From an uncultured Pseudomonadales bacterium (lineage in GTDB: Bacteria; Patescibacteriota; Microgenomatia; UBA1400; PJMF01): a stretch of DNA of 57,209 nucleotides. Under the pieces are notes generated by a model. It saw only the letters and a list, made by a program, of their open reading frames with translations. It was not told the origin of the DNA and made no database searches. The position numbers and the translations under genes are program-made. Positions 1 to 57,209 of the stretch are shown one piece after another; within the stretch, counting starts at the first letter, position 1, and every line of letters begins with the position of its first letter. The stretch covers positions 1-57,209 of the forward strand of contig CAZFRD010000001.1 of NCBI GenBank assembly GCA_964521215.1, read 5' to 3'.

Positions 1-241
1 AAATAAATGACGCAACGAATCATCGGAAAGTCAGGTTCTTATGTGACGGTACACGTTGTCAGATACTTTTCAACTAGTTAACAAGAAATCACTTCCTTTA
101 CTTATGGGAGAGTGAAATATACGAATCTGTCATGTTGTAGCAGAAAACCAAACTTGATCATATTCTCCTATCCTCCAGATAAACTCCAAGCTGTAACGTT
201 CCCTATCTAGACTCAAGTTCTGTATTTGCGTATGATACAGC

Positions 242-2050
242 TTGATGAGTCAAGCGTATCAAATGGTGATGGTGTCTTTAGTTAGTTGTGCTGTTCTTTG
301 TAGTGCTTTGGTAGCATACGTTTACTACTTTCCCAAGAAAAAACTTAGCGCTTTGGTAGTCTTACTGATGTTTTCAATACTACCGCTGATTAGCATCTTT
401 CGCCCTGGTGTTTACCAAAGCGGTGATTTTACGCTTCACACAACCTGGAATACTGCTTTTTCACGCGCGTTAGCTGAGGGCATACTTTTTCCGCAGTGGG
501 CGGGGGATTTGGCTGGTGGCTTGGGGTACCCTGCCTTTATTTTTCAATATCAGATACCTTATTACCTGGCTTCGTTGTATCACTTACTAGGTTTCAATTA
601 CATTACTAGCACCAAACTATTTTACGCTACTGCCTATCTACTGTCTGCTCTGACAATGTATCGCTGGGCCAAGTCCGAGTTTGATACTAAATCTGCTCTG
701 ATTGCTACCATTTTATATCAATTTTCGCCGGTTTATTTTATCCAACTACATTTTTATAGTTCTTTTGGTTCAAGCCTCGCCTTTGCCATGTTGCCGTTAA
801 GTTTCTGGGGTATAAAAAAACTTTTTGAAACACTTCGTTATCGTTGGTTTGTTATAACTTCCATTGGGTTCGCTTTGACGATTCTGACACATCAAACTGT
901 AGGATTGACCAGTTTGCCAATCTTGGGTGTATACCTGCTGATTTCCGCTCGACGCTTTAATCGGTCATCAAAACAAGTTTTATTTGGTGCTATGGCACTG
1001 GTGTTTGGAGGCTTACTGGCGACTTATTACTGGTTACCGATGTTGACGCTTACTCAGTACATCAATCAAGCCACCAATCATCTGGTTGAATTTTCTAGCT
1101 TGAAAGATTTTTTCTTTTCGCCTTGGAAATTTGGCTTGTTATTCCAGGGTTCTATGGGAGAGATCAGCTGGACGGTGGGCTATGCTCAATGGTTGGTGGT
1201 TGCTATCAGTGCCTATGTGTTGATCAAACAACGAGTAAAAAAAACTGATCGACTGCTGCTGAGTTTCTTTTTTATGAGTTATTGGTTACTATTTATTCTG
1301 ATACAAAAGCCTTTCGCACCGCTTTGGCAGTTACCACTGCTCAATAATTTTCGCTTCACCTCTCGCTTATTGATTTTCAACGTATTTTTTGTTTCAGGAA
1401 TGGTTGCTACTTGTGGCAAATATGTTAAACCAAGATTAATCGAACACATATTCAAACTGTTCAGGTATAAACCCCAGGGAAAACAAAAAATATTTTTCAA
1501 GCAAGTGATAAATAATCAACTTGGCATAATGTTAATCGGTCTAGTTCTGAGTACGACTATCTTAAATTGGGGCAATCGCATTATGTTGCCCACTATTGAC
1601 GATCAGGACCTGATGAAGAATGAAGTGGTCTACTACACCGATGGCTCGCTTTTGCCCATTTGGTACACAAGGCCGCTTCAGGAGCAGTCGCGAGTAGATC
1701 GGGTCTATACCGAACCAGCCACCATTATCACTGGCGAGGGAACCATAAGTCAGCTATCCCGTTCAACCACCCGCCATGTCTATGCGGTTGAGGCCAAAAC
1801 ACCCGTGATCATCAGAGAAAGCACTCTTTATTTCCCAGGCTGGCAAGTGCGGGCAAACGATCAACTCTTAGCAGTCACGTACCAGGAACCCAACGACCCC
1901 GGACTGATTCACTACGAACTACCCGAAGGTACTTGGAACGTCGAAATTACATTCTCTAGTAGTCCAGCAAAGCAATTGGGGTATTGGATCAGCGGGGGGA
2001 CACTACTGGCGTTGGTGGGTTTGGGGATGGTGGGAAGGTTGAAAGAATAA
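242..2050 (+). CDS. Polytopic membrane protein, GT-C/YfhO-like (putative glycosyltransferase)
   Basis: 602-aa ORF starting at TTG 242, with ATG at 245 more likely. Many hydrophobic helices cover the first ~440 aa, followed by a soluble C-terminal domain with a YFPGWQV-type motif like YfhO/COG5617 membrane proteins. Function is by resemblance only. Confidence 0.6.
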   Translation: MMSQAYQMVMVSLVSCAVLCSALVAYVYYFPKKKLSALVVLLMFSILPLISIFRPGVYQSGDFTLHTTWNTAFSRALAEGILFPQWAGDLAGGLGYPAFIFQYQIPYYLASLYHLLGFNYITSTKLFYATAYLLSALTMYRWAKSEFDTKSALIATILYQFSPVYFIQLHFYSSFGSSLAFAMLPLSFWGIKKLFETLRYRWFVITSIGFALTILTHQTVGLTSLPILGVYLLISARRFNRSSKQVLFGAMALVFGGLLATYYWLPMLTLTQYINQATNHLVEFSSLKDFFFSPWKFGLLFQGSMGEISWTVGYAQWLVVAISAYVLIKQRVKKTDRLLLSFFFMSYWLLFILIQKPFAPLWQLPLLNNFRFTSRLLIFNVFFVSGMVATCGKYVKPRLIEHIFKLFRYKPQGKQKIFFKQVINNQLGIMLIGLVLSTTILNWGNRIMLPTIDDQDLMKNEVVYYTDGSLLPIWYTRPLQEQSRVDRVYTEPATIITGEGTISQLSRSTTRHVYAVEAKTPVIIRESTLYFPGWQVRANDQLLAVTYQEPNDPGLIHYELPEGTWNVEITFSSSPAKQLGYWISGGTLLALVGLGMVGRLKE

Positions 2051-2096
2051 ATACTGAGTAGCAAAACATAGAATTAACGAGTTGATTGTACAAAAG

Positions 2097-2669
2097 ATGA
2101 AAAAAACGACAATTATTTCCGGATTATTGTTAATAACTTCAACTTTGTGTATTTTTGTCTACTTGCTATTACTTTTTGATCGCAGCAAGAGAAGCCTCAA
2201 TACTCTTCCATGTGATGATTGCAAACTTTATTATAACCAAAAAGAGAAAATCGCTTTTTATTACCCAAGTAGCTGGGTAGCTGAAGATTTAAAACCTCAT
2301 GATATTCTCGAACCCTTCGTGCGATTATCTGACCAAGGCACTTCAACAATTTATTTTGGCGGTCCTAACGTTTTTTCAACTTCAGGTGCAATTTGCATTG
2401 ATCCTGGGCGGTTTTGTGGTGAGTCTGAGATATACGACTTAACCATTATGGATCGATCATACCAACTAACTCTATTCGGACTTTATCCAGTCAACCCAGA
2501 ACAACCTACAATTAAGACAGGACAAGTTGCCGACTTTTATCGATTTCAATTAGAATTCGAAATTCCAGAACGAGAGGGGTGGAATAAGTTAGTTGTAACC
2601 GGACAAATCTCCGATGCGATCGCGCTAGAGTCGGTAATTCCAATTATCAGCAGTATTCAAATCAGATAG
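2097..2669 (+). CDS. Hypothetical protein with N-terminal membrane anchor
   Basis: ORF 2082..2669. ATG at 2097 (MKKTTIISGLLLITSTLCIFVYLLLLF) gives a basic n-region plus one TM helix. No recognisable domain. Confidence 0.5.
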   Translation: MKKTTIISGLLLITSTLCIFVYLLLLFDRSKRSLNTLPCDDCKLYYNQKEKIAFYYPSSWVAEDLKPHDILEPFVRLSDQGTSTIYFGGPNVFSTSGAICIDPGRFCGESEIYDLTIMDRSYQLTLFGLYPVNPEQPTIKTGQVADFYRFQLEFEIPEREGWNKLVVTGQISDAIALESVIPIISSIQIR

Positions 2670-2698
2670 CTTGACGAGCTAGCGATAGGCTGGAATTA

Positions 2699-4858
2699 TT
2701 AAATCCTTGTTGCCGACCAGTTGACAACACCTTCAGTTCCTGCGCCACCACTCATGAAATTGAACATCGAGTTGACTGTCCCAGTTAAAATAGCGTTGTA
2801 ACCGTTTTGATAGGTGATCGACATATTAATGGAATTGCCAGTCAAGTTACCAGTCAGCGACCAGTTGTAGGGGTATGGGTAGACTGGCCCAGAGCCAGCC
2901 TGATACCCACCCGTACCCATGAGTGTACCATCGGGGTTTTGGGTGAGAATGTACATATCGTGGAGATACGACCCCCCATTGACACTGAGTAACCAAGTGC
3001 CAGTGAGCATGCCTTGCTCATCACAGTGACCGGGACCAATTTGACCCTCATTGTAGCTACCCAGCGTGCCAGCCAAAGACACAAAGAGCTTTCTAGTAGT
3101 ATCGCTGCCTTTCAGTGCCTCAATTTGAGCTGGCGTATAAGTTGTAAACAAGGTTTTTGCTTGAGCCAATGCATTAACTACCGCTTGAGTGGTTGAAGCC
3201 CCATTGAGTTTATTTAGTTCTGCGGCAATGTACTGATGTGCCAGCTGATAATAGGCATTACCTTTTTTGGGTGCGGTCCATAAAACCTGATAGTAGGTTT
3301 GACCAGAAATAAAGAAGCTAGTGTCTTCCTCTAAAGCGCCGATCAATTGCCAACTATCATCATAAGGCGCTTTACCTTCACTCGAATGGGTTTTCCAGTA
3401 GCCCTGAGTCAGGGTACAACCAGCAACAGGCGCAGTAATAGTCACCCTGGCAGTAACTTCCTTCTCAGTATTTGAGTCATTAGTGACAAGGCTTGCGGTA
3501 TTATCAACGATAAACACTCCTGGATACGCGTAGGGACCAATCGTCCTGGTGTAGTTAAAATTCTGGTCAGTGGCACAAATATTAGTACCTAGAATTCCTT
3601 GAATTGAATCGGAGACATCTACACATTCGTCCAATTCAGCTGTGGGAGTACCGCCAAACACGACCTGTTCCTCATCACTTGCTCCTGGAACAGCTCCCGT
3701 CGTAGAAACAACTGCAGAATTTACCGTTTCTTCGCCCGACAATCCCGTTCCGCTATATGTGCAAACCAAGGTGGCGCCAGCCGCTAATGTGCCAGCAAGA
3801 TCACTAAACTCTTCTGGGCAGGTAACTTCGCCTAAAATATCGGCAACATTTGAAATTTCTGCGGGCACAGTATTGGGATTTTGAATAGTAATTGTTCCAC
3901 TCACCGCCCAATCACTATCTGTGGGATCTGCTGTAACTGCCACGGTGTAATTCGCATTCGCTTGTTGGCCAGCGGCTAGGGTCATTGTCTCTGGTGAGAC
4001 TGTTTTTTCTATAGTCCAGTTCCAAGTTCTAGAAAAGGATGTTTCTACCGTTTTTGTCACGACTAACGGTGAAACAGGCTCATAGGCAATATTCATACTG
4101 AAAATCAATCCTCCAGGATTACGTTGAGTGTAGGGATTGCTCACGTAGGCGGGGACTGGGCTATTATTAGCTTCAAAATTTGGATTGGAAGGGTGGTAAT
4201 ATTCATTACCAGCCAAAATTTTGAGTGTGTTTTTCCCCGTTAGTAAGACTGAGGCAGGAATAGTGATATTACCAACGGTTTGCCAACCGGATGAACCTAG
4301 CGAACTCTCGTACAAGGCGCTTAGTTCCCAGCCGGCAGTTTTGGCGGTGGCCGAACGAGCCACATAATTTCCGTTGACCCAGACCTCCCAGCCATTATCG
4401 GCCGTTATTCTAAGGTTGCTATTTTGAGGTATGCCGACTATGTCAAACTCCTTCTGAAAAACCACCACTCTGCCATTGGATGAGGCATCAGCATCATAAC
4501 GAGGGTCACTAGGATCAAGACTTGCTGGTCCCTCAGCGCGTTCGGTTTCCCAAATCCAGTCTGATCCAGGAGCGTTGGTCTGAAAACTCCATTCAACGCC
4601 TGTATCCCATACCGAATTGGTTACTTCTGGTCCTTCCGAAACATAGCCATTGGGATATGGTTTCGGTTCTTGAGCTCTAACCGCTTTAATTGGACTTACC
4701 GATAAATCAACAAAATTAGAAGAGCCTCCAGCTTTATTGTAAACACCAACGATATCTACTGTGTTATCACTAACAACGGAGAAACTGGCTGCGTGTACTG
4801 TTGATGCCGCTACAAACAAAGATATCAATCCGATACAAAACGAAAGCATTCTTTTCAT
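2699..4858 (-). CDS. Large secreted protein (signal peptide, PA14/galactose-binding-like and Ig-like regions), function unknown
   Basis: ORF 2699..4897. The internal ATG at 4858 is preceded by an AAGAGGAA RBS and gives the signal peptide MKRMLSFCIGLISLFVAASTVHA. Long and continuous, with beta-rich composition typical of surface proteins. Confidence 0.7.
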   Translation of the reverse strand: MKRMLSFCIGLISLFVAASTVHAASFSVVSDNTVDIVGVYNKAGGSSNFVDLSVSPIKAVRAQEPKPYPNGYVSEGPEVTNSVWDTGVEWSFQTNAPGSDWIWETERAEGPASLDPSDPRYDADASSNGRVVVFQKEFDIVGIPQNSNLRITADNGWEVWVNGNYVARSATAKTAGWELSALYESSLGSSGWQTVGNITIPASVLLTGKNTLKILAGNEYYHPSNPNFEANNSPVPAYVSNPYTQRNPGGLIFSMNIAYEPVSPLVVTKTVETSFSRTWNWTIEKTVSPETMTLAAGQQANANYTVAVTADPTDSDWAVSGTITIQNPNTVPAEISNVADILGEVTCPEEFSDLAGTLAAGATLVCTYSGTGLSGEETVNSAVVSTTGAVPGASDEEQVVFGGTPTAELDECVDVSDSIQGILGTNICATDQNFNYTRTIGPYAYPGVFIVDNTASLVTNDSNTEKEVTARVTITAPVAGCTLTQGYWKTHSSEGKAPYDDSWQLIGALEEDTSFFISGQTYYQVLWTAPKKGNAYYQLAHQYIAAELNKLNGASTTQAVVNALAQAKTLFTTYTPAQIEALKGSDTTRKLFVSLAGTLGSYNEGQIGPGHCDEQGMLTGTWLLSVNGGSYLHDMYILTQNPDGTLMGTGGYQAGSGPVYPYPYNWSLTGNLTGNSINMSITYQNGYNAILTGTVNSMFNFMSGGAGTEGVVNWSATRI

Positions 4859-4969
4859 ATGATAGTTCCTCTTTAGAGTAAATACTTTGATAACCAATAG
4901 TACCTATAGTACACAAGAAACAGCCAGTGTAAATAATCTCTAATATATCAATAGTACTAATTCTGGATG

Positions 4970-6540
4970 CTAGTTAACCCAAAGCTCGCTAAAGCCGGTG
5001 TGTTGAGCGTCGTGCATGAACTGTCCCCATTCAATATTAGAACTATGAATAACATTGGGGTCATTTTTGTTAAGATCGTATACCCAAACCGCATCAAATG
5101 AACCAGTGATGCCATCCCAATAGTCGCCAGTGATAATAATTTCATTATGTCGGTCATTATCTATGTCAGCGATGGCTGGGACTGCTCCAAAACCAATGGG
5201 GTAGACGCCAGTCTGGTCCCATGCCTTTGCTGGTGTGCCATCATGATTAATCACATAGACATACCCAGTTGTGCCTACACCAGCCTGAGTTGTGGTAAAT
5301 ACTACCTCTGGTAGTGAATCCCCATCCACATCTCCGATCACGGGAGCTGAGTTGCCAACCAACTCCAATCGATCTCCAGTTTCAAACGGCCAACCAGCTA
5401 GTTGAGTACCAGTTCTGTCATAGGCTACCACCACCACTTTTTGTGAATTGATTGACTCTAATTGAGCAATAATATCCAGCTTACCATCTCTGTTTAAATC
5501 TGCTAAGGATACAGCGACTGATCGATTCGAGCCAGCTTCTGGCAGAGAAATGGTTTTTTCTACTTGACCATCAGGAGTAATTATTCTGATACTGGGAGTG
5601 AAGGGATAGTCGGGCAAACGATCAATTACCACTATTCTTACTTCTCCATTGGTTCCCACATTACCTATAGCTGGGTATTGGTCAGAATAACCAGCTGGTA
5701 GGGTGATTGGCCAATTTGGCAATGCACTACCACTAGCAGTAAAGGCGGAGATACTCATTCCTGCAGTCGAGCTACCTGAGACAGTGACAACTTCAGGTGA
5801 GCCGTCTTCATTTAAATCAGCGATAGCGGCTGTGTGAGTGTCTTGAGTGAGTTGAGTTGGCCTTGGCCAACCAGCAACTATATGACCAAACTGATTGTAT
5901 AACTATGTAACTTCCAGTCGTTTTCGTCAGTGAACATTTGATATTGATCATTAACTCCAATCAATGAAGGGGGATTTTCGTTATAATTTCCAGACCTTCT
6001 TACCCAAAGTGGTATGCCTTTGCCACTGAATGCTGCAGAGTATCCTTGAAAACTACCCACTAGCAATAAACCTTTTGTAGCAGCTGAGTATGCGGAGCCA
6101 CTGGCTGTATTTTGCACCGGAAATCCCACAAGCTCTTGGCCCAAGTGGTTAAATGCGTGCAGAGGACCTTTGGCCAGCTCCCCTCTAATAATATCTTTGT
6201 ATCCGTCGCCGTCAAGATCTTCAATTAGGGTATTTATAGCCGGCCCACCATGATAGGTACCTGTTCGAGCATTCATTTGAACAGGAAAACCTGCTTCCAA
6301 AAGATGTTGATTGGGGTCAGTGAAAGTTGGTTGACTTTTTGTACTATTTAATGTCTGAAACTGCCTAGGAAAAAAAGTAGTGATGTTATGTGAATCAGTT
6401 GTGAAAAGTTGGTATTTAGAACTAACCGCACCCCAAACTGCAGAACTTTGAGTAGTCATAACTAGCATAAAACAGAACGTTATTACGACCAATATGCTTG
6501 AAACCGACAAAAGTTTCCGACTAAACATATTTTCCTCCAA
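4970..6540 (-). pseudogene. FG-GAP/VCBS-repeat secreted protein, interrupted by a -1 frameshift near 5881-5902
   Basis: ORF 5878..6540 has a signal peptide and a DLDGDGYKDII repeat. ORF 4970..5758 has DxDxDG repeats (DLNRDGKLDII, DVDGDSLPEVV, DIDNDRHNEII). Repeat homology (IADLNEDGSPEVV, VAGWPRP) continues upstream of Met 5758 in that frame as far as the stop at 5903-5905. The other frame stops at 5878-5880, so the two frames overlap by only ~25 nt. Confidence 0.55.
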
Positions 6541-6740
6541 TTAGTATAGTTTCAGTACTATGTGTAGTTATTACATATTAATAATTAGCTGTCAATAATG
6601 ACTCAGACTGGTAATAACTGTTACTAATAGGGATGATTAGCTTGGGAGTTTCAATATTGGTTTACGTCACAATAGTTTATCATAACAGTAAATTCATATG
6701 TCAGGCCAAACACTGTTGCCCTAGTGTTAGAATAATCACT

Positions 6741-7715
6741 ATGAAGGACACACGGCCACAATCGCAAATAATTATTTATCAGTCGAAAAGCGGATCTCTC
6801 GATTTCAGGGGAGATTATAAAAAAGAAACGATTTGGGCAACGCAAGCTCAGATTTCCGAACTTTTTAAAGCTGAACGATCAGTTGTAACTAAACACATTC
6901 GAAATATTTTACAAGAAAAAGAATTAGAACAAGATTTAGTATGTGCAAAATTTGCACATACTGCAACAGATGGTAAAACATATCAGACCAAATATTATAA
7001 TTTGGATGTAATTCTAGCCGTTGGATACAGAACCAGCACCAATCGTGCAATCCAGTTTCGCCAATGGGCTACAAAAACTCTTCGTAATCATATTATCAGA
7101 GGGTACACCTTAAACAAAAAACGCATTGGCAACAACTACTCTGAGTTTCTCAAAGCAGTGGAATCTATTAAAAAATTGTTACCAGCGAATTCAGAAATCA
7201 GTGCACGCGAGACTCTTGAACTTGTTAAGCTTTTTGCCGGAACCTGGTTATCATTGGACGCTTACGACAAAGGCAAACTGCCCAGATCAGGTGCCAATAT
7301 CAAGCAAGTTACCATCACTGCACAAGAACTACAGCATGCACTGGCTGAGCTAAAAGCTGATTTGCTGAAAAGAAACGGGGCAAGCGAATTGTTTGGGCAA
7401 GAAAAACAAACCGGCGGTCTCGCTGGAATTATTGGTACTGTTTTTCAATCTGCGTTTGGTACAGATGCTTACACAACGGTTGAGGCAAAAGCCGCACACC
7501 TGTTGTATTTCATTATCAAAAATCATCCCTTCACAGATGGCAATAAACGAAGTGGGGCATTTGCTTTTGTTTGGTTCTTAAACAAAGTGCACTTGCTTAA
7601 CCCAGCCAAAATTTCACCTGAAGCATTGACGGCACTAACTCTACTTGTGGCAGAAAGCAAACCGCAGGCTAAAGAGCAGATTATTGGATTATTGATGCTA
7701 TTGCTGAAGAAATAA
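6741..7715 (+). CDS. RhuM-family N-terminal domain fused to Doc (death-on-curing, Fic/DOC) domain
   Basis: The N-terminal region (IWATQAQISELF...YYNLDVILAVGYRTSTNRAIQFRQWATKTLR) matches the RhuM virulence-protein family. The C-terminus carries the Doc-type motif HPFTDGNKR at 7524-7550. ATG 6741 is preferred over the ORF-track start at 6633 because the first 36 aa look non-coding. Confidence 0.75.
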   Translation: MKDTRPQSQIIIYQSKSGSLDFRGDYKKETIWATQAQISELFKAERSVVTKHIRNILQEKELEQDLVCAKFAHTATDGKTYQTKYYNLDVILAVGYRTSTNRAIQFRQWATKTLRNHIIRGYTLNKKRIGNNYSEFLKAVESIKKLLPANSEISARETLELVKLFAGTWLSLDAYDKGKLPRSGANIKQVTITAQELQHALAELKADLLKRNGASELFGQEKQTGGLAGIIGTVFQSAFGTDAYTTVEAKAAHLLYFIIKNHPFTDGNKRSGAFAFVWFLNKVHLLNPAKISPEALTALTLLVAESKPQAKEQIIGLLMLLLKK

Positions 7716-7716
7716 C

Positions 7717-8142
7717 ATGCCAAAACGAACTGCAAGCGACGAACCAAGAGATTTAACCAGCCTGACTCAAAAGCAGAGTGATAGGTTGTGGGGTGTTACC
7801 AGTCCGTACTCAGAGGCTCGCTTGATCTTTGAAAGTCGGATTATGGACACGGCAGTTTCTCGGGTGTTTATTGAGGTGCAGGTTTCAATTAATCCACTGA
7901 CATTTGAGACTATCTTGGAACATCGGGATGAGTTTGCCGACGATGTGATAATCCAACAACTACTTGATCACTCAGAATATCTAGGAGAAGCAGAAGGCTA
8001 TGTTTCATTGGCCTTCTGCCAGCACTATGTTGACAGCACTGTGCTTATTAAAGCTCAAGAACACCTAGAATTTGCCAAAGAAACCATTTTTAAAATGCAC
8101 AACTGGATGTACCAGTATTTGAGCAAGCAATGGATGAATTGA
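7717..8142 (+). CDS. Hypothetical acidic protein, tightly coupled to the RhuM-Doc gene
   Basis: 141-aa ORF whose ATG lies one nucleotide after the upstream TAA (7713-7715). No recognisable domain. Confidence 0.5.
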   Translation: MPKRTASDEPRDLTSLTQKQSDRLWGVTSPYSEARLIFESRIMDTAVSRVFIEVQVSINPLTFETILEHRDEFADDVIIQQLLDHSEYLGEAEGYVSLAFCQHYVDSTVLIKAQEHLEFAKETIFKMHNWMYQYLSKQWMN

Positions 8143-8182
8143 GTTTTGGTTGAGGTGAAGATTTAAAGCAATACGTCTCTTT

Positions 8183-10054
8183 TTACAATTCAGTTGCTAA
8201 AAGCTTTCTTTTGAAATAGTCACTCGTTTCTTCATCTGTTGAATAAATATAACAACCCTTCATTCCCCTTGTCATTAGGGTCTTGTAGGTGTTTTTGATA
8301 ATCAAATCTGCTTTTTTCTCTGTTCCCTCAACACCTGCTTTCAGGTCTCGTTTATAACCATTTAATGATTTGTCCGACTTCGCTCTTTGGTTTGGTTGCG
8401 TGATTACCTTACCGTTTCGCACAATTAAGTCTGGACCAATAATTACCCCCACGTACTCAAGTTCCAATCCTTGGCAAGTATGAATGCAACCCACTTGGTT
8501 CACCGAATTGGGAGCAATCAAAAAAGTTGGTCCATCATCTTCCAAATTCCACTGCATGGCAAATGAATAATCTGGAAACTCGATGTCAAAAAGATGTTTA
8601 TTTTTCTTACTTACCCAGTTCCAACAGTATCCCGCTACGATCCTAGCCTTATTGTGAATATTTTGTGCAACAATTGCCGATCGTAGCTCAGTTGGGGAGT
8701 CAAAGACACGAAAGTCATATGAGAGGCCTCTAATTGAGAAATTAGCAGTAGGGTGAATTTCTAATACATTGCCAAGCCAAGCTAAATATCCGTCTGATCC
8801 GTTACATCTGAATTGAGACTCTAATTTTGCATGGGTCACTTCAGCTCCCAGCTGATTTGCCCAAACTCTAATGGCTTTACTATCACCGATATCTTTCCAG
8901 GTGACTCTCTGATCGTTATCGATGAAAAATATTGAAGTTTTTGCTGCGATAATTAGCTCCTTAATTTGGTTTTCACCCAAATGGCTAAAAATACCACCTT
9001 TTTCGTTCAACCTGTGAGCTTCATCAACAATCAACAAGTCGATTTCATTAATCGAAGTATTAATATACGAACCAGATGATTGAAACAAGATGGAAATAGT
9101 GCTTTTTTTCATTGTTCCAGAAAGTTTTGCTTCAAAAACTGCTCTAGGCGCAGCATTCTTTGTCACATAGTGAGCATTGAGTTGGTTGCTAATTGCTGAG
9201 ACAAGTAGCTGAATAGCAATTACCGACTTACCTGTTCCCGGTCCACCTTCAACAATGAATACCCGTTTTTGGACATCGGCACTGTCTTTTGCCAGTTGAA
9301 GAGCGGTTTCAAACACCAGTTTCTGATCATCGATTAAGATAAATTCTTGATTACCCAACATCATGGAAGCAAGTTTATCAGCCAATTCTTTACTTGGTCT
9401 TACATTGCCACTATCTATTCTATAGAGTAGGTCGGGTTTTCCACCATATTTGACAAACTTATGGATGAACTCTTGCAGTTTTTCTTTGTCTCCTCTGCAA
9501 AAAAGTGGCGCTTTTTCAATGTAAAAATCATAAAAGTTATTTGTAACCGTATCATTGTCAGCATGATTGTGAAGGTAGGCGCAGGGAATAAGATCAATAT
9601 TTTCTGAGTAAATAACCTCGTTAAAATTATTCAGCAGAGTTGAGTAAGACCAAGCTTGATAGGATGGATGGGGTCTATCGGTCTGACCATGATGGAATCT
9701 GGTAGAAATCACACCGTCTTTTGCAGTCATGGTAATATCGGTCCACTGTTTAAGTTCAATAATAATTACTTTTTCTGTTTTATTTTCATCAAGACCACTG
9801 ATAATGAAATCAACTCTATATTTGGTTCTCGGAATGGAATATTCAACCGCTACCATAGCATCATCGGGAATCGTGTCGCTATTCATTACATGGAACATAT
9901 AATTGCCAAGCGAGTTTTTCCACGAGTTGTATTCACTGCCGTTGAGTTCTACAGTAATTCCGAGTTTTTCACTCACTTGCGATCGGATAATATCTTCTAT
10001 GCCATTGGCCGCATCTAACAAGAATTGTTGTTTAGTAGAATGGTAAACAATCAT
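8183..10054 (-). CDS. DUF2075-type ATPase/helicase with N-terminal PD-(D/E)xK-like nuclease motif
   Basis: 623 aa. Putative nuclease motif RVDFIISG...IIIELKQW at ~9745-9820. Walker A GGPGTGKS at 9224-9247 and Walker B LLIVDEAHR. C-terminal CIHTCQGLELEYVGVIIGPDL and TLMTRGMKGCYIY, as in DUF2075 and SF1 helicase-like proteins. Confidence 0.8.
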   Translation of the reverse strand: MIVYHSTKQQFLLDAANGIEDIIRSQVSEKLGITVELNGSEYNSWKNSLGNYMFHVMNSDTIPDDAMVAVEYSIPRTKYRVDFIISGLDENKTEKVIIIELKQWTDITMTAKDGVISTRFHHGQTDRPHPSYQAWSYSTLLNNFNEVIYSENIDLIPCAYLHNHADNDTVTNNFYDFYIEKAPLFCRGDKEKLQEFIHKFVKYGGKPDLLYRIDSGNVRPSKELADKLASMMLGNQEFILIDDQKLVFETALQLAKDSADVQKRVFIVEGGPGTGKSVIAIQLLVSAISNQLNAHYVTKNAAPRAVFEAKLSGTMKKSTISILFQSSGSYINTSINEIDLLIVDEAHRLNEKGGIFSHLGENQIKELIIAAKTSIFFIDNDQRVTWKDIGDSKAIRVWANQLGAEVTHAKLESQFRCNGSDGYLAWLGNVLEIHPTANFSIRGLSYDFRVFDSPTELRSAIVAQNIHNKARIVAGYCWNWVSKKNKHLFDIEFPDYSFAMQWNLEDDGPTFLIAPNSVNQVGCIHTCQGLELEYVGVIIGPDLIVRNGKVITQPNQRAKSDKSLNGYKRDLKAGVEGTEKKADLIIKNTYKTLMTRGMKGCYIYSTDEETSDYFKRKLLATEL

Positions 10055-10398
10055 AGTTCTGTGTACTTTTCATGTCGATTTTTTGCTTTGGCAACTGGAT
10101 ATTTTTTTTCGTTGATACGTAGTTTTTTTTCTAGTGCCTCGTTAATATCTATTTTAAAATCGTGACTCATTAATAATACCCAGTAGAGCACATCCGCTAA
10201 CTCTTCGCCCAAATTAGCTCTGTGTTTTTCAAGATGGGATTTGATTTCATCATCATTCTTCCACTGAAAGTGTTCCGCCACTTCTGCGGCTTCGAGTAGA
10301 AGAGAGATAGCCAAATCTTTTGGTTTATGGAATTGTCTCCAATTACGGGCATTGCGGAAGGCAATAATTTTTTTAATTAATTCTCCAATTTGTGTCAC
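10051..10398 (-). CDS. MazG-like nucleotide pyrophosphohydrolase
   Basis: 115 aa, all-alpha, with metal-binding motifs LLEAAEVAEHFQW and LGEELADVLYWVLL typical of small MazG/NTP-PPase proteins. Its stop overlaps the DUF2075 start by 4 nt (10051-10054). Confidence 0.75.
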   Translation of the reverse strand: MTQIGELIKKIIAFRNARNWRQFHKPKDLAISLLLEAAEVAEHFQWKNDDEIKSHLEKHRANLGEELADVLYWVLLMSHDFKIDINEALEKKLRINEKKYPVAKAKNRHEKYTEL

Positions 10399-10434
10399 AA
10401 GATCATTTTACCATTTAATTGATATACTTAGCCA

Positions 10435-10725
10435 ATGAAGGATAATCACCTACCTATGCCGTATTTTGTTTATTTAGTCCAGTGTGCCGATCAGTCATTA
10501 TATTGTGGTTATACCAAAGACTTGAAGCGAAGAGTAGCAGAGCACAATGACTCAAAAAAAGGCGCAAAATATACTCGAGCCAAACGACCCGTCGAATTAG
10601 TATATGCAGAGGCGCACGCCACCCTCAGCGAAGCCTTAAAGCGAGAGTACCAGATCAAGCGGCTAACAAGCCATGGAAAACGGGCCTTGATAAACAATCC
10701 CTCTTTTCACGAGTGCTGCGGCTAA
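10435..10725 (+). CDS. GIY-YIG nuclease family protein (UPF0213/YhbQ-like)
   Basis: 96 aa. YFVYLVQCADQSLYCGYTKDLKRRVAEHN matches the GIY...YxGxT..L..R...H pattern. Downstream it has PVELVYAE and EYQIKRL. Confidence 0.8.
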   Translation: MKDNHLPMPYFVYLVQCADQSLYCGYTKDLKRRVAEHNDSKKGAKYTRAKRPVELVYAEAHATLSEALKREYQIKRLTSHGKRALINNPSFHECCG

Positions 10726-10730
10726 GACTG

Positions 10731-10753
10731 TATCGACAACCATCATGTCGATA
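10731..10753. terminator. Possible bidirectional hairpin terminator between convergent genes
   Basis: TATCGACA-accatca-TGTCGATA forms an 8-bp stem with a 7-nt loop. T-rich sequence follows on the + strand. It lies between the GIY-YIG gene (+) and the HAD gene (-). Confidence 0.35.
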
Positions 10754-10777
10754 TTATCTTCATTAGATCTATGGGGA

Positions 10778-11605
10778 TCACCAACCCCGTTCTAAATTTC
10801 TGGTAGAAATCCAGTCAAATCTGCCCTCCAGGTTCACTGTTTGAAGAAAGGGATCGTCTCCAATACTGTTAAATAGATGTGCCGCAATGTGTTTATAGAA
10901 GTGGTTGAAAGCATTTACCTCTCCAATATTGGGATAAATAGTTGGTTGTTGCCGAAGGAGAATTCGGTATTCAAGGTAGTTGTAGTAGTTACTATTGCTT
11001 TGGCTCCACCAAGCCTCACTGCTTTCTTCTAAATCTCTCAGAGTATCTGCTACATAAATGAGCGGCGGTATTTTTGGTCGTTCCTGGCCAAACAACATTG
11101 ATTGTAGCCAAGCTTTTTGTATCATATCGGCTCTACTCTCGAAGTTATCACCAAAATATTGTAGTTTTGGATCAGTACTAAAAAATTGAAGTAGTCCAGC
11201 AGCCTGCAATTTGTGTCTAGCCACTGGTTCTGAATTGCCAGTTATTATACCGAGTGTCCAACCACTCTCCTTTAGGCTTTTGAGCCCTCTTACAGTATCA
11301 TCAAACAAAGCAGGACGAATATCATCCGGAGCATTGGATAAATAGTAATCATTCATTGCGATAATTGTTTGTTGAATAAGCTCTCGCTTTTCTTGAGATG
11401 ATTTTTTAGGAAATTGATCGTTAATCAATGTTTTTACCACTGCATAATCGGTACTGCCAGCTAGTTTTGACCAGTTAAAATCATCAGGTAACTTACCAAC
11501 AACTCTTTCCCAAGCCTTTGGTAATCGATCCCAAGCAGTTTGAAGAAGCGGATGTTTTGAGTCCCAAAGGGTGCCATCCAAGTCGAAAAACATTACTTTT
11601 AGCAT
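10778..11605 (-). CDS. HAD-superfamily hydrolase
   Basis: N-terminal motif I FFDLDGTLWDS, a later GIITGNS motif, and a C-terminal extension. Confidence 0.7.
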   Translation of the reverse strand: MLKVMFFDLDGTLWDSKHPLLQTAWDRLPKAWERVVGKLPDDFNWSKLAGSTDYAVVKTLINDQFPKKSSQEKRELIQQTIIAMNDYYLSNAPDDIRPALFDDTVRGLKSLKESGWTLGIITGNSEPVARHKLQAAGLLQFFSTDPKLQYFGDNFESRADMIQKAWLQSMLFGQERPKIPPLIYVADTLRDLEESSEAWWSQSNSNYYNYLEYRILLRQQPTIYPNIGEVNAFNHFYKHIAAHLFNSIGDDPFLQTVNLEGRFDWISTRNLERGW

Positions 11606-11634
11606 AGTTTTGTTTGAAATAGTGTTGAAAATTG

Positions 11635-12249
11635 CTATTTAACCAATGTGGCGAGAACTAATAATCGTTTCCACGTGGTGCCTGGTGGAGTACAAGTCAT
11701 GAGTACGAGGTCTGTTTCAGAATTATTTTCTAAGTAGTTGATGGCGTCTGGGTTGACGGTTTTGACTTGGGTGACTTGATACTTGAAAGGGGCGCCTTGG
11801 TAGTAAATCGTGATTTCATCATTGGGTTCCATTTTATTGAGCAAGTAAAAAATGGAGTTGTAGCGGCGCGCCATCGTTATATCGCCACTGGCGTGAGCAA
11901 ATAAAAACATGGTTTTATCTTCTCCTGGCAGACCGGTGCCTTTGGCATGAGCTACGCCTTTGGTCAGCTCTCGTTGATAGATGTTTGAATCGTAGGGATC
12001 GACATCAACCACAATGGGTGCGTTGGCTTCAATTTTTGGAATTAGAATGCCAAAATCGGTGTTGACCGGCTCGAGTGCCTTTTTAGTAGCCACTTCATTG
12101 AAGAATAGTTGTTGCACCTGAGCTGGCGTAGATTGTTTTAGGGTATACCGTGTTTCGGCTATTAGTAACGGGCCATACTCATAACCAAGGCTAATAGCGC
12201 CAAACAAAAGCAGTGCCAACCCTATTGCTAGCGCCAATTTATTTTTCAT
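11635..12249 (-). CDS. Sortase family transpeptidase
   Basis: N-terminal TM anchor (MKNKLALAIGLALLLFGAISL), then FAHASGD and the catalytic LVLMTCTPPG (TLxTC-like) motif. ATG 12249 is preferred over 12291. It overlaps the 3' end of the giant LPATG protein gene by ~11 nt. Confidence 0.8.
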   Translation of the reverse strand: MKNKLALAIGLALLLFGAISLGYEYGPLLIAETRYTLKQSTPAQVQQLFFNEVATKKALEPVNTDFGILIPKIEANAPIVVDVDPYDSNIYQRELTKGVAHAKGTGLPGEDKTMFLFAHASGDITMARRYNSIFYLLNKMEPNDEITIYYQGAPFKYQVTQVKTVNPDAINYLENNSETDLVLMTCTPPGTTWKRLLVLATLVK

Positions 12250-15200
12250 TCCGCTTGCCGAAGAAGATGATGTAGAGTCCAGCCAAGACAATCAACCCGA
12301 CGCCAATTGGTAAGCCAAAGCGACTGAGAAATGACATAAAGGTTTCGGTGGCCGAACCAAGTACGGCACCATCGGTTGACTCAGTTGCCGAAGGTTCTGC
12401 CGTGGTTTCATCGGTGGCAGTTTCATCTTCAGTAGTTCCAGTTGTATCTTCAGCTGATTCTCCCGCGGTGGTTCCACCAGCAGTATCTCCGCCAATGAAG
12501 GCTGAGCCAGCAGGAATGGCACCCAGTTGAACCGTTTGAGTGGTGCCATTGTTTGACTCGATGATCACAGTTTTAATCTCCAGATCACCAACTAAGTCAG
12601 AAGCATTACCATTGACGTCGAAGGCGCGGATCACGTAGTAGTACGTATCATCACAATTAGGCTTAGATGTTGTCAGGGTGTATTCCTGGCTTGGCCCAAT
12701 GGGGATAGTTGTTACTCGAGTTTCTGGTTTGGCGGTGAAGTGATCGCTATCCGTACTGCGATAAACTTCAACGCTGGTGGTTTGACCGTCGTTGGCAGTC
12801 CTGAAGCCGATTTTATCCTCACAGTAGTTGCCTGGGTTTTTGCTGTAGTTAACCGGTTTGTCTGGACCACTGGTTTCAAGTCCAACTCGCACTTCATCGC
12901 TAATCTTATCTGGTCCATCACCACTGACGACCACTCGGAAGTCGTAATTTTGGGTGTTTTCCAAGTCTTTGGCTTCACAGTATCCAGAATTTCCACCAGC
13001 TTTGATGGTATAGTTGGTCGAAATATTTGACCAGGCACCATCATTCTTCTGTTGTTGACACTGGGCGGTCAGACTTAGGTTATCAGTATTCAGGACTACA
13101 AAATCAACTTTCAAAGAAGTCTGGTTGGTGATTGCATCAAGGGTAAACTCAGCACTATTGTTGTAGGGTTCTTCAATTCTGACAGAAGTTAGGGCTTGCG
13201 CAGGTTGGGCAAACCAGAGTGAGAATCCTACTACGAAAAGTCCCAGCAAAACTTTGAGACCTGAGTTGCGCGAACGCTTACTCATGATCAGGAAGCCAGC
13301 GCCAGCCACGATACTCAAGAGTGCTAAGAAAGTTAACCAGGCTCGAGCTCCCGTTGCGGGCAACTCCGTGCTGGCGCCCAACACCGTGCCTTGCTTTTCT
13401 TCGGTTTTACCAACCTGATATTCGCTGAAGGGAGTTTGATCCTTAACCATTGCTACTTGGGTACCAGCAAAATGCTCTTCGCCAAAATGACCCCAGGCTC
13501 CGTTAAAGTCAACTCCGCCACTGCTAGCAGTGAACTCTGGATCGGAAAGAGCCAGTAAATCGTTAGTTTCTCCGCCAGTTTTGTCTGATTGCTCACTCGT
13601 ACCTGTGGCCCAAACCATATCTGGGTAGACACCGGGATCGGCCAAGGTACCAACTTTGGTTTTGTAGGTCAGGGTGACAATTTCGTCTTTAGCTAAGTCG
13701 CCCAAGTTCCATTCGCCAGGTGACTGATAGTTGGGATCACCAGTTGTGCCATCAGCTCGTAGGTCCGTACCATCGGATGATTCAGCTGTGAAACTATCTG
13801 GAACGTAGGTGAATTGTGCTGGTGGCACATCTAAGACAGTAGCATCATAGACTGGTCCACCAACTGCCATCACTCTAATAGTGTATGTCACTTCATCACC
13901 TGATGTGACGTCAGTGGGCCAAGCGTTATTTGTCTTCAGAATGTACAACCGACTATCAATAAAGTTGCCAAAGTTGGCTACCTCAGTTTCGCCAGATTGA
14001 TCAATGACCACTTCGCGGCAAACAGTATCGACTGGTTCAGCGGGTTCAGTTACTTGCCAGCCCCAGGCAGTGCGGTCTTCCTCACATAGGGTGTAGGTGC
14101 CCTTTTTAAGGTTAGCAAAGCTGAACTCACCATTTTCATCGGTGACTACTTGTTGATCAACATCAGGACCAGACAGACTGATGCCCCAGTATTGCATCTT
14201 TGATTCACCATCATCAAAGTTACCATCTTGGTTCTCATCAAAATATTTAACTCCCCCAATTGATCCTGGTTGGTAGTTGCCAACGTAGCAATTGATGTTT
14301 GCACCAGGATTGACCACGACACGATGTCCCTCTGGATCTGGTGCCGGTTGGGCATTAACTTGGGTGACACCTAAGATTCGATCAATAACACTCGATGCAT
14401 CTGCGTCTTGGATAGGTGTGGGAGTGGGGGTTGAGGTGGGACCACCATAATTTCCACAGCGAATATCAGTCACACCCATGACTGGACACCAGTTGCCCCA
14501 TTCCTCCTGATAACTTAAATCGTGATTGATGTCGTAAAATAAACTACAATTTTCGAACTCTGTACATGGTCTCGCATCTCCATATGAGACCAGACTTGCA
14601 TAGCCATTTGCCTGACATGCTTTCAGCGCACACGTTGCCGCATCACCGCATTCATTCCATCCTTCGCACATACCATGATGCCCATAGGCTCTTCCAGGAC
14701 CTGTAATTAGAGTTCCTTCAAGATCCTCGGTACAATAAATATTTGATTGTTCCCAACCGTCTTGTAAAGTTTCGGATAGGAAATAGGTGTTAGGATCCAA
14801 GCTGAACTGGGTACTGCCACCAGTCCCTGTAGTTTGGGTGGCTAAAAAGCCATTAGTTGCTTCCATACTCATCGCCCAGCCACTCATAAGTTCCTCGCCA
14901 GAGTCATATTTACCATTGGTATTTTGGTCGAGGAATTTGTTTACAGTGACAAATCCTTTATGGATGTTGCCAAATTCCGTGTAGACAATGTATCCGGAAT
15001 TATTCACTGTCACGCCTTCACAGACTGGATACTCATCTATATCATGGTTGGGCGAGTCGTTATTAGCAGGATTATTGAGTGAACGCATATCTTCCCACTC
15101 ATCTTTTTTAACCTCACAAACTCGATAGTCACCAACTTCATCAATCAAGTGATCAAAGACTGCTCTACCATCACCGTTGGTGTTTGCCTCACCAACCAAA

Positions 15201-18200
15201 CTCCAACCATCGTCTTCAACCTGATAGAGTCGGAAGGTAAACGTGGGATCGCCAATCCAAAACTCTTGTCCATCCGTTCTACCGAGCACGCCATCAGTAT
15301 CTTCATACTTATCCACGTTAACAGTAGCCTTTTCAAAGTTACCGAAGTCAAAGCCAGTTAAGTTTTCTCCAGCATCTAGTAATACAGCGTTGTATAAACC
15401 AAATTCATTGGGATCTGTTGCTACATAATCACCACCACTCAAGTCCTCGGCGATTTTATACATGCCTGGTAGAAGATTCTCAAAGATGTAGTTGCCAGAA
15501 TTATCAGTAGTGGTTTCCGTCAAATATACATAGTTGATGCCATCGTGCTTGTAAAGCTCAATCGTCCAACCTTCATATGTTGTATCCGTATTATCAAACT
15601 GACCATTGACGTTGACGTCGATGTATTTCATGCCAGCAAATGATCCTTTTGCAATAAATTTATTTGTGAGAGTAATTTCTGGAACCTGCTCACCGACAGT
15701 CACTGATGCAGGATAGTTAGTGATCACATCACTTCCTACGGTGGTTGATTGGTATGCCCAATCTTCGACTGGAGCTTCAAAGACATGATAGTCGCCGTAG
15801 GGCACATCGGTAAATGTTGCACAACCGTTTTCTCCCACCATGCCAGCAAACATTTGTCTGTCAATTTGAGCTCTAAAGTTGCCATTATTTGCATTATCGC
15901 CATAATTGTCGTCCCAAATTGCTAAGTTCAAATCACCTTCAAACCCAGTTAAATAATATGAATATTGATGCAGATTATTGAACCCTCCCCAAGTAACATT
16001 GCCTCCGTTAACCTTTAGTTCCAATGCGCCGGGCACACTGAGTAAATCATCACCACTCACCCAACCACCTGTTCCGTAGGGGATGCCCACTGGTCTAAAA
16101 GAGTAACCAGCGTCTGCAATCATTGCCTCATTACCATAACGATAGGTTCCCGAGGTATAGATGACATAGGCGCCAGAGCTGAGGTTGGTAGTGGTACCGG
16201 CACCACTGTTGACAGGAATTTCTTCGTCAAAACCAGTGGGTTGACTTAGACCAACTTTCCAGCCACTCAGTGGATTGCCACTACTGTCTTGCTTACAGAC
16301 AGTGACGTCATTTTTTGGCAAACCATTGCATATAACTTGGATGTCGTCGACGAACATACCGAGGGAGTCAGCTCTACCTAGCTCTGTAAAACGGATTTCG
16401 GTGAGCGTTGTGGTTGCAGTAAAAGTATAACTTTCTGATTGCCAGTTGGTATTGCTACTACCAGAAATGACACCACTGTTAAAGACTTCGGAACCTCCAA
16501 CTTGCACTTGAAGATGGTTGTTGCTGTGGTTTGGACGGGCAGAATACTTCCAACTGACGGTGTATTCATTTCCAATAATTGTAGGAATGCTTTGAGCAAG
16601 GGTGATAGAGGCGGGCTCGCCACTAAAGTCATTGATTGGCCCAGTCCAGTCTGTATCTAGCTCTACATATTGTGAACCACTGGCTGGCAACCAACCGTTT
16701 ACTCCACGATGCAGTTCTATTTGTGGCTCTGGTCTGTCATGGCCACTATATGAGGCAGATCCTCCATACCAAGTAGCTGTCCAACCAGCCATTTCGGCAT
16801 TATCAAAAGCATCCCATCCAGCACTCTGATTGACCTCTGGTGTTTCAAAACTACTATTGGCTGCCATGGCCTCACGACACTCATTGACCCAAGTACATTC
16901 GCTCGAACAACTTGATTGACCGTTTAATTGTCCATAATCACACTGTTCTTGGTTATTGACTATGCCATCGCCACAATACGCTGTTTTAGTATTGGTAAAC
17001 GTACAAGTGACATCCTCGCCAGCAATCAAGCTAAATGAAGCAGTTCCGTTGCCAAAATTATCTTGAGGATCCCATGGTTTATTTGATTGACAACTAGTTA
17101 GTTCCATCGACCAACCATTCAGAGATTGCTCAGATATATCATAAATATTTGGGGGAAGATCGGTGATTTCATAAGTGTTGCTCAACGTTGGATCTGAGTC
17201 ATCATCTAAACTAAATTCGGTTGCAGTTAACCCAACTCCACCAAACGAAAAGACGAAGTCTTGGGCATCATCGGGTTGGGCATCCTTAATAATTGTAATA
17301 GATCCTGGAGCAGGAGTGGGTGTGGGAGTTGAAGTGGGAGTAGCCGTTGGGGTCGGAGTCGATGTTGGAACTACCGAATTAACAAAGTCGCAAGAGATGA
17401 TGACATTGTCACCAACAGTAATATTTTGCACTCCGGAATTTCCACCGTTGTCGGTAAAAGAGGAACCAATGTTTGCTCCTGCCTGATCTCGACAAGTCGC
17501 AGACGTAAAGTTGTAGCCTGATGGTATCTGATTAGTTAGCTCAACAATTGAATAGCCACTGCCAGCAGTCAGTTTTCCACTTTCTGCCGTACTTGCTTGA
17601 CCATTGGCATCTGTACCGAGATTGTTTGAATAGTCGTTTGGTCCAGTCACACTAAACATCCAGTTGTTGTCTCCCCTCGTAGCATCGCTCACTGTGCCAA
17701 TATACTTGTTAACCGAAATGGCTCCTCCACAAGTTTGGGCTGCAAAGGTGGCTAGGGTAGTAGCAAGAGTGGCAAAGTCAGACGTGATAACATCTGCGCT
17801 TAAGTCAGTTCCTACGGTGGGACCAGATATTGCCTTCAAATTATTTACATCTAAGCCGTCGCCGATTCCTAGGGCAATAATTCTAACCCCAGATGTTTTT
17901 AGTGTATTCGCTATAAGTACGGCCTCAGCTACAGCTTGAGCCTCACTGACAGTCGAACCGTTATCAACGCGATTGGGATTGCCATCTGAGGCAAATAGCA
18001 CTAGGTCTGGATTGGATCGATTTGGTAGTGTAGATTGAGCTTTGATTAAGCCATCTTCCCAATTGGTAGAACCACCACTCGATGGTGTATTGATGGCATT
18101 TTTAACCGTGGTTACATCTCCAGAAAATGTTTGCAAAACAGCTGCCGTAGAATCAAAATCTGTTACTGAAAATTGAGTGGGTGTCCCTGGGAGCAACGCA

Positions 18201-20086
18201 TCAACAAAAGCATTAAAGGCAGTTTTCATGGCTGATAATTCACTACTATCAATACTGCCAGAACTATCCAGAACTAAGGCAATATCCAACCCACAAGCTT
18301 GAGAAAGAATTGGATTCGGGGCAGGAGTAATTGCTGCAATGGTAACACTGTCCGAACAGTTGTTATTTGATTCATTATTTTCTGAAACGTCTGAGTCAGG
18401 ATCAACTTGACATTTATTACTACCACCCGTTCTTGGATTTGTTAAAACTCCAGTGACAAGGGGAGTGACTATAAAAGAAACGTCAAACGAACCACCGGCA
18501 GCAATATCAACATATCTTGTGCCACTACCCTGGCTAACTTTGCACGTTAAATTCTCAGAAGAGCTAATACTGCAAATTATACCGCCGTTATCGGTAATAC
18601 CGACTAAGTTATCTACCGTAGGTGAGCCATAACTCACCTCACTGTCATTGCTTGGCAAATTGTCAACTAGAATGGTTTCATTTTCATCAAAATCAGCTTG
18701 TATGTTACCACTATTAGTCACATGTAATATCCACTTGAATTGAGAACCCAGAGTTAAAGTTCCGTTAACGTCATTAGTTTTTGCTACTGTTAGATCAGGA
18801 TAATCACCGACAGTCACAGCAAAAGAATCAGTACCAGTATCTTTGATATCTGAAGCACTGCCACACTCAGATGAACTGTAATGTTTAGTTATCTTGGCCG
18901 ACCAACTTCCCAAAGGGGCGTTAGGAGGTAGGGCGTAATTAGCATTTTTTGACGGAAAATTTCTTGAACAAGCCCCAATATTATGATTTGTGGTTCCGTC
19001 AGGTTCGATTAAGTCAATTCTATACCATGTTGAGTTGTTGTTCTGGAGATTGGTTGAGTTGGTATAAACTACTTCACCCTGTTTGTAACTTGATTTTTCA
19101 ACAGAAAATGAGTTATTGGAGTATGTAGCAATAAAGATTGTGAAATGATCAAGACCAGAAGCTTTAATTTCAGTGTCTTCAGTTATTTGCTCAACTTTAA
19201 CTTGATCGTCTGTGCTGACAAGCTTGATATCATCGGCAGACATATCTAATTTTGCCTCCTCCGCAGTTTTTTCAATATATTTTATTTCAGCAGTCGCTCC
19301 CTCTAACTTTGGCAGAGTTAACTCGTATTTAAACGTCCCATCCGCCATCTCCGTCGTAATATCGTAAGCATACGTAGCATCTGTCTGGACGGAATCTGGT
19401 AAATTAAGCTCGCTTACTAGTACTTGTTGAATCTTGAGTGGGGAGCGCAAGCTCTCATCTTTGGGCAGACAAGAAAAAGTCATGCTGACAGCATCATCGA
19501 GAGGGAATTGATAACTTACACCTGGTTGAACTTTAGTTTTGGTCTCTGCCACACCCGTAGCTTCATCGACCGTCCAGAGGGTTTCACCAGCAGAGAGGTC
19601 ATTCTCATCTGGATTCACGCAGGTCTGCTCAACGAAACTACTTGGGCCATCAAACACTATCGCGCCATTAACTAGTTGAAATGAACGATTAAAATTATCA
19701 CCAACAATTAGAGTCCCACTGATAAAAGTGATTGGTGTACAAGCTTCACCCGAGCATGTGCCAGCATAAATATCAGCTCCAAACACACCTTCCGCCATTT
19801 TCTCCAAGTCTCCTTGAGCCGCTTGCTCGACTTGAGGGTCTTGCTTTTCGTCAAAATAGGTTAAAACATAAGGAAGAGCCTGATCGGTTTTTACTCTGAG
19901 TTGAAATTCATGATTACTAGCATTGAAAGACAAGTCCACCGCATCCGCACTTACGGTAGTCTCAGCTTGCACTACAACAGGGTTTGCCATTAATACTGGC
20001 AATGCTGCGAGCGGTTGAAAAGCGAGAAAAAAAACGTTGAGGGAACTAAATACTTGCAAAATAAGACGACGGACGCGTTTGTTCAT
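12239..20086 (-). CDS. Giant (2615 aa) multidomain surface protein/adhesin with internal LPATG sortase signal
   Basis: One uninterrupted ORF with an N-terminal signal peptide. vWA domain with MIDAS DSSGS (~17850-18310). Pro/Thr linkers at ~17305-17385 and ~14406-14448. CGDGIVNNQEQCD cysteine-rich repeat at ~16900-16985. Several SdrD-B/Cna-B-like repeats (e.g. GGVKYFDENQDGNFDDGE) and a DUF11-like repeat. LPATG at 13349-13363 is followed by a TM helix and KRSR. About 350 further residues follow and end in a second TM helix plus GKRNEK. Confidence 0.85.
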   Translation of the reverse strand: MNKRVRRLILQVFSSLNVFFLAFQPLAALPVLMANPVVVQAETTVSADAVDLSFNASNHEFQLRVKTDQALPYVLTYFDEKQDPQVEQAAQGDLEKMAEGVFGADIYAGTCSGEACTPITFISGTLIVGDNFNRSFQLVNGAIVFDGPSSFVEQTCVNPDENDLSAGETLWTVDEATGVAETKTKVQPGVSYQFPLDDAVSMTFSCLPKDESLRSPLKIQQVLVSELNLPDSVQTDATYAYDITTEMADGTFKYELTLPKLEGATAEIKYIEKTAEEAKLDMSADDIKLVSTDDQVKVEQITEDTEIKASGLDHFTIFIATYSNNSFSVEKSSYKQGEVVYTNSTNLQNNNSTWYRIDLIEPDGTTNHNIGACSRNFPSKNANYALPPNAPLGSWSAKITKHYSSSECGSASDIKDTGTDSFAVTVGDYPDLTVAKTNDVNGTLTLGSQFKWILHVTNSGNIQADFDENETILVDNLPSNDSEVSYGSPTVDNLVGITDNGGIICSISSSENLTCKVSQGSGTRYVDIAAGGSFDVSFIVTPLVTGVLTNPRTGGSNKCQVDPDSDVSENNESNNNCSDSVTIAAITPAPNPILSQACGLDIALVLDSSGSIDSSELSAMKTAFNAFVDALLPGTPTQFSVTDFDSTAAVLQTFSGDVTTVKNAINTPSSGGSTNWEDGLIKAQSTLPNRSNPDLVLFASDGNPNRVDNGSTVSEAQAVAEAVLIANTLKTSGVRIIALGIGDGLDVNNLKAISGPTVGTDLSADVITSDFATLATTLATFAAQTCGGAISVNKYIGTVSDATRGDNNWMFSVTGPNDYSNNLGTDANGQASTAESGKLTAGSGYSIVELTNQIPSGYNFTSATCRDQAGANIGSSFTDNGGNSGVQNITVGDNVIISCDFVNSVVPTSTPTPTATPTSTPTPTPAPGSITIIKDAQPDDAQDFVFSFGGVGLTATEFSLDDDSDPTLSNTYEITDLPPNIYDISEQSLNGWSMELTSCQSNKPWDPQDNFGNGTASFSLIAGEDVTCTFTNTKTAYCGDGIVNNQEQCDYGQLNGQSSCSSECTWVNECREAMAANSSFETPEVNQSAGWDAFDNAEMAGWTATWYGGSASYSGHDRPEPQIELHRGVNGWLPASGSQYVELDTDWTGPINDFSGEPASITLAQSIPTIIGNEYTVSWKYSARPNHSNNHLQVQVGGSEVFNSGVISGSSNTNWQSESYTFTATTTLTEIRFTELGRADSLGMFVDDIQVICNGLPKNDVTVCKQDSSGNPLSGWKVGLSQPTGFDEEIPVNSGAGTTTNLSSGAYVIYTSGTYRYGNEAMIADAGYSFRPVGIPYGTGGWVSGDDLLSVPGALELKVNGGNVTWGGFNNLHQYSYYLTGFEGDLNLAIWDDNYGDNANNGNFRAQIDRQMFAGMVGENGCATFTDVPYGDYHVFEAPVEDWAYQSTTVGSDVITNYPASVTVGEQVPEITLTNKFIAKGSFAGMKYIDVNVNGQFDNTDTTYEGWTIELYKHDGINYVYLTETTTDNSGNYIFENLLPGMYKIAEDLSGGDYVATDPNEFGLYNAVLLDAGENLTGFDFGNFEKATVNVDKYEDTDGVLGRTDGQEFWIGDPTFTFRLYQVEDDGWSLVGEANTNGDGRAVFDHLIDEVGDYRVCEVKKDEWEDMRSLNNPANNDSPNHDIDEYPVCEGVTVNNSGYIVYTEFGNIHKGFVTVNKFLDQNTNGKYDSGEELMSGWAMSMEATNGFLATQTTGTGGSTQFSLDPNTYFLSETLQDGWEQSNIYCTEDLEGTLITGPGRAYGHHGMCEGWNECGDAATCALKACQANGYASLVSYGDARPCTEFENCSLFYDINHDLSYQEEWGNWCPVMGVTDIRCGNYGGPTSTPTPTPIQDADASSVIDRILGVTQVNAQPAPDPEGHRVVVNPGANINCYVGNYQPGSIGGVKYFDENQDGNFDDGESKMQYWGISLSGPDVDQQVVTDENGEFSFANLKKGTYTLCEEDRTAWGWQVTEPAEPVDTVCREVVIDQSGETEVANFGNFIDSRLYILKTNNAWPTDVTSGDEVTYTIRVMAVGGPVYDATVLDVPPAQFTYVPDSFTAESSDGTDLRADGTTGDPNYQSPGEWNLGDLAKDEIVTLTYKTKVGTLADPGVYPDMVWATGTSEQSDKTGGETNDLLALSDPEFTASSGGVDFNGAWGHFGEEHFAGTQVAMVKDQTPFSEYQVGKTEEKQGTVLGASTELPATGARAWLTFLALLSIVAGAGFLIMSKRSRNSGLKVLLGLFVVGFSLWFAQPAQALTSVRIEEPYNNSAEFTLDAITNQTSLKVDFVVLNTDNLSLTAQCQQQKNDGAWSNISTNYTIKAGGNSGYCEAKDLENTQNYDFRVVVSGDGPDKISDEVRVGLETSGPDKPVNYSKNPGNYCEDKIGFRTANDGQTTSVEVYRSTDSDHFTAKPETRVTTIPIGPSQEYTLTTSKPNCDDTYYYVIRAFDVNGNASDLVGDLEIKTVIIESNNGTTQTVQLGAIPAGSAFIGGDTAGGTTAGESAEDTTGTTEDETATDETTAEPSATESTDGAVLGSATETFMSFLSRFGLPIGVGLIVLAGLYIIFFGKRNEK
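13283..13363 (-). other. Internal cell-wall sorting signal (LPATG + hydrophobic helix + KRSR) inside the giant ORF
   Basis: LPATG at aa 2242-2246, then ARAWLTFLALLSIVAGAGFLIM and SKRSRNSG. No stop codon follows. The next residues (LKVLLGLFVVGFSLWFAQPAQA) look like a signal peptide or TM re-entry segment. Confidence 0.75.
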
Positions 20087-20247
20087 AAGTTTTATCCTTT
20101 AAATCGCGTCGACTGCAGGCTGGTCGACCCAGCACCACACTACATATTGTGTGTGTTCGTGATATTGTACTACTAAGCAGTAGAACTGCAAGCTATTAAA
20201 TGTTTTAGAAATATAGCTAGGTTGACTTGAAGAATCCTTGGATATAT

Positions 20248-20484
20248 TCAAAGTATTAACGAGCGAACCTCATTTGGATAATTATAGAAAATCCATAGTA
20301 GAACTGCAGATTGACCAGGAAATTTATTCAGATAATCATAATAGCGATTTAAATGATATTCATACATTCTGGAATCGGGAATGAATTTTTCTATTAAACA
20401 GAGATAATAAACTGACTCTAAAAAATTAACTAGATCTTGATTGGTGAAGATTCTTTGGTGTGTTTCTGCTTCAATATTTTTCAT
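20248..20484 (-). CDS. Hypothetical small protein (78 aa), uncertain
   Basis: ORF only, in an AT-rich region upstream of the giant gene. No motif recognised. Confidence 0.3.
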   Translation of the reverse strand: MKNIEAETHQRIFTNQDLVNFLESVYYLCLIEKFIPDSRMYEYHLNRYYDYLNKFPGQSAVLLWIFYNYPNEVRSLIL

Positions 20485-20510
20485 TTCGAATACTGGTTCA
20501 AAACTGGTGA

Positions 20511-20538
20511 TTGTATCAACCTACTAGTTCGATATAGT
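20511..20538 (+). promoter_or_regulatory. Putative sigma70-like promoter for the 20550 gene
   Basis: TTGTAT (20511-16), a 16-nt spacer, then TATAGT (20533-38). The ATG at 20550 lies 11 nt downstream, implying a very short or absent leader. Confidence 0.4.
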
Positions 20539-20549
20539 ACTACAGATAC

Positions 20550-22091
20550 ATGAAAAAGTTGTGGCAATTGATGAGACGTTACTGGTTACTTTGGGTATTA
20601 GTTGCAATCTATATTTTTAACCGAATACCACTAATTATTTTTCAGCAATTTGCTTTTACCTTTGATCATGGTAAAGATTCTTTGGCGGTAATGGATTTGG
20701 TGACAAGTCTCTCACCAAAATTAATTGGGCCCTGGACTAGCATTCCTGGATTATATTTTGGGCCAGCCTGGTATTACTTGCTGGCGCCGATTTACTGGCT
20801 ATTAAACTTTAACCCACTCGCTGGCCCGCTCACCATGATGTTGCTTGGCCTGGTTCAATTAGTCGTAGTTTATAAATATTTTGGTCGACTTACTGCTCTG
20901 ATTGTTGTTGCAGCTCCACTTTGGTTTATGACAACAACGAGTGCCTGGAATCCATATCCATTAACTCTGCTAACTTGGCTGATTCTTTCATTTCTCGATA
21001 ATTTAAGAAAAACTCCGGAAAAAAAACGTACATGGTTCTTTTTGGGCTTGTGCATGGGTTTGGGTTTTCACTTTTCCACTGCGTTTGCGGTACTATATCC
21101 AATTCTTGTAGCGATTAGTGTGTGGCTAAGGAAAATTAAATTTTCAACCTCAGTTATCATAATTTGTGTTGTTGGTTTCATCCTACCTTTTGCACCACAG
21201 CTAGCATTTGAAATAAGACATGATTTTTCGGAAACAAAGGCAGTATTGGCATACCTAAGAGGTGATGTTCCCATAGAGACTCAGGCTAAACCGAATCCAT
21301 TGGTGGTGCTTTATTCAGCCACCAGCGAAGTTAAATCTGCAGTATTCTCAGGCATTACTGGTACGCAGTTTGAAGATAAGCTTTGGTTACTTGGTTTTAT
21401 TGCGGTGTTAATCTGGGCGAGTCGAAAATATCTCAGCAAACCTCACTCTTCAACGTTCATACCATTGGCTGAATTTTTCAGCTGGTTTTTGATCAGCATC
21501 ACTTGGTTTTCTTTCACTCACTTTAATACCTGGTACCTATTAGGAATAATGCCCTTGGCTGTGGTCGTATTTTCCAGCGTAGCAAAAAAAGTGCCAAAAG
21601 CTCTAGTTGGTTTGTGGATTATTCTTTTGTTTATTAGTCCACTCATTTCCGTAGCTCGAATTTTTATTGATAGTAATCGATTTTCTGCTAACCGATCATT
21701 TTTACCAGTTAAACTGAAAACTATCGAAACGATTTACGAAATTGCAGGTGATCGACCTTTTGCATCTTATCAATATGCTCCCCACATCTACGATTTTGAT
21801 TGGCAGTACCTCTATTTTTGGCGTGCGGCCAATGGTAGTCGCTTGCCCAGCGAGTTTGCCTACGAGCCGAATGTCGTACCATATATTGTAGTGAAACCAG
21901 ATTTGCTCAAACACTTCGCTCACCAAGTAGACTCAAGGCACCCAGAGTTGATTTTTTACGTGGTAGAACAACCGATTTATCCAAGTCAGTTGGTCGACTG
22001 GTGGCAACGTCAGCGTTTTGAGAAAATTGTGGAAACGATAAAAATGTCAGACCAAGTCACACTTTATGTCGCTCAGCCGAAAGCAGAATAG
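20550..22091 (+). CDS. Polytopic GT-C-like membrane protein, paralog of the 49413 gene
   Basis: 513 aa, multi-TM. The N-terminal block DHGKDSLAV...LIGPWTSIPGLYFGPAWYYLLAP...SAWNPYP aligns by eye with DQGRDALRV...FIGPVTSIGNMYLGPLYYYFMLP...FSWNPNP of ORF 49413..50927. Confidence 0.65.
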   Translation: MKKLWQLMRRYWLLWVLVAIYIFNRIPLIIFQQFAFTFDHGKDSLAVMDLVTSLSPKLIGPWTSIPGLYFGPAWYYLLAPIYWLLNFNPLAGPLTMMLLGLVQLVVVYKYFGRLTALIVVAAPLWFMTTTSAWNPYPLTLLTWLILSFLDNLRKTPEKKRTWFFLGLCMGLGFHFSTAFAVLYPILVAISVWLRKIKFSTSVIIICVVGFILPFAPQLAFEIRHDFSETKAVLAYLRGDVPIETQAKPNPLVVLYSATSEVKSAVFSGITGTQFEDKLWLLGFIAVLIWASRKYLSKPHSSTFIPLAEFFSWFLISITWFSFTHFNTWYLLGIMPLAVVVFSSVAKKVPKALVGLWIILLFISPLISVARIFIDSNRFSANRSFLPVKLKTIETIYEIAGDRPFASYQYAPHIYDFDWQYLYFWRAANGSRLPSEFAYEPNVVPYIVVKPDLLKHFAHQVDSRHPELIFYVVEQPIYPSQLVDWWQRQRFEKIVETIKMSDQVTLYVAQPKAE

Positions 22092-22122
22092 CAGTGTAAA
22101 ATAACCAGCGGGAGGAATTCAT

Positions 22123-22389
22123 ATGCCGACAAATTCAGCTCAACCTACTAAACAAGAGTCATTTAAAGTGGATGGTGAAATGCTATTGAAAAAAATTAAA
22201 GAACTGATCAAGGAAGGCAACGTTAGGCGAATAAAAATTTTGAACAAAGAAGGGCGCGAGCTTTTAGTTATTCCTTTAACTCTGGGATTAGTCGGAGCAG
22301 TGTTGGCTCCAGTCTTGGCTGCGGTAGGGGCGGTGGCGGCGTTAGTGACCGAATGCACCATCGTGGTGGAGAGAAGCACTGATAAATAA
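22123..22389 (+). CDS. DUF4342-like small protein
   Basis: 88 aa. FKVDGEMLLKKIKELIKEGNVRRIKILNKEGRELLVIPLTLG followed by a hydrophobic Ala/Val-rich segment, the pattern typical of DUF4342. An AGGAGG-like RBS (gggagga) lies upstream. Confidence 0.6.
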   Translation: MPTNSAQPTKQESFKVDGEMLLKKIKELIKEGNVRRIKILNKEGRELLVIPLTLGLVGAVLAPVLAAVGAVAALVTECTIVVERSTDK

Positions 22390-22396
22390 GAATCAA

Positions 22397-23416
22397 ATGC
22401 ATATTCGCGAATACATATTAAAAAATCCAGAAGGAAGGGTGGAGGGAATTTTCAAAAAATCAATAAGACATTTGTTAACCGGGTTCGATAAAGAAACACT
22501 TAGAAGAGGGTGGCATTACTATAAAATTTGGCTTAAATCAAGAAAAGTCGATGCTGTCTTTTTTCGAGAAATTGAGACAATTAACGACTTTGCAGGCGAA
22601 AAAAATGTAAATGTATTTTATTATTCAGCAAACGAAAAAAACAGTGAAGAAAACATTGCCGTAACTGAATTTCCACCCGATGCAACTTTTCGTTATTGCC
22701 TGATAGACGAAGACAAAATAGATCATATAAGAAGAAAGAGCGAATTGCCATTTTCTGATTCTAAAGTGAGTGTAACAAATGCCTTGATCGATTTAGTCCC
22801 CAATGCTATCTGCGGAGTGATAGGACCGACTAGATTTATTGGTGGATTACATCCTAATAATGGTTTTTTTACCAAAGGGCAGGGGGTAATAAAGCCATTT
22901 GTAGACACAAACCCGATTGGTCAACGGAGAGGAGCCATTGCAATAAATTCTAAAGGAATCTTTTCAATACTAACTGAGGAAGAAAAGCTGAAAGCCAGAA
23001 GTACAAATTTTGAAGGATTCGAGATGGTTTCGGGAACATCATTTTATTTTACCTCTGATGACTCATCTTCAAAAGTGGAATTAATGGGTCAATCGGATAC
23101 TTCTATGTGTCACTACTTAGTTTCATACGAACAACGCGGTGGTAAGAGGAGAATAGCCGTTTTTAGCGCTATTAGGTTAGTAAATCGTAAGCAGGTAAAA
23201 CAATTTTTAGACCAGCATGCAAAAAATCATGGGTGGGTATTTTATATTGCTGCAGAAACTGAATTAAATGGAGGCGGTGTTTTCTTTAGAGACGATGTTA
23301 CTGTTTTAGACCATGAACTAGAAAATGTAAGTACTAGGATCAAACAATCGGGAGTGTACCCAACAGACTCAATCCAATGGAATCGAAGCGATCAGTATTT
23401 CATATGTAGAAATTAG
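22397..23416 (+). CDS. Hypothetical protein
   Basis: 339-aa ORF starting 8 nt after the previous stop. No confidently recognised domain. Confidence 0.5.
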   Translation: MHIREYILKNPEGRVEGIFKKSIRHLLTGFDKETLRRGWHYYKIWLKSRKVDAVFFREIETINDFAGEKNVNVFYYSANEKNSEENIAVTEFPPDATFRYCLIDEDKIDHIRRKSELPFSDSKVSVTNALIDLVPNAICGVIGPTRFIGGLHPNNGFFTKGQGVIKPFVDTNPIGQRRGAIAINSKGIFSILTEEEKLKARSTNFEGFEMVSGTSFYFTSDDSSSKVELMGQSDTSMCHYLVSYEQRGGKRRIAVFSAIRLVNRKQVKQFLDQHAKNHGWVFYIAAETELNGGGVFFRDDVTVLDHELENVSTRIKQSGVYPTDSIQWNRSDQYFICRN

Positions 23417-23532
23417 GTTATACTTAATATAAGTTTTTGTTACACATCACGATATTTCAATATACTATATATAGTAGTGCTGTTGTTTATTTGTATTCTG
23501 TTTGCTCCTGTCTGGAGTAGAGAGGCGTAGTC

Positions 23533-24582
23533 ATGAAGATCCCCTTAGGTCTATCCTTTGACGATGTGTTACTCGTACCCCAGCGTTCAGAACTAAGTAG
23601 TAGGAGTGAGGTTGAGCTCCGGACAGAAATTGCTCCTGGGTTTTTCCTCGATATTCCTATCGTAGCAAGCAATATGGACAGCATCACAGGTGTAAACATG
23701 GCGGTAGCAATGTCGGCTCTGGGGGGGATGGCCATTATTCCCAGATTTACCACGCCCAAAGCGCAGGCTGACCAAGTGGCGAAAGTCAAAAAACAAGGCG
23801 CACGAGTTTTTGCCGCCATTGGTTTGCGTGATGATTTTAATAAGCGCGCTGAGTATCTGGTTAAAGCGGGGGTTGATGGTTTGTTGCTCGATTTAGCCCA
23901 TGCTCACATGACTAAAACTCTTCAAGTGATTCCCAAAATTAAAAATAAATTTAAGTTACCGCTGATCGCTGGTACCGTGGCAACTTATCAAGGTGCTTAT
24001 GACCTGTTTGCCGCGGGCGCCGATACAATCAAGGTAGGTATCGGCGCTGGATCAATCTGTATTACCCGCATTATGGCCGGCAGTGGTGTACCACAAGTGA
24101 CTGCGATAATGGAAGCCAATCGGGCTAAAAAACAATTTAAAAATAAGTTCATCATGGCGGATGCGGGTATGAAAAACTCGGGCGACATTGTGAAAGCGCT
24201 TGCTGCAGGTGCCAGCTTTATTTGTACTGGTTCTTTGGTAGCTGGCACCGACGAAGCGCCAGGAAAAATCATTAAACGACCCGATGGTTACTATAAAGAA
24301 TATAATGGCTCAACTTCGCTGTTGGAAAAGAAACGCGAACAAACCAAGCACAATGGCCATTCGCCCGACTTTACACTTCACGTTGAGGGCGTGGCAGGAT
24401 TTGTGCGATATAAAGGTCCCGTTGCTAATATTTTGGCTGGATTATGCGCTGGGATTCGCTCGGGATTTTCTTATTCTGGAGCCAAAAACATCAAGCAATT
24501 ATGGAAAAACGCCCAATTTATCCAAATTACTAGTGCCGGCATGTACGAAAGTCGGGCTCACGACGTACTAGAAGCTCGCTGA
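23533..24582 (+). CDS. IMP dehydrogenase/GMP reductase family protein (no CBS pair)
   Basis: LSFDDVLLVPQRSELSSRSEVEL, IPIVASNMDSITG, and the catalytic loop IKVGIGAGSICITR. At 349 aa it has the length of the GuaC or CBS-less GuaB type. Confidence 0.8.
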   Translation: MKIPLGLSFDDVLLVPQRSELSSRSEVELRTEIAPGFFLDIPIVASNMDSITGVNMAVAMSALGGMAIIPRFTTPKAQADQVAKVKKQGARVFAAIGLRDDFNKRAEYLVKAGVDGLLLDLAHAHMTKTLQVIPKIKNKFKLPLIAGTVATYQGAYDLFAAGADTIKVGIGAGSICITRIMAGSGVPQVTAIMEANRAKKQFKNKFIMADAGMKNSGDIVKALAAGASFICTGSLVAGTDEAPGKIIKRPDGYYKEYNGSTSLLEKKREQTKHNGHSPDFTLHVEGVAGFVRYKGPVANILAGLCAGIRSGFSYSGAKNIKQLWKNAQFIQITSAGMYESRAHDVLEAR

Positions 24583-24863
24583 GGGACTGGTGTTGCTACT
24601 GGTAAAAAATAACCTAATTCTTGATTGTAAATATATGTTTTTCCATCTTGCGAAGTAACAGTTGTGGTGTTGGCTATTTTCCCATCTACATTTTTTATAT
24701 TAAACACCACTGTATTTACTATCACTGAGTTGCCACCGCTATCAATCACCGCTCTAGTGACACCATTGATTCTTGTTAATCCCTTGAAGTAACGAGTTGC
24801 TCCAGGTTCACAAGGATCTCTAAAAACTTCTTCTGCCCTTGAATCAGACTCTATAACATTCAT
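24558..24863 (-). CDS. Hypothetical small protein (101 aa), uncertain
   Basis: ORF only. It overlaps the convergent IMPDH-family gene by 25 nt at its 3' end. Confidence 0.35.
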   Translation of the reverse strand: MNVIESDSRAEEVFRDPCEPGATRYFKGLTRINGVTRAVIDSGGNSVIVNTVVFNIKNVDGKIANTTTVTSQDGKTYIYNQELGYFLPVATPVPQRASSTS

Positions 24864-24935
24864 GATATAGATTGTATCAGATAGATGTGCAAAATAATCA
24901 GAGACTACTAGGCAGTATTAACAAGATGCTTAATA

Positions 24936-26786
24936 ATGGTTTTAATGCCATTGCTTAAATCCATCAACGATATTGATAGGGACCACCTGCTCAACCGCTC
25001 TTTTACTGCTTCGCCACAATCGTGGAGCGATCAAGTGATGTATTTTTTGTTGGTTGATCGATTTTCAGATGGATCAGAAAGTACCGAAAAACTTTACTCG
25101 TCTAATGATGCCAACTTCGCAATCCAGACTGAAGATGAGGCGGAAAAATGGCGATCGGCTGGTTACACGTTTTGTGGTGGCACGCTGAAAGGTGCGCAGT
25201 CAAAACTAAGTTACTTAAAGCGACTAGGCGTGACCACCATTTGGCTCAGCCCAGTTTTACAGCAAGCCCACTACGACCCCACCAGCTATCACGGCTATGG
25301 CGCGCAAAATTTCTTGGAGATTGATCCACATTTTGGAAGTAGAGAGGATCTCAAGTCGATTGTTAATGAGGCACACCAGCTTGGCATGTTTGTGGTGTTA
25401 GACATAGTAGTTAACCATGCTGGTTTTGTCTTTGAGTACGACGTACCCATCAATAGTGAAACTGAACCTAATTTTAAAGCCGATGGCCAACACCCAGTCA
25501 AGCATTTTCACGATCAGCATGGTCGGTCGACTTTGCCTTTTGGACCAATAGATCAAACACAATATCCTGAGGCTTGGCCACACGGCGCCATTTGGCCAAG
25601 CGAACTGCAACATTCAGCAGCTTTCAACTGCCGTGGTTGCATTGGCAACTGGGAGAACCCCGACGAATATTTGCATGGGGATTTTAAATTGCTCAAAGAT
25701 TTTAATCTAGGTGCTGGAGAAAATGTTAACTTTCAACCCTCGGCAGCCTTGTCGGCCTTAACCCAAATTTACCAATATTGGTTAGTTTATGCCGACCTGG
25801 ACGGTTTTCGTTTAGATGCAGTCAAACATATGGGCAAGTCAGTAGTCAGCTATTTTACTCAGGAAATCCAGCTTTTAGCAAGAAAAATTGGTAAGCAAAA
25901 CTTTGCTATTTTTGGTGAAATACCTGGTGGAGAACAGCAGGCGAGGGAAACGATGGATCAAACAGGAGTGAGTGCCTCGCTAGCTTTGTTGGACGTTCCC
26001 GATCATTTAGAAAAAATGATCAAAGGAGAGATCGGGGCTTGGGAATATTTCAAGCATTTTGATCGAAAAACAAAAGAGGAGCCTTTGGATAAGGGCCAAA
26101 TAACTTGGAAAAAAGATGAAATTGTGTTGTTTTTGGACGATCACGATCAAATTAGGAAAAATTTTGATAAAGCGCGGTTCCCATCTGGTTCAACAGATTG
26201 GCAAAAACTAGCATTTCCTGCATTGGCGACCTTGGTGTGTAGCGCAGGGATACCTTGTATTTACTACGGTAGCGAACAAGGTTTTGACGGTCAAGGTCGC
26301 CACGATCGTTACATCCGTGAAACGATGTTTGCCAGCGAGTTTAGCGCTTTTCGTGCCAGGGGTTGTCATTTTTTTGATGAACTTCACGAAATTTACCAGC
26401 AGTTACAGCAGTTACTCGCCATCCGCCAACAAACACCAGCTTTGCTTCAGGGAACTCAGCAGTTATTACAAATTTCTGGTGATGGTGAGCATTTTGGTTA
26501 CCCAGATAAGCTTGGCAATCGAATGTTAACCATCATTCCCTGGTTGCGCCAAACGCCAGAACAAACAATCTTGTGTGCAGTTTCGACCGATCCCAATCAC
26601 AATCAAGCAGTTTGGGTCCACTGGCCGGCAAATTCATCCAGCCGACATCAATCGCTTCGTTGTATTTTTTCAAAAGACGGATTTCAAACAGGCAGAAAAT
26701 ACCCGATCGAAATTCATGATAATTTACAACGAGTTAAAATTGACTTGCCAGCAGCCAGTTTTGCTCTTTTTCAGAGTCTAGATTAA
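24936..26786 (+). CDS. Alpha-amylase family (GH13) glycoside hydrolase
   Basis: GH13 conserved regions are present: DIVVNHAG (I), DGFRLDAVKHM (II), FGEI (III) and FLDDHDQ (IV). VDRFSDG lies near the N-terminus. Confidence 0.85.
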   Translation: MVLMPLLKSINDIDRDHLLNRSFTASPQSWSDQVMYFLLVDRFSDGSESTEKLYSSNDANFAIQTEDEAEKWRSAGYTFCGGTLKGAQSKLSYLKRLGVTTIWLSPVLQQAHYDPTSYHGYGAQNFLEIDPHFGSREDLKSIVNEAHQLGMFVVLDIVVNHAGFVFEYDVPINSETEPNFKADGQHPVKHFHDQHGRSTLPFGPIDQTQYPEAWPHGAIWPSELQHSAAFNCRGCIGNWENPDEYLHGDFKLLKDFNLGAGENVNFQPSAALSALTQIYQYWLVYADLDGFRLDAVKHMGKSVVSYFTQEIQLLARKIGKQNFAIFGEIPGGEQQARETMDQTGVSASLALLDVPDHLEKMIKGEIGAWEYFKHFDRKTKEEPLDKGQITWKKDEIVLFLDDHDQIRKNFDKARFPSGSTDWQKLAFPALATLVCSAGIPCIYYGSEQGFDGQGRHDRYIRETMFASEFSAFRARGCHFFDELHEIYQQLQQLLAIRQQTPALLQGTQQLLQISGDGEHFGYPDKLGNRMLTIIPWLRQTPEQTILCAVSTDPNHNQAVWVHWPANSSSRHQSLRCIFSKDGFQTGRKYPIEIHDNLQRVKIDLPAASFALFQSLD

Positions 26787-26846
26787 TCAATAGGGCAATC
26801 AATAGCATCTTCCTTAATTTCAGCGAAGTGGCTATACTTAATTTCT

Positions 26847-27929
26847 ATGCCACCCAACGAAGATTTCGGCGCCACCGCTATTAGAACATTTATCAAAGTT
26901 TTTGCTGGCATGATGGGGTTGGTTGTTTCTGGCATGATTGGTTTAATGATATTAGGTGGCATAACTGCGGCTTTTACCCAAGAGGAAATTTCGGAGACAC
27001 AAACTCCAGAGTACCAATTGGTAGAAGGCGAGTCCGATGCCGATTTGACTTTGGCCAGTATTCCAATTGAAGGCATTATCATGGGCGAACCCAGTACCGA
27101 TGACATGCTCTATTATTTTTCCGAACTGGGCATCACTTATGGTTACCAGGTCAAAGCACAATTGGCTTCGTTAGCAGAAGATGATGAAATTGACGGCGTG
27201 ATCCTAGAAGTGCATTCACCCGGAGGTACTATCTATGGTTCACGAGCCATCACGGATGGAGTAGCCGCCTACCAGCAAAAAACCGGCAAACCAGTGTTTG
27301 CCTATATTGGCTCCATGGCAGCCTCGGGAGGCTATTGGGCCGCTGCATCAGCCGATGAAGTGATTGCCGATCATGGTGTCACTCTGGGGAGCATTGGCGT
27401 GATTGCTGGTCCATTTAAATATTACGACACTGTTGTAAGCGAAGATGGAGGGGCTTTTTTGGGAGGCGTAGTGACGGAAAAAGGTATTTCGAACCGCTAT
27501 ATTACCGCAGGTAACTCTAAAGATTTTGGCAATCCTTATCGAGCGATGACAGATGGGGAAGTGGCGGTTTTGCAAAGCGCGGTCAATAATGCCTACCAGG
27601 ATTTTGTGGGGTACGTGGCTCAGCGCCGAAATCTTTCCACCGATAGAATTATCACCGAGCTAGGAGCCATGGTTTATGACGAAAATCAAGCCCTTCAGTT
27701 TGGGTTAATAGACCAAATTGGCAATAAACAGTTTGCCTATCAAGCGCTAGCTGATGCAATTGAGCCAAATGCCACCTATATGGTCAAACAAGCGAGTTTA
27801 CCCACGGGCTTTTTTGCTACTTTATTATCATCGAAAAGTCTTTTTGCTGAAAAATCATTCACTAGCGTCTGCCCGATTGCTTCAACCGTGTTGGCTTTTC
27901 ATGGTGATTTAGCCACGCTTTGTCGTTAA
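26847..27929 (+). CDS. sppA: Signal peptide peptidase SppA (S49, 36K type)
   Basis: N-terminal TM helix, GVILEVHSPGGTIYGS, and the catalytic-Ser motif GSMAASGGYWAA. Confidence 0.8.
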   Translation: MPPNEDFGATAIRTFIKVFAGMMGLVVSGMIGLMILGGITAAFTQEEISETQTPEYQLVEGESDADLTLASIPIEGIIMGEPSTDDMLYYFSELGITYGYQVKAQLASLAEDDEIDGVILEVHSPGGTIYGSRAITDGVAAYQQKTGKPVFAYIGSMAASGGYWAAASADEVIADHGVTLGSIGVIAGPFKYYDTVVSEDGGAFLGGVVTEKGISNRYITAGNSKDFGNPYRAMTDGEVAVLQSAVNNAYQDFVGYVAQRRNLSTDRIITELGAMVYDENQALQFGLIDQIGNKQFAYQALADAIEPNATYMVKQASLPTGFFATLLSSKSLFAEKSFTSVCPIASTVLAFHGDLATLCR

Positions 27930-28004
27930 TTCAAATTTTTTCTACACTTAGTGTAAGTTGGGTGAGTTATGTTTCCGTAAGTAATCAGATAAGTGAAAGG
28001 AAAC

Positions 28005-28583
28005 ATGCAAATGAGTTTAAAACAGTGGAGAATTCGTTGGTTACTTGCACTAGCATTTTTGGGAGTGTCGGTGGGCTTGGCCACTGCCTACTTTTCTAGT
28101 AATAGCTGGCTGAGAGGGCAGGTCTTGGGTACGAGCAGTTTGGCAATTCAGGTGGAAAAAATCGAACCCTCGGTCTTTGCCAAATTTTTACCTGGAGAAG
28201 CTCAGTCATTTGTTTGGCAAATTAGTAACACGGGCGATACTCCAATTCACCTGGCGGGGCGGTTTAGTGGTAATTGGGAAAAACCAGAGCTAGAAAGTCA
28301 ATTGTTCAAAATAGTTAATCTAAAATATAAATTGGAGAGTGCTCAAACTTGGCAGCCGGTTGCGGTTGACGCTATCGTCAGTGGTCAGTCGTGGTTCTTT
28401 AGCCCGACTGGATTAGAAACAGACTTGCTCACACTTCCTGTTGATGGCGTCCTCTTGGTTGAGGGAGATTTATTGCTCGATTCTGCTGCAGATAACCAAT
28501 ATCAATTGAGTGATTTTCCATTTTCGCTCCAAGTGATTGCTAAGCAAACTACGACCGATGCAACATGGCCAACCTATGAATAA
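28005..28583 (+). CDS. TasA/camelysin-like secreted protein with SipW-cognate-type signal peptide
   Basis: The N-terminus LALAFLGVSVGLATAYFSSNS...LGTSSLAIQV matches the (G)GT.AYFSD...GTLDL pattern of SipW-dependent signal peptides. The start is ambiguous (GTG 27993, ATG 28005 or ATG 28011). Confidence 0.6.
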   Translation: MQMSLKQWRIRWLLALAFLGVSVGLATAYFSSNSWLRGQVLGTSSLAIQVEKIEPSVFAKFLPGEAQSFVWQISNTGDTPIHLAGRFSGNWEKPELESQLFKIVNLKYKLESAQTWQPVAVDAIVSGQSWFFSPTGLETDLLTLPVDGVLLVEGDLLLDSAADNQYQLSDFPFSLQVIAKQTTTDATWPTYE

Positions 28584-29667
28584 ATCGCTCAGTTTAGTGA
28601 TAATTGTATTTTTGCTGTTGGGCGGGTCGGCAGTTGGCCGACCCGCCCAAGCCTATTTGACTCACCAAAGTTCACTCACAGATGTTGTTACCACGGCGGA
28701 CTGGCAATCGCCAAGCACCAGCTTATACATCAATCAGTTAGAATTAGGCAGTCCCGACTTCAACTTAATGGAAAATTGGATAGAATGTTCAGAGATTAAT
28801 GCAGAATTAACCGAAAATGTAGAACAGAACATAGTATTAGATAGTACGACCGCCATCAATTGTTTGCAGAAACAGCTCGTTTTTGCTCCAACCCAGCTAC
28901 GAAAAATAAATATTAAATATCAGTTATCCATGTTAAGTCCAATCGAAGTAGATGAGTCTCCCTTGGTGGATTTTTACTGGAATGATCAATTGATTGCTTG
29001 GTTAGCATTCACCACCATTGACTCAAATTGGCTTACCTTATCCATCCCAGGTGATGAACTTGATGGGATACTTTCAATCAAACTGAGTGCTAATCGTTTA
29101 TTTTCTCAACCAATTCAATTAGTGATAGAACGAGCAACTTTTGCGCGGTTGTTGTTGCATCCAACTGATGAAGTTAACATCATTAATGATGAACCCCAAG
29201 CCCAAGTTTTTGTGACCCAAGATTCTACCCAAACGCCAGTATCTCAATTGGGCAGTATAAATGTATTAGCCAGCGACTTGCCAACATCGGGCAACCTCAC
29301 TTTTTGGTCTGTAGATAATTGGGGCAATACTGAAACACCAAAAACCGTTATGTTTCAAATTATTGATGATCAAATTCCAGCACCACAGCTACTTTGGCAA
29401 CGCTATCAAGATAATCAATTATTGCTCGTGATTCGGACAAACACCCAGTTAAATCAGCTTATTAGTCACTATCAGTTGTTAATCGAAGATGGCTCGATTG
29501 CTAGTCAGTTGCAACAACCTTGGGTGAGAGCTACTCAGGTCATGCACCAGTCAGGTGGCATTATAAGTTTAAGCTTTCCGTTTACCAGCAATCCACATAT
29601 AGCAAGACTGCAGGCAGTTGATCAACTTGGATCTGCATCACTTGCAAGTGATTTGATCCTGTTTTGA
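28576..29667 (+). CDS. Secreted hypothetical protein, second SipW-type-like signal peptide
   Basis: ATG 28576 overlaps the upstream stop by 8 nt. The N-terminus MNKSLSLVIIVFLLLGGSAVGRPAQAYLTHQSSLTDVVTTADW resembles the AY(F/L)(S/T) class. The rest has no recognised domain. Confidence 0.55.
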   Translation: MNKSLSLVIIVFLLLGGSAVGRPAQAYLTHQSSLTDVVTTADWQSPSTSLYINQLELGSPDFNLMENWIECSEINAELTENVEQNIVLDSTTAINCLQKQLVFAPTQLRKINIKYQLSMLSPIEVDESPLVDFYWNDQLIAWLAFTTIDSNWLTLSIPGDELDGILSIKLSANRLFSQPIQLVIERATFARLLLHPTDEVNIINDEPQAQVFVTQDSTQTPVSQLGSINVLASDLPTSGNLTFWSVDNWGNTETPKTVMFQIIDDQIPAPQLLWQRYQDNQLLLVIRTNTQLNQLISHYQLLIEDGSIASQLQQPWVRATQVMHQSGGIISLSFPFTSNPHIARLQAVDQLGSASLASDLILF

Positions 29668-29716
29668 CTATCAGACACTGCTTGCTCTTCCCGTCGTAAT
29701 TTTGCATAATGGTTAA

Positions 29717-30757
29717 GTGATTCGTGCAGTCAGTGAAACTGTCAAACATCTGTTTCATCCGCGCCATTCCAACAATCACCGCGCCAGAGTGTTACATACG
29801 GAATGGCTTGTGGTTTTTGTGGTCATGGCTTGTGTTTCACTGGTTGGTTTAAATATTTTTCAGAATTATTCTGCCCAGCTAGGTTATGTGCTGGGTTTTG
29901 CGTCCGATATTACGGTTGATCAGACTCTATTGCTAACCAATCAAGAACGGGCTAAATCAGGTCTCGCTCCACTCTCGCTTAATGGCAAACTTTCTGCGGC
30001 TGCCAGCGCTAAAGCGACGGATATGTTTCAGAATCAATATTGGGCTCACGTTTCACCCGCTGGTACCGAACCTTGGGCCTTCATCACTTCTGCTGGTTAT
30101 GCCTATCGCTTAGCTGGAGAGAACTTGGCTCGTGACTTCAATCATTCCACCGATATGGTGGTTGCGTGGATGAACTCTCCCACTCATCGAGCCAATATTA
30201 TGAATGGTAGATATACCGAAATTGGTTTGGCGGTGATGAATGGTCAGCTCCAGGGAGTGGATACTACTCTGGTGGTTCAGATGTTTGGTGCACCAAATAC
30301 TGGTCAGCAACCCCAGCTGGCACAAGCCGCAAATACTGCCGAGTCGCCTCAGCCAACTTTGACTGCGGTACCTACTACGCAACCGACAGTCGCAGTGGTG
30401 AATAACAACCAGGTCGCCGAAACCACTCCTCAACCTTCGGCGACAATTGTCCCCTCGGTGACACCAGCGGTAGTTCAGGGTGAAGTGCAACTAATTCCTT
30501 CCCGAACCGAAGTCTTGGCTCGACAAGTTTTTCCGTCTGGATCGGTGCGACCACTCAATCACATCAACCCCCTTTCTTTGATGAAAGCCTTTTTTGTGAG
30601 TATTCTACTGGTGCTAATTTGTACCCTCGCTTACGATTTATATGCTATCGGTCATTATCACTCACTGCGCATTGTGGGGAAAAACTTTGCTCACTTACTT
30701 TTCTTTGCCGCCGTAGCCTTTTTATTAATCTTCTTTAAATCAGGAGCGATTATCTAA
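29717..30757 (+). CDS. CAP/SCP (PR-1-like, YkwD-type) domain protein with membrane anchors
   Basis: GTG start. TM helix, then a CAP domain (NQERAKSGLAPL...AKATDM...YWAHVSP...AGENLAR...WMNSPTHRANIM...EIGLAV), a Pro/Thr/Gln-rich linker and C-terminal TM helices. Confidence 0.75.
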   Translation: MIRAVSETVKHLFHPRHSNNHRARVLHTEWLVVFVVMACVSLVGLNIFQNYSAQLGYVLGFASDITVDQTLLLTNQERAKSGLAPLSLNGKLSAAASAKATDMFQNQYWAHVSPAGTEPWAFITSAGYAYRLAGENLARDFNHSTDMVVAWMNSPTHRANIMNGRYTEIGLAVMNGQLQGVDTTLVVQMFGAPNTGQQPQLAQAANTAESPQPTLTAVPTTQPTVAVVNNNQVAETTPQPSATIVPSVTPAVVQGEVQLIPSRTEVLARQVFPSGSVRPLNHINPLSLMKAFFVSILLVLICTLAYDLYAIGHYHSLRIVGKNFAHLLFFAAVAFLLIFFKSGAII

Positions 30758-31014
30758 TGTGGAAAGAAATTAAACTTCACTGGCATTCGTATGTGGCACT
30801 GATTGCAGGGCTAACTGCCTTTGTGTATTTATATTTACAATTTTGGCCAAATATTTGGATGATTAGATATATTTCTCTCGCCATGGGCTTGTTTTACTCT
30901 GCTTGGGGCATACTCACCCACGTTAAAAGTCAAAAGATTACCAAACAGGTAGTTCAAGAATATGTCTTTGTCTCGATACTAGCGGTGGCGTTATTGTGGC
31001 TGATCACTTTTTGA
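30757..31014 (+). CDS. Small membrane protein (85 aa)
   Basis: ATG overlaps the previous TAA (TAATG). Three predicted hydrophobic helices. Confidence 0.5.
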   Translation: MWKEIKLHWHSYVALIAGLTAFVYLYLQFWPNIWMIRYISLAMGLFYSAWGILTHVKSQKITKQVVQEYVFVSILAVALLWLITF

Positions 31015-31077
31015 TTGAGCCAAGCCATGAATGCTACAATGAGCACTACTTATGATCAATCAAAGAAAGGTAGAAAT

Positions 31078-31794
31078 ATGAAGGGGATAATTTTGGCTGG
31101 AGGTAATGGCACTCGTTTGCGACCTCTCACTTTGGTCACCAGTAAACAATTATTGCCAATTTACGATCAGCCGATGATCTACTATCCGTTAGAAACGCTG
31201 AGAACAGCTGGGATAACGGATATTTTATTCATTGTGGCCCCAGACCATGCGGGCGATTTTTTGAAGTTACTTGGTAGTGGCAAGGAATTTGGTTGTAAAT
31301 TTACTTACGAGATTCAAGATGAGCCCGGCGGTTTAGCTCAAGCTTTCTTGATTGGAGAAAATTTTATCGGCAAGGATAATGTGACACTGATCTTAGGCGA
31401 TAATATTTTTGAAGATGATTTTACTCAAGCAATCACGTCTTTTCAAGCCGGAGGTCGAGTATTTATCAAAGAAGTGAATGACCCCCAGCGCTTTGGTGTG
31501 GCCGAATTTGATCAGCAGAAAAAAGTGATTTCTATTGAAGAGAAACCCAAACAGCCAAAATCAAATTATGCGGTGACTGGCTTATATATTTACGATGCGA
31601 CAGTAGTCGAAAAGGCCAAGTCTTTGGCGCCATCTGGTCGTGGCGAGTTAGAAATTACTGATCTCAACAATGTTTTTCTTCAGGCCAATCAGCTTGATGT
31701 CGCTTTTGTGGCCGGCAAGTGGTTTGATACTGGCACTTTTGAATCACTCTATGAGGCCATCACTTTTGTGAGAGAAAAAAAAGTTAACTTATGA
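31078..31794 (+). CDS. Sugar-1-phosphate nucleotidylyltransferase (glucose-1-P thymidylyl/uridylyltransferase, short type)
   Basis: MKGIILAGGNGTRLRPLTLVTSKQLLPIYDQPMIYYPLE is the canonical G1P nucleotidylyltransferase N-terminus. ATG 31078 is preferred over 31015. Confidence 0.8.
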   Translation: MKGIILAGGNGTRLRPLTLVTSKQLLPIYDQPMIYYPLETLRTAGITDILFIVAPDHAGDFLKLLGSGKEFGCKFTYEIQDEPGGLAQAFLIGENFIGKDNVTLILGDNIFEDDFTQAITSFQAGGRVFIKEVNDPQRFGVAEFDQQKKVISIEEKPKQPKSNYAVTGLYIYDATVVEKAKSLAPSGRGELEITDLNNVFLQANQLDVAFVAGKWFDTGTFESLYEAITFVREKKVNL

Positions 31795-32627
31795 AGCGAC
31801 TGATAATTGTTAGTCTATTCGTGTGGAGTATTTGGCTAACTCAGTTGGGTTTAGTTCAGGCTCAAACACAAGAAGCTACTAGCTCGTCACCGATCAGCAA
31901 TGAACCTCAGATTGATCTTGAACAACAACGACAATCATTGAGAGAAACGTATCGCCAAGAGATTCAAGCCTATCAAAACAGCTATCGAAAATTTACGTTG
32001 GCCAAAGCGCAATTTCAAAAACTAGAAACACTTGCTTCATTGGAAGAAGCTGTGACCAGCACGCGCGAGGTGTTTGTCGCCCGCGATGCTGTTTTACTGA
32101 CTTATTTAGATCAATTGAATTTTGAACTGCAGGTTAATCCAAGTTATGACGACGAAGTTAAACTTACCACTCTGAATAAAATTGCCGAAATCAAAAATAA
32201 CTTACTTATTTTTCATCAATTAGTAATTAACAGTCAGGACAGGCAAGCACTCGCCGAACGTGCCACGGGTTTTATACCGATAGGTGAAGAAATTCGACAA
32301 CTCTCTGATCAAACTCGAAAATTGATTTTCTTGGGTAAATTCAGGGCTTCGGCGGGACTGGCTCAGCAACTTACACAAGAAGTCAAGGATTTGCAGGCTC
32401 AAAATCCAGTCTCAGCTTTGAAGCAGGGCGAGCGACAGCGAGCCTACCAAGAATTAGAATCCGCCGATGCAGTGGTCCAGTCAGCCTGGCAAAAGTCGGT
32501 ACAAACGTACCAAAAGCAAGGAGATTACTCAAACGAAACACTTACGACTTTTATTGCAACACTCACTCCGCTCCAATCGGCTCTCGTTCGCTGGTTTATC
32601 TTATTGGAACAAACAATGAAACTATGA
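31791..32627 (+). CDS. Secreted coiled-coil hypothetical protein
   Basis: ATGA overlap with the upstream gene. Signal peptide MKRLIIVSLFVWSIWLTQLGLVQA, then Gln/Glu-rich helical sequence. Confidence 0.55.
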   Translation: MKRLIIVSLFVWSIWLTQLGLVQAQTQEATSSSPISNEPQIDLEQQRQSLRETYRQEIQAYQNSYRKFTLAKAQFQKLETLASLEEAVTSTREVFVARDAVLLTYLDQLNFELQVNPSYDDEVKLTTLNKIAEIKNNLLIFHQLVINSQDRQALAERATGFIPIGEEIRQLSDQTRKLIFLGKFRASAGLAQQLTQEVKDLQAQNPVSALKQGERQRAYQELESADAVVQSAWQKSVQTYQKQGDYSNETLTTFIATLTPLQSALVRWFILLEQTMKL

Positions 32628-33019
32628 AATTATTCAACAAAGAACCACTCATTCAACAGACCGAATTCTCCAGCAGTCAAACTTGGCTTGAAGAACCATC
32701 AATTACGACTGACGAACAACTGGAAAATGCGGAAAGAAAAATTAAGCGCCGAAAAATAACCCTCATTGCTATTGGTTCAATCGTGATGATTGCAGGCTTG
32801 CTTGCCTTGCTTATCAACATCATGACTCGGCCACCGGCGGAGATCGTAATTGTTGCCGAACCAACTGCCACTCCCACAGTTACACCAGTACTCACGCCAT
32901 TGCTCAGTCGCATCACTGATGCAAAAGCTAGAACTCAAGCCATAGATGTTCGGGAGGCAGAACTCGCACTACCTCAAGTAGAATTTACGATCTTTTTAGA
33001 TGAACCCAAGAAACAATAA
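32624..33019 (+). CDS. Hypothetical single-pass membrane protein
   Basis: ATGA overlap with the upstream gene. Central TM helix (ITLIAIGSIVMIAGLLALLINIM) followed by a PT-rich stretch. Confidence 0.5.
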   Translation: MKLFNKEPLIQQTEFSSSQTWLEEPSITTDEQLENAERKIKRRKITLIAIGSIVMIAGLLALLINIMTRPPAEIVIVAEPTATPTVTPVLTPLLSRITDAKARTQAIDVREAELALPQVEFTIFLDEPKKQ

Positions 33020-33038
33020 AGTCTGTTACAATCACGTT

Positions 33039-33593
33039 ATGAACGATCTGCTATTAAATTTTCAACAAAAAATCGATAAAGCTTATGAGCATGTGATTCA
33101 AGACGCAAGGAGTTTGCGCACAGGCAGAGCATCAGCCGAATTGCTGGATCCAGTCAAAGTTGAGGCTTATGGTTCACAGGTCAGGTTAGTTGAAGTCGCC
33201 TCAATTACCGCTCCAGATGCAACGTTACTAGTGGTGTCACCTTGGGATAAATCATTATTGAGCGCAGTAGAAAAAGCCGTAGCGAGTGCGGGTTTGAATT
33301 TAAATCCAGTGGTGGATGGACAAATAATCAGGATTAGCGTGCCAGCACTCACCCAGGAACGACGGCAAGAGATGGTCAAATTATTACATCAAAAAATCGA
33401 GGCTGGTCGAGTAACTGTTCGCACTCTGCGCACCGAAACCAAGCAAGAAATCGAAGATCAGAAGGGTGAAGCGGGCGTGAGCGAAGATGATATTAAATTT
33501 GAATTGGAAAATTTGGACAAAGAAGTCAAACTCGCTTTGGCAAAACTGGATGAACTGCAAGCTCAAAAGGAAAAAGAACTACTCCACGTATAA
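33039..33593 (+). CDS. frr: Ribosome recycling factor
   Basis: RTGRASAELLDPVKVEAYG...PWDKSLL..VEKA...LNLNP..DGQIIRISVPALTQERRQEMVK is a diagnostic RRF sequence. ATG 33039 gives the normal ~185-aa length. Confidence 0.9.
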   Translation: MNDLLLNFQQKIDKAYEHVIQDARSLRTGRASAELLDPVKVEAYGSQVRLVEVASITAPDATLLVVSPWDKSLLSAVEKAVASAGLNLNPVVDGQIIRISVPALTQERRQEMVKLLHQKIEAGRVTVRTLRTETKQEIEDQKGEAGVSEDDIKFELENLDKEVKLALAKLDELQAQKEKELLHV

Positions 33594-33610
33594 TAGTTGT
33601 TGGTCGGACT

Positions 33611-34750
33611 ATGGCTATCATTATTGTTTTACTAGTGCTTTCGTTTTTAGTCATTATTCATGAACTTGGACATTTTATTACTGCTCGATTGTCTGGTATT
33701 TCTGTGGAAGAGTTTGGCATTGGATATCCGCCCAAGGCCATCAGTTTATCCAAACTCTGGCAAAAAATGGGAAGGAATTGGCCTAGTTCGACAGAGCTCA
33801 CCCTCAACTGGATCCCTTTTGGTGGCTTTGTGAGAATGGCGGGAGAAAGTCCCAATCTTGATAAATCAAGTAAACCAGTAAAAGGTGAGTTTATGGCTGC
33901 AACATTACCCCAGCGTTTATTTGTGATCTTTGCGGGGGTAGTAGTAAACTTTTTGTTTGGCATTATTGCTTTTACCATTGTCTTTGGCAAAACTGGTATT
34001 CCCCAAGAAATAGCTGGCGCACGTATTGGACAGATTGAACCTGCATCGCCAGCCGCCCAAGCTGGTATTCCTTTGCAAGTTGAAATAATTGGTTTTAAAT
34101 TAGACTCGATTTTGGTTGAAACTGAAACTATTGAGCAAGTTAAACAATTTGTTGATGCCAATCGGGGTAAAACCATTACTTTAGTTACCACGGAAACCTG
34201 CCAACGGGGTGTTTGCCCAAACCAGCAAGAGTATACAGTTTACTTGCGGACACCAGAAGAAACACCGGCCAACCAAGGTGCTCTTGGAGTAGTTTTTGAA
34301 ACAGTAATTTTTCAACACTATCCCTGGTACGAAATGCCCCTGAGAAGTGCTTGGCATGGTACCAGCCAAGCACTACAACTTTCTGGACTGATTCTTGATG
34401 CGTTGGGAGGAATTGGCACGGATTTGTCACAAGGTAAGGTTTCGGACGATGTAGCTGGACCAGTGGGGATTGTGTATCAAGCCCAAAAAGGGCAATTCTT
34501 TGATCAAGGATGGCTGAGCATACTATCATTTGCGGGTATTCTATCTATTAATTTAGCGATTATGAACGTGTTGCCTTTTCCGCCGCTGGATGGGGGTCGG
34601 GCCGTGTTGAGTGTCTTGGAGCTAATTATCGGCAAGCGGCATTCAAATTTGATCGAACATTATGCCAATTATGGTGGCTACGTAGTGTTGCTCACCCTCG
34701 TAGTTTTGATTACTTTTAGTGATATTAGTCGAATAATTACTGGCGGATAA
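33611..34750 (+). CDS. rseP: RIP metalloprotease RseP (site-2 protease, M50)
   Basis: HELGHF in the first TM helix, a central PDZ-like region (PASPAAQAGI), and the C-terminal NVLPFPPLDGG motif. Confidence 0.85.
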   Translation: MAIIIVLLVLSFLVIIHELGHFITARLSGISVEEFGIGYPPKAISLSKLWQKMGRNWPSSTELTLNWIPFGGFVRMAGESPNLDKSSKPVKGEFMAATLPQRLFVIFAGVVVNFLFGIIAFTIVFGKTGIPQEIAGARIGQIEPASPAAQAGIPLQVEIIGFKLDSILVETETIEQVKQFVDANRGKTITLVTTETCQRGVCPNQQEYTVYLRTPEETPANQGALGVVFETVIFQHYPWYEMPLRSAWHGTSQALQLSGLILDALGGIGTDLSQGKVSDDVAGPVGIVYQAQKGQFFDQGWLSILSFAGILSINLAIMNVLPFPPLDGGRAVLSVLELIIGKRHSNLIEHYANYGGYVVLLTLVVLITFSDISRIITGG

Positions 34751-34751
34751 A

Positions 34752-35036
34752 ATGGCAAAAATTAGAACCAAAGAAGCTAAAATCCACGCCAGATTACACC
34801 GCTCAACTTTGGTCGGAAGTCTGACTAAACCAACTCTTGCCATAACAAGCAATTTGCACGTTAACTTGTCTCAGAGCGAGGGAGAAGTGACAAAAGCTCA
34901 ATCAGAAATAGATACAACAATGTTGTTGGGTTATCCCATTAAACTGTTGTATCGCGATTTTGGTCGTAGTCTTGCTATTACTCTTATTCTCGTAGTAATA
35001 TTACTTGGTATTTTTCTCTTTTTTCGGTACAATTAA
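34752..35036 (+). CDS. Hypothetical protein with C-terminal TM helix
   Basis: 94-aa ORF starting 1 nt after the rseP stop. Its C-terminal hydrophobic helix is LAITLILVVILLGIFLFF. Confidence 0.45.
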   Translation: MAKIRTKEAKIHARLHRSTLVGSLTKPTLAITSNLHVNLSQSEGEVTKAQSEIDTTMLLGYPIKLLYRDFGRSLAITLILVVILLGIFLFFRYN

Positions 35037-35069
35037 AATAGATTGACTGCCTATTTTCTGAAAGGACTT

Positions 35070-36275
35070 ATGAAGAGCAAACAATTTTTACTTATTTTAC
35101 TGGTACTCTATATTGGTTCAGCTGTGGGCACTTTTGCCGTTCGAGCCATGTCTGACTCTCAACCAGATAGTGGTGGGGTTATTAGTCAAACCGTTCCCGG
35201 GATAGATGAAGAAACGGCTTTGGGAAAGCTATTATCCATTGATCCAGCCGAACCAAAAAATCAAGCCTGTCCTCTCAATGGCAAGCTTTACACTCAAACA
35301 GAAGCCAATGCCTGGGCGAAAAGAAGGCCTTTAGCGGTGATGGTGGAAAATTCACCTGATTCTAGACCACAATCTGGACTGTCCAATGCCGATGTGGTAT
35401 TTGAGGCGGTAGCAGAAGGAGGTGTGACTCGTTTTATGGCTTTATTCTACTGTGGGGTTCAGGTGGAAGACACAATTATTGCTCCTGTCCGATCGGCCCG
35501 TACTTACTTTATAGACTGGGCTTCTGGCTTTAATCGTCCACTGTATACACACGTCGGTGGCGCCAACTTACCTGGACCAGCCAATGCACTTGGTCAAATC
35601 TCGGACTATGGTTGGGCCTTAGAAAACGATCTTAACCAGTTCTCAATTGGTTACCCGACTTTTGTGCGTAATGCTGCCCGGTTGGATCGTGAAGTAGCAA
35701 CCGAACATACTATGGAAACTTCATCAGAAAAACTTTGGGCAGTCGCCGAAAAGCGTGGCTGGACAAATATGTCACCAGAAATGAAGGTGGGTCGCACTGT
35801 GGTACCGGCTCAAGACTGGAAGGATGGGTACACGGGATGGACGTTTGCTAGTGCTGCAGAGCCAGCCGGCTCAACCACCTCAATTGCCTATGATTTTTGG
35901 TCTGGCTACAATCAATTTTCGGTCAAGTGGGAATTTGATTCAACCACTAAGATGTACAAAAGAATCATGGCAGGAGAACCGCATTTAGACTTGAACAATA
36001 ACCAACAAATCGCAGCCAGCGTAGTAGTAGTCTTACTGACTGCAGAAAAAGGCCCGATTGATGAAGCAAAACACATGCTCTACAAAACCACTGGCTCTGG
36101 TAAAGCCCTAATATACCAAAATGGTCAGGCAATTACCGCCACTTGGACGAAAAAAACTCGTGAGGCCGAACTTGAGTTTACCAACTCGAAAGGTCAAGAA
36201 GTGGAACTACAACCAGGACTTGTTTGGATCTCGGTAGTAGATGACTCAACCACCGTCACCGCTTTAGGTAATTAA
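35070..36275 (+). CDS. DUF3048 (YerB-like) secreted protein
   Basis: Signal/anchor sequence, then RPLAVMVENSPDSRPQSGLSNADVVFEAVAEGGVTRFMALF, the hallmark block of DUF3048. ATG 35070 follows an AAAGGA RBS. Confidence 0.75.
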   Translation: MKSKQFLLILLVLYIGSAVGTFAVRAMSDSQPDSGGVISQTVPGIDEETALGKLLSIDPAEPKNQACPLNGKLYTQTEANAWAKRRPLAVMVENSPDSRPQSGLSNADVVFEAVAEGGVTRFMALFYCGVQVEDTIIAPVRSARTYFIDWASGFNRPLYTHVGGANLPGPANALGQISDYGWALENDLNQFSIGYPTFVRNAARLDREVATEHTMETSSEKLWAVAEKRGWTNMSPEMKVGRTVVPAQDWKDGYTGWTFASAAEPAGSTTSIAYDFWSGYNQFSVKWEFDSTTKMYKRIMAGEPHLDLNNNQQIAASVVVVLLTAEKGPIDEAKHMLYKTTGSGKALIYQNGQAITATWTKKTREAELEFTNSKGQEVELQPGLVWISVVDDSTTVTALGN

Positions 36276-36323
36276 TAATTGATCATATGATATACTCGGC
36301 AACTAGCAGGGTATGGTAGGTGA

Positions 36324-36935
36324 ATGATTATGACATCGCTTCAAGATTTGATGATTTCTAGAGTAAGAGTAAAAATCATTGAGTTGTTTTTTTCACATAC
36401 CAATGGCATGTTTTTTGTCAGAGAAATTACCAGAGATATAAAAGAAGAAATAAATGCTGTTCGTCGTGAACTTGATCGCATGATTGGCTTCGGTTTACTC
36501 AAAAGCGAACAACGAGGCAACCGACTTTATTATTATCTTAATCCTCGCTATCCGTTTTTTCAGGAATTACGCCAAATGGTGGCCAAAAGTATCGGTTTAG
36601 GTAAAGATATTAGAAGATTGCGAAAAAAACTTGGCACTTTGGAATTCGTCATGTTCTCTAGTCGTTTCGCTGGTGGCCTCAAGGAAAAGCGTGGTGAACT
36701 GGATATGTTAGTGGTGGGCGATGTAGTGCTCTCCGAGCTAGACGTCTTGGTTAAGCAAGAGCAAGCTCGAATCGAGCGTGAAATCAACTACACAATCTTC
36801 AGTAGTGACGAATTTGAATTCCGCAAAACCAGGAGAGACCCATTCATCATGGATGTGCTATATGGTGGTAGAGTCATGATCGTTGGCAATGAAGTTGATT
36901 TTGTTGAGAGAGGCATACCAGGAATTTCACAATGA
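36324..36935 (+). CDS. Winged-helix (ArsR-like) transcriptional regulator with C-terminal nucleotidyltransferase-like region
   Basis: The N-terminal SRVRVKIIELFF...VREITRDIKEEINAVRRELDRMIGFGLLKSEQRGNRLYYYLN fits a wHTH. The C-terminal part has GELDMLVVGDV. Confidence 0.55.
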   Translation: MIMTSLQDLMISRVRVKIIELFFSHTNGMFFVREITRDIKEEINAVRRELDRMIGFGLLKSEQRGNRLYYYLNPRYPFFQELRQMVAKSIGLGKDIRRLRKKLGTLEFVMFSSRFAGGLKEKRGELDMLVVGDVVLSELDVLVKQEQARIEREINYTIFSSDEFEFRKTRRDPFIMDVLYGGRVMIVGNEVDFVERGIPGISQ

Positions 36936-38305
36936 AACTGAAAGTCTTACGGCTTTTTTTTGTGATTGTTGTTACTACAAGCATGGCGTTATTGGTAGCC
37001 GCACCTGCCGTTCAGTTCAAACCAATTACCTTAGCAGGACGTGAAATTTCAGTGCCTTTGGGAGTGCCAAAATTTAACTTTAGTCTTTTTGGCAAACAAA
37101 TTTCTACCGACATTCCTTTTAAGCGTGGATTGGATATTCAGGGTGGAATGCAGGTGGTGCTGGAGGCGGATATGTCGAACGTCGACCAAGCAGACCGAGA
37201 TACCGCCTTGGAGTCGGCACAAGCGGTAATCACGAGGCGAGTTGATTTATACGGCATTTCTGAGCCGTTAGTCCAGACAGCGCGAGTGAATGATTCCTAC
37301 CGAATTATTGTGGAGTTACCCGGTGTGGCAGAACCTGGAGAAGCGTTAAATCTAGTAGGTCAAACAGCGCAACTCCAATTTATGCTTGTATCATCGGTTG
37401 CGCCCCCTGAGGGTTTACCAGCTTCGCTGGCAGCCCAATTGCAACCTCAGGTCGAAGATGTGGGCTTGAGTGGCATCGACTTACAGCGAGCATCGTTGGA
37501 TTTTAACGATCAAACCCGAGAGCCAGAAATTTCTTTGCAGTTTAATAGCCAGGGCGCGGAGACCTTTGCCAAAGTCACTTCAGAACATACGGGTGAGACA
37601 CTTGGGATATTTCTTGACGGAGCGCCCTTGATGCTGCCAACAATATCGACACCGATTTTAACCGGTCAAGCTGTGATTTCTGGTCAATTTACCACCGATG
37701 AAGCCAAGCAATTGGCGATACAACTTAATGCTGGAGCCTTGCCCGTCCCCATTACAGTGTTAGAACAACGGACTATTGGGGCCAGCCTAGGTCAACAAGC
37801 GGTGACGCTGAGCATCACCGCAGGCTTAATCGGCCTTGGTTTAGTTCTAATCTTCATGATTTTACTTTATGGTTGGCAGGGAGTAATCGCCGATATGGCT
37901 TTAGTTGTTTATGCAATTTTAACTTTGGCGATATATAAAATTGCTGGTATTACTTTGTCGTTACCAGGTATCGCTGGTTTACTACTTTCCATTGGTATGG
38001 CAGTCGATGCCAATATCTTAATTTTTGAAAGAATGAAAGAGGAGTGGCGCAGGGGTAAACCACACGCCATAGCGATGGAACTAGGCTTTGGCAGAGCTTG
38101 GGATAGCATTAAAGATGCGAACGCCGCCACTATCTTAACTGCCCTCGTATTGATTAATCCGCTCAATTTTTCATTTCTCAATGCTAGTGGTTTAGTCAGG
38201 GGCTTTGGTATGACGTTATTAATCGGAGTAGTCTTAGGCCTTTTCACGGGAGTTTTGGTGACTAGAACTTTTGTGCGTTTATTTTTGAAAGTCAAACATG
38301 ATTAA
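36932..38305 (+). CDS. secD: Protein translocase subunit SecD
   Basis: GLDIQGG, the periplasmic domain, and six C-terminal TM helices with the GMAVDANILIFERMKEE motif. ATGA overlap with the upstream gene. Confidence 0.9.
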   Translation: MKLKVLRLFFVIVVTTSMALLVAAPAVQFKPITLAGREISVPLGVPKFNFSLFGKQISTDIPFKRGLDIQGGMQVVLEADMSNVDQADRDTALESAQAVITRRVDLYGISEPLVQTARVNDSYRIIVELPGVAEPGEALNLVGQTAQLQFMLVSSVAPPEGLPASLAAQLQPQVEDVGLSGIDLQRASLDFNDQTREPEISLQFNSQGAETFAKVTSEHTGETLGIFLDGAPLMLPTISTPILTGQAVISGQFTTDEAKQLAIQLNAGALPVPITVLEQRTIGASLGQQAVTLSITAGLIGLGLVLIFMILLYGWQGVIADMALVVYAILTLAIYKIAGITLSLPGIAGLLLSIGMAVDANILIFERMKEEWRRGKPHAIAMELGFGRAWDSIKDANAATILTALVLINPLNFSFLNASGLVRGFGMTLLIGVVLGLFTGVLVTRTFVRLFLKVKHD

Positions 38306-39197
38306 TATTTTTAAAAAACCGTGGCTCTTCTTTCTCATTTCTGGTCTTATCCTCGTGCCTGGGGTAATCTCCTTACTTATCAATGGTCTCAGACCATCAA
38401 TTGATTTTACTGGTGGTACGGTTTTAGAAATTAGTTATACTAGCGAACAAGCGCCAACTTACGATCAGTTAGTCGAGATTTGGGGCGAGAGTTACCCAGT
38501 GGTTTCGGTCCAGAAGACGGGAGAGAACCAAGTAGTAATCAAATCGGCGTTTGTCTCGGATGAACAGAAACAAACTGCGCTAAGCCAGCTGAAAGATACT
38601 TTTGGTACTACCGAACAACTGAGATTTGAAACCATCGGTCCAGTGTTGAGTCGAGAACTGTTGGTCAAAACTCTCACAGCAGTTGCTTTAGTCTCACTAA
38701 TAATCACAGCATACGTCTGGTATCGCTTTCATGAACTACGTTATGGTGTGGCGGCTATTATCGCCATGTTTCATGACAGTTTAATTTTACTTGGCTCGTT
38801 CAGTTTGCTTGGCAAATATGCGGGTATAGAGGTCGACACCCTGTTCGTAACGGCGATTTTGACCACCTTATCTTTCTCGGTTCACGATACGATTGTTGTA
38901 TTTGATCGGATTAGAGAGTTGCGACCCAAGTTTCGTCGCTTGTCCTTTCGTACCGTGGCTAACATTTCTGTGCTAGAGACCTTGAGTCGGTCTATCAATA
39001 ATTCTGTGACGATTATCATTATGCTCTTAGCACTTTACCTCTTGGGAGGATCATCAATTCGCAACTTTGCTTTAGCCCTACTAATTGGTGCCATCACTGG
39101 CACGTACTCCAGTCCATTTATTGCTGTACCCTGCTTATTTTTATGGGATTGGATGGTTGAAAAGAAGCACCAACTCTCACTCAGAAGAAAGCGTTAA
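38298..39197 (+). CDS. secF: Protein translocase subunit SecF
   Basis: IDFTGGT near the N-terminus and SVHDTIVVFDRIRE in the TM domain. Overlaps secD by 8 nt. Confidence 0.9.
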   Translation: MINIFKKPWLFFLISGLILVPGVISLLINGLRPSIDFTGGTVLEISYTSEQAPTYDQLVEIWGESYPVVSVQKTGENQVVIKSAFVSDEQKQTALSQLKDTFGTTEQLRFETIGPVLSRELLVKTLTAVALVSLIITAYVWYRFHELRYGVAAIIAMFHDSLILLGSFSLLGKYAGIEVDTLFVTAILTTLSFSVHDTIVVFDRIRELRPKFRRLSFRTVANISVLETLSRSINNSVTIIIMLLALYLLGGSSIRNFALALLIGAITGTYSSPFIAVPCLFLWDWMVEKKHQLSLRRKR

Positions 39198-40834
39198 CTA
39201 ATTTGGTTTTTTGCTAATTCTTCTTGAGCGATTTGTAATAAAATCTCCTTTTGATTTTTCTCTGGGTCATCCAAGACTATTTCAAACAAAGTTTGTAACA
39301 GTGCGCCGATTACTTTACCAGGTTTTAAATTAAGATTTTCAATCAAATCATGACCATCGATGGCTAAATCGTTCACGTCAAATGGTTGGTGCAGTTGCTC
39401 CACCATTCTCTCTTTCATTTCTTCCAGTCGCCAACTGGTTTTACGAGCCCCGGAGCCCAACCGATCAGCCTCACGCAAATCCAGAATATCATCGATATGT
39501 TGCAAACCAACTTTGCGCATAAAACGTCTAATTGCCGCATCCGAGTTTTCCGGTTGATAGTGAAACATGTGATAGCGAACTAAAGTGAATAGTCGATCGC
39601 AATCATGGTTGGATAATCGCAGTCGTTGGCCAATTTGTTTGGCCACCCGAGCGCCAATCACTTCATGGTTATAAAAAGTTGGTTGGCCCTTTTCGTCGTT
39701 ATAAGTGGCTGGTTTGGCTATATCATGAAGAAGAGTGGCTAAGCGGACAATTGGGTCGGGTGAGGGACACGCTTGCAATGCATCCAGGCTGTGGACCCAC
39801 ACATCGGTGGTGTGGTGACCACCCTGACGCACACCTTTGGTGGCCAACAATTCTGGTAAAACCAAGGCTAGCAATCCAGTTTTATCCAGCAACTCAATGG
39901 CTTGTTTGGGATAGGGAGAAGTGAGCATTTTGAAAAACTCATCACGGATTCTTTCTGGACTTACATCGTGGAGCAGTAACGCATGTTGTTGAATGGCTTG
40001 CACCAAATCTTCATCCAAGGCAAAATGCAATTGAACAGCGAACCGGATTGCTCGCAACATGCGTAAGGCATCCTCCTGAATTCTTTCAGACGCTAATCCA
40101 ACGGTACGGACCACGCCAGCATCTAGATCTTGGATTCCCCCATGATGGTCGATTAATTCAAAATCAGCTTGATTGATTACAATGCCTTGTAAAGTTGGTG
40201 CATTTAGTTTCAAGTTGTTCAGAGTTGTTTCCACCCAGACGGAATTTAATTTGAGTGCCAAAGAGTTAACAGTAAAATCTCTTCGTTTAAGATCTTCTAC
40301 TAGTGAATGACCCCACTGGACTTCACTCGGTCTGCGGGCGCCATTTTGATATTTCTCACCCGAACGAAAAGTCGTCACTTCGATCAGGGGCAAAACTGCT
40401 TTTTGAGTTTCATTACTAGTGTTAATTTGAGAGTGGCTGAGTAGTGAGGTGTGGATTTTTGTAGCATTGATTAAGTCAATGATGCTGGGATTAGTTTTTC
40501 TGATTTGATGAGAAGTAACCACTAGTTCTCGAGCGGCACGATAATCTGGATCGATACCAGTCAAATCCCATAAGTGCTGGCAGGTGAGACTGACTGTGCC
40601 AAAAGCATTTTCATAAAATGCAAAAGGGAAGAGGGTGAGCAGTTGCTGAGGCGTAGCATTGGTAGTTAAATCAAAGTCAATCAATAACCACTTGGTGTGA
40701 GATAACAGCAGGTCTCTCACAGCTCCCCCAACAATATAACCGGCAAAACCATGTTTATTGAGTTCATCCAAAACAATCAATGGTTCCAAAGCTAAAGTTA
40801 ATTGAGCTGGTACTTGTAGCATGATCACTCTCAT
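39194..40834 (-). CDS. cca: CCA-adding tRNA nucleotidyltransferase with HD domain (long form)
   Basis: GGAVRDLLL head-domain motif, RAIRFAVQL, and an HD domain (TLLHDIAKP). A strong GGAGGA RBS lies 5 nt upstream of ATG 40834. Confidence 0.8.
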   Translation of the reverse strand: MRVIMLQVPAQLTLALEPLIVLDELNKHGFAGYIVGGAVRDLLLSHTKWLLIDFDLTTNATPQQLLTLFPFAFYENAFGTVSLTCQHLWDLTGIDPDYRAARELVVTSHQIRKTNPSIIDLINATKIHTSLLSHSQINTSNETQKAVLPLIEVTTFRSGEKYQNGARRPSEVQWGHSLVEDLKRRDFTVNSLALKLNSVWVETTLNNLKLNAPTLQGIVINQADFELIDHHGGIQDLDAGVVRTVGLASERIQEDALRMLRAIRFAVQLHFALDEDLVQAIQQHALLLHDVSPERIRDEFFKMLTSPYPKQAIELLDKTGLLALVLPELLATKGVRQGGHHTTDVWVHSLDALQACPSPDPIVRLATLLHDIAKPATYNDEKGQPTFYNHEVIGARVAKQIGQRLRLSNHDCDRLFTLVRYHMFHYQPENSDAAIRRFMRKVGLQHIDDILDLREADRLGSGARKTSWRLEEMKERMVEQLHQPFDVNDLAIDGHDLIENLNLKPGKVIGALLQTLFEIVLDDPEKNQKEILLQIAQEELAKNQIS

Positions 40835-40853
40835 TATATCCTCCTCTGCGAGA

Positions 40854-42545
40854 ATGACTAGTCAAAAAGCGCCTTGGCAATTACTTCATCAACAGAGCCC
40901 CACCAATCTTCAGGAACTTCAACAATGGTTGTTGGCAGAGCGAGGGGTTACTGATCCCAATCAATTTTTTTCTCCACCCCAGCCATTTAGGCTGACCGCA
41001 AAATCTCTAGGCATTGATGATAATCAGCTAAAAAAAACGGTTCGGAGATTAGTCGCTGCCAAAGAAAAGAATGAGAGAGTAGTGATCGCTGGCGACTATG
41101 ATGCCGATGGTATTTGCGCGACTGCCGTGCTTTGGTTGGCCTGTCACACTATTGGTTTTTCGGCTCAGCCATTTATTCCCAACCGACATAAGCATGGTTA
41201 CGGTCTTAATCACCGCAGTATTCCAGATCTTATCGGTGCAACCAAACCAGATTTAGTGATTACTGTGGATAATGGGATCGTGGCCCATGATGCTATCGAC
41301 ACTCTAGTAAAAATGGGCATTGATGTGCTCATTACCGATCACCATGAAAAAATGCAATCAGATCCTCCAGCACTAGCGATCGTTCATACCACGCAACTTT
41401 GTGGTGCGGGGGTGGCTTGGGTATTGGCCAGGCAACTATTTTTGTCTGAGCTGTCGCATACTGCAGAAAAACACGCCAATCAACTACTTGATTTGGTGGC
41501 GATCGCCACCATTGCTGACCAAGTTCCTTTGCTTGATGCTAATCGTAGCTTTGTCTATCACGGACTCCATCAACTCAGACAGACCAAACGTTATGGTTTG
41601 CAGGCATTATTTGAGTTAGCAAAAATCGATCAAACAAATGTCGATGAGTGGAGTGTGAGTTATCAACTTGCTCCTCGTCTCAATGCTCTTGGTAGGCTCT
41701 CTCATGGAATGGAGGCCCTCCGCTTACTCTGCGGTGGCACCAAGCACTTTGCTCAACAGCGCGCTCGCTTACTCGAGCAGGCCAATCAGGAGCGACAGGA
41801 AATTACGCATGATTTATACGAGCGCGCCCAACAACTAGTATTAGATCAAAAAGATGAAGCCATCTTGGTTATCGCCGGTTCTGAGTTTCACGAAGGTATT
41901 ATCGGTTTATTGGCAGGTAGATTAGTTGAGCAGTATGGTAAACCGGCGATTGTCATTTCGGTTAGTGAAAACTTAGCCAAAGGCTCAGTGAGATCTGTGG
42001 CGGGTTTTCATATTACAGATTTTCTCAGGAGTATGCCAGAACTTTTTCTGGAACTGGGTGGCCACGCCATGGCTGCTGGTTTTGCGGTTGACCCATCACA
42101 ACTAACCAAAGTGATGACCACAATCCAAACCACGGCGCAAAAAAAACACGCAACCATGGCCACAAAAGTCCAGCTGTCGCTCGTATGTCCTCTGACTACT
42201 CAATGGTTAACACTAGATACATTGGTCATGCTAGAGCAATTTGCTCCCTTTGGTCAAAGCAATCCCAGACCGTTATTTTTGTTAGCTGATTGGCAAATAG
42301 TTAGTCTGAAGCCAATTGGCAGTGAAGGCAAGCATTTAAAACTAGTTCTGACCAGTCAAGCGGAAACTCTCGCCTCAAACTTCACTCTTGAGGCAATCTG
42401 GTGGAAACGTGGAGATTTAGCCCAAAAGCTGGTGAAAGGCGATCTTATCTCGTTGGCTGGACGCTTGGAAAAACAAACTTGGAAGAGCAAGTCTTACGTT
42501 CAACTGATTGTGGTTGAGGCCTTTTCTTCAGATGCGAATTTCTGA
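40854..42545 (+). CDS. recJ: Single-stranded-DNA-specific exonuclease RecJ
   Basis: DHH-family motifs GDYDADG, DNG and ITDHHE, with a DHHA1 region (GGHAMAAGF). The alternative start at ATG 40821 would overlap the divergent cca start. Confidence 0.85.
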   Translation: MTSQKAPWQLLHQQSPTNLQELQQWLLAERGVTDPNQFFSPPQPFRLTAKSLGIDDNQLKKTVRRLVAAKEKNERVVIAGDYDADGICATAVLWLACHTIGFSAQPFIPNRHKHGYGLNHRSIPDLIGATKPDLVITVDNGIVAHDAIDTLVKMGIDVLITDHHEKMQSDPPALAIVHTTQLCGAGVAWVLARQLFLSELSHTAEKHANQLLDLVAIATIADQVPLLDANRSFVYHGLHQLRQTKRYGLQALFELAKIDQTNVDEWSVSYQLAPRLNALGRLSHGMEALRLLCGGTKHFAQQRARLLEQANQERQEITHDLYERAQQLVLDQKDEAILVIAGSEFHEGIIGLLAGRLVEQYGKPAIVISVSENLAKGSVRSVAGFHITDFLRSMPELFLELGGHAMAAGFAVDPSQLTKVMTTIQTTAQKKHATMATKVQLSLVCPLTTQWLTLDTLVMLEQFAPFGQSNPRPLFLLADWQIVSLKPIGSEGKHLKLVLTSQAETLASNFTLEAIWWKRGDLAQKLVKGDLISLAGRLEKQTWKSKSYVQLIVVEAFSSDANF

Positions 42546-42569
42546 TATATCTGTATAATTACTTGAGAT

Positions 42570-43985
42570 ATGAAAACAAAAAACCTTGCCGTCATTGATT
42601 GTCTTGCATTAGTGGGATCTACGGTCCAACTTTTTGGTTGGGTTGATACCAAACGAGACCATGGTAAGGTGACCTTCATTGATTTACGAGATAAGACAGG
42701 CAAAATTCAGTGCATTGGTTACCAAAAAATGGGAGAAATTACGCCCGAGTCTGTAGTTGCGATTACAGGCGAGGTCAAACAGCGACCAGAAAAAATGGTT
42801 AATCCAGAATTACCCACTGGCACCGTCGAAATCGACGTTCAGCAATATGAAATACTCAATTTAGCCAAAGAATTGCCGATTCCTATTGATAGCGACGGCT
42901 ACGAAATCTCAGAAGAAAATCGCTTGCAGTTTCGTTATTTAGATCTCAGGCGCCAACGCATGCAGAAAAACTTAAAGTTAAGAAGCGAATACGGCCGCAT
43001 TTGGAGAAATATTTTACACGAAAATAACTTCACAGAAGTGGAAACACCCATGCTGACAAAATCAACCAAAGAAGGGTCACGAGATTTTTTGGTTCCATCA
43101 AGATTTCAGCCGGGAAAATTTTATGCTTTACCCCAGAGTCCCCAGCAATACAAGCAATTATTAATGACTGCGGGAGTGGAACGTTATTTTCAATTTGCTC
43201 GCTGTATTCGTGATGAAGACTTGCGAGCAGACAGAGGTTTTGAGCATACTCAAATCGATTTGGAGATGAGTTTTATGGATCAAGCTGATGTGATGGATTT
43301 GGTGGAAACGATGGTTAAGCAAACAGTTTCCCAAGCCGGTGGTAAATTACGTGACGAACAGTTTCCAGTATTTTCCTATCAGGATGCAACTAAACAATTT
43401 GGTAAGGATAAATTTGATTTACGCACCGATGAAGAAAAACAAAATGGCACTTTAGCTTTTGCTTGGGTGGTTGATTTTCCTTTTTTCAAACAGGTCGATG
43501 CCAATGACCCTGCCGAAGTTGCAGATGGGAAAAGTGGCTGGACGTTTACTCACAATCCTTTTAGTATGCCCAAGCCCGAATTTCTGGAAAGTCATCTAAA
43601 AAATGAAGCTACGGCAGAAATTTTAACCACTCAGTACGATCTGGTTTGTAATGGCTTTGAAGTTGGCGGTGGGAGTATTCGGGCTCACCGACCAGAAATA
43701 TTACGCGCCACTTTTGCCACCATGGGCTATGCTGAAGCTGAAATTGAAGCCAGCATTGGTCACATGCTAAGAGCCTTTGAAGTGGGTACACCGCCTCATG
43801 GAGGGATTGCCCTTGGTATAGACAGGCTAATTATGATTCTGGCAGGCGAGGAATCACTCAAAGAAGTCGTGGCCTTCCCCATGTCTTCGACTGGTAGAGC
43901 TGCGGTGATGGATGCACCCAGCCCTGTTGATCCAGCGCAACTGACAGAGTTGGGATTAGCTCTGAATAAAAAATCTAAAAAGTAA
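42570..43985 (+). CDS. aspS: Aspartate--tRNA ligase, bacterial-type core lacking the GAD insertion domain
   Basis: N-terminal OB fold, FRYLDLRR, FYALPQSPQQYKQLLM, CIRDEDLRADRGFEHTQIDLEMSF, GGGSIRAH and GGIALGIDRL. Only 471 aa. The segment between motif 2 and motif 3 is short. Confidence 0.85.
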   Translation: MKTKNLAVIDCLALVGSTVQLFGWVDTKRDHGKVTFIDLRDKTGKIQCIGYQKMGEITPESVVAITGEVKQRPEKMVNPELPTGTVEIDVQQYEILNLAKELPIPIDSDGYEISEENRLQFRYLDLRRQRMQKNLKLRSEYGRIWRNILHENNFTEVETPMLTKSTKEGSRDFLVPSRFQPGKFYALPQSPQQYKQLLMTAGVERYFQFARCIRDEDLRADRGFEHTQIDLEMSFMDQADVMDLVETMVKQTVSQAGGKLRDEQFPVFSYQDATKQFGKDKFDLRTDEEKQNGTLAFAWVVDFPFFKQVDANDPAEVADGKSGWTFTHNPFSMPKPEFLESHLKNEATAEILTTQYDLVCNGFEVGGGSIRAHRPEILRATFATMGYAEAEIEASIGHMLRAFEVGTPPHGGIALGIDRLIMILAGEESLKEVVAFPMSSTGRAAVMDAPSPVDPAQLTELGLALNKKSKK

Positions 43986-43996
43986 TTGCCAGAATC

Positions 43997-44956
43997 ATGC
44001 CCAACCTTCGTCTTAGTCAATTGCTCGCCTTGGTAATTATTTCTACTCTTTTATTATTTCAGCACTCGGTTGAGGTCGAAACCGTAAGGGCCCAGTACGG
44101 TTGGGAATCTGCGAGGGAAGTTAGCTTAATTGTTGTTCCAGTGGTACCCGTGACCATTCAGAGTCTGACAAACAAGAGTCAAATCCCGTTAGATCCTCCA
44201 ACAATTTCAGCCAAATCGATCTATATTGAAGATCTCACCAGTCAAACCATCCTACTTTCGACCAATGAAACCACTCAGTTCCCCCCTGCTTCCACAGTTA
44301 AATTGATGACAGCGCTAGTTGCTCTCGAGTCATATACCCCGCAAACTGTTTTAACTGTCCAGGGCTCGGATATTTTACTGTCTAATGCCTTGGATTTCAC
44401 CGTGGGAGAACAAATAACCGTCGAAGATTTACTCAAATGTTTGCTGATTTCTTCGAGCAACGAAGCGGCGGAAATCTTAGCTAGGGAATTTCCCAGTGGC
44501 TATCAGGGATTTGTCGATCGAATGAACGCGAAGGCCAGCGAGTTGGGGCTGCAACAAACATCTTTTGCCAATCCAATCGGTTATGATGCGTCCACCCAGT
44601 ATTCGTCGGCCAGAGATTTACATCTTTTAGCCAATCACTTTATGAACGCGCCTTTGCTCAAAGCGATTGTGAAAGAACCACTTTTAATTATTAACGATAT
44701 CACGGGAACCAAACAACATGTGCTAAAAACCACTAATCAACTGCTCGATAAAAACTTTGGCGCCATCGGAATAAAGACCGGTACTACGCCATTGGCTGGG
44801 GAAGTACTTATCAGCCAGTTTCAATTTGAGAATCACGAAATTCGCATGATTATGATGGGTAGTACTCAGCGGTTTGAAGATTCCCGCTTGATGCTGGAAT
44901 GGATCAACGATACCTTAACTTGGATAAAACCAACTGACTTATTTCAGCAGTTATAA
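43997..44956 (+). CDS. D-alanyl-D-alanine carboxypeptidase (S11, PBP5-like)
   Basis: Signal peptide, SxxK (ASTVKLMT), SxN (SSSNEAA) and KTG (KTGTT). Confidence 0.8.
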   Translation: MPNLRLSQLLALVIISTLLLFQHSVEVETVRAQYGWESAREVSLIVVPVVPVTIQSLTNKSQIPLDPPTISAKSIYIEDLTSQTILLSTNETTQFPPASTVKLMTALVALESYTPQTVLTVQGSDILLSNALDFTVGEQITVEDLLKCLLISSSNEAAEILAREFPSGYQGFVDRMNAKASELGLQQTSFANPIGYDASTQYSSARDLHLLANHFMNAPLLKAIVKEPLLIINDITGTKQHVLKTTNQLLDKNFGAIGIKTGTTPLAGEVLISQFQFENHEIRMIMMGSTQRFEDSRLMLEWINDTLTWIKPTDLFQQL

Positions 44957-44972
44957 ATGGTATACTTAGTCT

Positions 44973-46274
44973 ATGACAATTACAGTGGTGGGCACCGGGT
45001 TTGTAGGTTTAGTGACGGCGGCAGTTTTTGCCTCTTTTGGTCACAAGGTTTTTGGCTTGGATGTTGATGAGTCCAAAATTAATCAATTAAAAGCCGGTCG
45101 AGTGCCTTTTTACGAACCTCAGCTTGAACAACTACTGGCAGAGACACAAAAGAAAAATAACCTCCGGTTTAGTACAAGTTACGCGGACACCATTCCTTTC
45201 TCAGATCTAATTTTGATAGCTGTTGGGACACCTTCGGCTAAATCAGGTGGGGTTGACCTAACTTATGTGCTTGCTGCGATTACTGCCATGGCGCCATTGC
45301 TCAAAAAGCGAACTATTGTGGCCATTAAGTCTACCGTCCCACCTCAAGCGATTACCAAAGTCGATGCGGCACTAAAAAAATTGAGTTCCGTACCGTATTC
45401 ATTGGCCACACTGCCAGAGTTTTTACGAGAAGGTAGCGCCGTGAGTGATACTTTACAACCTGCCAGAATCGTTATTGGCGCAGAAGATGATTGGACATTC
45501 GAACAATTGAATACATTACACCAACCATTTAATGCTCCCATTGTGCGAACAAAGTTAGCTTCGGCACAAATGGCCAAATATACTGCGAACGCGTATTTAG
45601 CCACGAGAATCACCTTTATCAATCAAATTGCTGATTTGTGTGAAAAAAATCACGCTGACGTACAAGAAGTAATCACCGCCATTGGTTTTGATCCACGCAT
45701 TCGCTCGCACTACTGGTACCCCGGACTGGGTTACGGCGGTTCCTGCTTCCCCAAAGACGTCAAGGAACTAGCCTTTTTTTCCCGACAAGTGGGAGAAGCT
45801 GATAACCTATTTAATAAAATTCAGAAATTAAATGATCAGCGCATGACACGTTTATTTGCTGGTTTTACCAAAAAAGTCGGTGGATGGAAAAATAAGCAAG
45901 TTGCTTTGTTGGGTATCGCTTTTAAACCCAACACAGATGATATCAGAGAAGCGCCAAGTACTAAGTTAATTCCATTACTACTCCAGTCCGGCGCATCAGT
46001 TACCGCTTATGACCCCAAAGCTACTTTGCAACATAGTTCTTTGATTAAGTCGCAGTGGCAAAAACATTATCAAGAAGCATCGAGCCCAGAGCAAGCCTGC
46101 AAAGATGCGGATGTAATTTTTATTGTTACTGAGTGGCCAGAAATTAGTAGTTTTGACTACAGTGCTGTACGTAATCAGAATAAACAATTTATCATCGATA
46201 CCCGCAATCAACTTCAGCCAGAGTTAGTGGCCAAATGGGGTTTTCAGTATCTGGGAATTGGAAGAGGAGAGTAA
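44973..46274 (+). CDS. ugd: UDP-glucose 6-dehydrogenase family protein
   Basis: ITVVGTGFVGLVTAAVFA Rossmann motif, the catalytic GGSCFPKD, and FKPNTDDIREAP. Confidence 0.8.
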   Translation: MTITVVGTGFVGLVTAAVFASFGHKVFGLDVDESKINQLKAGRVPFYEPQLEQLLAETQKKNNLRFSTSYADTIPFSDLILIAVGTPSAKSGGVDLTYVLAAITAMAPLLKKRTIVAIKSTVPPQAITKVDAALKKLSSVPYSLATLPEFLREGSAVSDTLQPARIVIGAEDDWTFEQLNTLHQPFNAPIVRTKLASAQMAKYTANAYLATRITFINQIADLCEKNHADVQEVITAIGFDPRIRSHYWYPGLGYGGSCFPKDVKELAFFSRQVGEADNLFNKIQKLNDQRMTRLFAGFTKKVGGWKNKQVALLGIAFKPNTDDIREAPSTKLIPLLLQSGASVTAYDPKATLQHSSLIKSQWQKHYQEASSPEQACKDADVIFIVTEWPEISSFDYSAVRNQNKQFIIDTRNQLQPELVAKWGFQYLGIGRGE

Positions 46275-46278
46275 GCTC

Positions 46279-47241
46279 ATGAAGCGAGTGTTAATTACCG
46301 GTGGAACAGGCTTTGTTGGTACCCATTTGGTGGAAAATTTAACCCAGCATTTTTCCGCCGATGAATTGGAGCTTCACGTCACCCACTTTGGCAATCAGAT
46401 ACCAGCTCAATTCCAATCTTTCAAACCAGATCAAATCCACCGGATTGATTTGCAGGATAACCAACTAGTTGAACAGCTGATTGAGCAGATTAGACCAGAC
46501 GAAATTTATCATCTTGCGGCCATGGCGGCAGTATCGACTAGCTATACTCAAGCCGCCAAAGTAATTCAAAATAATTCGAGCATTCAGTTAAATTTACTAG
46601 AAGCCATCAGCCAACACGTGCCTGAGAGTCGCATCCTAATTGTTGGTTCGGCAGAGGAGTATGGCATTTCCTTACCGACTGAATTGCCTATCAATGAAGA
46701 TCACCCATTTAGACCCATCAACCCCTATGCCGTTTCAAAAGTGACTCAGGACTTATTGGCATATAGCTATTTTTTAAGTCGGAAGCTGAATATTTTACGA
46801 GTGAGACCTTTTAACCACACTGGCGAAGGTCAAACCACGGATTTTGCTATTCCAGCGTTTGCCGCTCAAATTGTGGAAATTGAACTTGGCAAGCGATCGC
46901 ACTTGCTGATTGGTAATCTGGAAGCGAAGCGAGATATTACCGATGTCAAAGATATGGTCCTTGCATATCAATTGGTGATGGCAAAGGGCGATGTTGGCGA
47001 GGTATATAACATTGGCAGTGGACAATCGGTGACCATGAAATCTGTGTTAGATAAGCTCATCGGCCTGACTTCCGTATCAATTGAAATCGAAACAGATGCG
47101 AGTAAATTACGACCAACCGATATCCCAGAAATGTTGGCAGATATTACAAAAATTAAAAAATTAGGCTGGGAACCAACAATTCAACTCGATGACACCCTGA
47201 CTCGGGTGTTACACTGGTGGAGAACTCAACTTAGTCATTAG
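46279..47241 (+). CDS. NAD-dependent epimerase/reductase, GDP-4-keto-6-deoxy-D-mannose reductase (Rmd)-like
   Basis: ITGGTGFVGTHL, YAVSK (YxxxK), and RPFNHTGEGQ...NLEAKRDITDV, which resembles Rmd/Gmd-family SDRs. A GGAGGAG-like RBS lies before ATG 46279. Sits adjacent to gmd. Confidence 0.65.
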   Translation: MKRVLITGGTGFVGTHLVENLTQHFSADELELHVTHFGNQIPAQFQSFKPDQIHRIDLQDNQLVEQLIEQIRPDEIYHLAAMAAVSTSYTQAAKVIQNNSSIQLNLLEAISQHVPESRILIVGSAEEYGISLPTELPINEDHPFRPINPYAVSKVTQDLLAYSYFLSRKLNILRVRPFNHTGEGQTTDFAIPAFAAQIVEIELGKRSHLLIGNLEAKRDITDVKDMVLAYQLVMAKGDVGEVYNIGSGQSVTMKSVLDKLIGLTSVSIEIETDASKLRPTDIPEMLADITKIKKLGWEPTIQLDDTLTRVLHWWRTQLSH

Positions 47242-47256
47242 AAAGGATATGTTGTT

Positions 47257-48231
47257 ATGCAAAAAAAAGCATTTATCACGGGCATTACTGGTCAGGACGG
47301 TTCGTACTTAGCAGAACTACTACTCGAAAAAGACTACCAAGTTTTTGGACTAACCAGAAGAACCAGTACCCAAAACTTTGCTCGCATAGAAGCGATCATG
47401 CATCATCCCAATCTACACCTAATTTCTGGCGATCTGATCGATCAAGGTTCGCTGAATAATTCACTGCAAGCAATTCAACCCGATGAAGTTTATAACTTAG
47501 CCGCCCAATCATTTGTTCAAGCGAGTTGGGAACAACCCGTACTCACTGGCGAATTCACGGCCTTGGGTGTCACTCGAGTGCTGGAAGCTATGCGCTTAGT
47601 TTGTCCCAAGGCCCGTTTTTACCAAGCCAGCTCCTCAGAAATGTTTGGCAAAGTACGTGAAGTGCCTCAAAATGAAAATACGCCCTTTTATCCCCGCTCG
47701 CCCTATGGGGTAGCCAAGGTTTATGGTCATTGGATTACGGTAAATTATCGAGAGTCATACAGCCTTTATGCTGTATCTGGTATTTTATTTAATCATGAGT
47801 CACCCAGAAGAGGATTGGAGTTTGTCACTCGCAAAATAGCTAATGGGGTAGCCAGAGTCAAATTGGGCAAACAAACCCATGTTGAACTCGGTAACTTGGA
47901 AGCCAAGCGTGACTGGGGTTATGCCAAGGATTACGTCGAAGCCATGTGGTTAATGTTACAACAACCAAATCCAGATGATTACGTCATTGCCACTGGCGAA
48001 ACTCATTCAGTTAAGGAATTTTTTCAATTAGCCTGTGAAGTGGCAAAAATTCCTGATTGGCAGTCGGTGATCAAACATAACGTGTTGTTTGATCGTCCCG
48101 CCGAAGTTGACTTACTCATCGGAGATGCTTCAAAAGCCAAAAAACAACTCAGTTGGCAACCCACTCTTAGTTTCAACCAGCTAGTTGAATTGATGGTGCA
48201 AGCCGAATTGGACTTGGAAGCTCGATCATGA
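47257..48231 (+). CDS. gmd: GDP-mannose 4,6-dehydratase
   Basis: [48 protein letters not shown] and [10 protein letters not shown] are diagnostic Gmd blocks. Confidence 0.9.
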
Positions 48232-49406
48232 AAAAAGCCATTGTCATTATTCCCACCTATAATGAAAAAGAGAACATCGCGGAAACCATTCGGGCCGTAT
48301 TTCAGGCAACAAAGGGGATAAAAAACTGGCAACTTGAAGTATTGGTCGTCGATGATACTTCTCCTGATGACACCGCCGATGTGGTGAGAAAAATGCAAAA
48401 AGATAATGCTCGACTGCACTTACTACTCAATCCTCATAAAGTCGGATTGGGTGGAGCCTACCTGAAGGGAATGGCGGAAGCGTTTGGTCGCCTCAAAGCC
48501 GACGTGGTGTTTGAATTTGATGCGGATTTATCGCATCCACCAGAAAAAATACCCTTATTTCTTGAATTAATTGATGAAGGCAAGGACATGGTGCTTGGGA
48601 CCCGCTACAACGATGGAGGAGCAATCCCTGCTGATTGGGGTATTCACCGAAAACTAATGAGCCGGGTAGGTAATATTATCATCATGAGCGTTTTTACCAA
48701 TTTTTCAATCAAAGATTGGACATCGGGTTATCGGGCACTGACCAAAAAAGTCTACACCTCGATAGTGCCACATCTGCAATCTGAACGTTTTTTTGGTTAC
48801 ACTTTTCAGATTGGTTTTCTTTATAATGCAGTCAAACAAGGATTTGCTCTGGGTTTTATTCCGTACACTTTTAGAGATCGAACGAAAGGCAAATCCAAGA
48901 TTGGACCAGAATATATGAAAAATACTTTACTTTATATCTTTCGAGTCAGATTGCAGGAAATTATCAACCACCGCATTTTTAAATTTGTTGTGGTTGGTGG
49001 TCTGGGAGCTGTTGTGCAATTTTTCTTTTTGGCTCTTTTCAGAAAATTTATGGTTTATAGTTTGGCCTATTTCTTTTCTGCCGAACTAGCGGTGGCTTCC
49101 AACTTCATGTTATCAAATTTTTGGACTTTTAATGACAGAACCTTGTCGTTAGCAGAAATTCCTAAGAAATTTCTCACATTCAATGTAGCGAGTTTTGGTT
49201 CGGTGGGTATTCAAACTGTGCTCGCTACACTCGGCAAGATTTTGATTGGTGACACTGTGCCGCTTTTCTCGATTCCGTTCTCGCAATTAATATTAGGCAA
49301 AGCGTTTATTTTTGATACTGGATTTTTATTTATGGTGGTGGGTATTTTGGTGGGTATGGTGTGGAACTTTACCGCTTATACCAAATTTGTGTGGAAAAAA
49401 AAGTAA
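48228..49406 (+). CDS. GT2 polyprenyl-phosphate sugar synthase fused to GtrA-like membrane domain
   Basis: [18 protein letters not shown] and FDADLSH (DxD), as in dolichyl/undecaprenyl-phosphate mannosyl- or glucosyltransferases. The C-terminal four helices begin [15 protein letters not shown] (GtrA family). ATGA overlap with gmd. Confidence 0.8.
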
Positions 49407-49412
49407 CCGCTT

Positions 49413-50927
49413 ATGGCTTTACTTAGGCGAAAAATCTTCTGGATTATCTTGTTTTTAACATTGGCCGGAGCAATGCTTAGGCTTTATCATTTATCAGATT
49501 CACTGCAATTTTTAGGCGACCAGGGGAGAGATGCTTTGCGAGTGGCCAGAATGTTCAAGCAAGGCGACTTGGTTTTTATTGGTCCCGTCACTAGCATCGG
49601 CAATATGTATCTGGGACCCTTATATTATTATTTTATGTTGCCCTGGCTTTGGTTAAGTTATCCCAGTCCCTTGGGTCCAGCTTACGGAGTGGCACTACTG
49701 TCCATCATCACCATTCCCCTGATGTATATTTTGGGTAGTCAGTTGGTTGGTAAAAAAGCGGCCCTTTTTGCGACTATTTGCTTGGCAGTGAGCTCAGTGA
49801 CGATCACTTATAGCCGATTTAGTTGGAATCCAAACCCTGCGCCACTTTTTGGTTTACTGCTAATGTGGGCGCTCCACCAGAGCTGGAAATCACATCCAAA
49901 ATATTGGCTGTTGGTTGCTACCTTTTTTTCAGTTCTCATTCAATTGCATTACATCACGTTACTCAGCCTTTTGCCCATTTTAATCATTTTATTCTTACAA
50001 CTAACAGAATCTGCTCGATCAACAAAAAAGTTGTTATTACTAGCAAAATACGTTTTAGTATCGGCACTTATTGGTTTACTTTTTGTCAGCCCATTGATAT
50101 TTTTTGACTTCAAACATGGAGGTACCAACCAAGCAGCTCTACGCGAACTGATCGGCGGAAAAAACTCCATCACAGTTTCAGAATCCACCAATCTATTGGG
50201 GAAGGTCTGGTCAATCGCCGAAGAAACTCATGGCAGGTCAATGCAGTTGTTGTTTGATATGCACATCGGTCAGGTAAGAGGGCGCAATACTGTGTTGGTG
50301 GCCCTCACTCTCATTGGCTTACTTGTGCTAATTCATAAAAACAGGCGGCTGACTCAGGGTGAGATTACTGTTTTGCTCTTTGTTTTTACTACAATCTTTG
50401 GTGTGAGTATCTACTCGCACAGTCTTTATGATCACTACGTACTATTTGTGGTACCCGCGGTGCTGTTACTATTTGGCATCTTGGCAAGTTTTTTTTGGCG
50501 ATTGCATTTAATTACTCGCTTGTGTGTGCCTGTGTTGCTTTTGGCATATATTTTTTACAATCTTTCACAACTCAAATTTCAGCCCACATCGACACCTTTG
50601 CCCATACTGATGGCTTCAGCTCAAGCCATTGCTAGCCACCTACAACCCAACGAACCTTACAATTTGGTCTTGCTGGCGGAAACCAAAGATTATTACGGTC
50701 AAAATTATCGCTATTTTTTGGACACCATACCCAACAAAGCTCCGCTCAATCCAGACCACGATGACTTAAATGCGGTCAATACACTCGTGGTGATTAACGA
50801 GGAAAGAGTACCACTTGATGAAATTGGGAATTTACCTTTGTTCGAAATTGCCACTTTTAAAGATATCAATCAAAAGCAAACTATTACTTTGCCATCGGGG
50901 ATCGAGGCATATCTTTGGAGAAAATAA
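49413..50927 (+). CDS. Polytopic GT-C-like membrane glycosyltransferase (ArnT/PMT-like)
   Basis: 504 aa, multi-TM. Paralog of the 20550 gene (shared blocks listed there). Lies directly after the polyprenyl-P-sugar synthase. Confidence 0.65.
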   Translation: MALLRRKIFWIILFLTLAGAMLRLYHLSDSLQFLGDQGRDALRVARMFKQGDLVFIGPVTSIGNMYLGPLYYYFMLPWLWLSYPSPLGPAYGVALLSIITIPLMYILGSQLVGKKAALFATICLAVSSVTITYSRFSWNPNPAPLFGLLLMWALHQSWKSHPKYWLLVATFFSVLIQLHYITLLSLLPILIILFLQLTESARSTKKLLLLAKYVLVSALIGLLFVSPLIFFDFKHGGTNQAALRELIGGKNSITVSESTNLLGKVWSIAEETHGRSMQLLFDMHIGQVRGRNTVLVALTLIGLLVLIHKNRRLTQGEITVLLFVFTTIFGVSIYSHSLYDHYVLFVVPAVLLLFGILASFFWRLHLITRLCVPVLLLAYIFYNLSQLKFQPTSTPLPILMASAQAIASHLQPNEPYNLVLLAETKDYYGQNYRYFLDTIPNKAPLNPDHDDLNAVNTLVVINEERVPLDEIGNLPLFEIATFKDINQKQTITLPSGIEAYLWRK

Positions 50928-50961
50928 TAAACATCATTTAATTAGTGTACAATCTTAAGTT

Positions 50962-51723
50962 ATGTCAGTTTACCTCTCTGTTGTGATCCCAGCTTATAAT
51001 GAAAAAGAAAATATTAGTAAGGGCTTGCTTAGGCAAGTAATTGACTATTTATCAGCCCAAAATTATACTTGGGAAGTAATTATTGCCGATGATGGTTCTA
51101 CCGACGGTAGCCTAACCTTGCTGAAAGAATTTGCGAGTCAGCATCCACAAGTCAAGGTTTTGGCCAATAAACACGCCGGCAAGGCTCTGACAGTTACTGC
51201 TGGGATGTTAAGTGCTGTGGGCAAATGGAGGTTGTTTACCGATTTTGACCAATCCACGCCCATAGCAGAGGTCAAAAAACTACTTGAACGAGCCGAACAA
51301 GGCTTCGATGTAGTGATTGGTTCCAGAGAAATGGTGGGTGCCAAAAGAGATAGGGAGCCCTGGTACCGGCATTTGATGGGACGTGGTTTCAACCTCTGGG
51401 TGCAGATCATTGCTGTGCCGGGGGTGCTAGACACCCAGTGTGGCTTCAAATTATTTTCAGAGCGAGCCACCGACACTTTATTTCCTCAATTAGTAGTCTA
51501 TGGCAAAAATAATCGGTTCAGAGACGCTTTTACCGGGGCATTTGATGTGGAGCTGCTTTACTTAGCAATCAAAAACAATTTTACTATTCGAGAAGTGCCA
51601 ATTGCTTGGCATCATATGAAAACAAATCGAGTCAGTCCCATCAAAGACAGCCTACGCATGTTTAGAGATTTGGTGAAAATTAAATTAGCTTCTTTGACAG
51701 GCAAGTACCGCAACCAGGCATGA
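50962..51723 (+). CDS. GT2 glycosyltransferase (polyprenyl-phosphate glucosyltransferase-like)
   Basis: LSVVIPAYNEKENI, IADDGSTDGS, TDFDQS and QCGFKLF, the catalytic region typical of GT2. Confidence 0.8.
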   Translation: MSVYLSVVIPAYNEKENISKGLLRQVIDYLSAQNYTWEVIIADDGSTDGSLTLLKEFASQHPQVKVLANKHAGKALTVTAGMLSAVGKWRLFTDFDQSTPIAEVKKLLERAEQGFDVVIGSREMVGAKRDREPWYRHLMGRGFNLWVQIIAVPGVLDTQCGFKLFSERATDTLFPQLVVYGKNNRFRDAFTGAFDVELLYLAIKNNFTIREVPIAWHHMKTNRVSPIKDSLRMFRDLVKIKLASLTGKYRNQA

Positions 51724-53060
51724 AAAATCAGTCTGCCACTAAGATTGTGCTAGTAGTTGGTTTGTTGTTATTCTTTTTGGTGCTGGTTGGCTACGCCCTT
51801 TGGTCATACGGTTTAACCGACCCCAACCTGGTCTTACTCGACTGGTCTCCTTACTGGCAATTTCAACAATGGGCATGGCAAACACTATTTCACAACCGCC
51901 CGCTTCAAACAACTCTATATGTTTTGTTGGTCGGTGCGCTATTTGTGATTTATAGCTGGATTACTTGGTTACTACGCAAGCTAGATTTGCCAATTACCAA
52001 CATTAAACATCTGCTCTTGGCATTTTGTATCTACTGCGTGGTCGTTTCCCCTTTATTTATTTCATATAACGCCTTGTCCCACGACGTTTTCAATTATATT
52101 TTTAATGCCAGAATGGTCGTGAAATATCAAGCCAATCCTCACCAAGATGTTGCCCTCAAATATAATTATGACCCTTGGACTCGTTTCATGCACAATACTC
52201 ATACTCCAGCGCCGTATTGGTATGGTTGGACTGCGGTGTCAATTTTTCCCTATCTATTGGGGTTTGGCAAATTTGTGGTAGTTTGGTTTAATTTTCGCTT
52301 ATTTGCTTTACTTAGTCTATTCATCTATGGATTGATTATTTGGAGCTGGCAAAAACAGCAAAAGCAGACCCCAAAACTTTGGCAATTTGCATTCTTTTTC
52401 TTAAACCCTTTAATAATAATTGAAATTATCAGTAATGCTCATAACGACTTGTGGATGATGGCGCCAGCTTTGTTGGCGTTTTTATTAATGCTCAAGCAAC
52501 CAAAGTCTACAACTTGGACAATTATTTCGCTTGGTTGCTTATTATTTTCGATTTCGACCAAGTATGCCACACTCATATTATTGCCACTCTGGCTTATTTT
52601 GTTAAAGTTTCAAGATCCAAAACGTGGCGTATTCAGTATATTTACAAAGATTATCAATAGTTCTTGGCATAAATTAATTCCTTGGTTGATCAGCGGTTTG
52701 CTGTTTTTACCCTTGCTTTCCGATCGTTCACGTTGGTTTTTGCCCTGGTACTTAATTTGGGCATTGAGCCTAACACCCTTACTAGTTAGTGAAGTTTGGA
52801 CTAGTGATTTGCGCCGAATTAACATTTCATTTCTTGACAAGATCGGAAGCAGGTCCTTGCTATGGGGTAAATATTGGATATTTTGGTTATTGGCGCTGTC
52901 ACTCAGTTCTCTTTTTCGCTATGTACCATGGCTTTGGCAGGGTGAATATTCACAAAAAATTACCACCGAAGAGATAATTATCACCTGGCTTGGAGGCTTA
53001 CTATATTTTGGTCTTTTTTGCCTGAAAGATAACTTACGCCCTAAAAAGTTGGGGAATTGA
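51720..53060 (+). CDS. Polytopic membrane protein (GT-C/DUF2029-like), function unknown
   Basis: 446 aa with >10 hydrophobic helices. ATGA overlap with the upstream GT2 gene. Confidence 0.55.
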   Translation: MKNQSATKIVLVVGLLLFFLVLVGYALWSYGLTDPNLVLLDWSPYWQFQQWAWQTLFHNRPLQTTLYVLLVGALFVIYSWITWLLRKLDLPITNIKHLLLAFCIYCVVVSPLFISYNALSHDVFNYIFNARMVVKYQANPHQDVALKYNYDPWTRFMHNTHTPAPYWYGWTAVSIFPYLLGFGKFVVVWFNFRLFALLSLFIYGLIIWSWQKQQKQTPKLWQFAFFFLNPLIIIEIISNAHNDLWMMAPALLAFLLMLKQPKSTTWTIISLGCLLFSISTKYATLILLPLWLILLKFQDPKRGVFSIFTKIINSSWHKLIPWLISGLLFLPLLSDRSRWFLPWYLIWALSLTPLLVSEVWTSDLRRINISFLDKIGSRSLLWGKYWIFWLLALSLSSLFRYVPWLWQGEYSQKITTEEIIITWLGGLLYFGLFCLKDNLRPKKLGN

Positions 53061-53072
53061 TACAATAACAAT

Positions 53073-54644
53073 GTGCAAAAAACTTTCAATTGGCCGATCA
53101 TCTTTGTTTTTACTTTTTTGGCAGTACTTGCTTATGCGCTACTACATCTGGCAAACCTTGGCGCATTGCCAGTCTTTGCAGATGAAGCAATCTATATTCG
53201 TTGGGCTCAGTTAATACTCGATGACGCTAAGCAATATTGGCTGTTTCCCATGAATGATGGTAAAACTCCCCTGTTTGTTTGGGCCATGGTGCCAGCTCTC
53301 AAGCTAGTGGAAAATCAGCTGTTGGCTGGCAGATTAATATCGGTCATCGTTGGCTTTTTGCAAACGATTGTCGTGGGGAGAATAGCCTGGAAACTTACTA
53401 AAAATCAGCTCAGTACTGTTTGGGCAATCCTGCTCACCGCAGTCTTGCCCTTTTGGTTTTTCTACCAACGCATGGCGTTGATGGATACATTGCTGACTTT
53501 ATTTTTAAGTCTGTCTGTGCTGATTGTCTTAGTGTTAGCCGACAAAGTTAAAACTGTTCATCTAGACTCACGTGCGGCCATATTACTTGTGGTTGTGTTG
53601 GCTCTTTTTCTGTTTTTAGCTATCTGGACAAAACTTCCGGCTGTTTTATTCTTACTCCCACTGTTGCCGATTGGCATGATGACTAAACAAGCCAACCTTC
53701 GGCAATATCTAGTGATCTTAGGTTTAACTCTGATGGGTATTGCACTGGCGTTACTATTTTTCCTGGTTACCTCGGTCTTACCTGCCTTTTCTCAATTATT
53801 TAGCCGAGGAGGCGACTTTCTATTTTCTTTAACTGACTTCTTTGGCGGAGCTTGGAAAGTGATGTTTTTTAATACTGGTTTAACTTTGCAAACTTTCACC
53901 TTTTATTTAGGACCGTTAATCTTAATTTCGCCCTTGATTGGATTATTTTTTCATAAGCATCGTCGTCAACAGGCGATGCTCATACTGGCAACTTTGGCGT
54001 TCGCCTTGCCCATGGTGTTATTGGCCAAAGTGTATTACCCGAGATATTTATTGCCAGCCAGTCTATTTTTTACCCTGAGTTCCAGCTTACTAGTGGCTAC
54101 GGTAACTGCCAAACTTCAAATCGCTAATTTGCAGAAGAAGACCCTGCTAGCCCTAGGTTTGGCACTTTATTGTGCTAATACGCTCGCATTTGCTGGTCAA
54201 TGGAATTACTTGGCTTTGTTCAAAGTCGACTCTTTACCATTAGTGGCGGTCGATCGTCAGCAATATCTAGAAGAATGGTCCTCTGGCCATGGCATTGCCG
54301 AGACGATTGCGCTATTACAATCAGTGGATAAATCGCAAAGAATTGCGGTTGCCACCGAAGGGTTTTTTGGCACATTGCCGGATGCTTTATTGCTCTATTT
54401 GCATAATCAGGATGTATCCAATTTATCTGTTGATGGCATTGGTCAGCCGGTGAGGGAAATCCCCCAATGGTTTTTGGAAAAATCCAAGTCGGCAGATCAG
54501 ACTTGGCTGGTCGTCAATAGTCATCGGATGATGCTTCAACTGCCACCAGAGATGTTATTGGCTGAATATTGTCGCCCCAATCGAGCACCTTGTTTACAAA
54601 TTTGGAATATTACCGCATATTCCAAATCTTTGATCAGTAACTAG
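53073..54644 (+). CDS. Polytopic GT-C membrane glycosyltransferase (ArnT/PMT-like)
   Basis: GTG start. FADEAIYIRWAQ after the first TM helix resembles the DE-motif loop of GT39/GT83 enzymes. Multi-TM, with a soluble C-terminal domain. Confidence 0.6.
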   Translation: MQKTFNWPIIFVFTFLAVLAYALLHLANLGALPVFADEAIYIRWAQLILDDAKQYWLFPMNDGKTPLFVWAMVPALKLVENQLLAGRLISVIVGFLQTIVVGRIAWKLTKNQLSTVWAILLTAVLPFWFFYQRMALMDTLLTLFLSLSVLIVLVLADKVKTVHLDSRAAILLVVVLALFLFLAIWTKLPAVLFLLPLLPIGMMTKQANLRQYLVILGLTLMGIALALLFFLVTSVLPAFSQLFSRGGDFLFSLTDFFGGAWKVMFFNTGLTLQTFTFYLGPLILISPLIGLFFHKHRRQQAMLILATLAFALPMVLLAKVYYPRYLLPASLFFTLSSSLLVATVTAKLQIANLQKKTLLALGLALYCANTLAFAGQWNYLALFKVDSLPLVAVDRQQYLEEWSSGHGIAETIALLQSVDKSQRIAVATEGFFGTLPDALLLYLHNQDVSNLSVDGIGQPVREIPQWFLEKSKSADQTWLVVNSHRMMLQLPPEMLLAEYCRPNRAPCLQIWNITAYSKSLISN

Positions 54645-54645
54645 T

Positions 54646-55329
54646 TTATTCCGCTAAATAATAACCAAAACCTCTGGCAGTTTTGATCAAATAATGATCG
54701 GAGCCCAAGTGCGTGCGCAGGCGCCTGACGTAGACATCGATGGTAGAGTAAGTTGGGGGATTTTCACACTCACCCCAAACATAATCGATGATCATAGCCT
54801 TGGTGACGATTTTTGGTCGGTGCCTCAGGAGGCAAGTCAGAATTGCCGATTCTTTTTTGCGCAAATGAGTTTGGTGTGTTTCTCCCAGATAAAGCGTGCC
54901 GGTATCAGGATTGAGTTTGATGGTGGCATAATTCAAGGTTGTGTTGGGCATTAATTTTTGTAGACGCAGCAAAATGGAAATCTTATATTTAAACTCGATT
55001 AAGTCGAGTGGTTTGGCCAAAAAATCACATGCTCCCGTTTGGTAGGCTTCAATCCGATCTTTTGGTGACGTTTTGACGCTAGACATGATGATGACTTTGG
55101 TGGTGAGAGCGGTTTCGTTTAAGTACTCAACGACCTCAAGTCCGTCTCCGTCAGGCATTTCCCGACTGGCTAAGACTAAGTCGTATTTGGTTGAATCAAT
55201 GACGGCAAAGGTTTCGGTGAGTGACTTGCAAATAGTGAGGGTGGAGTTGAGCTGGCGTAAGATTGGTGTCAGTTGTTGGATGAGTTGGTCGTCAGATTCC
55301 ACTAACAGAATGGAGGCAAGCGTGGACAT
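54646..55329 (-). CDS. OmpR/PhoB-family response regulator with non-canonical receiver (Ser at phospho-acceptor position)
   Basis: The receiver has ILLVESDD, DLVLASREMPDGDG and AKPLD. The C-terminus is a winged helix (VYVRRLRTHLG...IKTARGFGYYL). No histidine kinase gene is adjacent. Confidence 0.75.
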   Translation of the reverse strand: MSTLASILLVESDDQLIQQLTPILRQLNSTLTICKSLTETFAVIDSTKYDLVLASREMPDGDGLEVVEYLNETALTTKVIIMSSVKTSPKDRIEAYQTGACDFLAKPLDLIEFKYKISILLRLQKLMPNTTLNYATIKLNPDTGTLYLGETHQTHLRKKESAILTCLLRHRPKIVTKAMIIDYVWGECENPPTYSTIDVYVRRLRTHLGSDHYLIKTARGFGYYLAE

Positions 55330-55402
55330 AGGGCGATTATAGTTAAATCAAAAGATAACAAAATGCATAGTAAGTATGCAGAGCATTACTATATACACAT
55401 CA

Positions 55403-55431
55403 TTGACACACAATGTTTATAGGAGTATGAT
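55403..55431 (+). promoter_or_regulatory. Putative sigma70-like promoter for the 55441 gene
   Basis: TTGACA (55403-08), a 17-nt spacer, then TATGAT (55426-31). The ATG at 55441 lies 9 nt downstream, so the leader is absent or very short. Confidence 0.5.
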
Positions 55432-55440
55432 TATGGGATT

Positions 55441-55938
55441 ATGACAGAAGCAATTCACTATCCAGTCAACCCGGATCAACTCAGAGCTCCACAATCATCT
55501 GGTGTAGTAATCGACGCGAAGATTCCTACAGATATAAGAGATTCAATTAAAACGGTTCAAGAGGAAGTGATAGTAGCTATACCTGGACAAGCGCCCATGC
55601 CTTTAAATCAGGTAATGCAACAAGAGACACCACCCGTATTGAACGCGGTTGATCTAAATTTAACGACCGAACTAATGCAGCTGGATCCAACACCAACGTC
55701 TACACCGCCAGTTCAGGGTCCAAGAACAGAATTCCCTCAACAAATGTCTGGAGTGATTATTGAGGGAGAATATCCTACTTATCCAGTCTGCCCCCCATAC
55801 GTTGCTCTCCTTCCGGGTGGATTACTCGCTATCGTCTTGGGACACAATAGAAGGGGATTAGTCTCGAATTTGGTAAATAGCCTTGGTAGAAAACTCTCTG
55901 TTGGGGTTAAGAAATATGTTAATAAACGAAGCAGATAA
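55441..55938 (+). CDS. Hypothetical protein, member 1 of a local three-gene family
   Basis: 165 aa. The N-terminal EAIHYPVNPDQLRAPQ resembles EADNHLIYPSEINRSLQP of the next gene. It has a PT-rich middle, a hydrophobic segment and a basic tail. Confidence 0.5.
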   Translation: MTEAIHYPVNPDQLRAPQSSGVVIDAKIPTDIRDSIKTVQEEVIVAIPGQAPMPLNQVMQQETPPVLNAVDLNLTTELMQLDPTPTSTPPVQGPRTEFPQQMSGVIIEGEYPTYPVCPPYVALLPGGLLAIVLGHNRRGLVSNLVNSLGRKLSVGVKKYVNKRSR

Positions 55939-56539
55939 TCATCTAATTTATCCAAGTGAGATAAATCGGTCACTTCAGCCAGTACCAGCAGTTATGTCCG
56001 AGCCTGATTTGAATACTTTACTTGGGCAAGTCTATATCGGTGATAAAAGCTTAGTCGGTCTTTTGCAAGATGCAATGCAAGTAGAATCTGATACTTTTCA
56101 TCAGGAAACTTTTTTAATTGATGGAAAGTATTATGTAATTAAAATTGATGAGATTACAATTGATGGTAAGAATGAAAAGATAGGGAATATTGTTGAGGTG
56201 GACGGGGTCTGGTATCTGGCAAAAATGGCTTATGATGACGATAAAGTTTTTATTGGTTGGACACCAATAATGACTATGCCGCTCAATGTAGCTGAAGCAA
56301 GTGGATTCGTAACAATTGGAGAAACACCAACTCCAGTTCCAGTGCCAACTGTTACTACAGGAATAGAAAATGATAACGAGCAAATTATCATTAAATTACC
56401 ATCAATAGAAAGATTTATTGAAGACTATAAATTCGTAATTATAATTGCAATTATTCTTATTATCTTAAATTTTCCATTTTATAAACCAAAAATATTTATG
56501 AGTATTGTAGAATCTTTGGTAAAAAGGTTTATTCCTTAA
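55916..56539 (+). CDS. Hypothetical protein, member 2 of local family, C-terminal TM helix
   Basis: ATG 55916 gives the N-terminus MLINEADNH, matching MLNMEAVNH of the next gene. The shared block is LLGQVYIGDKSLVGLLQDAMQ versus IINQVLIGNLPLAQMLTQSTQ. The C-terminal helix is FVIIIAIILIILNFPF. Confidence 0.55.
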   Translation: MLINEADNHLIYPSEINRSLQPVPAVMSEPDLNTLLGQVYIGDKSLVGLLQDAMQVESDTFHQETFLIDGKYYVIKIDEITIDGKNEKIGNIVEVDGVWYLAKMAYDDDKVFIGWTPIMTMPLNVAEASGFVTIGETPTPVPVPTVTTGIENDNEQIIIKLPSIERFIEDYKFVIIIAIILIILNFPFYKPKIFMSIVESLVKRFIP

Positions 56540-56598
56540 TGGTATTTAGTAAATAAAATCAATGTTAGTTGAGATTTCAAATAGAATAAGGAAAATAT

Positions 56599-57209
56599 AT
56601 GCTAAACATGGAAGCAGTAAACCACCAGCCGCAGCCGAACATAAGGGACGATCATTTGGGGAGACAAGCAAATACTATTATGATTGATAGCGGATTTATT
56701 GAAGAAAACGCTAGAATTATTAACCAAGTACTGATAGGTAATCTACCATTAGCCCAGATGCTTACGCAGTCTACACAGGATGTTGGCTATAATCAAAGAG
56801 AGGTTAGACCAGATGGTACTGTAATGTGTTGTAAGCCAATACCTGGTGGAAACGGTCGTTTGTGCATGACGGCCGAAGAAAGTGGGAGGAGTTGTGGAAC
56901 TGAGGATAATTTAACCATACAAGATGGGATGTCTGGCGAAGGAAATGGATTGAGCACTGATGAGAATGTAGTAGGTTTTCTTACTGAAGACCTTCCAAAT
57001 GGTACTGTAATGTGTTGTAAGCCAATACCTGGTGGAAACGGTCGTTTGTGCATGACGGCCGAAGAAAGTGGGAGGAGTTGTGGAACTGAGGATAATTTAA
57101 CCATACAAGATGGGATGTCTGGCGAAGGAAATGGATTGAGCACTGATGAGAATGTAGTAGGTTTTCTTACTGAAGACCTTCCAAATGCAATTAGCAACTC
57201 AGAAAGTCC
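56599..57209 (+). CDS. Hypothetical Cys-rich repeat protein, member 3 of local family (3' partial, runs off the window)
   Basis: This ORF is absent from the supplied track because it has no stop in the window. ATG 56599 follows an AAGGA RBS. My translation is MLNMEAVNHQPQPNIRDD..., followed by two identical 62-aa modules: GTVMCCKPIPGGNGRLCMTAEESGRSCGTEDNLTIQDGMSGEGNGLSTDENVVGFLTEDLPN. Confidence 0.6.
   Translation, partial: MLNMEAVNHQPQPNIRDDHLGRQANTIMIDSGFIEENARIINQVLIGNLPLAQMLTQSTQDVGYNQREVRPDGTVMCCKPIPGGNGRLCMTAEESGRSCGTEDNLTIQDGMSGEGNGLSTDENVVGFLTEDLPNGTVMCCKPIPGGNGRLCMTAEESGRSCGTEDNLTIQDGMSGEGNGLSTDENVVGFLTEDLPNAISNSES
56815..57186 (+). repeat. Perfect tandem duplication, 2 x 186 bp, in frame within the 56599 ORF
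   Basis: By direct comparison, 56815-57000 and 57001-57186 appear identical base for base. The period of 186 bp equals 62 codons. Confidence 0.85.

Follow-up and report, generated by a model that had tools for sequence, protein, structure and literature searches.

A MazG-like pyrophosphohydrolase gene coupled to a Schlafen-type nuclease-helicase gene: most likely a virus-defence system in a variant not yet described

The union of a nuclease and a helicase in a single defence protein has been described for Nhi, which consists of a PD-(D/E)xK domain and a DUF2075 domain (bioRxiv 776245), and for the Nhi-like proteins whose organisation is that of Nhi (Millman et al. 2022 preprint). One Nhi homologue proved to be toxic if expressed alone (bioRxiv 776245). 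In at least 60 genomes, the gene of a SauUSI-like type IV enzyme is accompanied by one for a MutT/Nudix pyrophosphohydrolase (PMC3141236; cf. PMC7641849) and, independently, restriction enzymes specific for modified DNA have been seen next to DUF2075 NTPases (PMC6765204). The gene pair described here is located on a contig of 57,209 nucleotides (CAZFRD010000001.1; its full length is referred to as the window), where an original prediction had proposed it as a candidate two-gene anti-phage module.

Both genes, as well as all features located within them, lie on the (-) strand. The upstream gene (10051..10398; 115 aa, GTG start, PF12643) encodes a MazG-like protein predicted to be a DCTPP1-like all-alpha dNTP pyrophosphohydrolase, the downstream gene (8183..10054; 623 aa, PF09848) a putative nuclease-helicase composed of a PD-(D/E)xK domain and a Schlafen-type SF1 helicase. 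The stop codon of the former and the start codon of the latter share the four nucleotides ATGA (10051..10054), an overlap which points to translational coupling. Rechecking the open reading frames exactly reproduced the coordinates, lengths and 4-nt overlap given in the original prediction, and the coupling which had been claimed on this basis holds. Among all fetched loci, the -4 overlap recurs identically in 40 of 134 homologous pairs, the spacing being within 5 nt in about 100 of them. Scans of the region with Rfam and for promoters and terminators returned only background.

The 115-aa protein matches two Pfam families, MazG-like (PF12643; E 2e-15, 57.3 bits against a cutoff of 27) and MazG (PF03819; E 1e-5, 26.1 bits against a cutoff of 22). 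Comparison with PDB sequences retrieves an archaeal pyrophosphatase (4qgp, 9e-19) and mouse/human DCTPP1 (RS21-C6, 1e-17). The first of two predicted metal-binding motifs, E36-x-x-E39-x-x-E42 (EAAEVAE, 10273..10293), aligns to E63/E66/E69 of DCTPP1 and the second, E65-E66-x-x-D69 (EELAD, 10192..10206), to E95/D98, while the putative base-stacking tryptophans W20 and W46 align to W47 and W73. The roles of these residues as metal ligands and as tryptophans sandwiching the pyrimidine we take to be those given in the RS21-C6 structure papers. Across 157 partner MazG proteins, W20, H24, E36, E39, E42, W46, E66, D69, K92, N96 and Y100 are at least 97% conserved, E36, E39, E66, D69 and W46 being invariant and E42 and W20 reaching 98-99%. 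Pfam, PDB sequence matches and conserved residues hence agree with the assignment of the small protein as a MazG-fold enzyme and specify it as DCTPP1-like. The substrate specificity of a MazG fold is unreadable from sequence, which counts against designating the protein a dNTP sanitiser.

Every motif which had been quoted for the 623-aa protein is found in its translation. RVDFIISG and IIIELKQW occupy residues 80-87 and 97-104, respectively. The Walker A motif GGPGTGKS (residues 270-277, 9224..9247) is invariant in 34 homologues, and LLIVDEAHR (residues 340-348) contains the Walker B motif DEAH (residues 344-347, 9014..9025), likewise invariant in the alignment. The stretch CQGLELEYVGVIIGPDL, put forward as the C-terminal signature of DUF2075, is present at residues 527-543, and the family assignment is supported by a match to PF09848 (SLFN-g3_helicase, formerly DUF2075) which extends from residue 263 to 607 (8234..9268; E 4.3e-97) and aligns profile positions 1-354 of 354. 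Since searches of PDB sequences with the helicase, both direct and profile-based, yielded merely P-loop-level matches and were thus uninformative, structure prediction followed by Foldseek was needed. The AF2 model of the N-terminal domain (residues 1-256, 9287..10054; pLDDT 91.9) displays a predicted PD-(D/E)xK core with helical flanks, whose alpha-beta-beta-beta-alpha-beta order fits the restriction-endonuclease-like fold. Its top Foldseek matches are the PD-(D/E)xK nucleases Card1, EcoO109I and NucS/EndoMS, all of them weak (best E 0.04). Conservation suggests an active site made up of E71, D82 and E100-L-K102 (9749..9844): in 121 sequences E71, D82 and E100 never vary and K102 is retained in 90% or more, and all four residues are invariant in 34 full-length homologues. 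For the model of the full-length protein (pLDDT 81) the best match in the PDB is human SLFN11 (E 1.2e-9), followed by RecD2, Dna2 and Dda. With Pfam, invariant residues and AF2/Foldseek in agreement, the claim of a nuclease joined to an SF1/DUF2075 helicase stands; as predicted from sequence and model, the protein is a PD-(D/E)xK nuclease fused to a Schlafen-type SF1 helicase. Pfam reveals no modified-base reader domain (EVE/PUA, SRA, DUF3427, MrcB_N) in either protein of the window, so that a dependence on DNA modification is only conjectural at this locus. A C-terminal S24 module is absent from the window protein, whose 623 residues leave no tail past the helicase alignment.

Loci were sampled with sequence patterns from this window, and the following frequencies are therefore biased towards close relatives. 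In 72 of 80 loci obtained with only the helicase as query, a MazG-like open reading frame lies directly upstream on the same strand at a distance of -62 to +57 nt; in five further loci of this set MazG is situated within about 1.2 kb, downstream, or is cut by the end of the contig. Of 79 informative helicase loci, 77 thus have a MazG no more than 1.2 kb away. Conversely, 63 of the 80 closest MazG loci contain a DUF2075 gene within 1.2 kb. The adjacency of the two genes, which had been proposed as a point to check, is conserved across phyla and in both prokaryotic domains, far beyond chance. Proteins of 47-57% identity are found in Patescibacteria, Bacteroidota, Proteobacteria, Verrucomicrobia, Melainabacteria, Halobacteria and Methanobacteria, and the searches yielded more than 8,000 close sequences from bacteria and archaea, especially Patescibacteria, in whose small genomes the family is abundant and 62-76% conserved. 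Of 185,579 species genomes, however, just a few hundred gave a match, and the pair is also carried on plasmids. Culturable carriers include Marinobacter similis A3d10 (NZ_CP007151.1), Pedobacter sp. CAN_A7, Flavobacterium suzhouense KCTC 42107, Priestia aryabhattai (plasmid NZ_CP083270.1) and Halalkalicoccus jeotgali B3 (plasmid 1). This is the distribution of an accessory, mobile gene, patchy across bacterial and archaeal phyla. The two proteins differ in their degree of similarity: the helicase of the window is 75% identical to those of two related loci (L001, L002), the corresponding MazG proteins merely 38-40%, whereas another MazG with 64% identity to that of the window has a helicase partner with 31%. 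Judged from these identities, MazG is shuffled between helicase subtypes. This shuffling, together with the invariant metal ligands and tryptophans of DCTPP1, suggests that the MazG-like protein acts by catalysis and not by binding.

The nuclease domain is subject to replacement as well. In relatives, GIY-YIG takes the place of PD-(D/E)xK, and the resulting GIY-YIG-DUF2075 proteins are paired with the same MazG subfamily; by sequence, the nuclease domain of the helicase is hence exchangeable. A complete C-terminal S24 module of the LexA/UmuD type is found in 41 of 143 family members (~29%), in which the predicted cleavage site is A/C-G and the Ser-Lys dyad is invariant; one homologue bearing it comes from Kaiserbacteria (CP064968.1). 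When the N-terminal 256 residues were used as database query, fragments of their own family alone and no new architecture were recovered, and an exhaustive profile search yielded forms of 620-650 aa and of roughly 780-815 aa but no others. The commonest immediate neighbour in the loci of relatives is RadC, tightly coupled to the pair; being absent from the window, it was rejected as a component of this locus. Conservation within the streamlined genomes of Patescibacteria, the S24 fusions and the linkage to RadC also fit a role in DNA damage or repair and count against defence.

Flanking genes differ from locus to locus and are often defence genes; about 25 of 145 immediate neighbours match defence models, a raw, uncontrolled and qualitative count from a PADLOC/Pfam scan confined to the top families. 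In seven loci MazG is translationally coupled to EVE and HNH or PD-(D/E)xK proteins, the EVE/HNH partners matching UPF0310 (1.4e-7) and McrA (3.6e-5) in the PDB, and one operon (L007) has the order MazG-EVE-nuclease-DUF2075. A Priestia plasmid carries MrcB_N-MazG-DUF2075 within a restriction/defence island, and in three loci (L008, L011, L065) genes for SauUSI-like PLD-helicase-DUF3427 proteins directly follow the pair. By their sequences, these EVE-HNH, MrcB_N and SauUSI-like associates resemble restriction enzymes which cut modified DNA; reader domains occur in such related loci only, as extra genes. The defence-island character which had been ascribed to the neighbourhood is thin in the window itself: a RhuM-Fic/Doc gene indeed corresponds to the PADLOC candidate PDC-S23 (E 7e-109), but the proximity of the GIY-YIG gene is not conserved. 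As GIY-YIG is missing among the recurrent neighbours, the small gene at 10435-10725 was rejected as a third component. Coupling, domain identities, catalytic residues, conservation across phyla, shuffling of modules and the association with modification-dependent nucleases were all computed here.

PADLOC v2 contains no model for MazG and produces merely partial matches of the helicase to Nhi, AbiO and PDC-S41. The best of these, PDC-S41 (3e-13) and AbiO (2e-11), are partial and weak; the Nhi model aligns residues 236-418 to positions 179-331 of its 470 rather than over the full length (E 7.2e-11), and does so alike in five relatives. No paper on a MazG plus nuclease-helicase pair was found in the searchable literature, and no named system in PADLOC-DB v2 or that literature covers the pair, as had been supposed. 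Lack of conservation, remoteness from defence genes and an existing name, any of which the original prediction would have taken to speak against it, were each checked and none was found.

The tight coupling, the occurrence in hundreds of bacterial and archaeal species and the restriction enzymes which often stand alongside suggest that the pair most likely represents a form of virus defence which has so far escaped description. More specifically, we consider it a self-contained mobile module directed against phages or mobile DNA, in which a Nhi-like effector would be combined with a dNTP-sanitising partner, and assign to this reading a probability of about one half. We infer that the pair serves in defence, which substrates the two enzymes use and how they share the work from an architecture equal to that of the validated defence proteins Nhi and Nhi-like, from the near-obligate linkage, the accessory mobile distribution, the exchangeable nuclease and the link of MazG to modification-dependent restriction; the published pairing of SauUSI with MutT/Nudix lends support by analogy. 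The 623-aa protein would be the effector, its SF1B Schlafen-type motor moving the PD-(D/E)xK nuclease along foreign DNA or intermediates of phage replication, which would thereby be degraded. The co-translated 115-aa protein is predicted to be an active dNTP pyrophosphatase, contributing through nucleotide chemistry rather than as a mere structural subunit. Its substrates would most likely be non-canonical dNTPs, probably 5-modified pyrimidine dNTPs, either made by the phage or freed by the breakdown of modified DNA. Their hydrolysis could starve the phage of protective precursors and prevent the incorporation of modified bases into the host chromosome, with the effect that nucleases in the neighbourhood would spare self DNA. 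Nucleotide hydrolysis would in this manner be coupled to the attack on DNA.

The arrangement of the genes, the small one first, overlapping by 4 nt and nearly obligately linked, is also that of an antitoxin. MazG might accordingly act as a regulator which silences a toxic or ligand-gated nuclease-helicase, by destroying a nucleotide or by binding the enzyme, until an infection removes or overwhelms it and, in the logic of abortive infection, unleashes the nuclease. That MazG is missing in merely four of about 86 informative helicase loci agrees with such a dependence, as does the toxicity of the one Nhi homologue (bioRxiv 776245). However, while order and overlap fit a type II toxin-antitoxin system, the catalytic site of MazG is invariant, and its shuffling among divergent helicases along with its pairing with unrelated EVE-HNH nucleases argues against a co-adapted protein-protein neutralisation. 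Furthermore, the gene order is reversed in two loci (L039, L061), the helicases found without MazG (L048, L062, L163, L164) are intact and no candidate ligand is known. We regard a regulatory or antitoxin role of MazG as rather unlikely.

Depletion of dNTPs is an established defence strategy. If MazG, a homologue of dCTP pyrophosphatase 1 with a conserved catalytic site, hydrolysed dCTP or other canonical dNTPs upon infection, it would starve the phage by a third enzymatic route beside the dCTP-deaminase and dGTPase defences, leaving to the nuclease-helicase the part of a sensor or second effector. Yet the host would pay a high price for a constitutive, co-translated enzyme which consumes canonical dNTPs, and no regulatory domain is visible in the 115-aa protein. 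As the recurrent link to modified-base readers, in addition, points to non-canonical substrates, a depletion of the canonical pool appears quite unlikely.

A response to DNA damage instead of immunity would have MazG sanitise dNTPs and the nuclease-helicase process damaged or stalled forks in a Schlafen-11-like manner. SLFN11 as best structural match, the S24 module intact in 41 of 143 family members, the tightly coupled RadC and the abundance of the conserved family in small Patescibacteria genomes are all in line with genome maintenance. Nevertheless we judge it improbable, given the patchy distribution with evident cross-domain transfer, the presence of the pair on plasmids and in restriction islands and its physical linkage to type IV-like nucleases, the more so as S24 and RadC are both absent for the window protein. 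That the pair is cargo serving the replication or counter-defence of a mobile element, for instance the helicase of a phage or plasmid accompanied by a MazG of phage type, is highly improbable. Phages often encode MazG-like pyrophosphatases (PHROG 3301, E 3e-13), one deposited 'phage' record, Microcystis phage Mwe-JY31, has the pair and some loci with Bro-N, FtsK and MazE genes look like element remnants, but the helicase matches only four of 50,697 phage records, one alone above 30% identity, its PHROG match is marginal, and most loci are chromosomal and lack genes for replication or structural proteins in their vicinity. The small number of matching phage records led us to reject a phage origin.

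The reading as a mobile anti-phage module can be extended to a prokaryotic surveillance of replication stress of the Schlafen-11 type joined to control of the nucleotide pool, although as a whole this remains doubtful. A DCTPP1-like enzyme would specifically destroy modified dNTPs made by the phage, such as 5-hydroxymethyl-dCTP or dUTP derivatives, thereby shielding the host chromosome, and the Schlafen-type helicase-nuclease would degrade the resulting unprotected or replicating phage DNA. About 30% of the members might be kept inactive by their LexA/UmuD-like S24 tail until it is cut off by RecA-ssDNA filaments; the S24 tails of relatives suggest RecA-stimulated self-cleavage of a Schlafen-type helicase-nuclease as a trigger. 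Under this extended reading, nucleotide sanitation would be a general, convergent companion of nuclease-helicase restriction, exerted by MazG here and by Nudix with SauUSI, and the pair would rank among the commonest dedicated defences of CPR/Patescibacteria. Should the defence reading be true, a very widespread module has been missed by defence catalogues, one found above all in the CRISPR-poor Patescibacteria. A DCTPP1-like enzyme of the MazG fold would join the short list of nucleotide-pool enzymes in immunity. It would also offer an explanation for the unexplained linkage of SauUSI-type and MutT-like genes reported in 2011. Both proteins have human relatives, DCTPP1 on the one hand and, on the other, SLFN11/5/13, with functions in virus restriction and in the sensing of replication stress, and the system may hence inform the evolutionary roots of the DCTPP1 and SLFN pathways.

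Among the known systems, PDC-S41, whose profile aligns to N- and C-terminal parts of family members, and AbiO are single-gene entries with no MazG component. PDC-S41 is, to our knowledge, an unvalidated candidate. The MazG system of DefensePredictor is a different assembly, namely MazG plus a MazG-C kinase together with NMAD and UDG, and was set aside. DCTPP1 and 4qgp align with the small protein over the whole length (E 1e-17 to 9e-19). DCTPP1, however, is a stand-alone house-cleaning enzyme, whereas the MazG gene of the window is coupled to a nuclease-helicase and those of other loci to EVE-nucleases. With the group III Schlafens (SLFN11, 5, 13) the window protein has the Pfam family of the helicase in common; these possess a Schlafen-core (AlbA_2-like) RNase domain which Pfam does not detect in the window protein, whose N-terminus has the predicted PD-(D/E)xK fold instead. 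SauUSI likewise is a nuclease-helicase restriction protein adjoining a small nucleotide pyrophosphohydrolase, yet the two are analogous rather than homologous: SauUSI is built from a PLD nuclease, an SF2 helicase and a DUF3427 reader and has a Nudix partner, the window protein from a PD-(D/E)xK nuclease and an SF1 helicase with no reader and has an all-alpha MazG partner. Nhi (S. epidermidis SERP2475) and the Nhi-like proteins also carry an N-terminal PD-(D/E)xK and a C-terminal DUF2075 SF1B helicase on one polypeptide and share with the pair the patchy horizontal spread, the occurrence on plasmids and the restriction genes nearby. Sequence similarity between Nhi and the window helicase is low, and the S24, RadC and GIY-YIG variants belong to relatives of the latter and are undescribed for Nhi. 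Above all, Nhi acts as a single gene, whereas the clade of the window is nearly always coupled to MazG.

Translation of the minus strand yields both genes of the pair, a 115-residue MazG-like ORF with a GTG start (10051-10398) and a 623-residue nuclease-helicase ORF (8183-10054), with the end of the former lying within the start codon of the latter in the overlap ATGA at 10051-10054. ORF coordinates and translational coupling are thereby as the original prediction had them, and every motif quoted there is found in the translation. The same -4 overlap occurs in 40 of 134 pairs, and about 100 of the 134 have a spacing within 5 nt. Scans of the region of the pair detected no RNA family, and promoter and terminator signals did not rise above background. 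In the window, merely 36 bp (10399-10434) separate the MazG gene from a divergent gene encoding a 96-residue GIY-YIG protein, so that the promoters of both necessarily overlap coding sequence or one another.

The small protein matches PF12643 (MazG-like, E 2e-15), and alignments to an archaeal pyrophosphatase (4qgp, 9e-19) and to mouse/human dCTP pyrophosphatase 1 (RS21-C6, DCTPP1; 1e-17) span its entire length. Among 157 partner sequences Glu36, Glu39, Glu66, Asp69 and Trp46 are invariant while Trp20 and Glu42 are conserved at 98-99%. In the alignment, Glu36, Glu39, Glu66, Asp69, Trp46, Trp20 and Glu42 correspond to Glu63, Glu66, Glu95, Asp98, Trp73, Trp47 and Glu69 of DCTPP1, which in the RS21-C6 structures are the Mg ligands and the tryptophan pair stacking on the pyrimidine. 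Since these metal-binding and base-stacking positions are conserved, the partner is almost certainly a catalytically active enzyme.

In the large protein, the full length of the Pfam profile PF09848 (SLFN-g3_helicase, formerly DUF2075) covers residues 263-607 (E 4.3e-97). The top PDB neighbour of its full-length AlphaFold model (pLDDT 81) is human SLFN11 (Foldseek E 1.2e-9), followed by the SF1B helicases RecD2, Dna2, Dda and Upf1. Residues 1-256 modelled alone adopt a confident fold (pLDDT 91.9) whose strand order is that expected for a restriction-endonuclease-like fold. Glu71, Asp82 and Glu100 are invariant and Lys102 is at least 90% conserved in 121 homologous N-termini, and all four are invariant in 34 full-length homologues, a predicted catalytic pattern of the classic D...(D/E)xK kind. 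The top Foldseek matches of this domain are the PD-(D/E)xK nucleases Card1, EcoO109I, NucS/EndoMS, BsmI and HamA. The assignment as a nuclease is thus well supported by motif and topology but weakly by the fold search, because the scores of the latter are weak (best E 0.04).

Queried with only the helicase, a set of 185,579 species genomes gave 443 relatives. In 72 of the best 80 of these 443, a MazG-like ORF lies directly upstream on the same strand; the remaining eight comprise one locus in which a further gene separates the two, three with MazG downstream or convergent, one where MazG is a remnant truncated at the contig end, one uninformative locus and two truly devoid of MazG. Reciprocally, among the 80 closest MazG loci (MazG 58-67% identical), a DUF2075 gene directly follows MazG in 57, and in six more one gene lies between. 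The adjacency is hence conserved across genomes whichever gene serves as the query. Bacterial carriers include Patescibacteria, Bacteroidota, Proteobacteria, Verrucomicrobiota, Melainabacteria, Omnitrophota and Spirochaetia, archaeal ones Nano- and Bathyarchaeia MAGs. According to annotated records, a haloarchaeal plasmid carries the pair; on a Methanosphaera plasmid a helicase homologue is present and MazG was not found. The cross-domain helicase identity of 47-57%, the presence on plasmids and the occurrence in less than 1% of species indicate that the pair is accessory and horizontally transferred.

A Hymenobacter canadensis plasmid (L163, NZ_CP114769.1, 8001-11987) harbours two adjacent paralogous DUF2075 nuclease-helicase genes without any MazG, directly 3' of genes for a BPTD_3080-family restriction enzyme and a methyltransferase and of a DUF4747 gene. 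One 22-kb database entry, submitted as the genome of Microcystis phage Mwe-JY31 (L166, PP438423.1, 7657-9863) and with all its genes annotated as hypothetical, contains a 110-residue ORF whose immediate downstream neighbour is a helicase sharing 53% identity with that of the window; no more than four phage records match the helicase at all, this one included.

The MazG subfamily accompanies effectors of four layouts: PD-(D/E)xK-helicase, as in the window, the same with a C-terminal Peptidase_S24, GIY-YIG-helicase, and GIY-YIG-helicase-S24. A long C-terminal tail is present in 41 of 143 helicases (about 29%), and all 41 tails align to LexA/UmuD; the Gly of the Ala/Cys-Gly cleavage site, the serine of G-x-S-M and a lysine are invariant in them. 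This is a complete predicted self-cleavage apparatus, and suggests that the S24-tailed Schlafen-type helicase-nucleases may undergo RecA-stimulated self-cleavage. The tail is absent from the window's 623-residue protein; examples bearing it are the homologues P0057 and P0036 and the loci L022, L050, L053, L072, L076 and L090. The phylogenies of MazG and helicase are not congruent. Between the window and the loci L001/L002, identity is 75% for the helicases but no more than 38-40% for the MazGs; in turn, GIY-YIG-type helicases only 31% identical to the window's adjoin MazGs 64% identical to the window's. These identities point to module shuffling, and they argue that what MazG supplies is a chemistry transferable between effectors, not a protein interface co-adapted to one of them.

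Convergent to the pair, downstream of it, lies a plus-strand gene for a RhuM-Fic/Doc fusion (6633-7715), followed after 2 nt by a 141-residue plus-strand ORF (7717-8142) which is without a match in Pfam, PADLOC, NCBIfam and PHROG and may be the partner or immunity gene of the fusion. Upstream of the pair, past the GIY-YIG gene, there follow genes for a HAD hydrolase, for a sortase and for a predicted surface protein of 2,615 residues. At 11635-20086 (minus strand), the gene of this surface protein overlaps the sortase gene downstream of it; taken with the nearest homologues, this hints at a genome of Patescibacteria/CPR type. The 57-kb window yielded no tRNA gene. These surroundings had been described as defence-island-like, which holds for the Doc fusion as a strong PADLOC candidate (PDC-S23, E 7e-109), although the island in the window is small. 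RhuM-Fic genes occur near the pair elsewhere, too (locus L167; four of 145 immediate neighbours). The closest relative (83% identity) resides in another neighbourhood, where RhuM-Fic is once more present along with a Zeta toxin and a Cas3-like helicase, and in a Kaiserbacteria genome the pair is found among Fic, MazE, FtsK, NYN and Bro-N genes. The commonest immediate neighbour is a tightly coupled RadC (JAB) gene, located after the helicase or between MazG and helicase; in a Patescibacteria-rich clade such coupled genes encode JAB + UPF0758_N (L006, L025, L032, L042, L055, L067 and others; L086:1039-1749). Further immediate neighbours are HNH, RmuC, type I/II/IIG restriction components, RhuM/Fic (PDC-S23, PDC-S05) and a Roc-COR-TIR protein.

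As an independent precedent, DUF2075 NTPases are reported to be adjoined by modified-DNA-specific restriction enzymes (PMC6765204). Seven of the 80 loci anchored on MazG have, in coupling with MazG, a gene not for a helicase but for an EVE-type protein of 290-370 residues. The profile of these proteins matches EVE/UPF0310 PUA-like domains (2p5d, 1.4e-7; 1wmm, 1e-6) and their C-terminus the HNH of E. coli McrA (6ghc, 3.6e-5), some members being PD-(D/E)xK-like. Judged by sequence, this is the predicted architecture of modification-dependent restriction endonucleases, and the MazG-coupled proteins are probably unannotated type IV restriction enzymes. Members of the family, which has no Pfam match and a length range of 290-371 residues, occur at L089:1188-2300, L113, L115, L132, L104, L116, L097, L150:3147-4184 and L007:4863-5978. 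The gene order is MazG-EVE-nuclease-DUF2075 at L007 and MazG-RadC-EVE-nuclease at L150. On a Priestia aryabhattai plasmid, an MrcB_N protein gene (1.5e-51) overlaps MazG by 4 nt, with a DUF2075 gene thereafter; an ABC-three-component system, a restriction endonuclease, a MutT gene and a type I R-M system flank this locus. A SauUSI-like PLD-SF2 helicase-DUF3427 gene lies directly 3' of the helicase at L008 and L011, and in Marinobacter algicola DG893 (L065:8526-12374) a 1,282-residue methyltransferase-PLD-SF2 helicase-S24-DUF3427 protein is encoded directly downstream of the pair. The latter is a SauUSI-like enzyme that also has a LexA-like module.

The coupled genes, the exchangeable nuclease domain, mobility, defence-type neighbours and the recurrent fusion or coupling to modified-base readers support the original interpretation of a candidate defence system, whose mechanism we infer. 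The helicase-nuclease would act in the manner of Nhi, which is both a nuclease and a bipolar helicase, keeps phage DNA from accumulating and is counteracted by a phage SSB (bioRxiv 776245). MazG would hydrolyse non-canonical dNTPs, probably 5-modified pyrimidine dNTPs, robbing modified-DNA phages of precursors; it would also keep modified nucleotides, among them any recycled from broken-down phage DNA, out of host DNA, where they would draw the associated nucleases. To this composite reading we assign a probability of about 0.5, with a defence role as such rated higher and the specific role of MazG lower. That MazG is instead an enzymatic antitoxin or regulator we consider unlikely, and depletion of canonical dCTP appears rather doubtful. 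A function in DNA damage or repair, as suggested by S24 and RadC, is improbable, and we give hardly any credence to mobile-element cargo serving the element's own replication.

A defensive helicase-nuclease with a dNTP-hydrolysing partner, our preferred reading, shares with Nhi the architecture of the large protein. The PADLOC Nhi profile, however, matches only residues 236-418 (E 7e-11) and not the full length, and unlike Nhi the protein is not a stand-alone gene; matches to AbiO and PDC-S41 are likewise partial. PADLOC has no model for MazG, and the literature searched, of incomplete coverage, yielded no paper mentioning the pair. The MazG system predicted by DefensePredictor was considered as the same pair and rejected, being a different assembly. 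At least 60 SauUSI-like enzymes are linked to a conserved MutT/Nudix pyrophosphohydrolase gene of unknown role (PMC3141236; also PMC7641849), and the pair appears functionally parallel to SauUSI-MutT in joining a nuclease-helicase to a small pyrophosphohydrolase. We classify it as a candidate nuclease-helicase defence protein of known sort, new in its near-obligate MazG-fold partner.

Follow-up and report, generated by a model that had tools for sequence, protein, structure and literature searches.

To our knowledge, textbooks and annotation pipelines alike take sortase signals to be strictly C-terminal. Class C sortases use lysine nucleophiles and have a lid that bears DP[FWY] on the N-terminal side of strand β1. 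The dedicated sortase system of proteobacteria comprises a class GN sortase, a single target with a VWA domain, and an accessory protein, PdsO. A sortase motif elsewhere in the chain is found in the streptococcal IgA1 protease and ZmpB/C/D, where LPXTG is not C-terminal and is followed by two transmembrane (TM) segments and a second signal-peptidase site (PMC3518915). PamR, encoded in the Pam pilus operon of the CPR bacterium Candidatus Mycosynbacter amalyticus (WP_260763282.1), begins with a signal peptide and an additional N-terminal strand, continues with two RbmA-like FnIII domains and ends in a TM helix; it has been suggested to hold a surface filament at the membrane (bioRxiv 10.64898/2026.03.03.709456). 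The operon makes a donor-strand-exchange pilus; neither a sortase in it nor a fusion of PamR to a substrate is reported there (bioRxiv 10.64898/2026.03.03.709456).

We analysed a window of 57,209 nucleotides, the whole stretch of DNA under study, in which an adhesin with an LPXTG signal continues in frame into a second membrane protein. With a probability of roughly 0.7, we read this locus as a three-part surface-display cassette comprising a giant LPXTG fibrillar adhesin, a tandem-Fn3 module and a dedicated sortase, with adhesin and module fused and predicted to be cut twice. The cassette is typical of Patescibacteria-like (CPR) genomes, and we found no description of the arrangement in the literature on internal LPXTG signals, sortase polyproteins or CPR sortase substrates. 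The closest precedent is the IgA1 protease/ZmpB, whose layout of LPXTG, two TM segments and a second signal peptide is also found here; hence, the original prediction that a non-C-terminal LPXTG is unusual holds against canonical signals, but not against these streptococcal proteins. Zmp proteins nevertheless belong to a different phyletic group and have no sequence homology to this protein. Their LPXTG lies near the N-terminus, behind a short peptide, whereas here 2241 aa precede the motif, and their downstream part is an M26 zinc-metalloprotease, whereas here it is an Fn3 membrane protein that has its own C-terminal TM anchor and is a separate gene in relatives. Sortase-assembled pili resemble the locus in having LPXTG, a hydrophobic segment of ~21 aa, a basic tail, an adjacent sortase gene (nearest to class C) and, in their tip pilins, VWA and SpaA/CnaA-type stalk domains like those of the adhesin. 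They differ in that the partner here is TM-anchored, with neither LPXTG nor a CnaB fold, and in that the sortase falls below the NCBIfam class cut-offs and lacks the lid motif. The proteobacterial class GN system likewise groups a sortase with a single VWA-containing target and a conserved accessory protein of the envelope in a small cassette, but that accessory is OmpA-like rather than Fn3-TM and the target has a normal C-terminal signal.

Architecture of the fused reading frame

A single open reading frame (ORF) of 2615 aa (positions 12239–20086; this and all features given with positions below lie on the minus strand) covers the adhesin with its sorting signal and continues through an internal signal peptide into the Fn3 membrane module. 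A hydropathy scan places an N-terminal Sec signal peptide region, MNKRVRRLILQVFSSLNVFFLAFQPLAALPVLMANPVVVQAE (19961–20086), at its start, the sequence being hydrophobic after MNKRVRR, a feature of sorted proteins. The adhesin part has Pfam matches to VWA, SpaA, SpaA_4, SdrD_B, a DUF11 repeat and choice-of-anchor C. Its last domain (13487–13939) is a DUF11/CLIPPER-like CnaA-type β-sandwich, as judged by a TIGR01451 match, alignment and Foldseek (9ifr, TMt 0.67), and is kept across all fused and split homologues in the alignment. Directly ahead of LPXTG lies a GTVLGAST motif (13367–13390); an equivalent [VIL][LIV]G motif occurs no more than 12 aa upstream of LPXTG in 100 of 102 fused homologues.

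The sorting-signal stretch VLGASTELPATGAR is a putative sortase substrate. Its LPATG motif (aa 2242–2246; 13349–13363), with a predicted cut between T2245 and G2246, is placed by AlphaFold2 in a low-pLDDT linker. The hydrophobic part, TM1 (aa 2247–2267; 13286–13348), was identified by a Kyte-Doolittle scan and AlphaFold2, and is followed by a predicted cytoplasmic basic loop, MSKRSRNSGLK (13253–13285), that contains an in-frame ATG (13283–13285, M2268). The pentapeptide, the hydrophobic segment of ~20 aa and the positive tail (KRSR) of a canonical LPXTG signal are all present. Unlike a canonical signal, this one is not followed by a stop codon; neither here nor in more than 100 homologues does it form the C-terminal extreme, with a stop after the charged tail. 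Instead, 340 more in-frame residues follow. They lead into a predicted internal signal peptide (aa 2279–2298; 13193–13252), with the h-region VLLGLFVVGFSLWF, a c-region, AQPAQA, that has a pLDDT below 50 and a conserved Ala at −1, and a predicted signal peptidase I cut between A2298 and L2299. The basic loop appears to do double duty: it closes the sorting signal as its charged tail and opens this signal peptide as its n-region. The original prediction had described the LPATG-TM-basic tail without a stop, the internal ATG, a signal-peptide-like segment from MSKRSR onwards, an Fn3-like part with an acidic linker, a last TM helix and GKRNEK, and a sortase gene overlapping the 3′ end of the ORF; we find each of these elements in place. 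The predicted topology is coherent: the Kyte-Doolittle scan of the whole protein detects four hydrophobic segments and no others, namely TM1–TM3 and the N-terminal signal peptide; the basic loop has a median net charge of +3 across the family; and in the AlphaFold2 model of the junction a disordered linker with LPATG is followed by two helices and then by a flexible c-region.

Fused and split forms in relatives

The same in-frame junction is present at no fewer than 14 other loci (fused loci include L001–L003, L006–L009, L011 and L014–L018), gathered in part by a genome scan with an alignment of four close sequences; some lie on contigs as long as 0.80 Mb and 1.08 Mb. The assemblies are independent ones from NCBI, ENA, JGI and Logan, and the fused junction is also found in a relative that is 89% identical. 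More broadly, the module family comprises at least 532 clusters (50% identity) at E ≤ 1e-30. The original prediction had raised the question of whether orthologues are one gene or two, to which the answer is both: an LPXTG-TM-loop lies upstream in the same polypeptide in 107 of the best 159 cluster representatives, and a split form exists in other relatives. A mid-protein LPXTG is the majority state of this large family. The order LPXTG, TM, basic loop, signal peptide, module recurs in more than 100 diverged homologues, with LP[ASGKY]TG or MPxTG at 103 of the 104 fused junctions examined. Across the family, a median of 21 aa separates LPXTG from the basic cluster, and the median net charge of the basic loop is +3. 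Wherever a locus reaches far enough downstream, the very next gene encodes a sortase, in most cases with an overlap. We rejected a chance occurrence of LPXTG, which is conserved jointly with VLGAST, the TM helix and the basic loop; the arrangement is far beyond chance.

The split loci (L004, L005, L012, L013 and JGI contigs of P0015 and P0041) have the order adhesin-LPXTG-stop, module gene, sortase gene. The split adhesin ends in LPxTG, a TM segment and RRKYA before the stop codon, and the module gene overlaps this end by 8 nt (ATGnnTAA). Among the junctions read at the DNA level, L004, L012 and L013 have the Shine-Dalgarno sequences AGGAG/GGAGG before the module start, and L005 has only a weak AAGAAG. 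These features indicate that the split relatives encode both products as two translationally coupled genes. The length of the signal peptide, from the last K/R to −1, is 21 aa in fused and 20 aa in stand-alone forms; Ala occupies −1 in 102 of 103 fused and 48 of 49 stand-alone forms, and position −3 is A, V or T. The two forms are therefore expected to yield identical products. Adhesin and module are fused into one frame here and in most relatives, and either fusion or translational coupling would enforce their 1:1 synthesis. The 51 stand-alone calls and the 23 changes between fused and split states on a neighbour-joining (NJ) tree are upper bounds; some stand-alone entries are contig-edge truncations (P0027 is such a truncation of a fused gene), so these two counts and the fused:split ratio are approximate.

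The Fn3 membrane module and the adjacent sortase

The mature module (aa 2299–2615; 12242–13192), as delimited by AlphaFold2, Foldseek and the family alignment, consists of a conserved N-terminal strand, Fn3-1, a PxxPxxYxK linker, Fn3-2, GAIPA, an acidic T/E/G linker, GAVLG, TM3 and GKRNEK. AlphaFold2 and Foldseek identify its two β-sandwich domains as tandem Fn3; the Foldseek matches are to generic tandem Fn3 only, and include the RbmA entries 4kkq, 4kkp and 4be6. The natural segment of aa 2040–2615 was modelled to see whether the N-terminal strand would be predicted more confidently beside the last adhesin domain; its pLDDT rose from ~65 to 88, but the alignment was deeper as well. The module carries two invariant disulfides. 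The linker ahead of TM3 is T/E/G/D-rich, acidic, disordered and roughly 60 aa long, and the GAVLG motif that follows (12356–12370) echoes the GxVLG before LPXTG in the adhesin, with column frequencies across the module family of 72% (G), 71% (V), 70% (L) and 85% (G). TM3 (aa 2590–2609) and the basic tail GKRNEK (12242–12319), assigned by hydropathy and AlphaFold2, are the predicted permanent membrane anchor; the module C-terminus is thus GxVLG, a TM helix and a KR tail, without an LPXTG wall-anchoring signal of its own. The only strongly conserved lysine of the module, K2416 (12839–12841; 97% of 155 sequences), sits in the exposed inter-domain linker within PxxPxxYxK; the context is not WxxxVxVYPK and the fold is not CnaB. 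K2416 is a speculative candidate for a sortase nucleophile. GAIPV was rejected as a second, cryptic sortase motif, since the following two positions are not conserved as T-G. The new N-terminal α-amine of the module is also an unlikely nucleophile, since the residue at +1 after AxA varies across the family (A 41%, V 12%, S 9%, G 8%).

No Pfam family matched the module when the whole protein and 14 members were scanned singly, nor did any NCBIfam model, and a PDB sequence profile search returned nothing for it. Searches of Pfam, NCBIfam and Foldseek gave no peptidase match downstream of LPATG. With its tandem Fn3 domains, two invariant disulfides, acidic disordered linker and membrane-anchoring helix, the module resembles a partner protein more than an enzyme, and its architecture is that of PamR. 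The context of the pam operon (PamA/B pilins and PapD-like chaperones) is not found here; the genes nearby encode the adhesin, the sortase and a HAD hydrolase.

The sortase gene (11635–12249; Pfam Sortase, 1.2e-21) encodes 204 aa from a likely ATG at 12249–12247, and overlaps the 3′ end of the adhesin ORF by 11 nt, or by 53 nt if the longest ORF, from TTG 12291, is considered. The protein is intact: the sortase domain (PF04203), an N-terminal TM helix as membrane anchor and the His-Cys-Arg triad (FAHAS, LMTCTP and KRLLV, aligned to solved sortases) are all present. Its nearest solved structures are pilus-assembly class C enzymes, and the best NCBIfam model is that of class C (NF033745). However, it scores 72.4 bits against a cut-off of 160 for that model and a weak 22 bits against a cut-off of 158 for TIGR03784 in the comparison with the class GN system, and it falls below every NCBIfam class cut-off. 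No DP[FWY] lid motif is present between the TM helix and ILIPKI; a DPY does occur, but in an insertion after β1. Given the class C score below the cut-off and the lack of a lid, we left the sortase unclassified. We assume, from adjacency, that it processes this adhesin. The window also contains a D-Ala-D-Ala carboxypeptidase gene, so this bacterium probably has peptidoglycan.

Proposed processing of the precursor and alternative readings

For a precursor that is cut twice, we propose that Sec would export the adhesin until TM1 halts transfer, leaving the basic loop in the cytoplasm; the next hydrophobic segment would then resume export as an internal signal peptide, and the Fn3 module would be exported and anchored by TM3. 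The sortase would cleave LPAT/G and move the adhesin to an acceptor, either peptidoglycan or possibly the module itself, and signal peptidase I would cleave AQA/L2299. The predicted products are a sortase-linked adhesin of 2245 aa, a type-I Fn3 membrane protein of 317 aa present in 1:1 amounts beside it, perhaps as a stoichiometric partner or tether, and a discarded two-helix hairpin of 53 aa. The signal-peptide geometry shared by fused and split forms argues for both cuts, and the conserved signal-peptidase site makes the single-pass Fn3 protein and the hairpin the most likely end products. Thus, the earlier proposal of a sortase-processed polyprotein fits all the comparative evidence and does not reflect an artefact, but the three-TM protein that it expected to remain after the sortase cut is probably not stable, since the second hydrophobic segment keeps its signal-peptidase site.

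We considered several other explanations. One is that two ordinary genes were merged here by an assembly or sequencing error, and in distant relatives the basic tail is indeed followed by a stop codon; however, many relatives are fused, and the in-frame junction recurs in independent assemblies of 14 or more other loci and in over 100 diverged cluster representatives, which leaves that explanation effectively refuted. Because the fusion is conserved in many related uncultured bacteria, it is real. It is quite unlikely that the module comes mainly from independent translation at ATG 13285 or its equivalent, with the in-frame continuation as incidental read-through. In its favour, MSKRSRNSGLKVLL...AQA can be read as a full signal peptide, the codon at 13285 is TTG in the closest relative, a Met lies near the loop in 58 of 102 fused junctions, the module is expressed from a gene of its own in relatives, and Shine-Dalgarno sites are seldom used in this genome (6 of 43 genes). 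Yet the internal start that had been suggested has neither a Shine-Dalgarno site nor a −10-like box upstream, the loop of L003 lacks ATG, GTG and TTG altogether, and the sole candidate start in L001 is a TTG that encodes the first hydrophobic-segment residue and has no Shine-Dalgarno site. Of the nine fused loci compared, L008 alone shows so much as a weak AGGA ahead of a start codon within the loop, in contrast to the AGGAG/GGAGG of the split loci (n = 4 in this analysis of start codons and Shine-Dalgarno sites). With no stop codon, every ribosome that translates the adhesin would make the module, so internal starts are unneeded. Less probable still is a three-pass membrane protein with two ectodomains, in which LPATG is uncleaved or conditionally cleaved. 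Cleavage at LPATG is itself a prediction, and the non-C-terminal LPXTG of the streptococcal IgA1 protease has been described only as "required for proper localization"; against this, ~99% of fused forms keep LPXTG and VLGAST, identical to the canonical C-terminal signal of split forms, a dedicated sortase gene always follows, and the AxA site is conserved.

A further possibility, which we regard as doubtful, concerns the acceptor: the sortase might join Thr2245 to the ε-amine of K2416 in the co-inserted module rather than to peptidoglycan, the module serving as a membrane-anchored "base pilin". In such a peptidoglycan-independent display device, LPAT would be ligated to K2416 in cis and signal peptidase would free the module, excising the hairpin in a splicing-like manner and leaving a branched, covalent adhesin-stalk heterodimer held by TM3. 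The conservation and exposure of K2416 are consistent with this, as are the class C affinities of the sortase and the resemblance of the adhesin's VWA and SpaA/CnaA-type domains to tip pilins. Fusion or coupling would give 1:1 stoichiometry and place donor beside acceptor, the GxVLG motif is common to module and substrate, and the long module linker could span the wall. However, the class C match is weak (72 versus 160 bits, with no DP[FWY] lid before β1), the module has an Fn3 rather than a CnaB pilin fold, and peptidoglycan appears to be present. PxxP is also a common structural motif at the start of Fn3 domains, so K2416 may be structural. If true, cis ligation of LPAT to K2416 would add a new logic to sortase chemistry, one that is widespread in Patescibacteria.

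The two-cut precursor would be a natural polyprotein whose maturation needs both a sortase and a signal peptidase, an unusual way of building a cell surface. Giant adhesins are thought to mediate the episymbiosis of ultra-small host-attached bacteria, and the module is a conserved, previously undescribed third component of the sortase cassette in such organisms. The attachment target of a CPR sortase thereby becomes testable, as does the idea that fusion and translational coupling are interchangeable means of 1:1 assembly. LPXTG predictors that demand a C-terminal position will miss such substrates, and gene callers split or truncate the fused genes; P0008, for example, was called as 447 aa inside an ORF of 2563 aa.

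A sorting signal inside the adhesin reading frame

The adhesin gene is a minus-strand ORF of 2615 aa (12239..20086) with VWA, SpaA, SdrD_B and DUF11/CLIPPER domains, a set that resembles those of fibrillar adhesins and tip pilins (PMC12617251). Within it, the sequence GTVLGAST-E-LPATG (LPATG, aa 2242-2246, 13349-13363) is followed directly by a hydrophobic segment (TM1, ARAWLTFLALLSIVAGAGFLI) and a basic loop, MSKRSRNSGLK, with an in-frame ATG at 13283-13285. The frame then runs through a second hydrophobic segment (TM2), VLLGLFVVGFSLWF-AQPAQA, into a downstream part that we refer to as the module (aa 2299-2615). The module begins LTSVRIEEP and comprises ~220 beta-rich residues, a T/E/G/D-rich stretch of ~60 aa, and a last TM segment (TM3), FGLPIGVGLIVLAGLYIIFF-GKRNEK, before the stop codon. 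A hydropathy scan of the whole 2615-aa protein detected only four hydrophobic segments: the N-terminal signal, TM1, TM2 and TM3. The next gene encodes a sortase (Pfam Sortase, 1.2e-21) whose ATG, at 12249, gives an 11-nt overlap with the adhesin ORF, and VLGASTELPATGAR is the predicted sorting-signal substrate peptide of this enzyme. Thus, reading of the ORF, the hydropathy scan and the sortase match together place every element of the original prediction, which had described a sortase signal in mid-ORF, at the coordinates given for it.

A search with the last 473 aa as query yielded 16 homologues, 8 of which (30-54% identity) carry LPATG, a TM segment, a basic loop, a hydrophobic segment, AxA and the module in a single frame. 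The junction is uninterrupted in every fused locus that we recovered from public assemblies (L001-L003, L006-L009, L011, L014-L018), including the closest relative, whose module is 89% identical, and contigs of 1.08 Mb and 0.80 Mb. Occurrence of the same in-frame junction across independent loci and homologues effectively rules out an assembly artefact, and the reported absence of a stop codon is borne out. We also scored a module profile against 1.84 billion cluster representatives (50% identity), which gave 1483 matches at E<=1e-3, of which 532 reach E<=1e-30. Among 104 junctions examined directly, the motif was LPATG in 61, LPSTG in 20, LPGTG in 14, LPKTG in 4, LPYTG in 1 and MPxTG in 3, and a VLG-type motif precedes LPXTG in 100 of 102 fused junctions.

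The mid-protein sorting signal is a genuine, conserved and unusual feature, an extension of a rare layout already known. The closest precedent is that of streptococcal IgA1 protease and ZmpB/C/D, in which a signal peptide is followed by LPXTG, two hydrophobic segments, a second signal-peptidase site and an exported domain; in those proteins, however, LPXTG sits towards the N-terminal end, and what follows it is a metalloprotease (PMC3518915). No account of a mid-protein LPXTG joined to a conserved membrane protein downstream came up in our literature searches.

Fused and split forms

Whether orthologues would prove to be one gene or two was answered in favour of one gene for the majority, since 107 of the 159 best representatives have an LPXTG junction upstream in the same polypeptide, although separate genes also exist. 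Elsewhere in the family, the module is a protein of 315-340 aa that has an N-terminal signal peptide of its own. We inspected eight of these stand-alone proteins and found genuine separate module genes in six cases (L004, L005, L012, L013, and the JGI contigs of P0015 and P0041). P0027 looks stand-alone but is a contig-edge truncation of a fused gene (L010 1-30), and P0013 sits on contigs of only ~1.3-1.6 kb; hence, counts of the split form are upper bounds. In split loci, the upstream adhesin gene ends VLGASTxLPxTG-TM-(L/I)RRKY[AE]-stop, the module ATG is positioned 8 nt before the adhesin stop, as ATGnnTAA, and the sortase gene directly follows the module gene. In the sorting-signal tail, the Arg codons (AGG AGA, CGG AGG) also supply the Shine-Dalgarno site for the module gene (L004 130-150; L005 485-505; L012 8-26; L013 2930-2950): AGGAG or GGAGG precedes the module ATG in L004, L012 and L013, and only a weak AAGAAG does so in L005.

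A 1-nt indel at the ATGnnTAA overlap would convert the split form to the fused form or back. The two states are interspersed on a neighbour-joining tree, with at least 23 changes, a count that rests on upper-bound split calls, versus ~41 with shuffled labels. This suggests repeated interconversion through small indels at the overlap. Public gene calls shorten these genes; for example, P0008 is called as 447 aa (L001 8001-9344) inside a 2563-aa ORF (1653-9344).

Proposed processing of the fused precursor

TM2 of the fused proteins is not distinguishable from the signal peptide of stand-alone modules. The median distance from the last K/R to position -1 is 21 aa in fused and 20 aa in stand-alone forms, Ala occupies -1 in 102/103 and 48/49, respectively, and -3 is mostly A or V in both, with T also common in fused forms. 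The h-region in the window is only 14 residues long (VLLGLFVVGFSLWF) and is followed by the Pro-containing c-region AQPAQA, a combination that is characteristic of cleavable signal peptides and not of stable TM helices. AlphaFold2 modelling of aa 2040-2615 gave a disordered LPATG linker, two helices and a c-region with pLDDT <50, and distally two confident Fn3 domains, a disordered linker and a final helix. We infer two cleavages, by sortase between T2245 and G2246 and by signal peptidase I between A2298 and L2299, which would release the adhesin, a 317-aa type-I membrane protein and a 53-aa hairpin (G2246-A2298). Such double processing is the economical reading, and the functional products would equal the two made by split genomes. 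Judged from sequence, a processed polyprotein appears to be the best-supported interpretation, with a probability of about 0.7.

The original prediction had offered, as an alternative, independent translation of the distal part from the ATG at 13285. We found no Shine-Dalgarno site and no -10-like box before this codon in the window gene, and the codon is not kept: the closest relative has TTG at the matching position, L003 has no start codon within the basic loop, and the sole start codon in L001 is a TTG where the hydrophobic segment begins. Split loci mostly have a Shine-Dalgarno site, whereas, of nine fused loci, L008 alone shows anything of the kind ahead of a loop start codon, a weak AGGA. 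The Shine-Dalgarno argument is not absolute, because the genome rarely uses such sites; in a survey of 43 window ORFs (e.g. 2699-4897, 20550-22091, 42570-43985, 54646-55329), only six have a similar motif. In 15 of the 43, a TANNNT hexamer ends 4-12 nt upstream of the start codon, versus 6.0 +/- 2.3 at random positions, and many window mRNAs may lack a leader or have only a very short one. On these comparisons, internal initiation is neither needed nor supported.

For the polyprotein, the destination of the released adhesin also has to be considered. The sortase carries a TM helix at its N-terminus, and its His, Cys and Arg residues align with those of solved sortases. Its closest solved relatives are pilus-assembly class C enzymes (E ~5e-9); the best NCBIfam model is likewise class C, at 72 bits far below its cut-off of 160 bits, and no lid motif was found ahead of beta1. 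The inter-domain motif P-x-x-P-x-x-Y-x-K of the module includes its only strongly conserved lysine (K2416 in the window, 97%). Transfer of the adhesin to K2416 is possible but, in our estimation, less likely than transfer to peptidoglycan; a D-Ala-D-Ala carboxypeptidase gene in the window (43997-44956) suggests that peptidoglycan is present. A sortase family has been reported from over half of CPR genomes and from nearly all Microgenomates (PMC6744442).

The module and its surroundings

No Pfam or NCBIfam model covers the module, and sequence searches revealed no relative of known structure. Structure prediction and Foldseek identified two Fn3 domains in tandem, best matched by neogenin, integrin beta4 and V. 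cholerae RbmA. Across 155 sequences, conserved features are four cysteines, one pair per domain; an N-terminal strand, LSVRLEEPKSPTN, directly after the signal-peptidase site; GAIPV after the second domain; and G-x-V-L-G shortly before the TM anchor. G-x-V-L-G occurs in the window at 12356-12370, before TM3 and without LPXTG, and as G-x-V-L-G-A-S-T before LPXTG (13367-13390); it could be a common docking element for sortase or the remnant of a duplicated sorting signal. PamR, from the CPR Pam pilus operon, combines tandem FnIII domains, a C-terminal TM helix and an extra N-terminal strand, and has been proposed as a filament-to-membrane tether (bioRxiv 10.64898/2026.03.03.709456). Compared by description, the module has the same architecture, but the gene context of PamR is different. 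The long acidic Thr-rich linker resembles a wall-spanning segment. Fusion or translational coupling enforces 1:1 synthesis, so that the module is more probably a stoichiometric partner (as tether, stalk or acceptor) than a catalytic factor. The window also encodes two PMT_2/ArnT-like glycosyltransferases (242-2050, 49413-50927) and a sugar-nucleotide gene block (44973-49406), which might glycosylate Thr-rich linkers.

The G+C content of the window is 42.6%, and it contains neither rRNA nor tRNA genes. Several large ORFs (339-732 aa) lack a Pfam match (20550-22091 (+), 22397-23416 (+), 2699-4897 (-), 51720-54644 (+)), including the one divergent from the adhesin gene. A Schlafen-group-3-like helicase gene (PF09848, 4e-97; 8183-10054 (-)) overlaps a MazG-like gene (10051-10398 (-)) by 4 nt, close to a gene for a RhuM+Fic protein (6633-7715 (+)); together they form a defence- or toxin-like islet adjoining the adhesin operon. 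In L003, two secreted beta-rich proteins (344 aa, 2207-3241; 403 aa, 3299-4510), encoded directly after the sortase, may be additional surface or pilin-like components. L006, L007 and L009 are labelled 'Pseudomonadales bacterium'; the isolate name HK-STAS-PATE-15 and gene content point to Patescibacteria, the sister locus L008 is Candidatus Paceibacterota, and these labels look unreliable.
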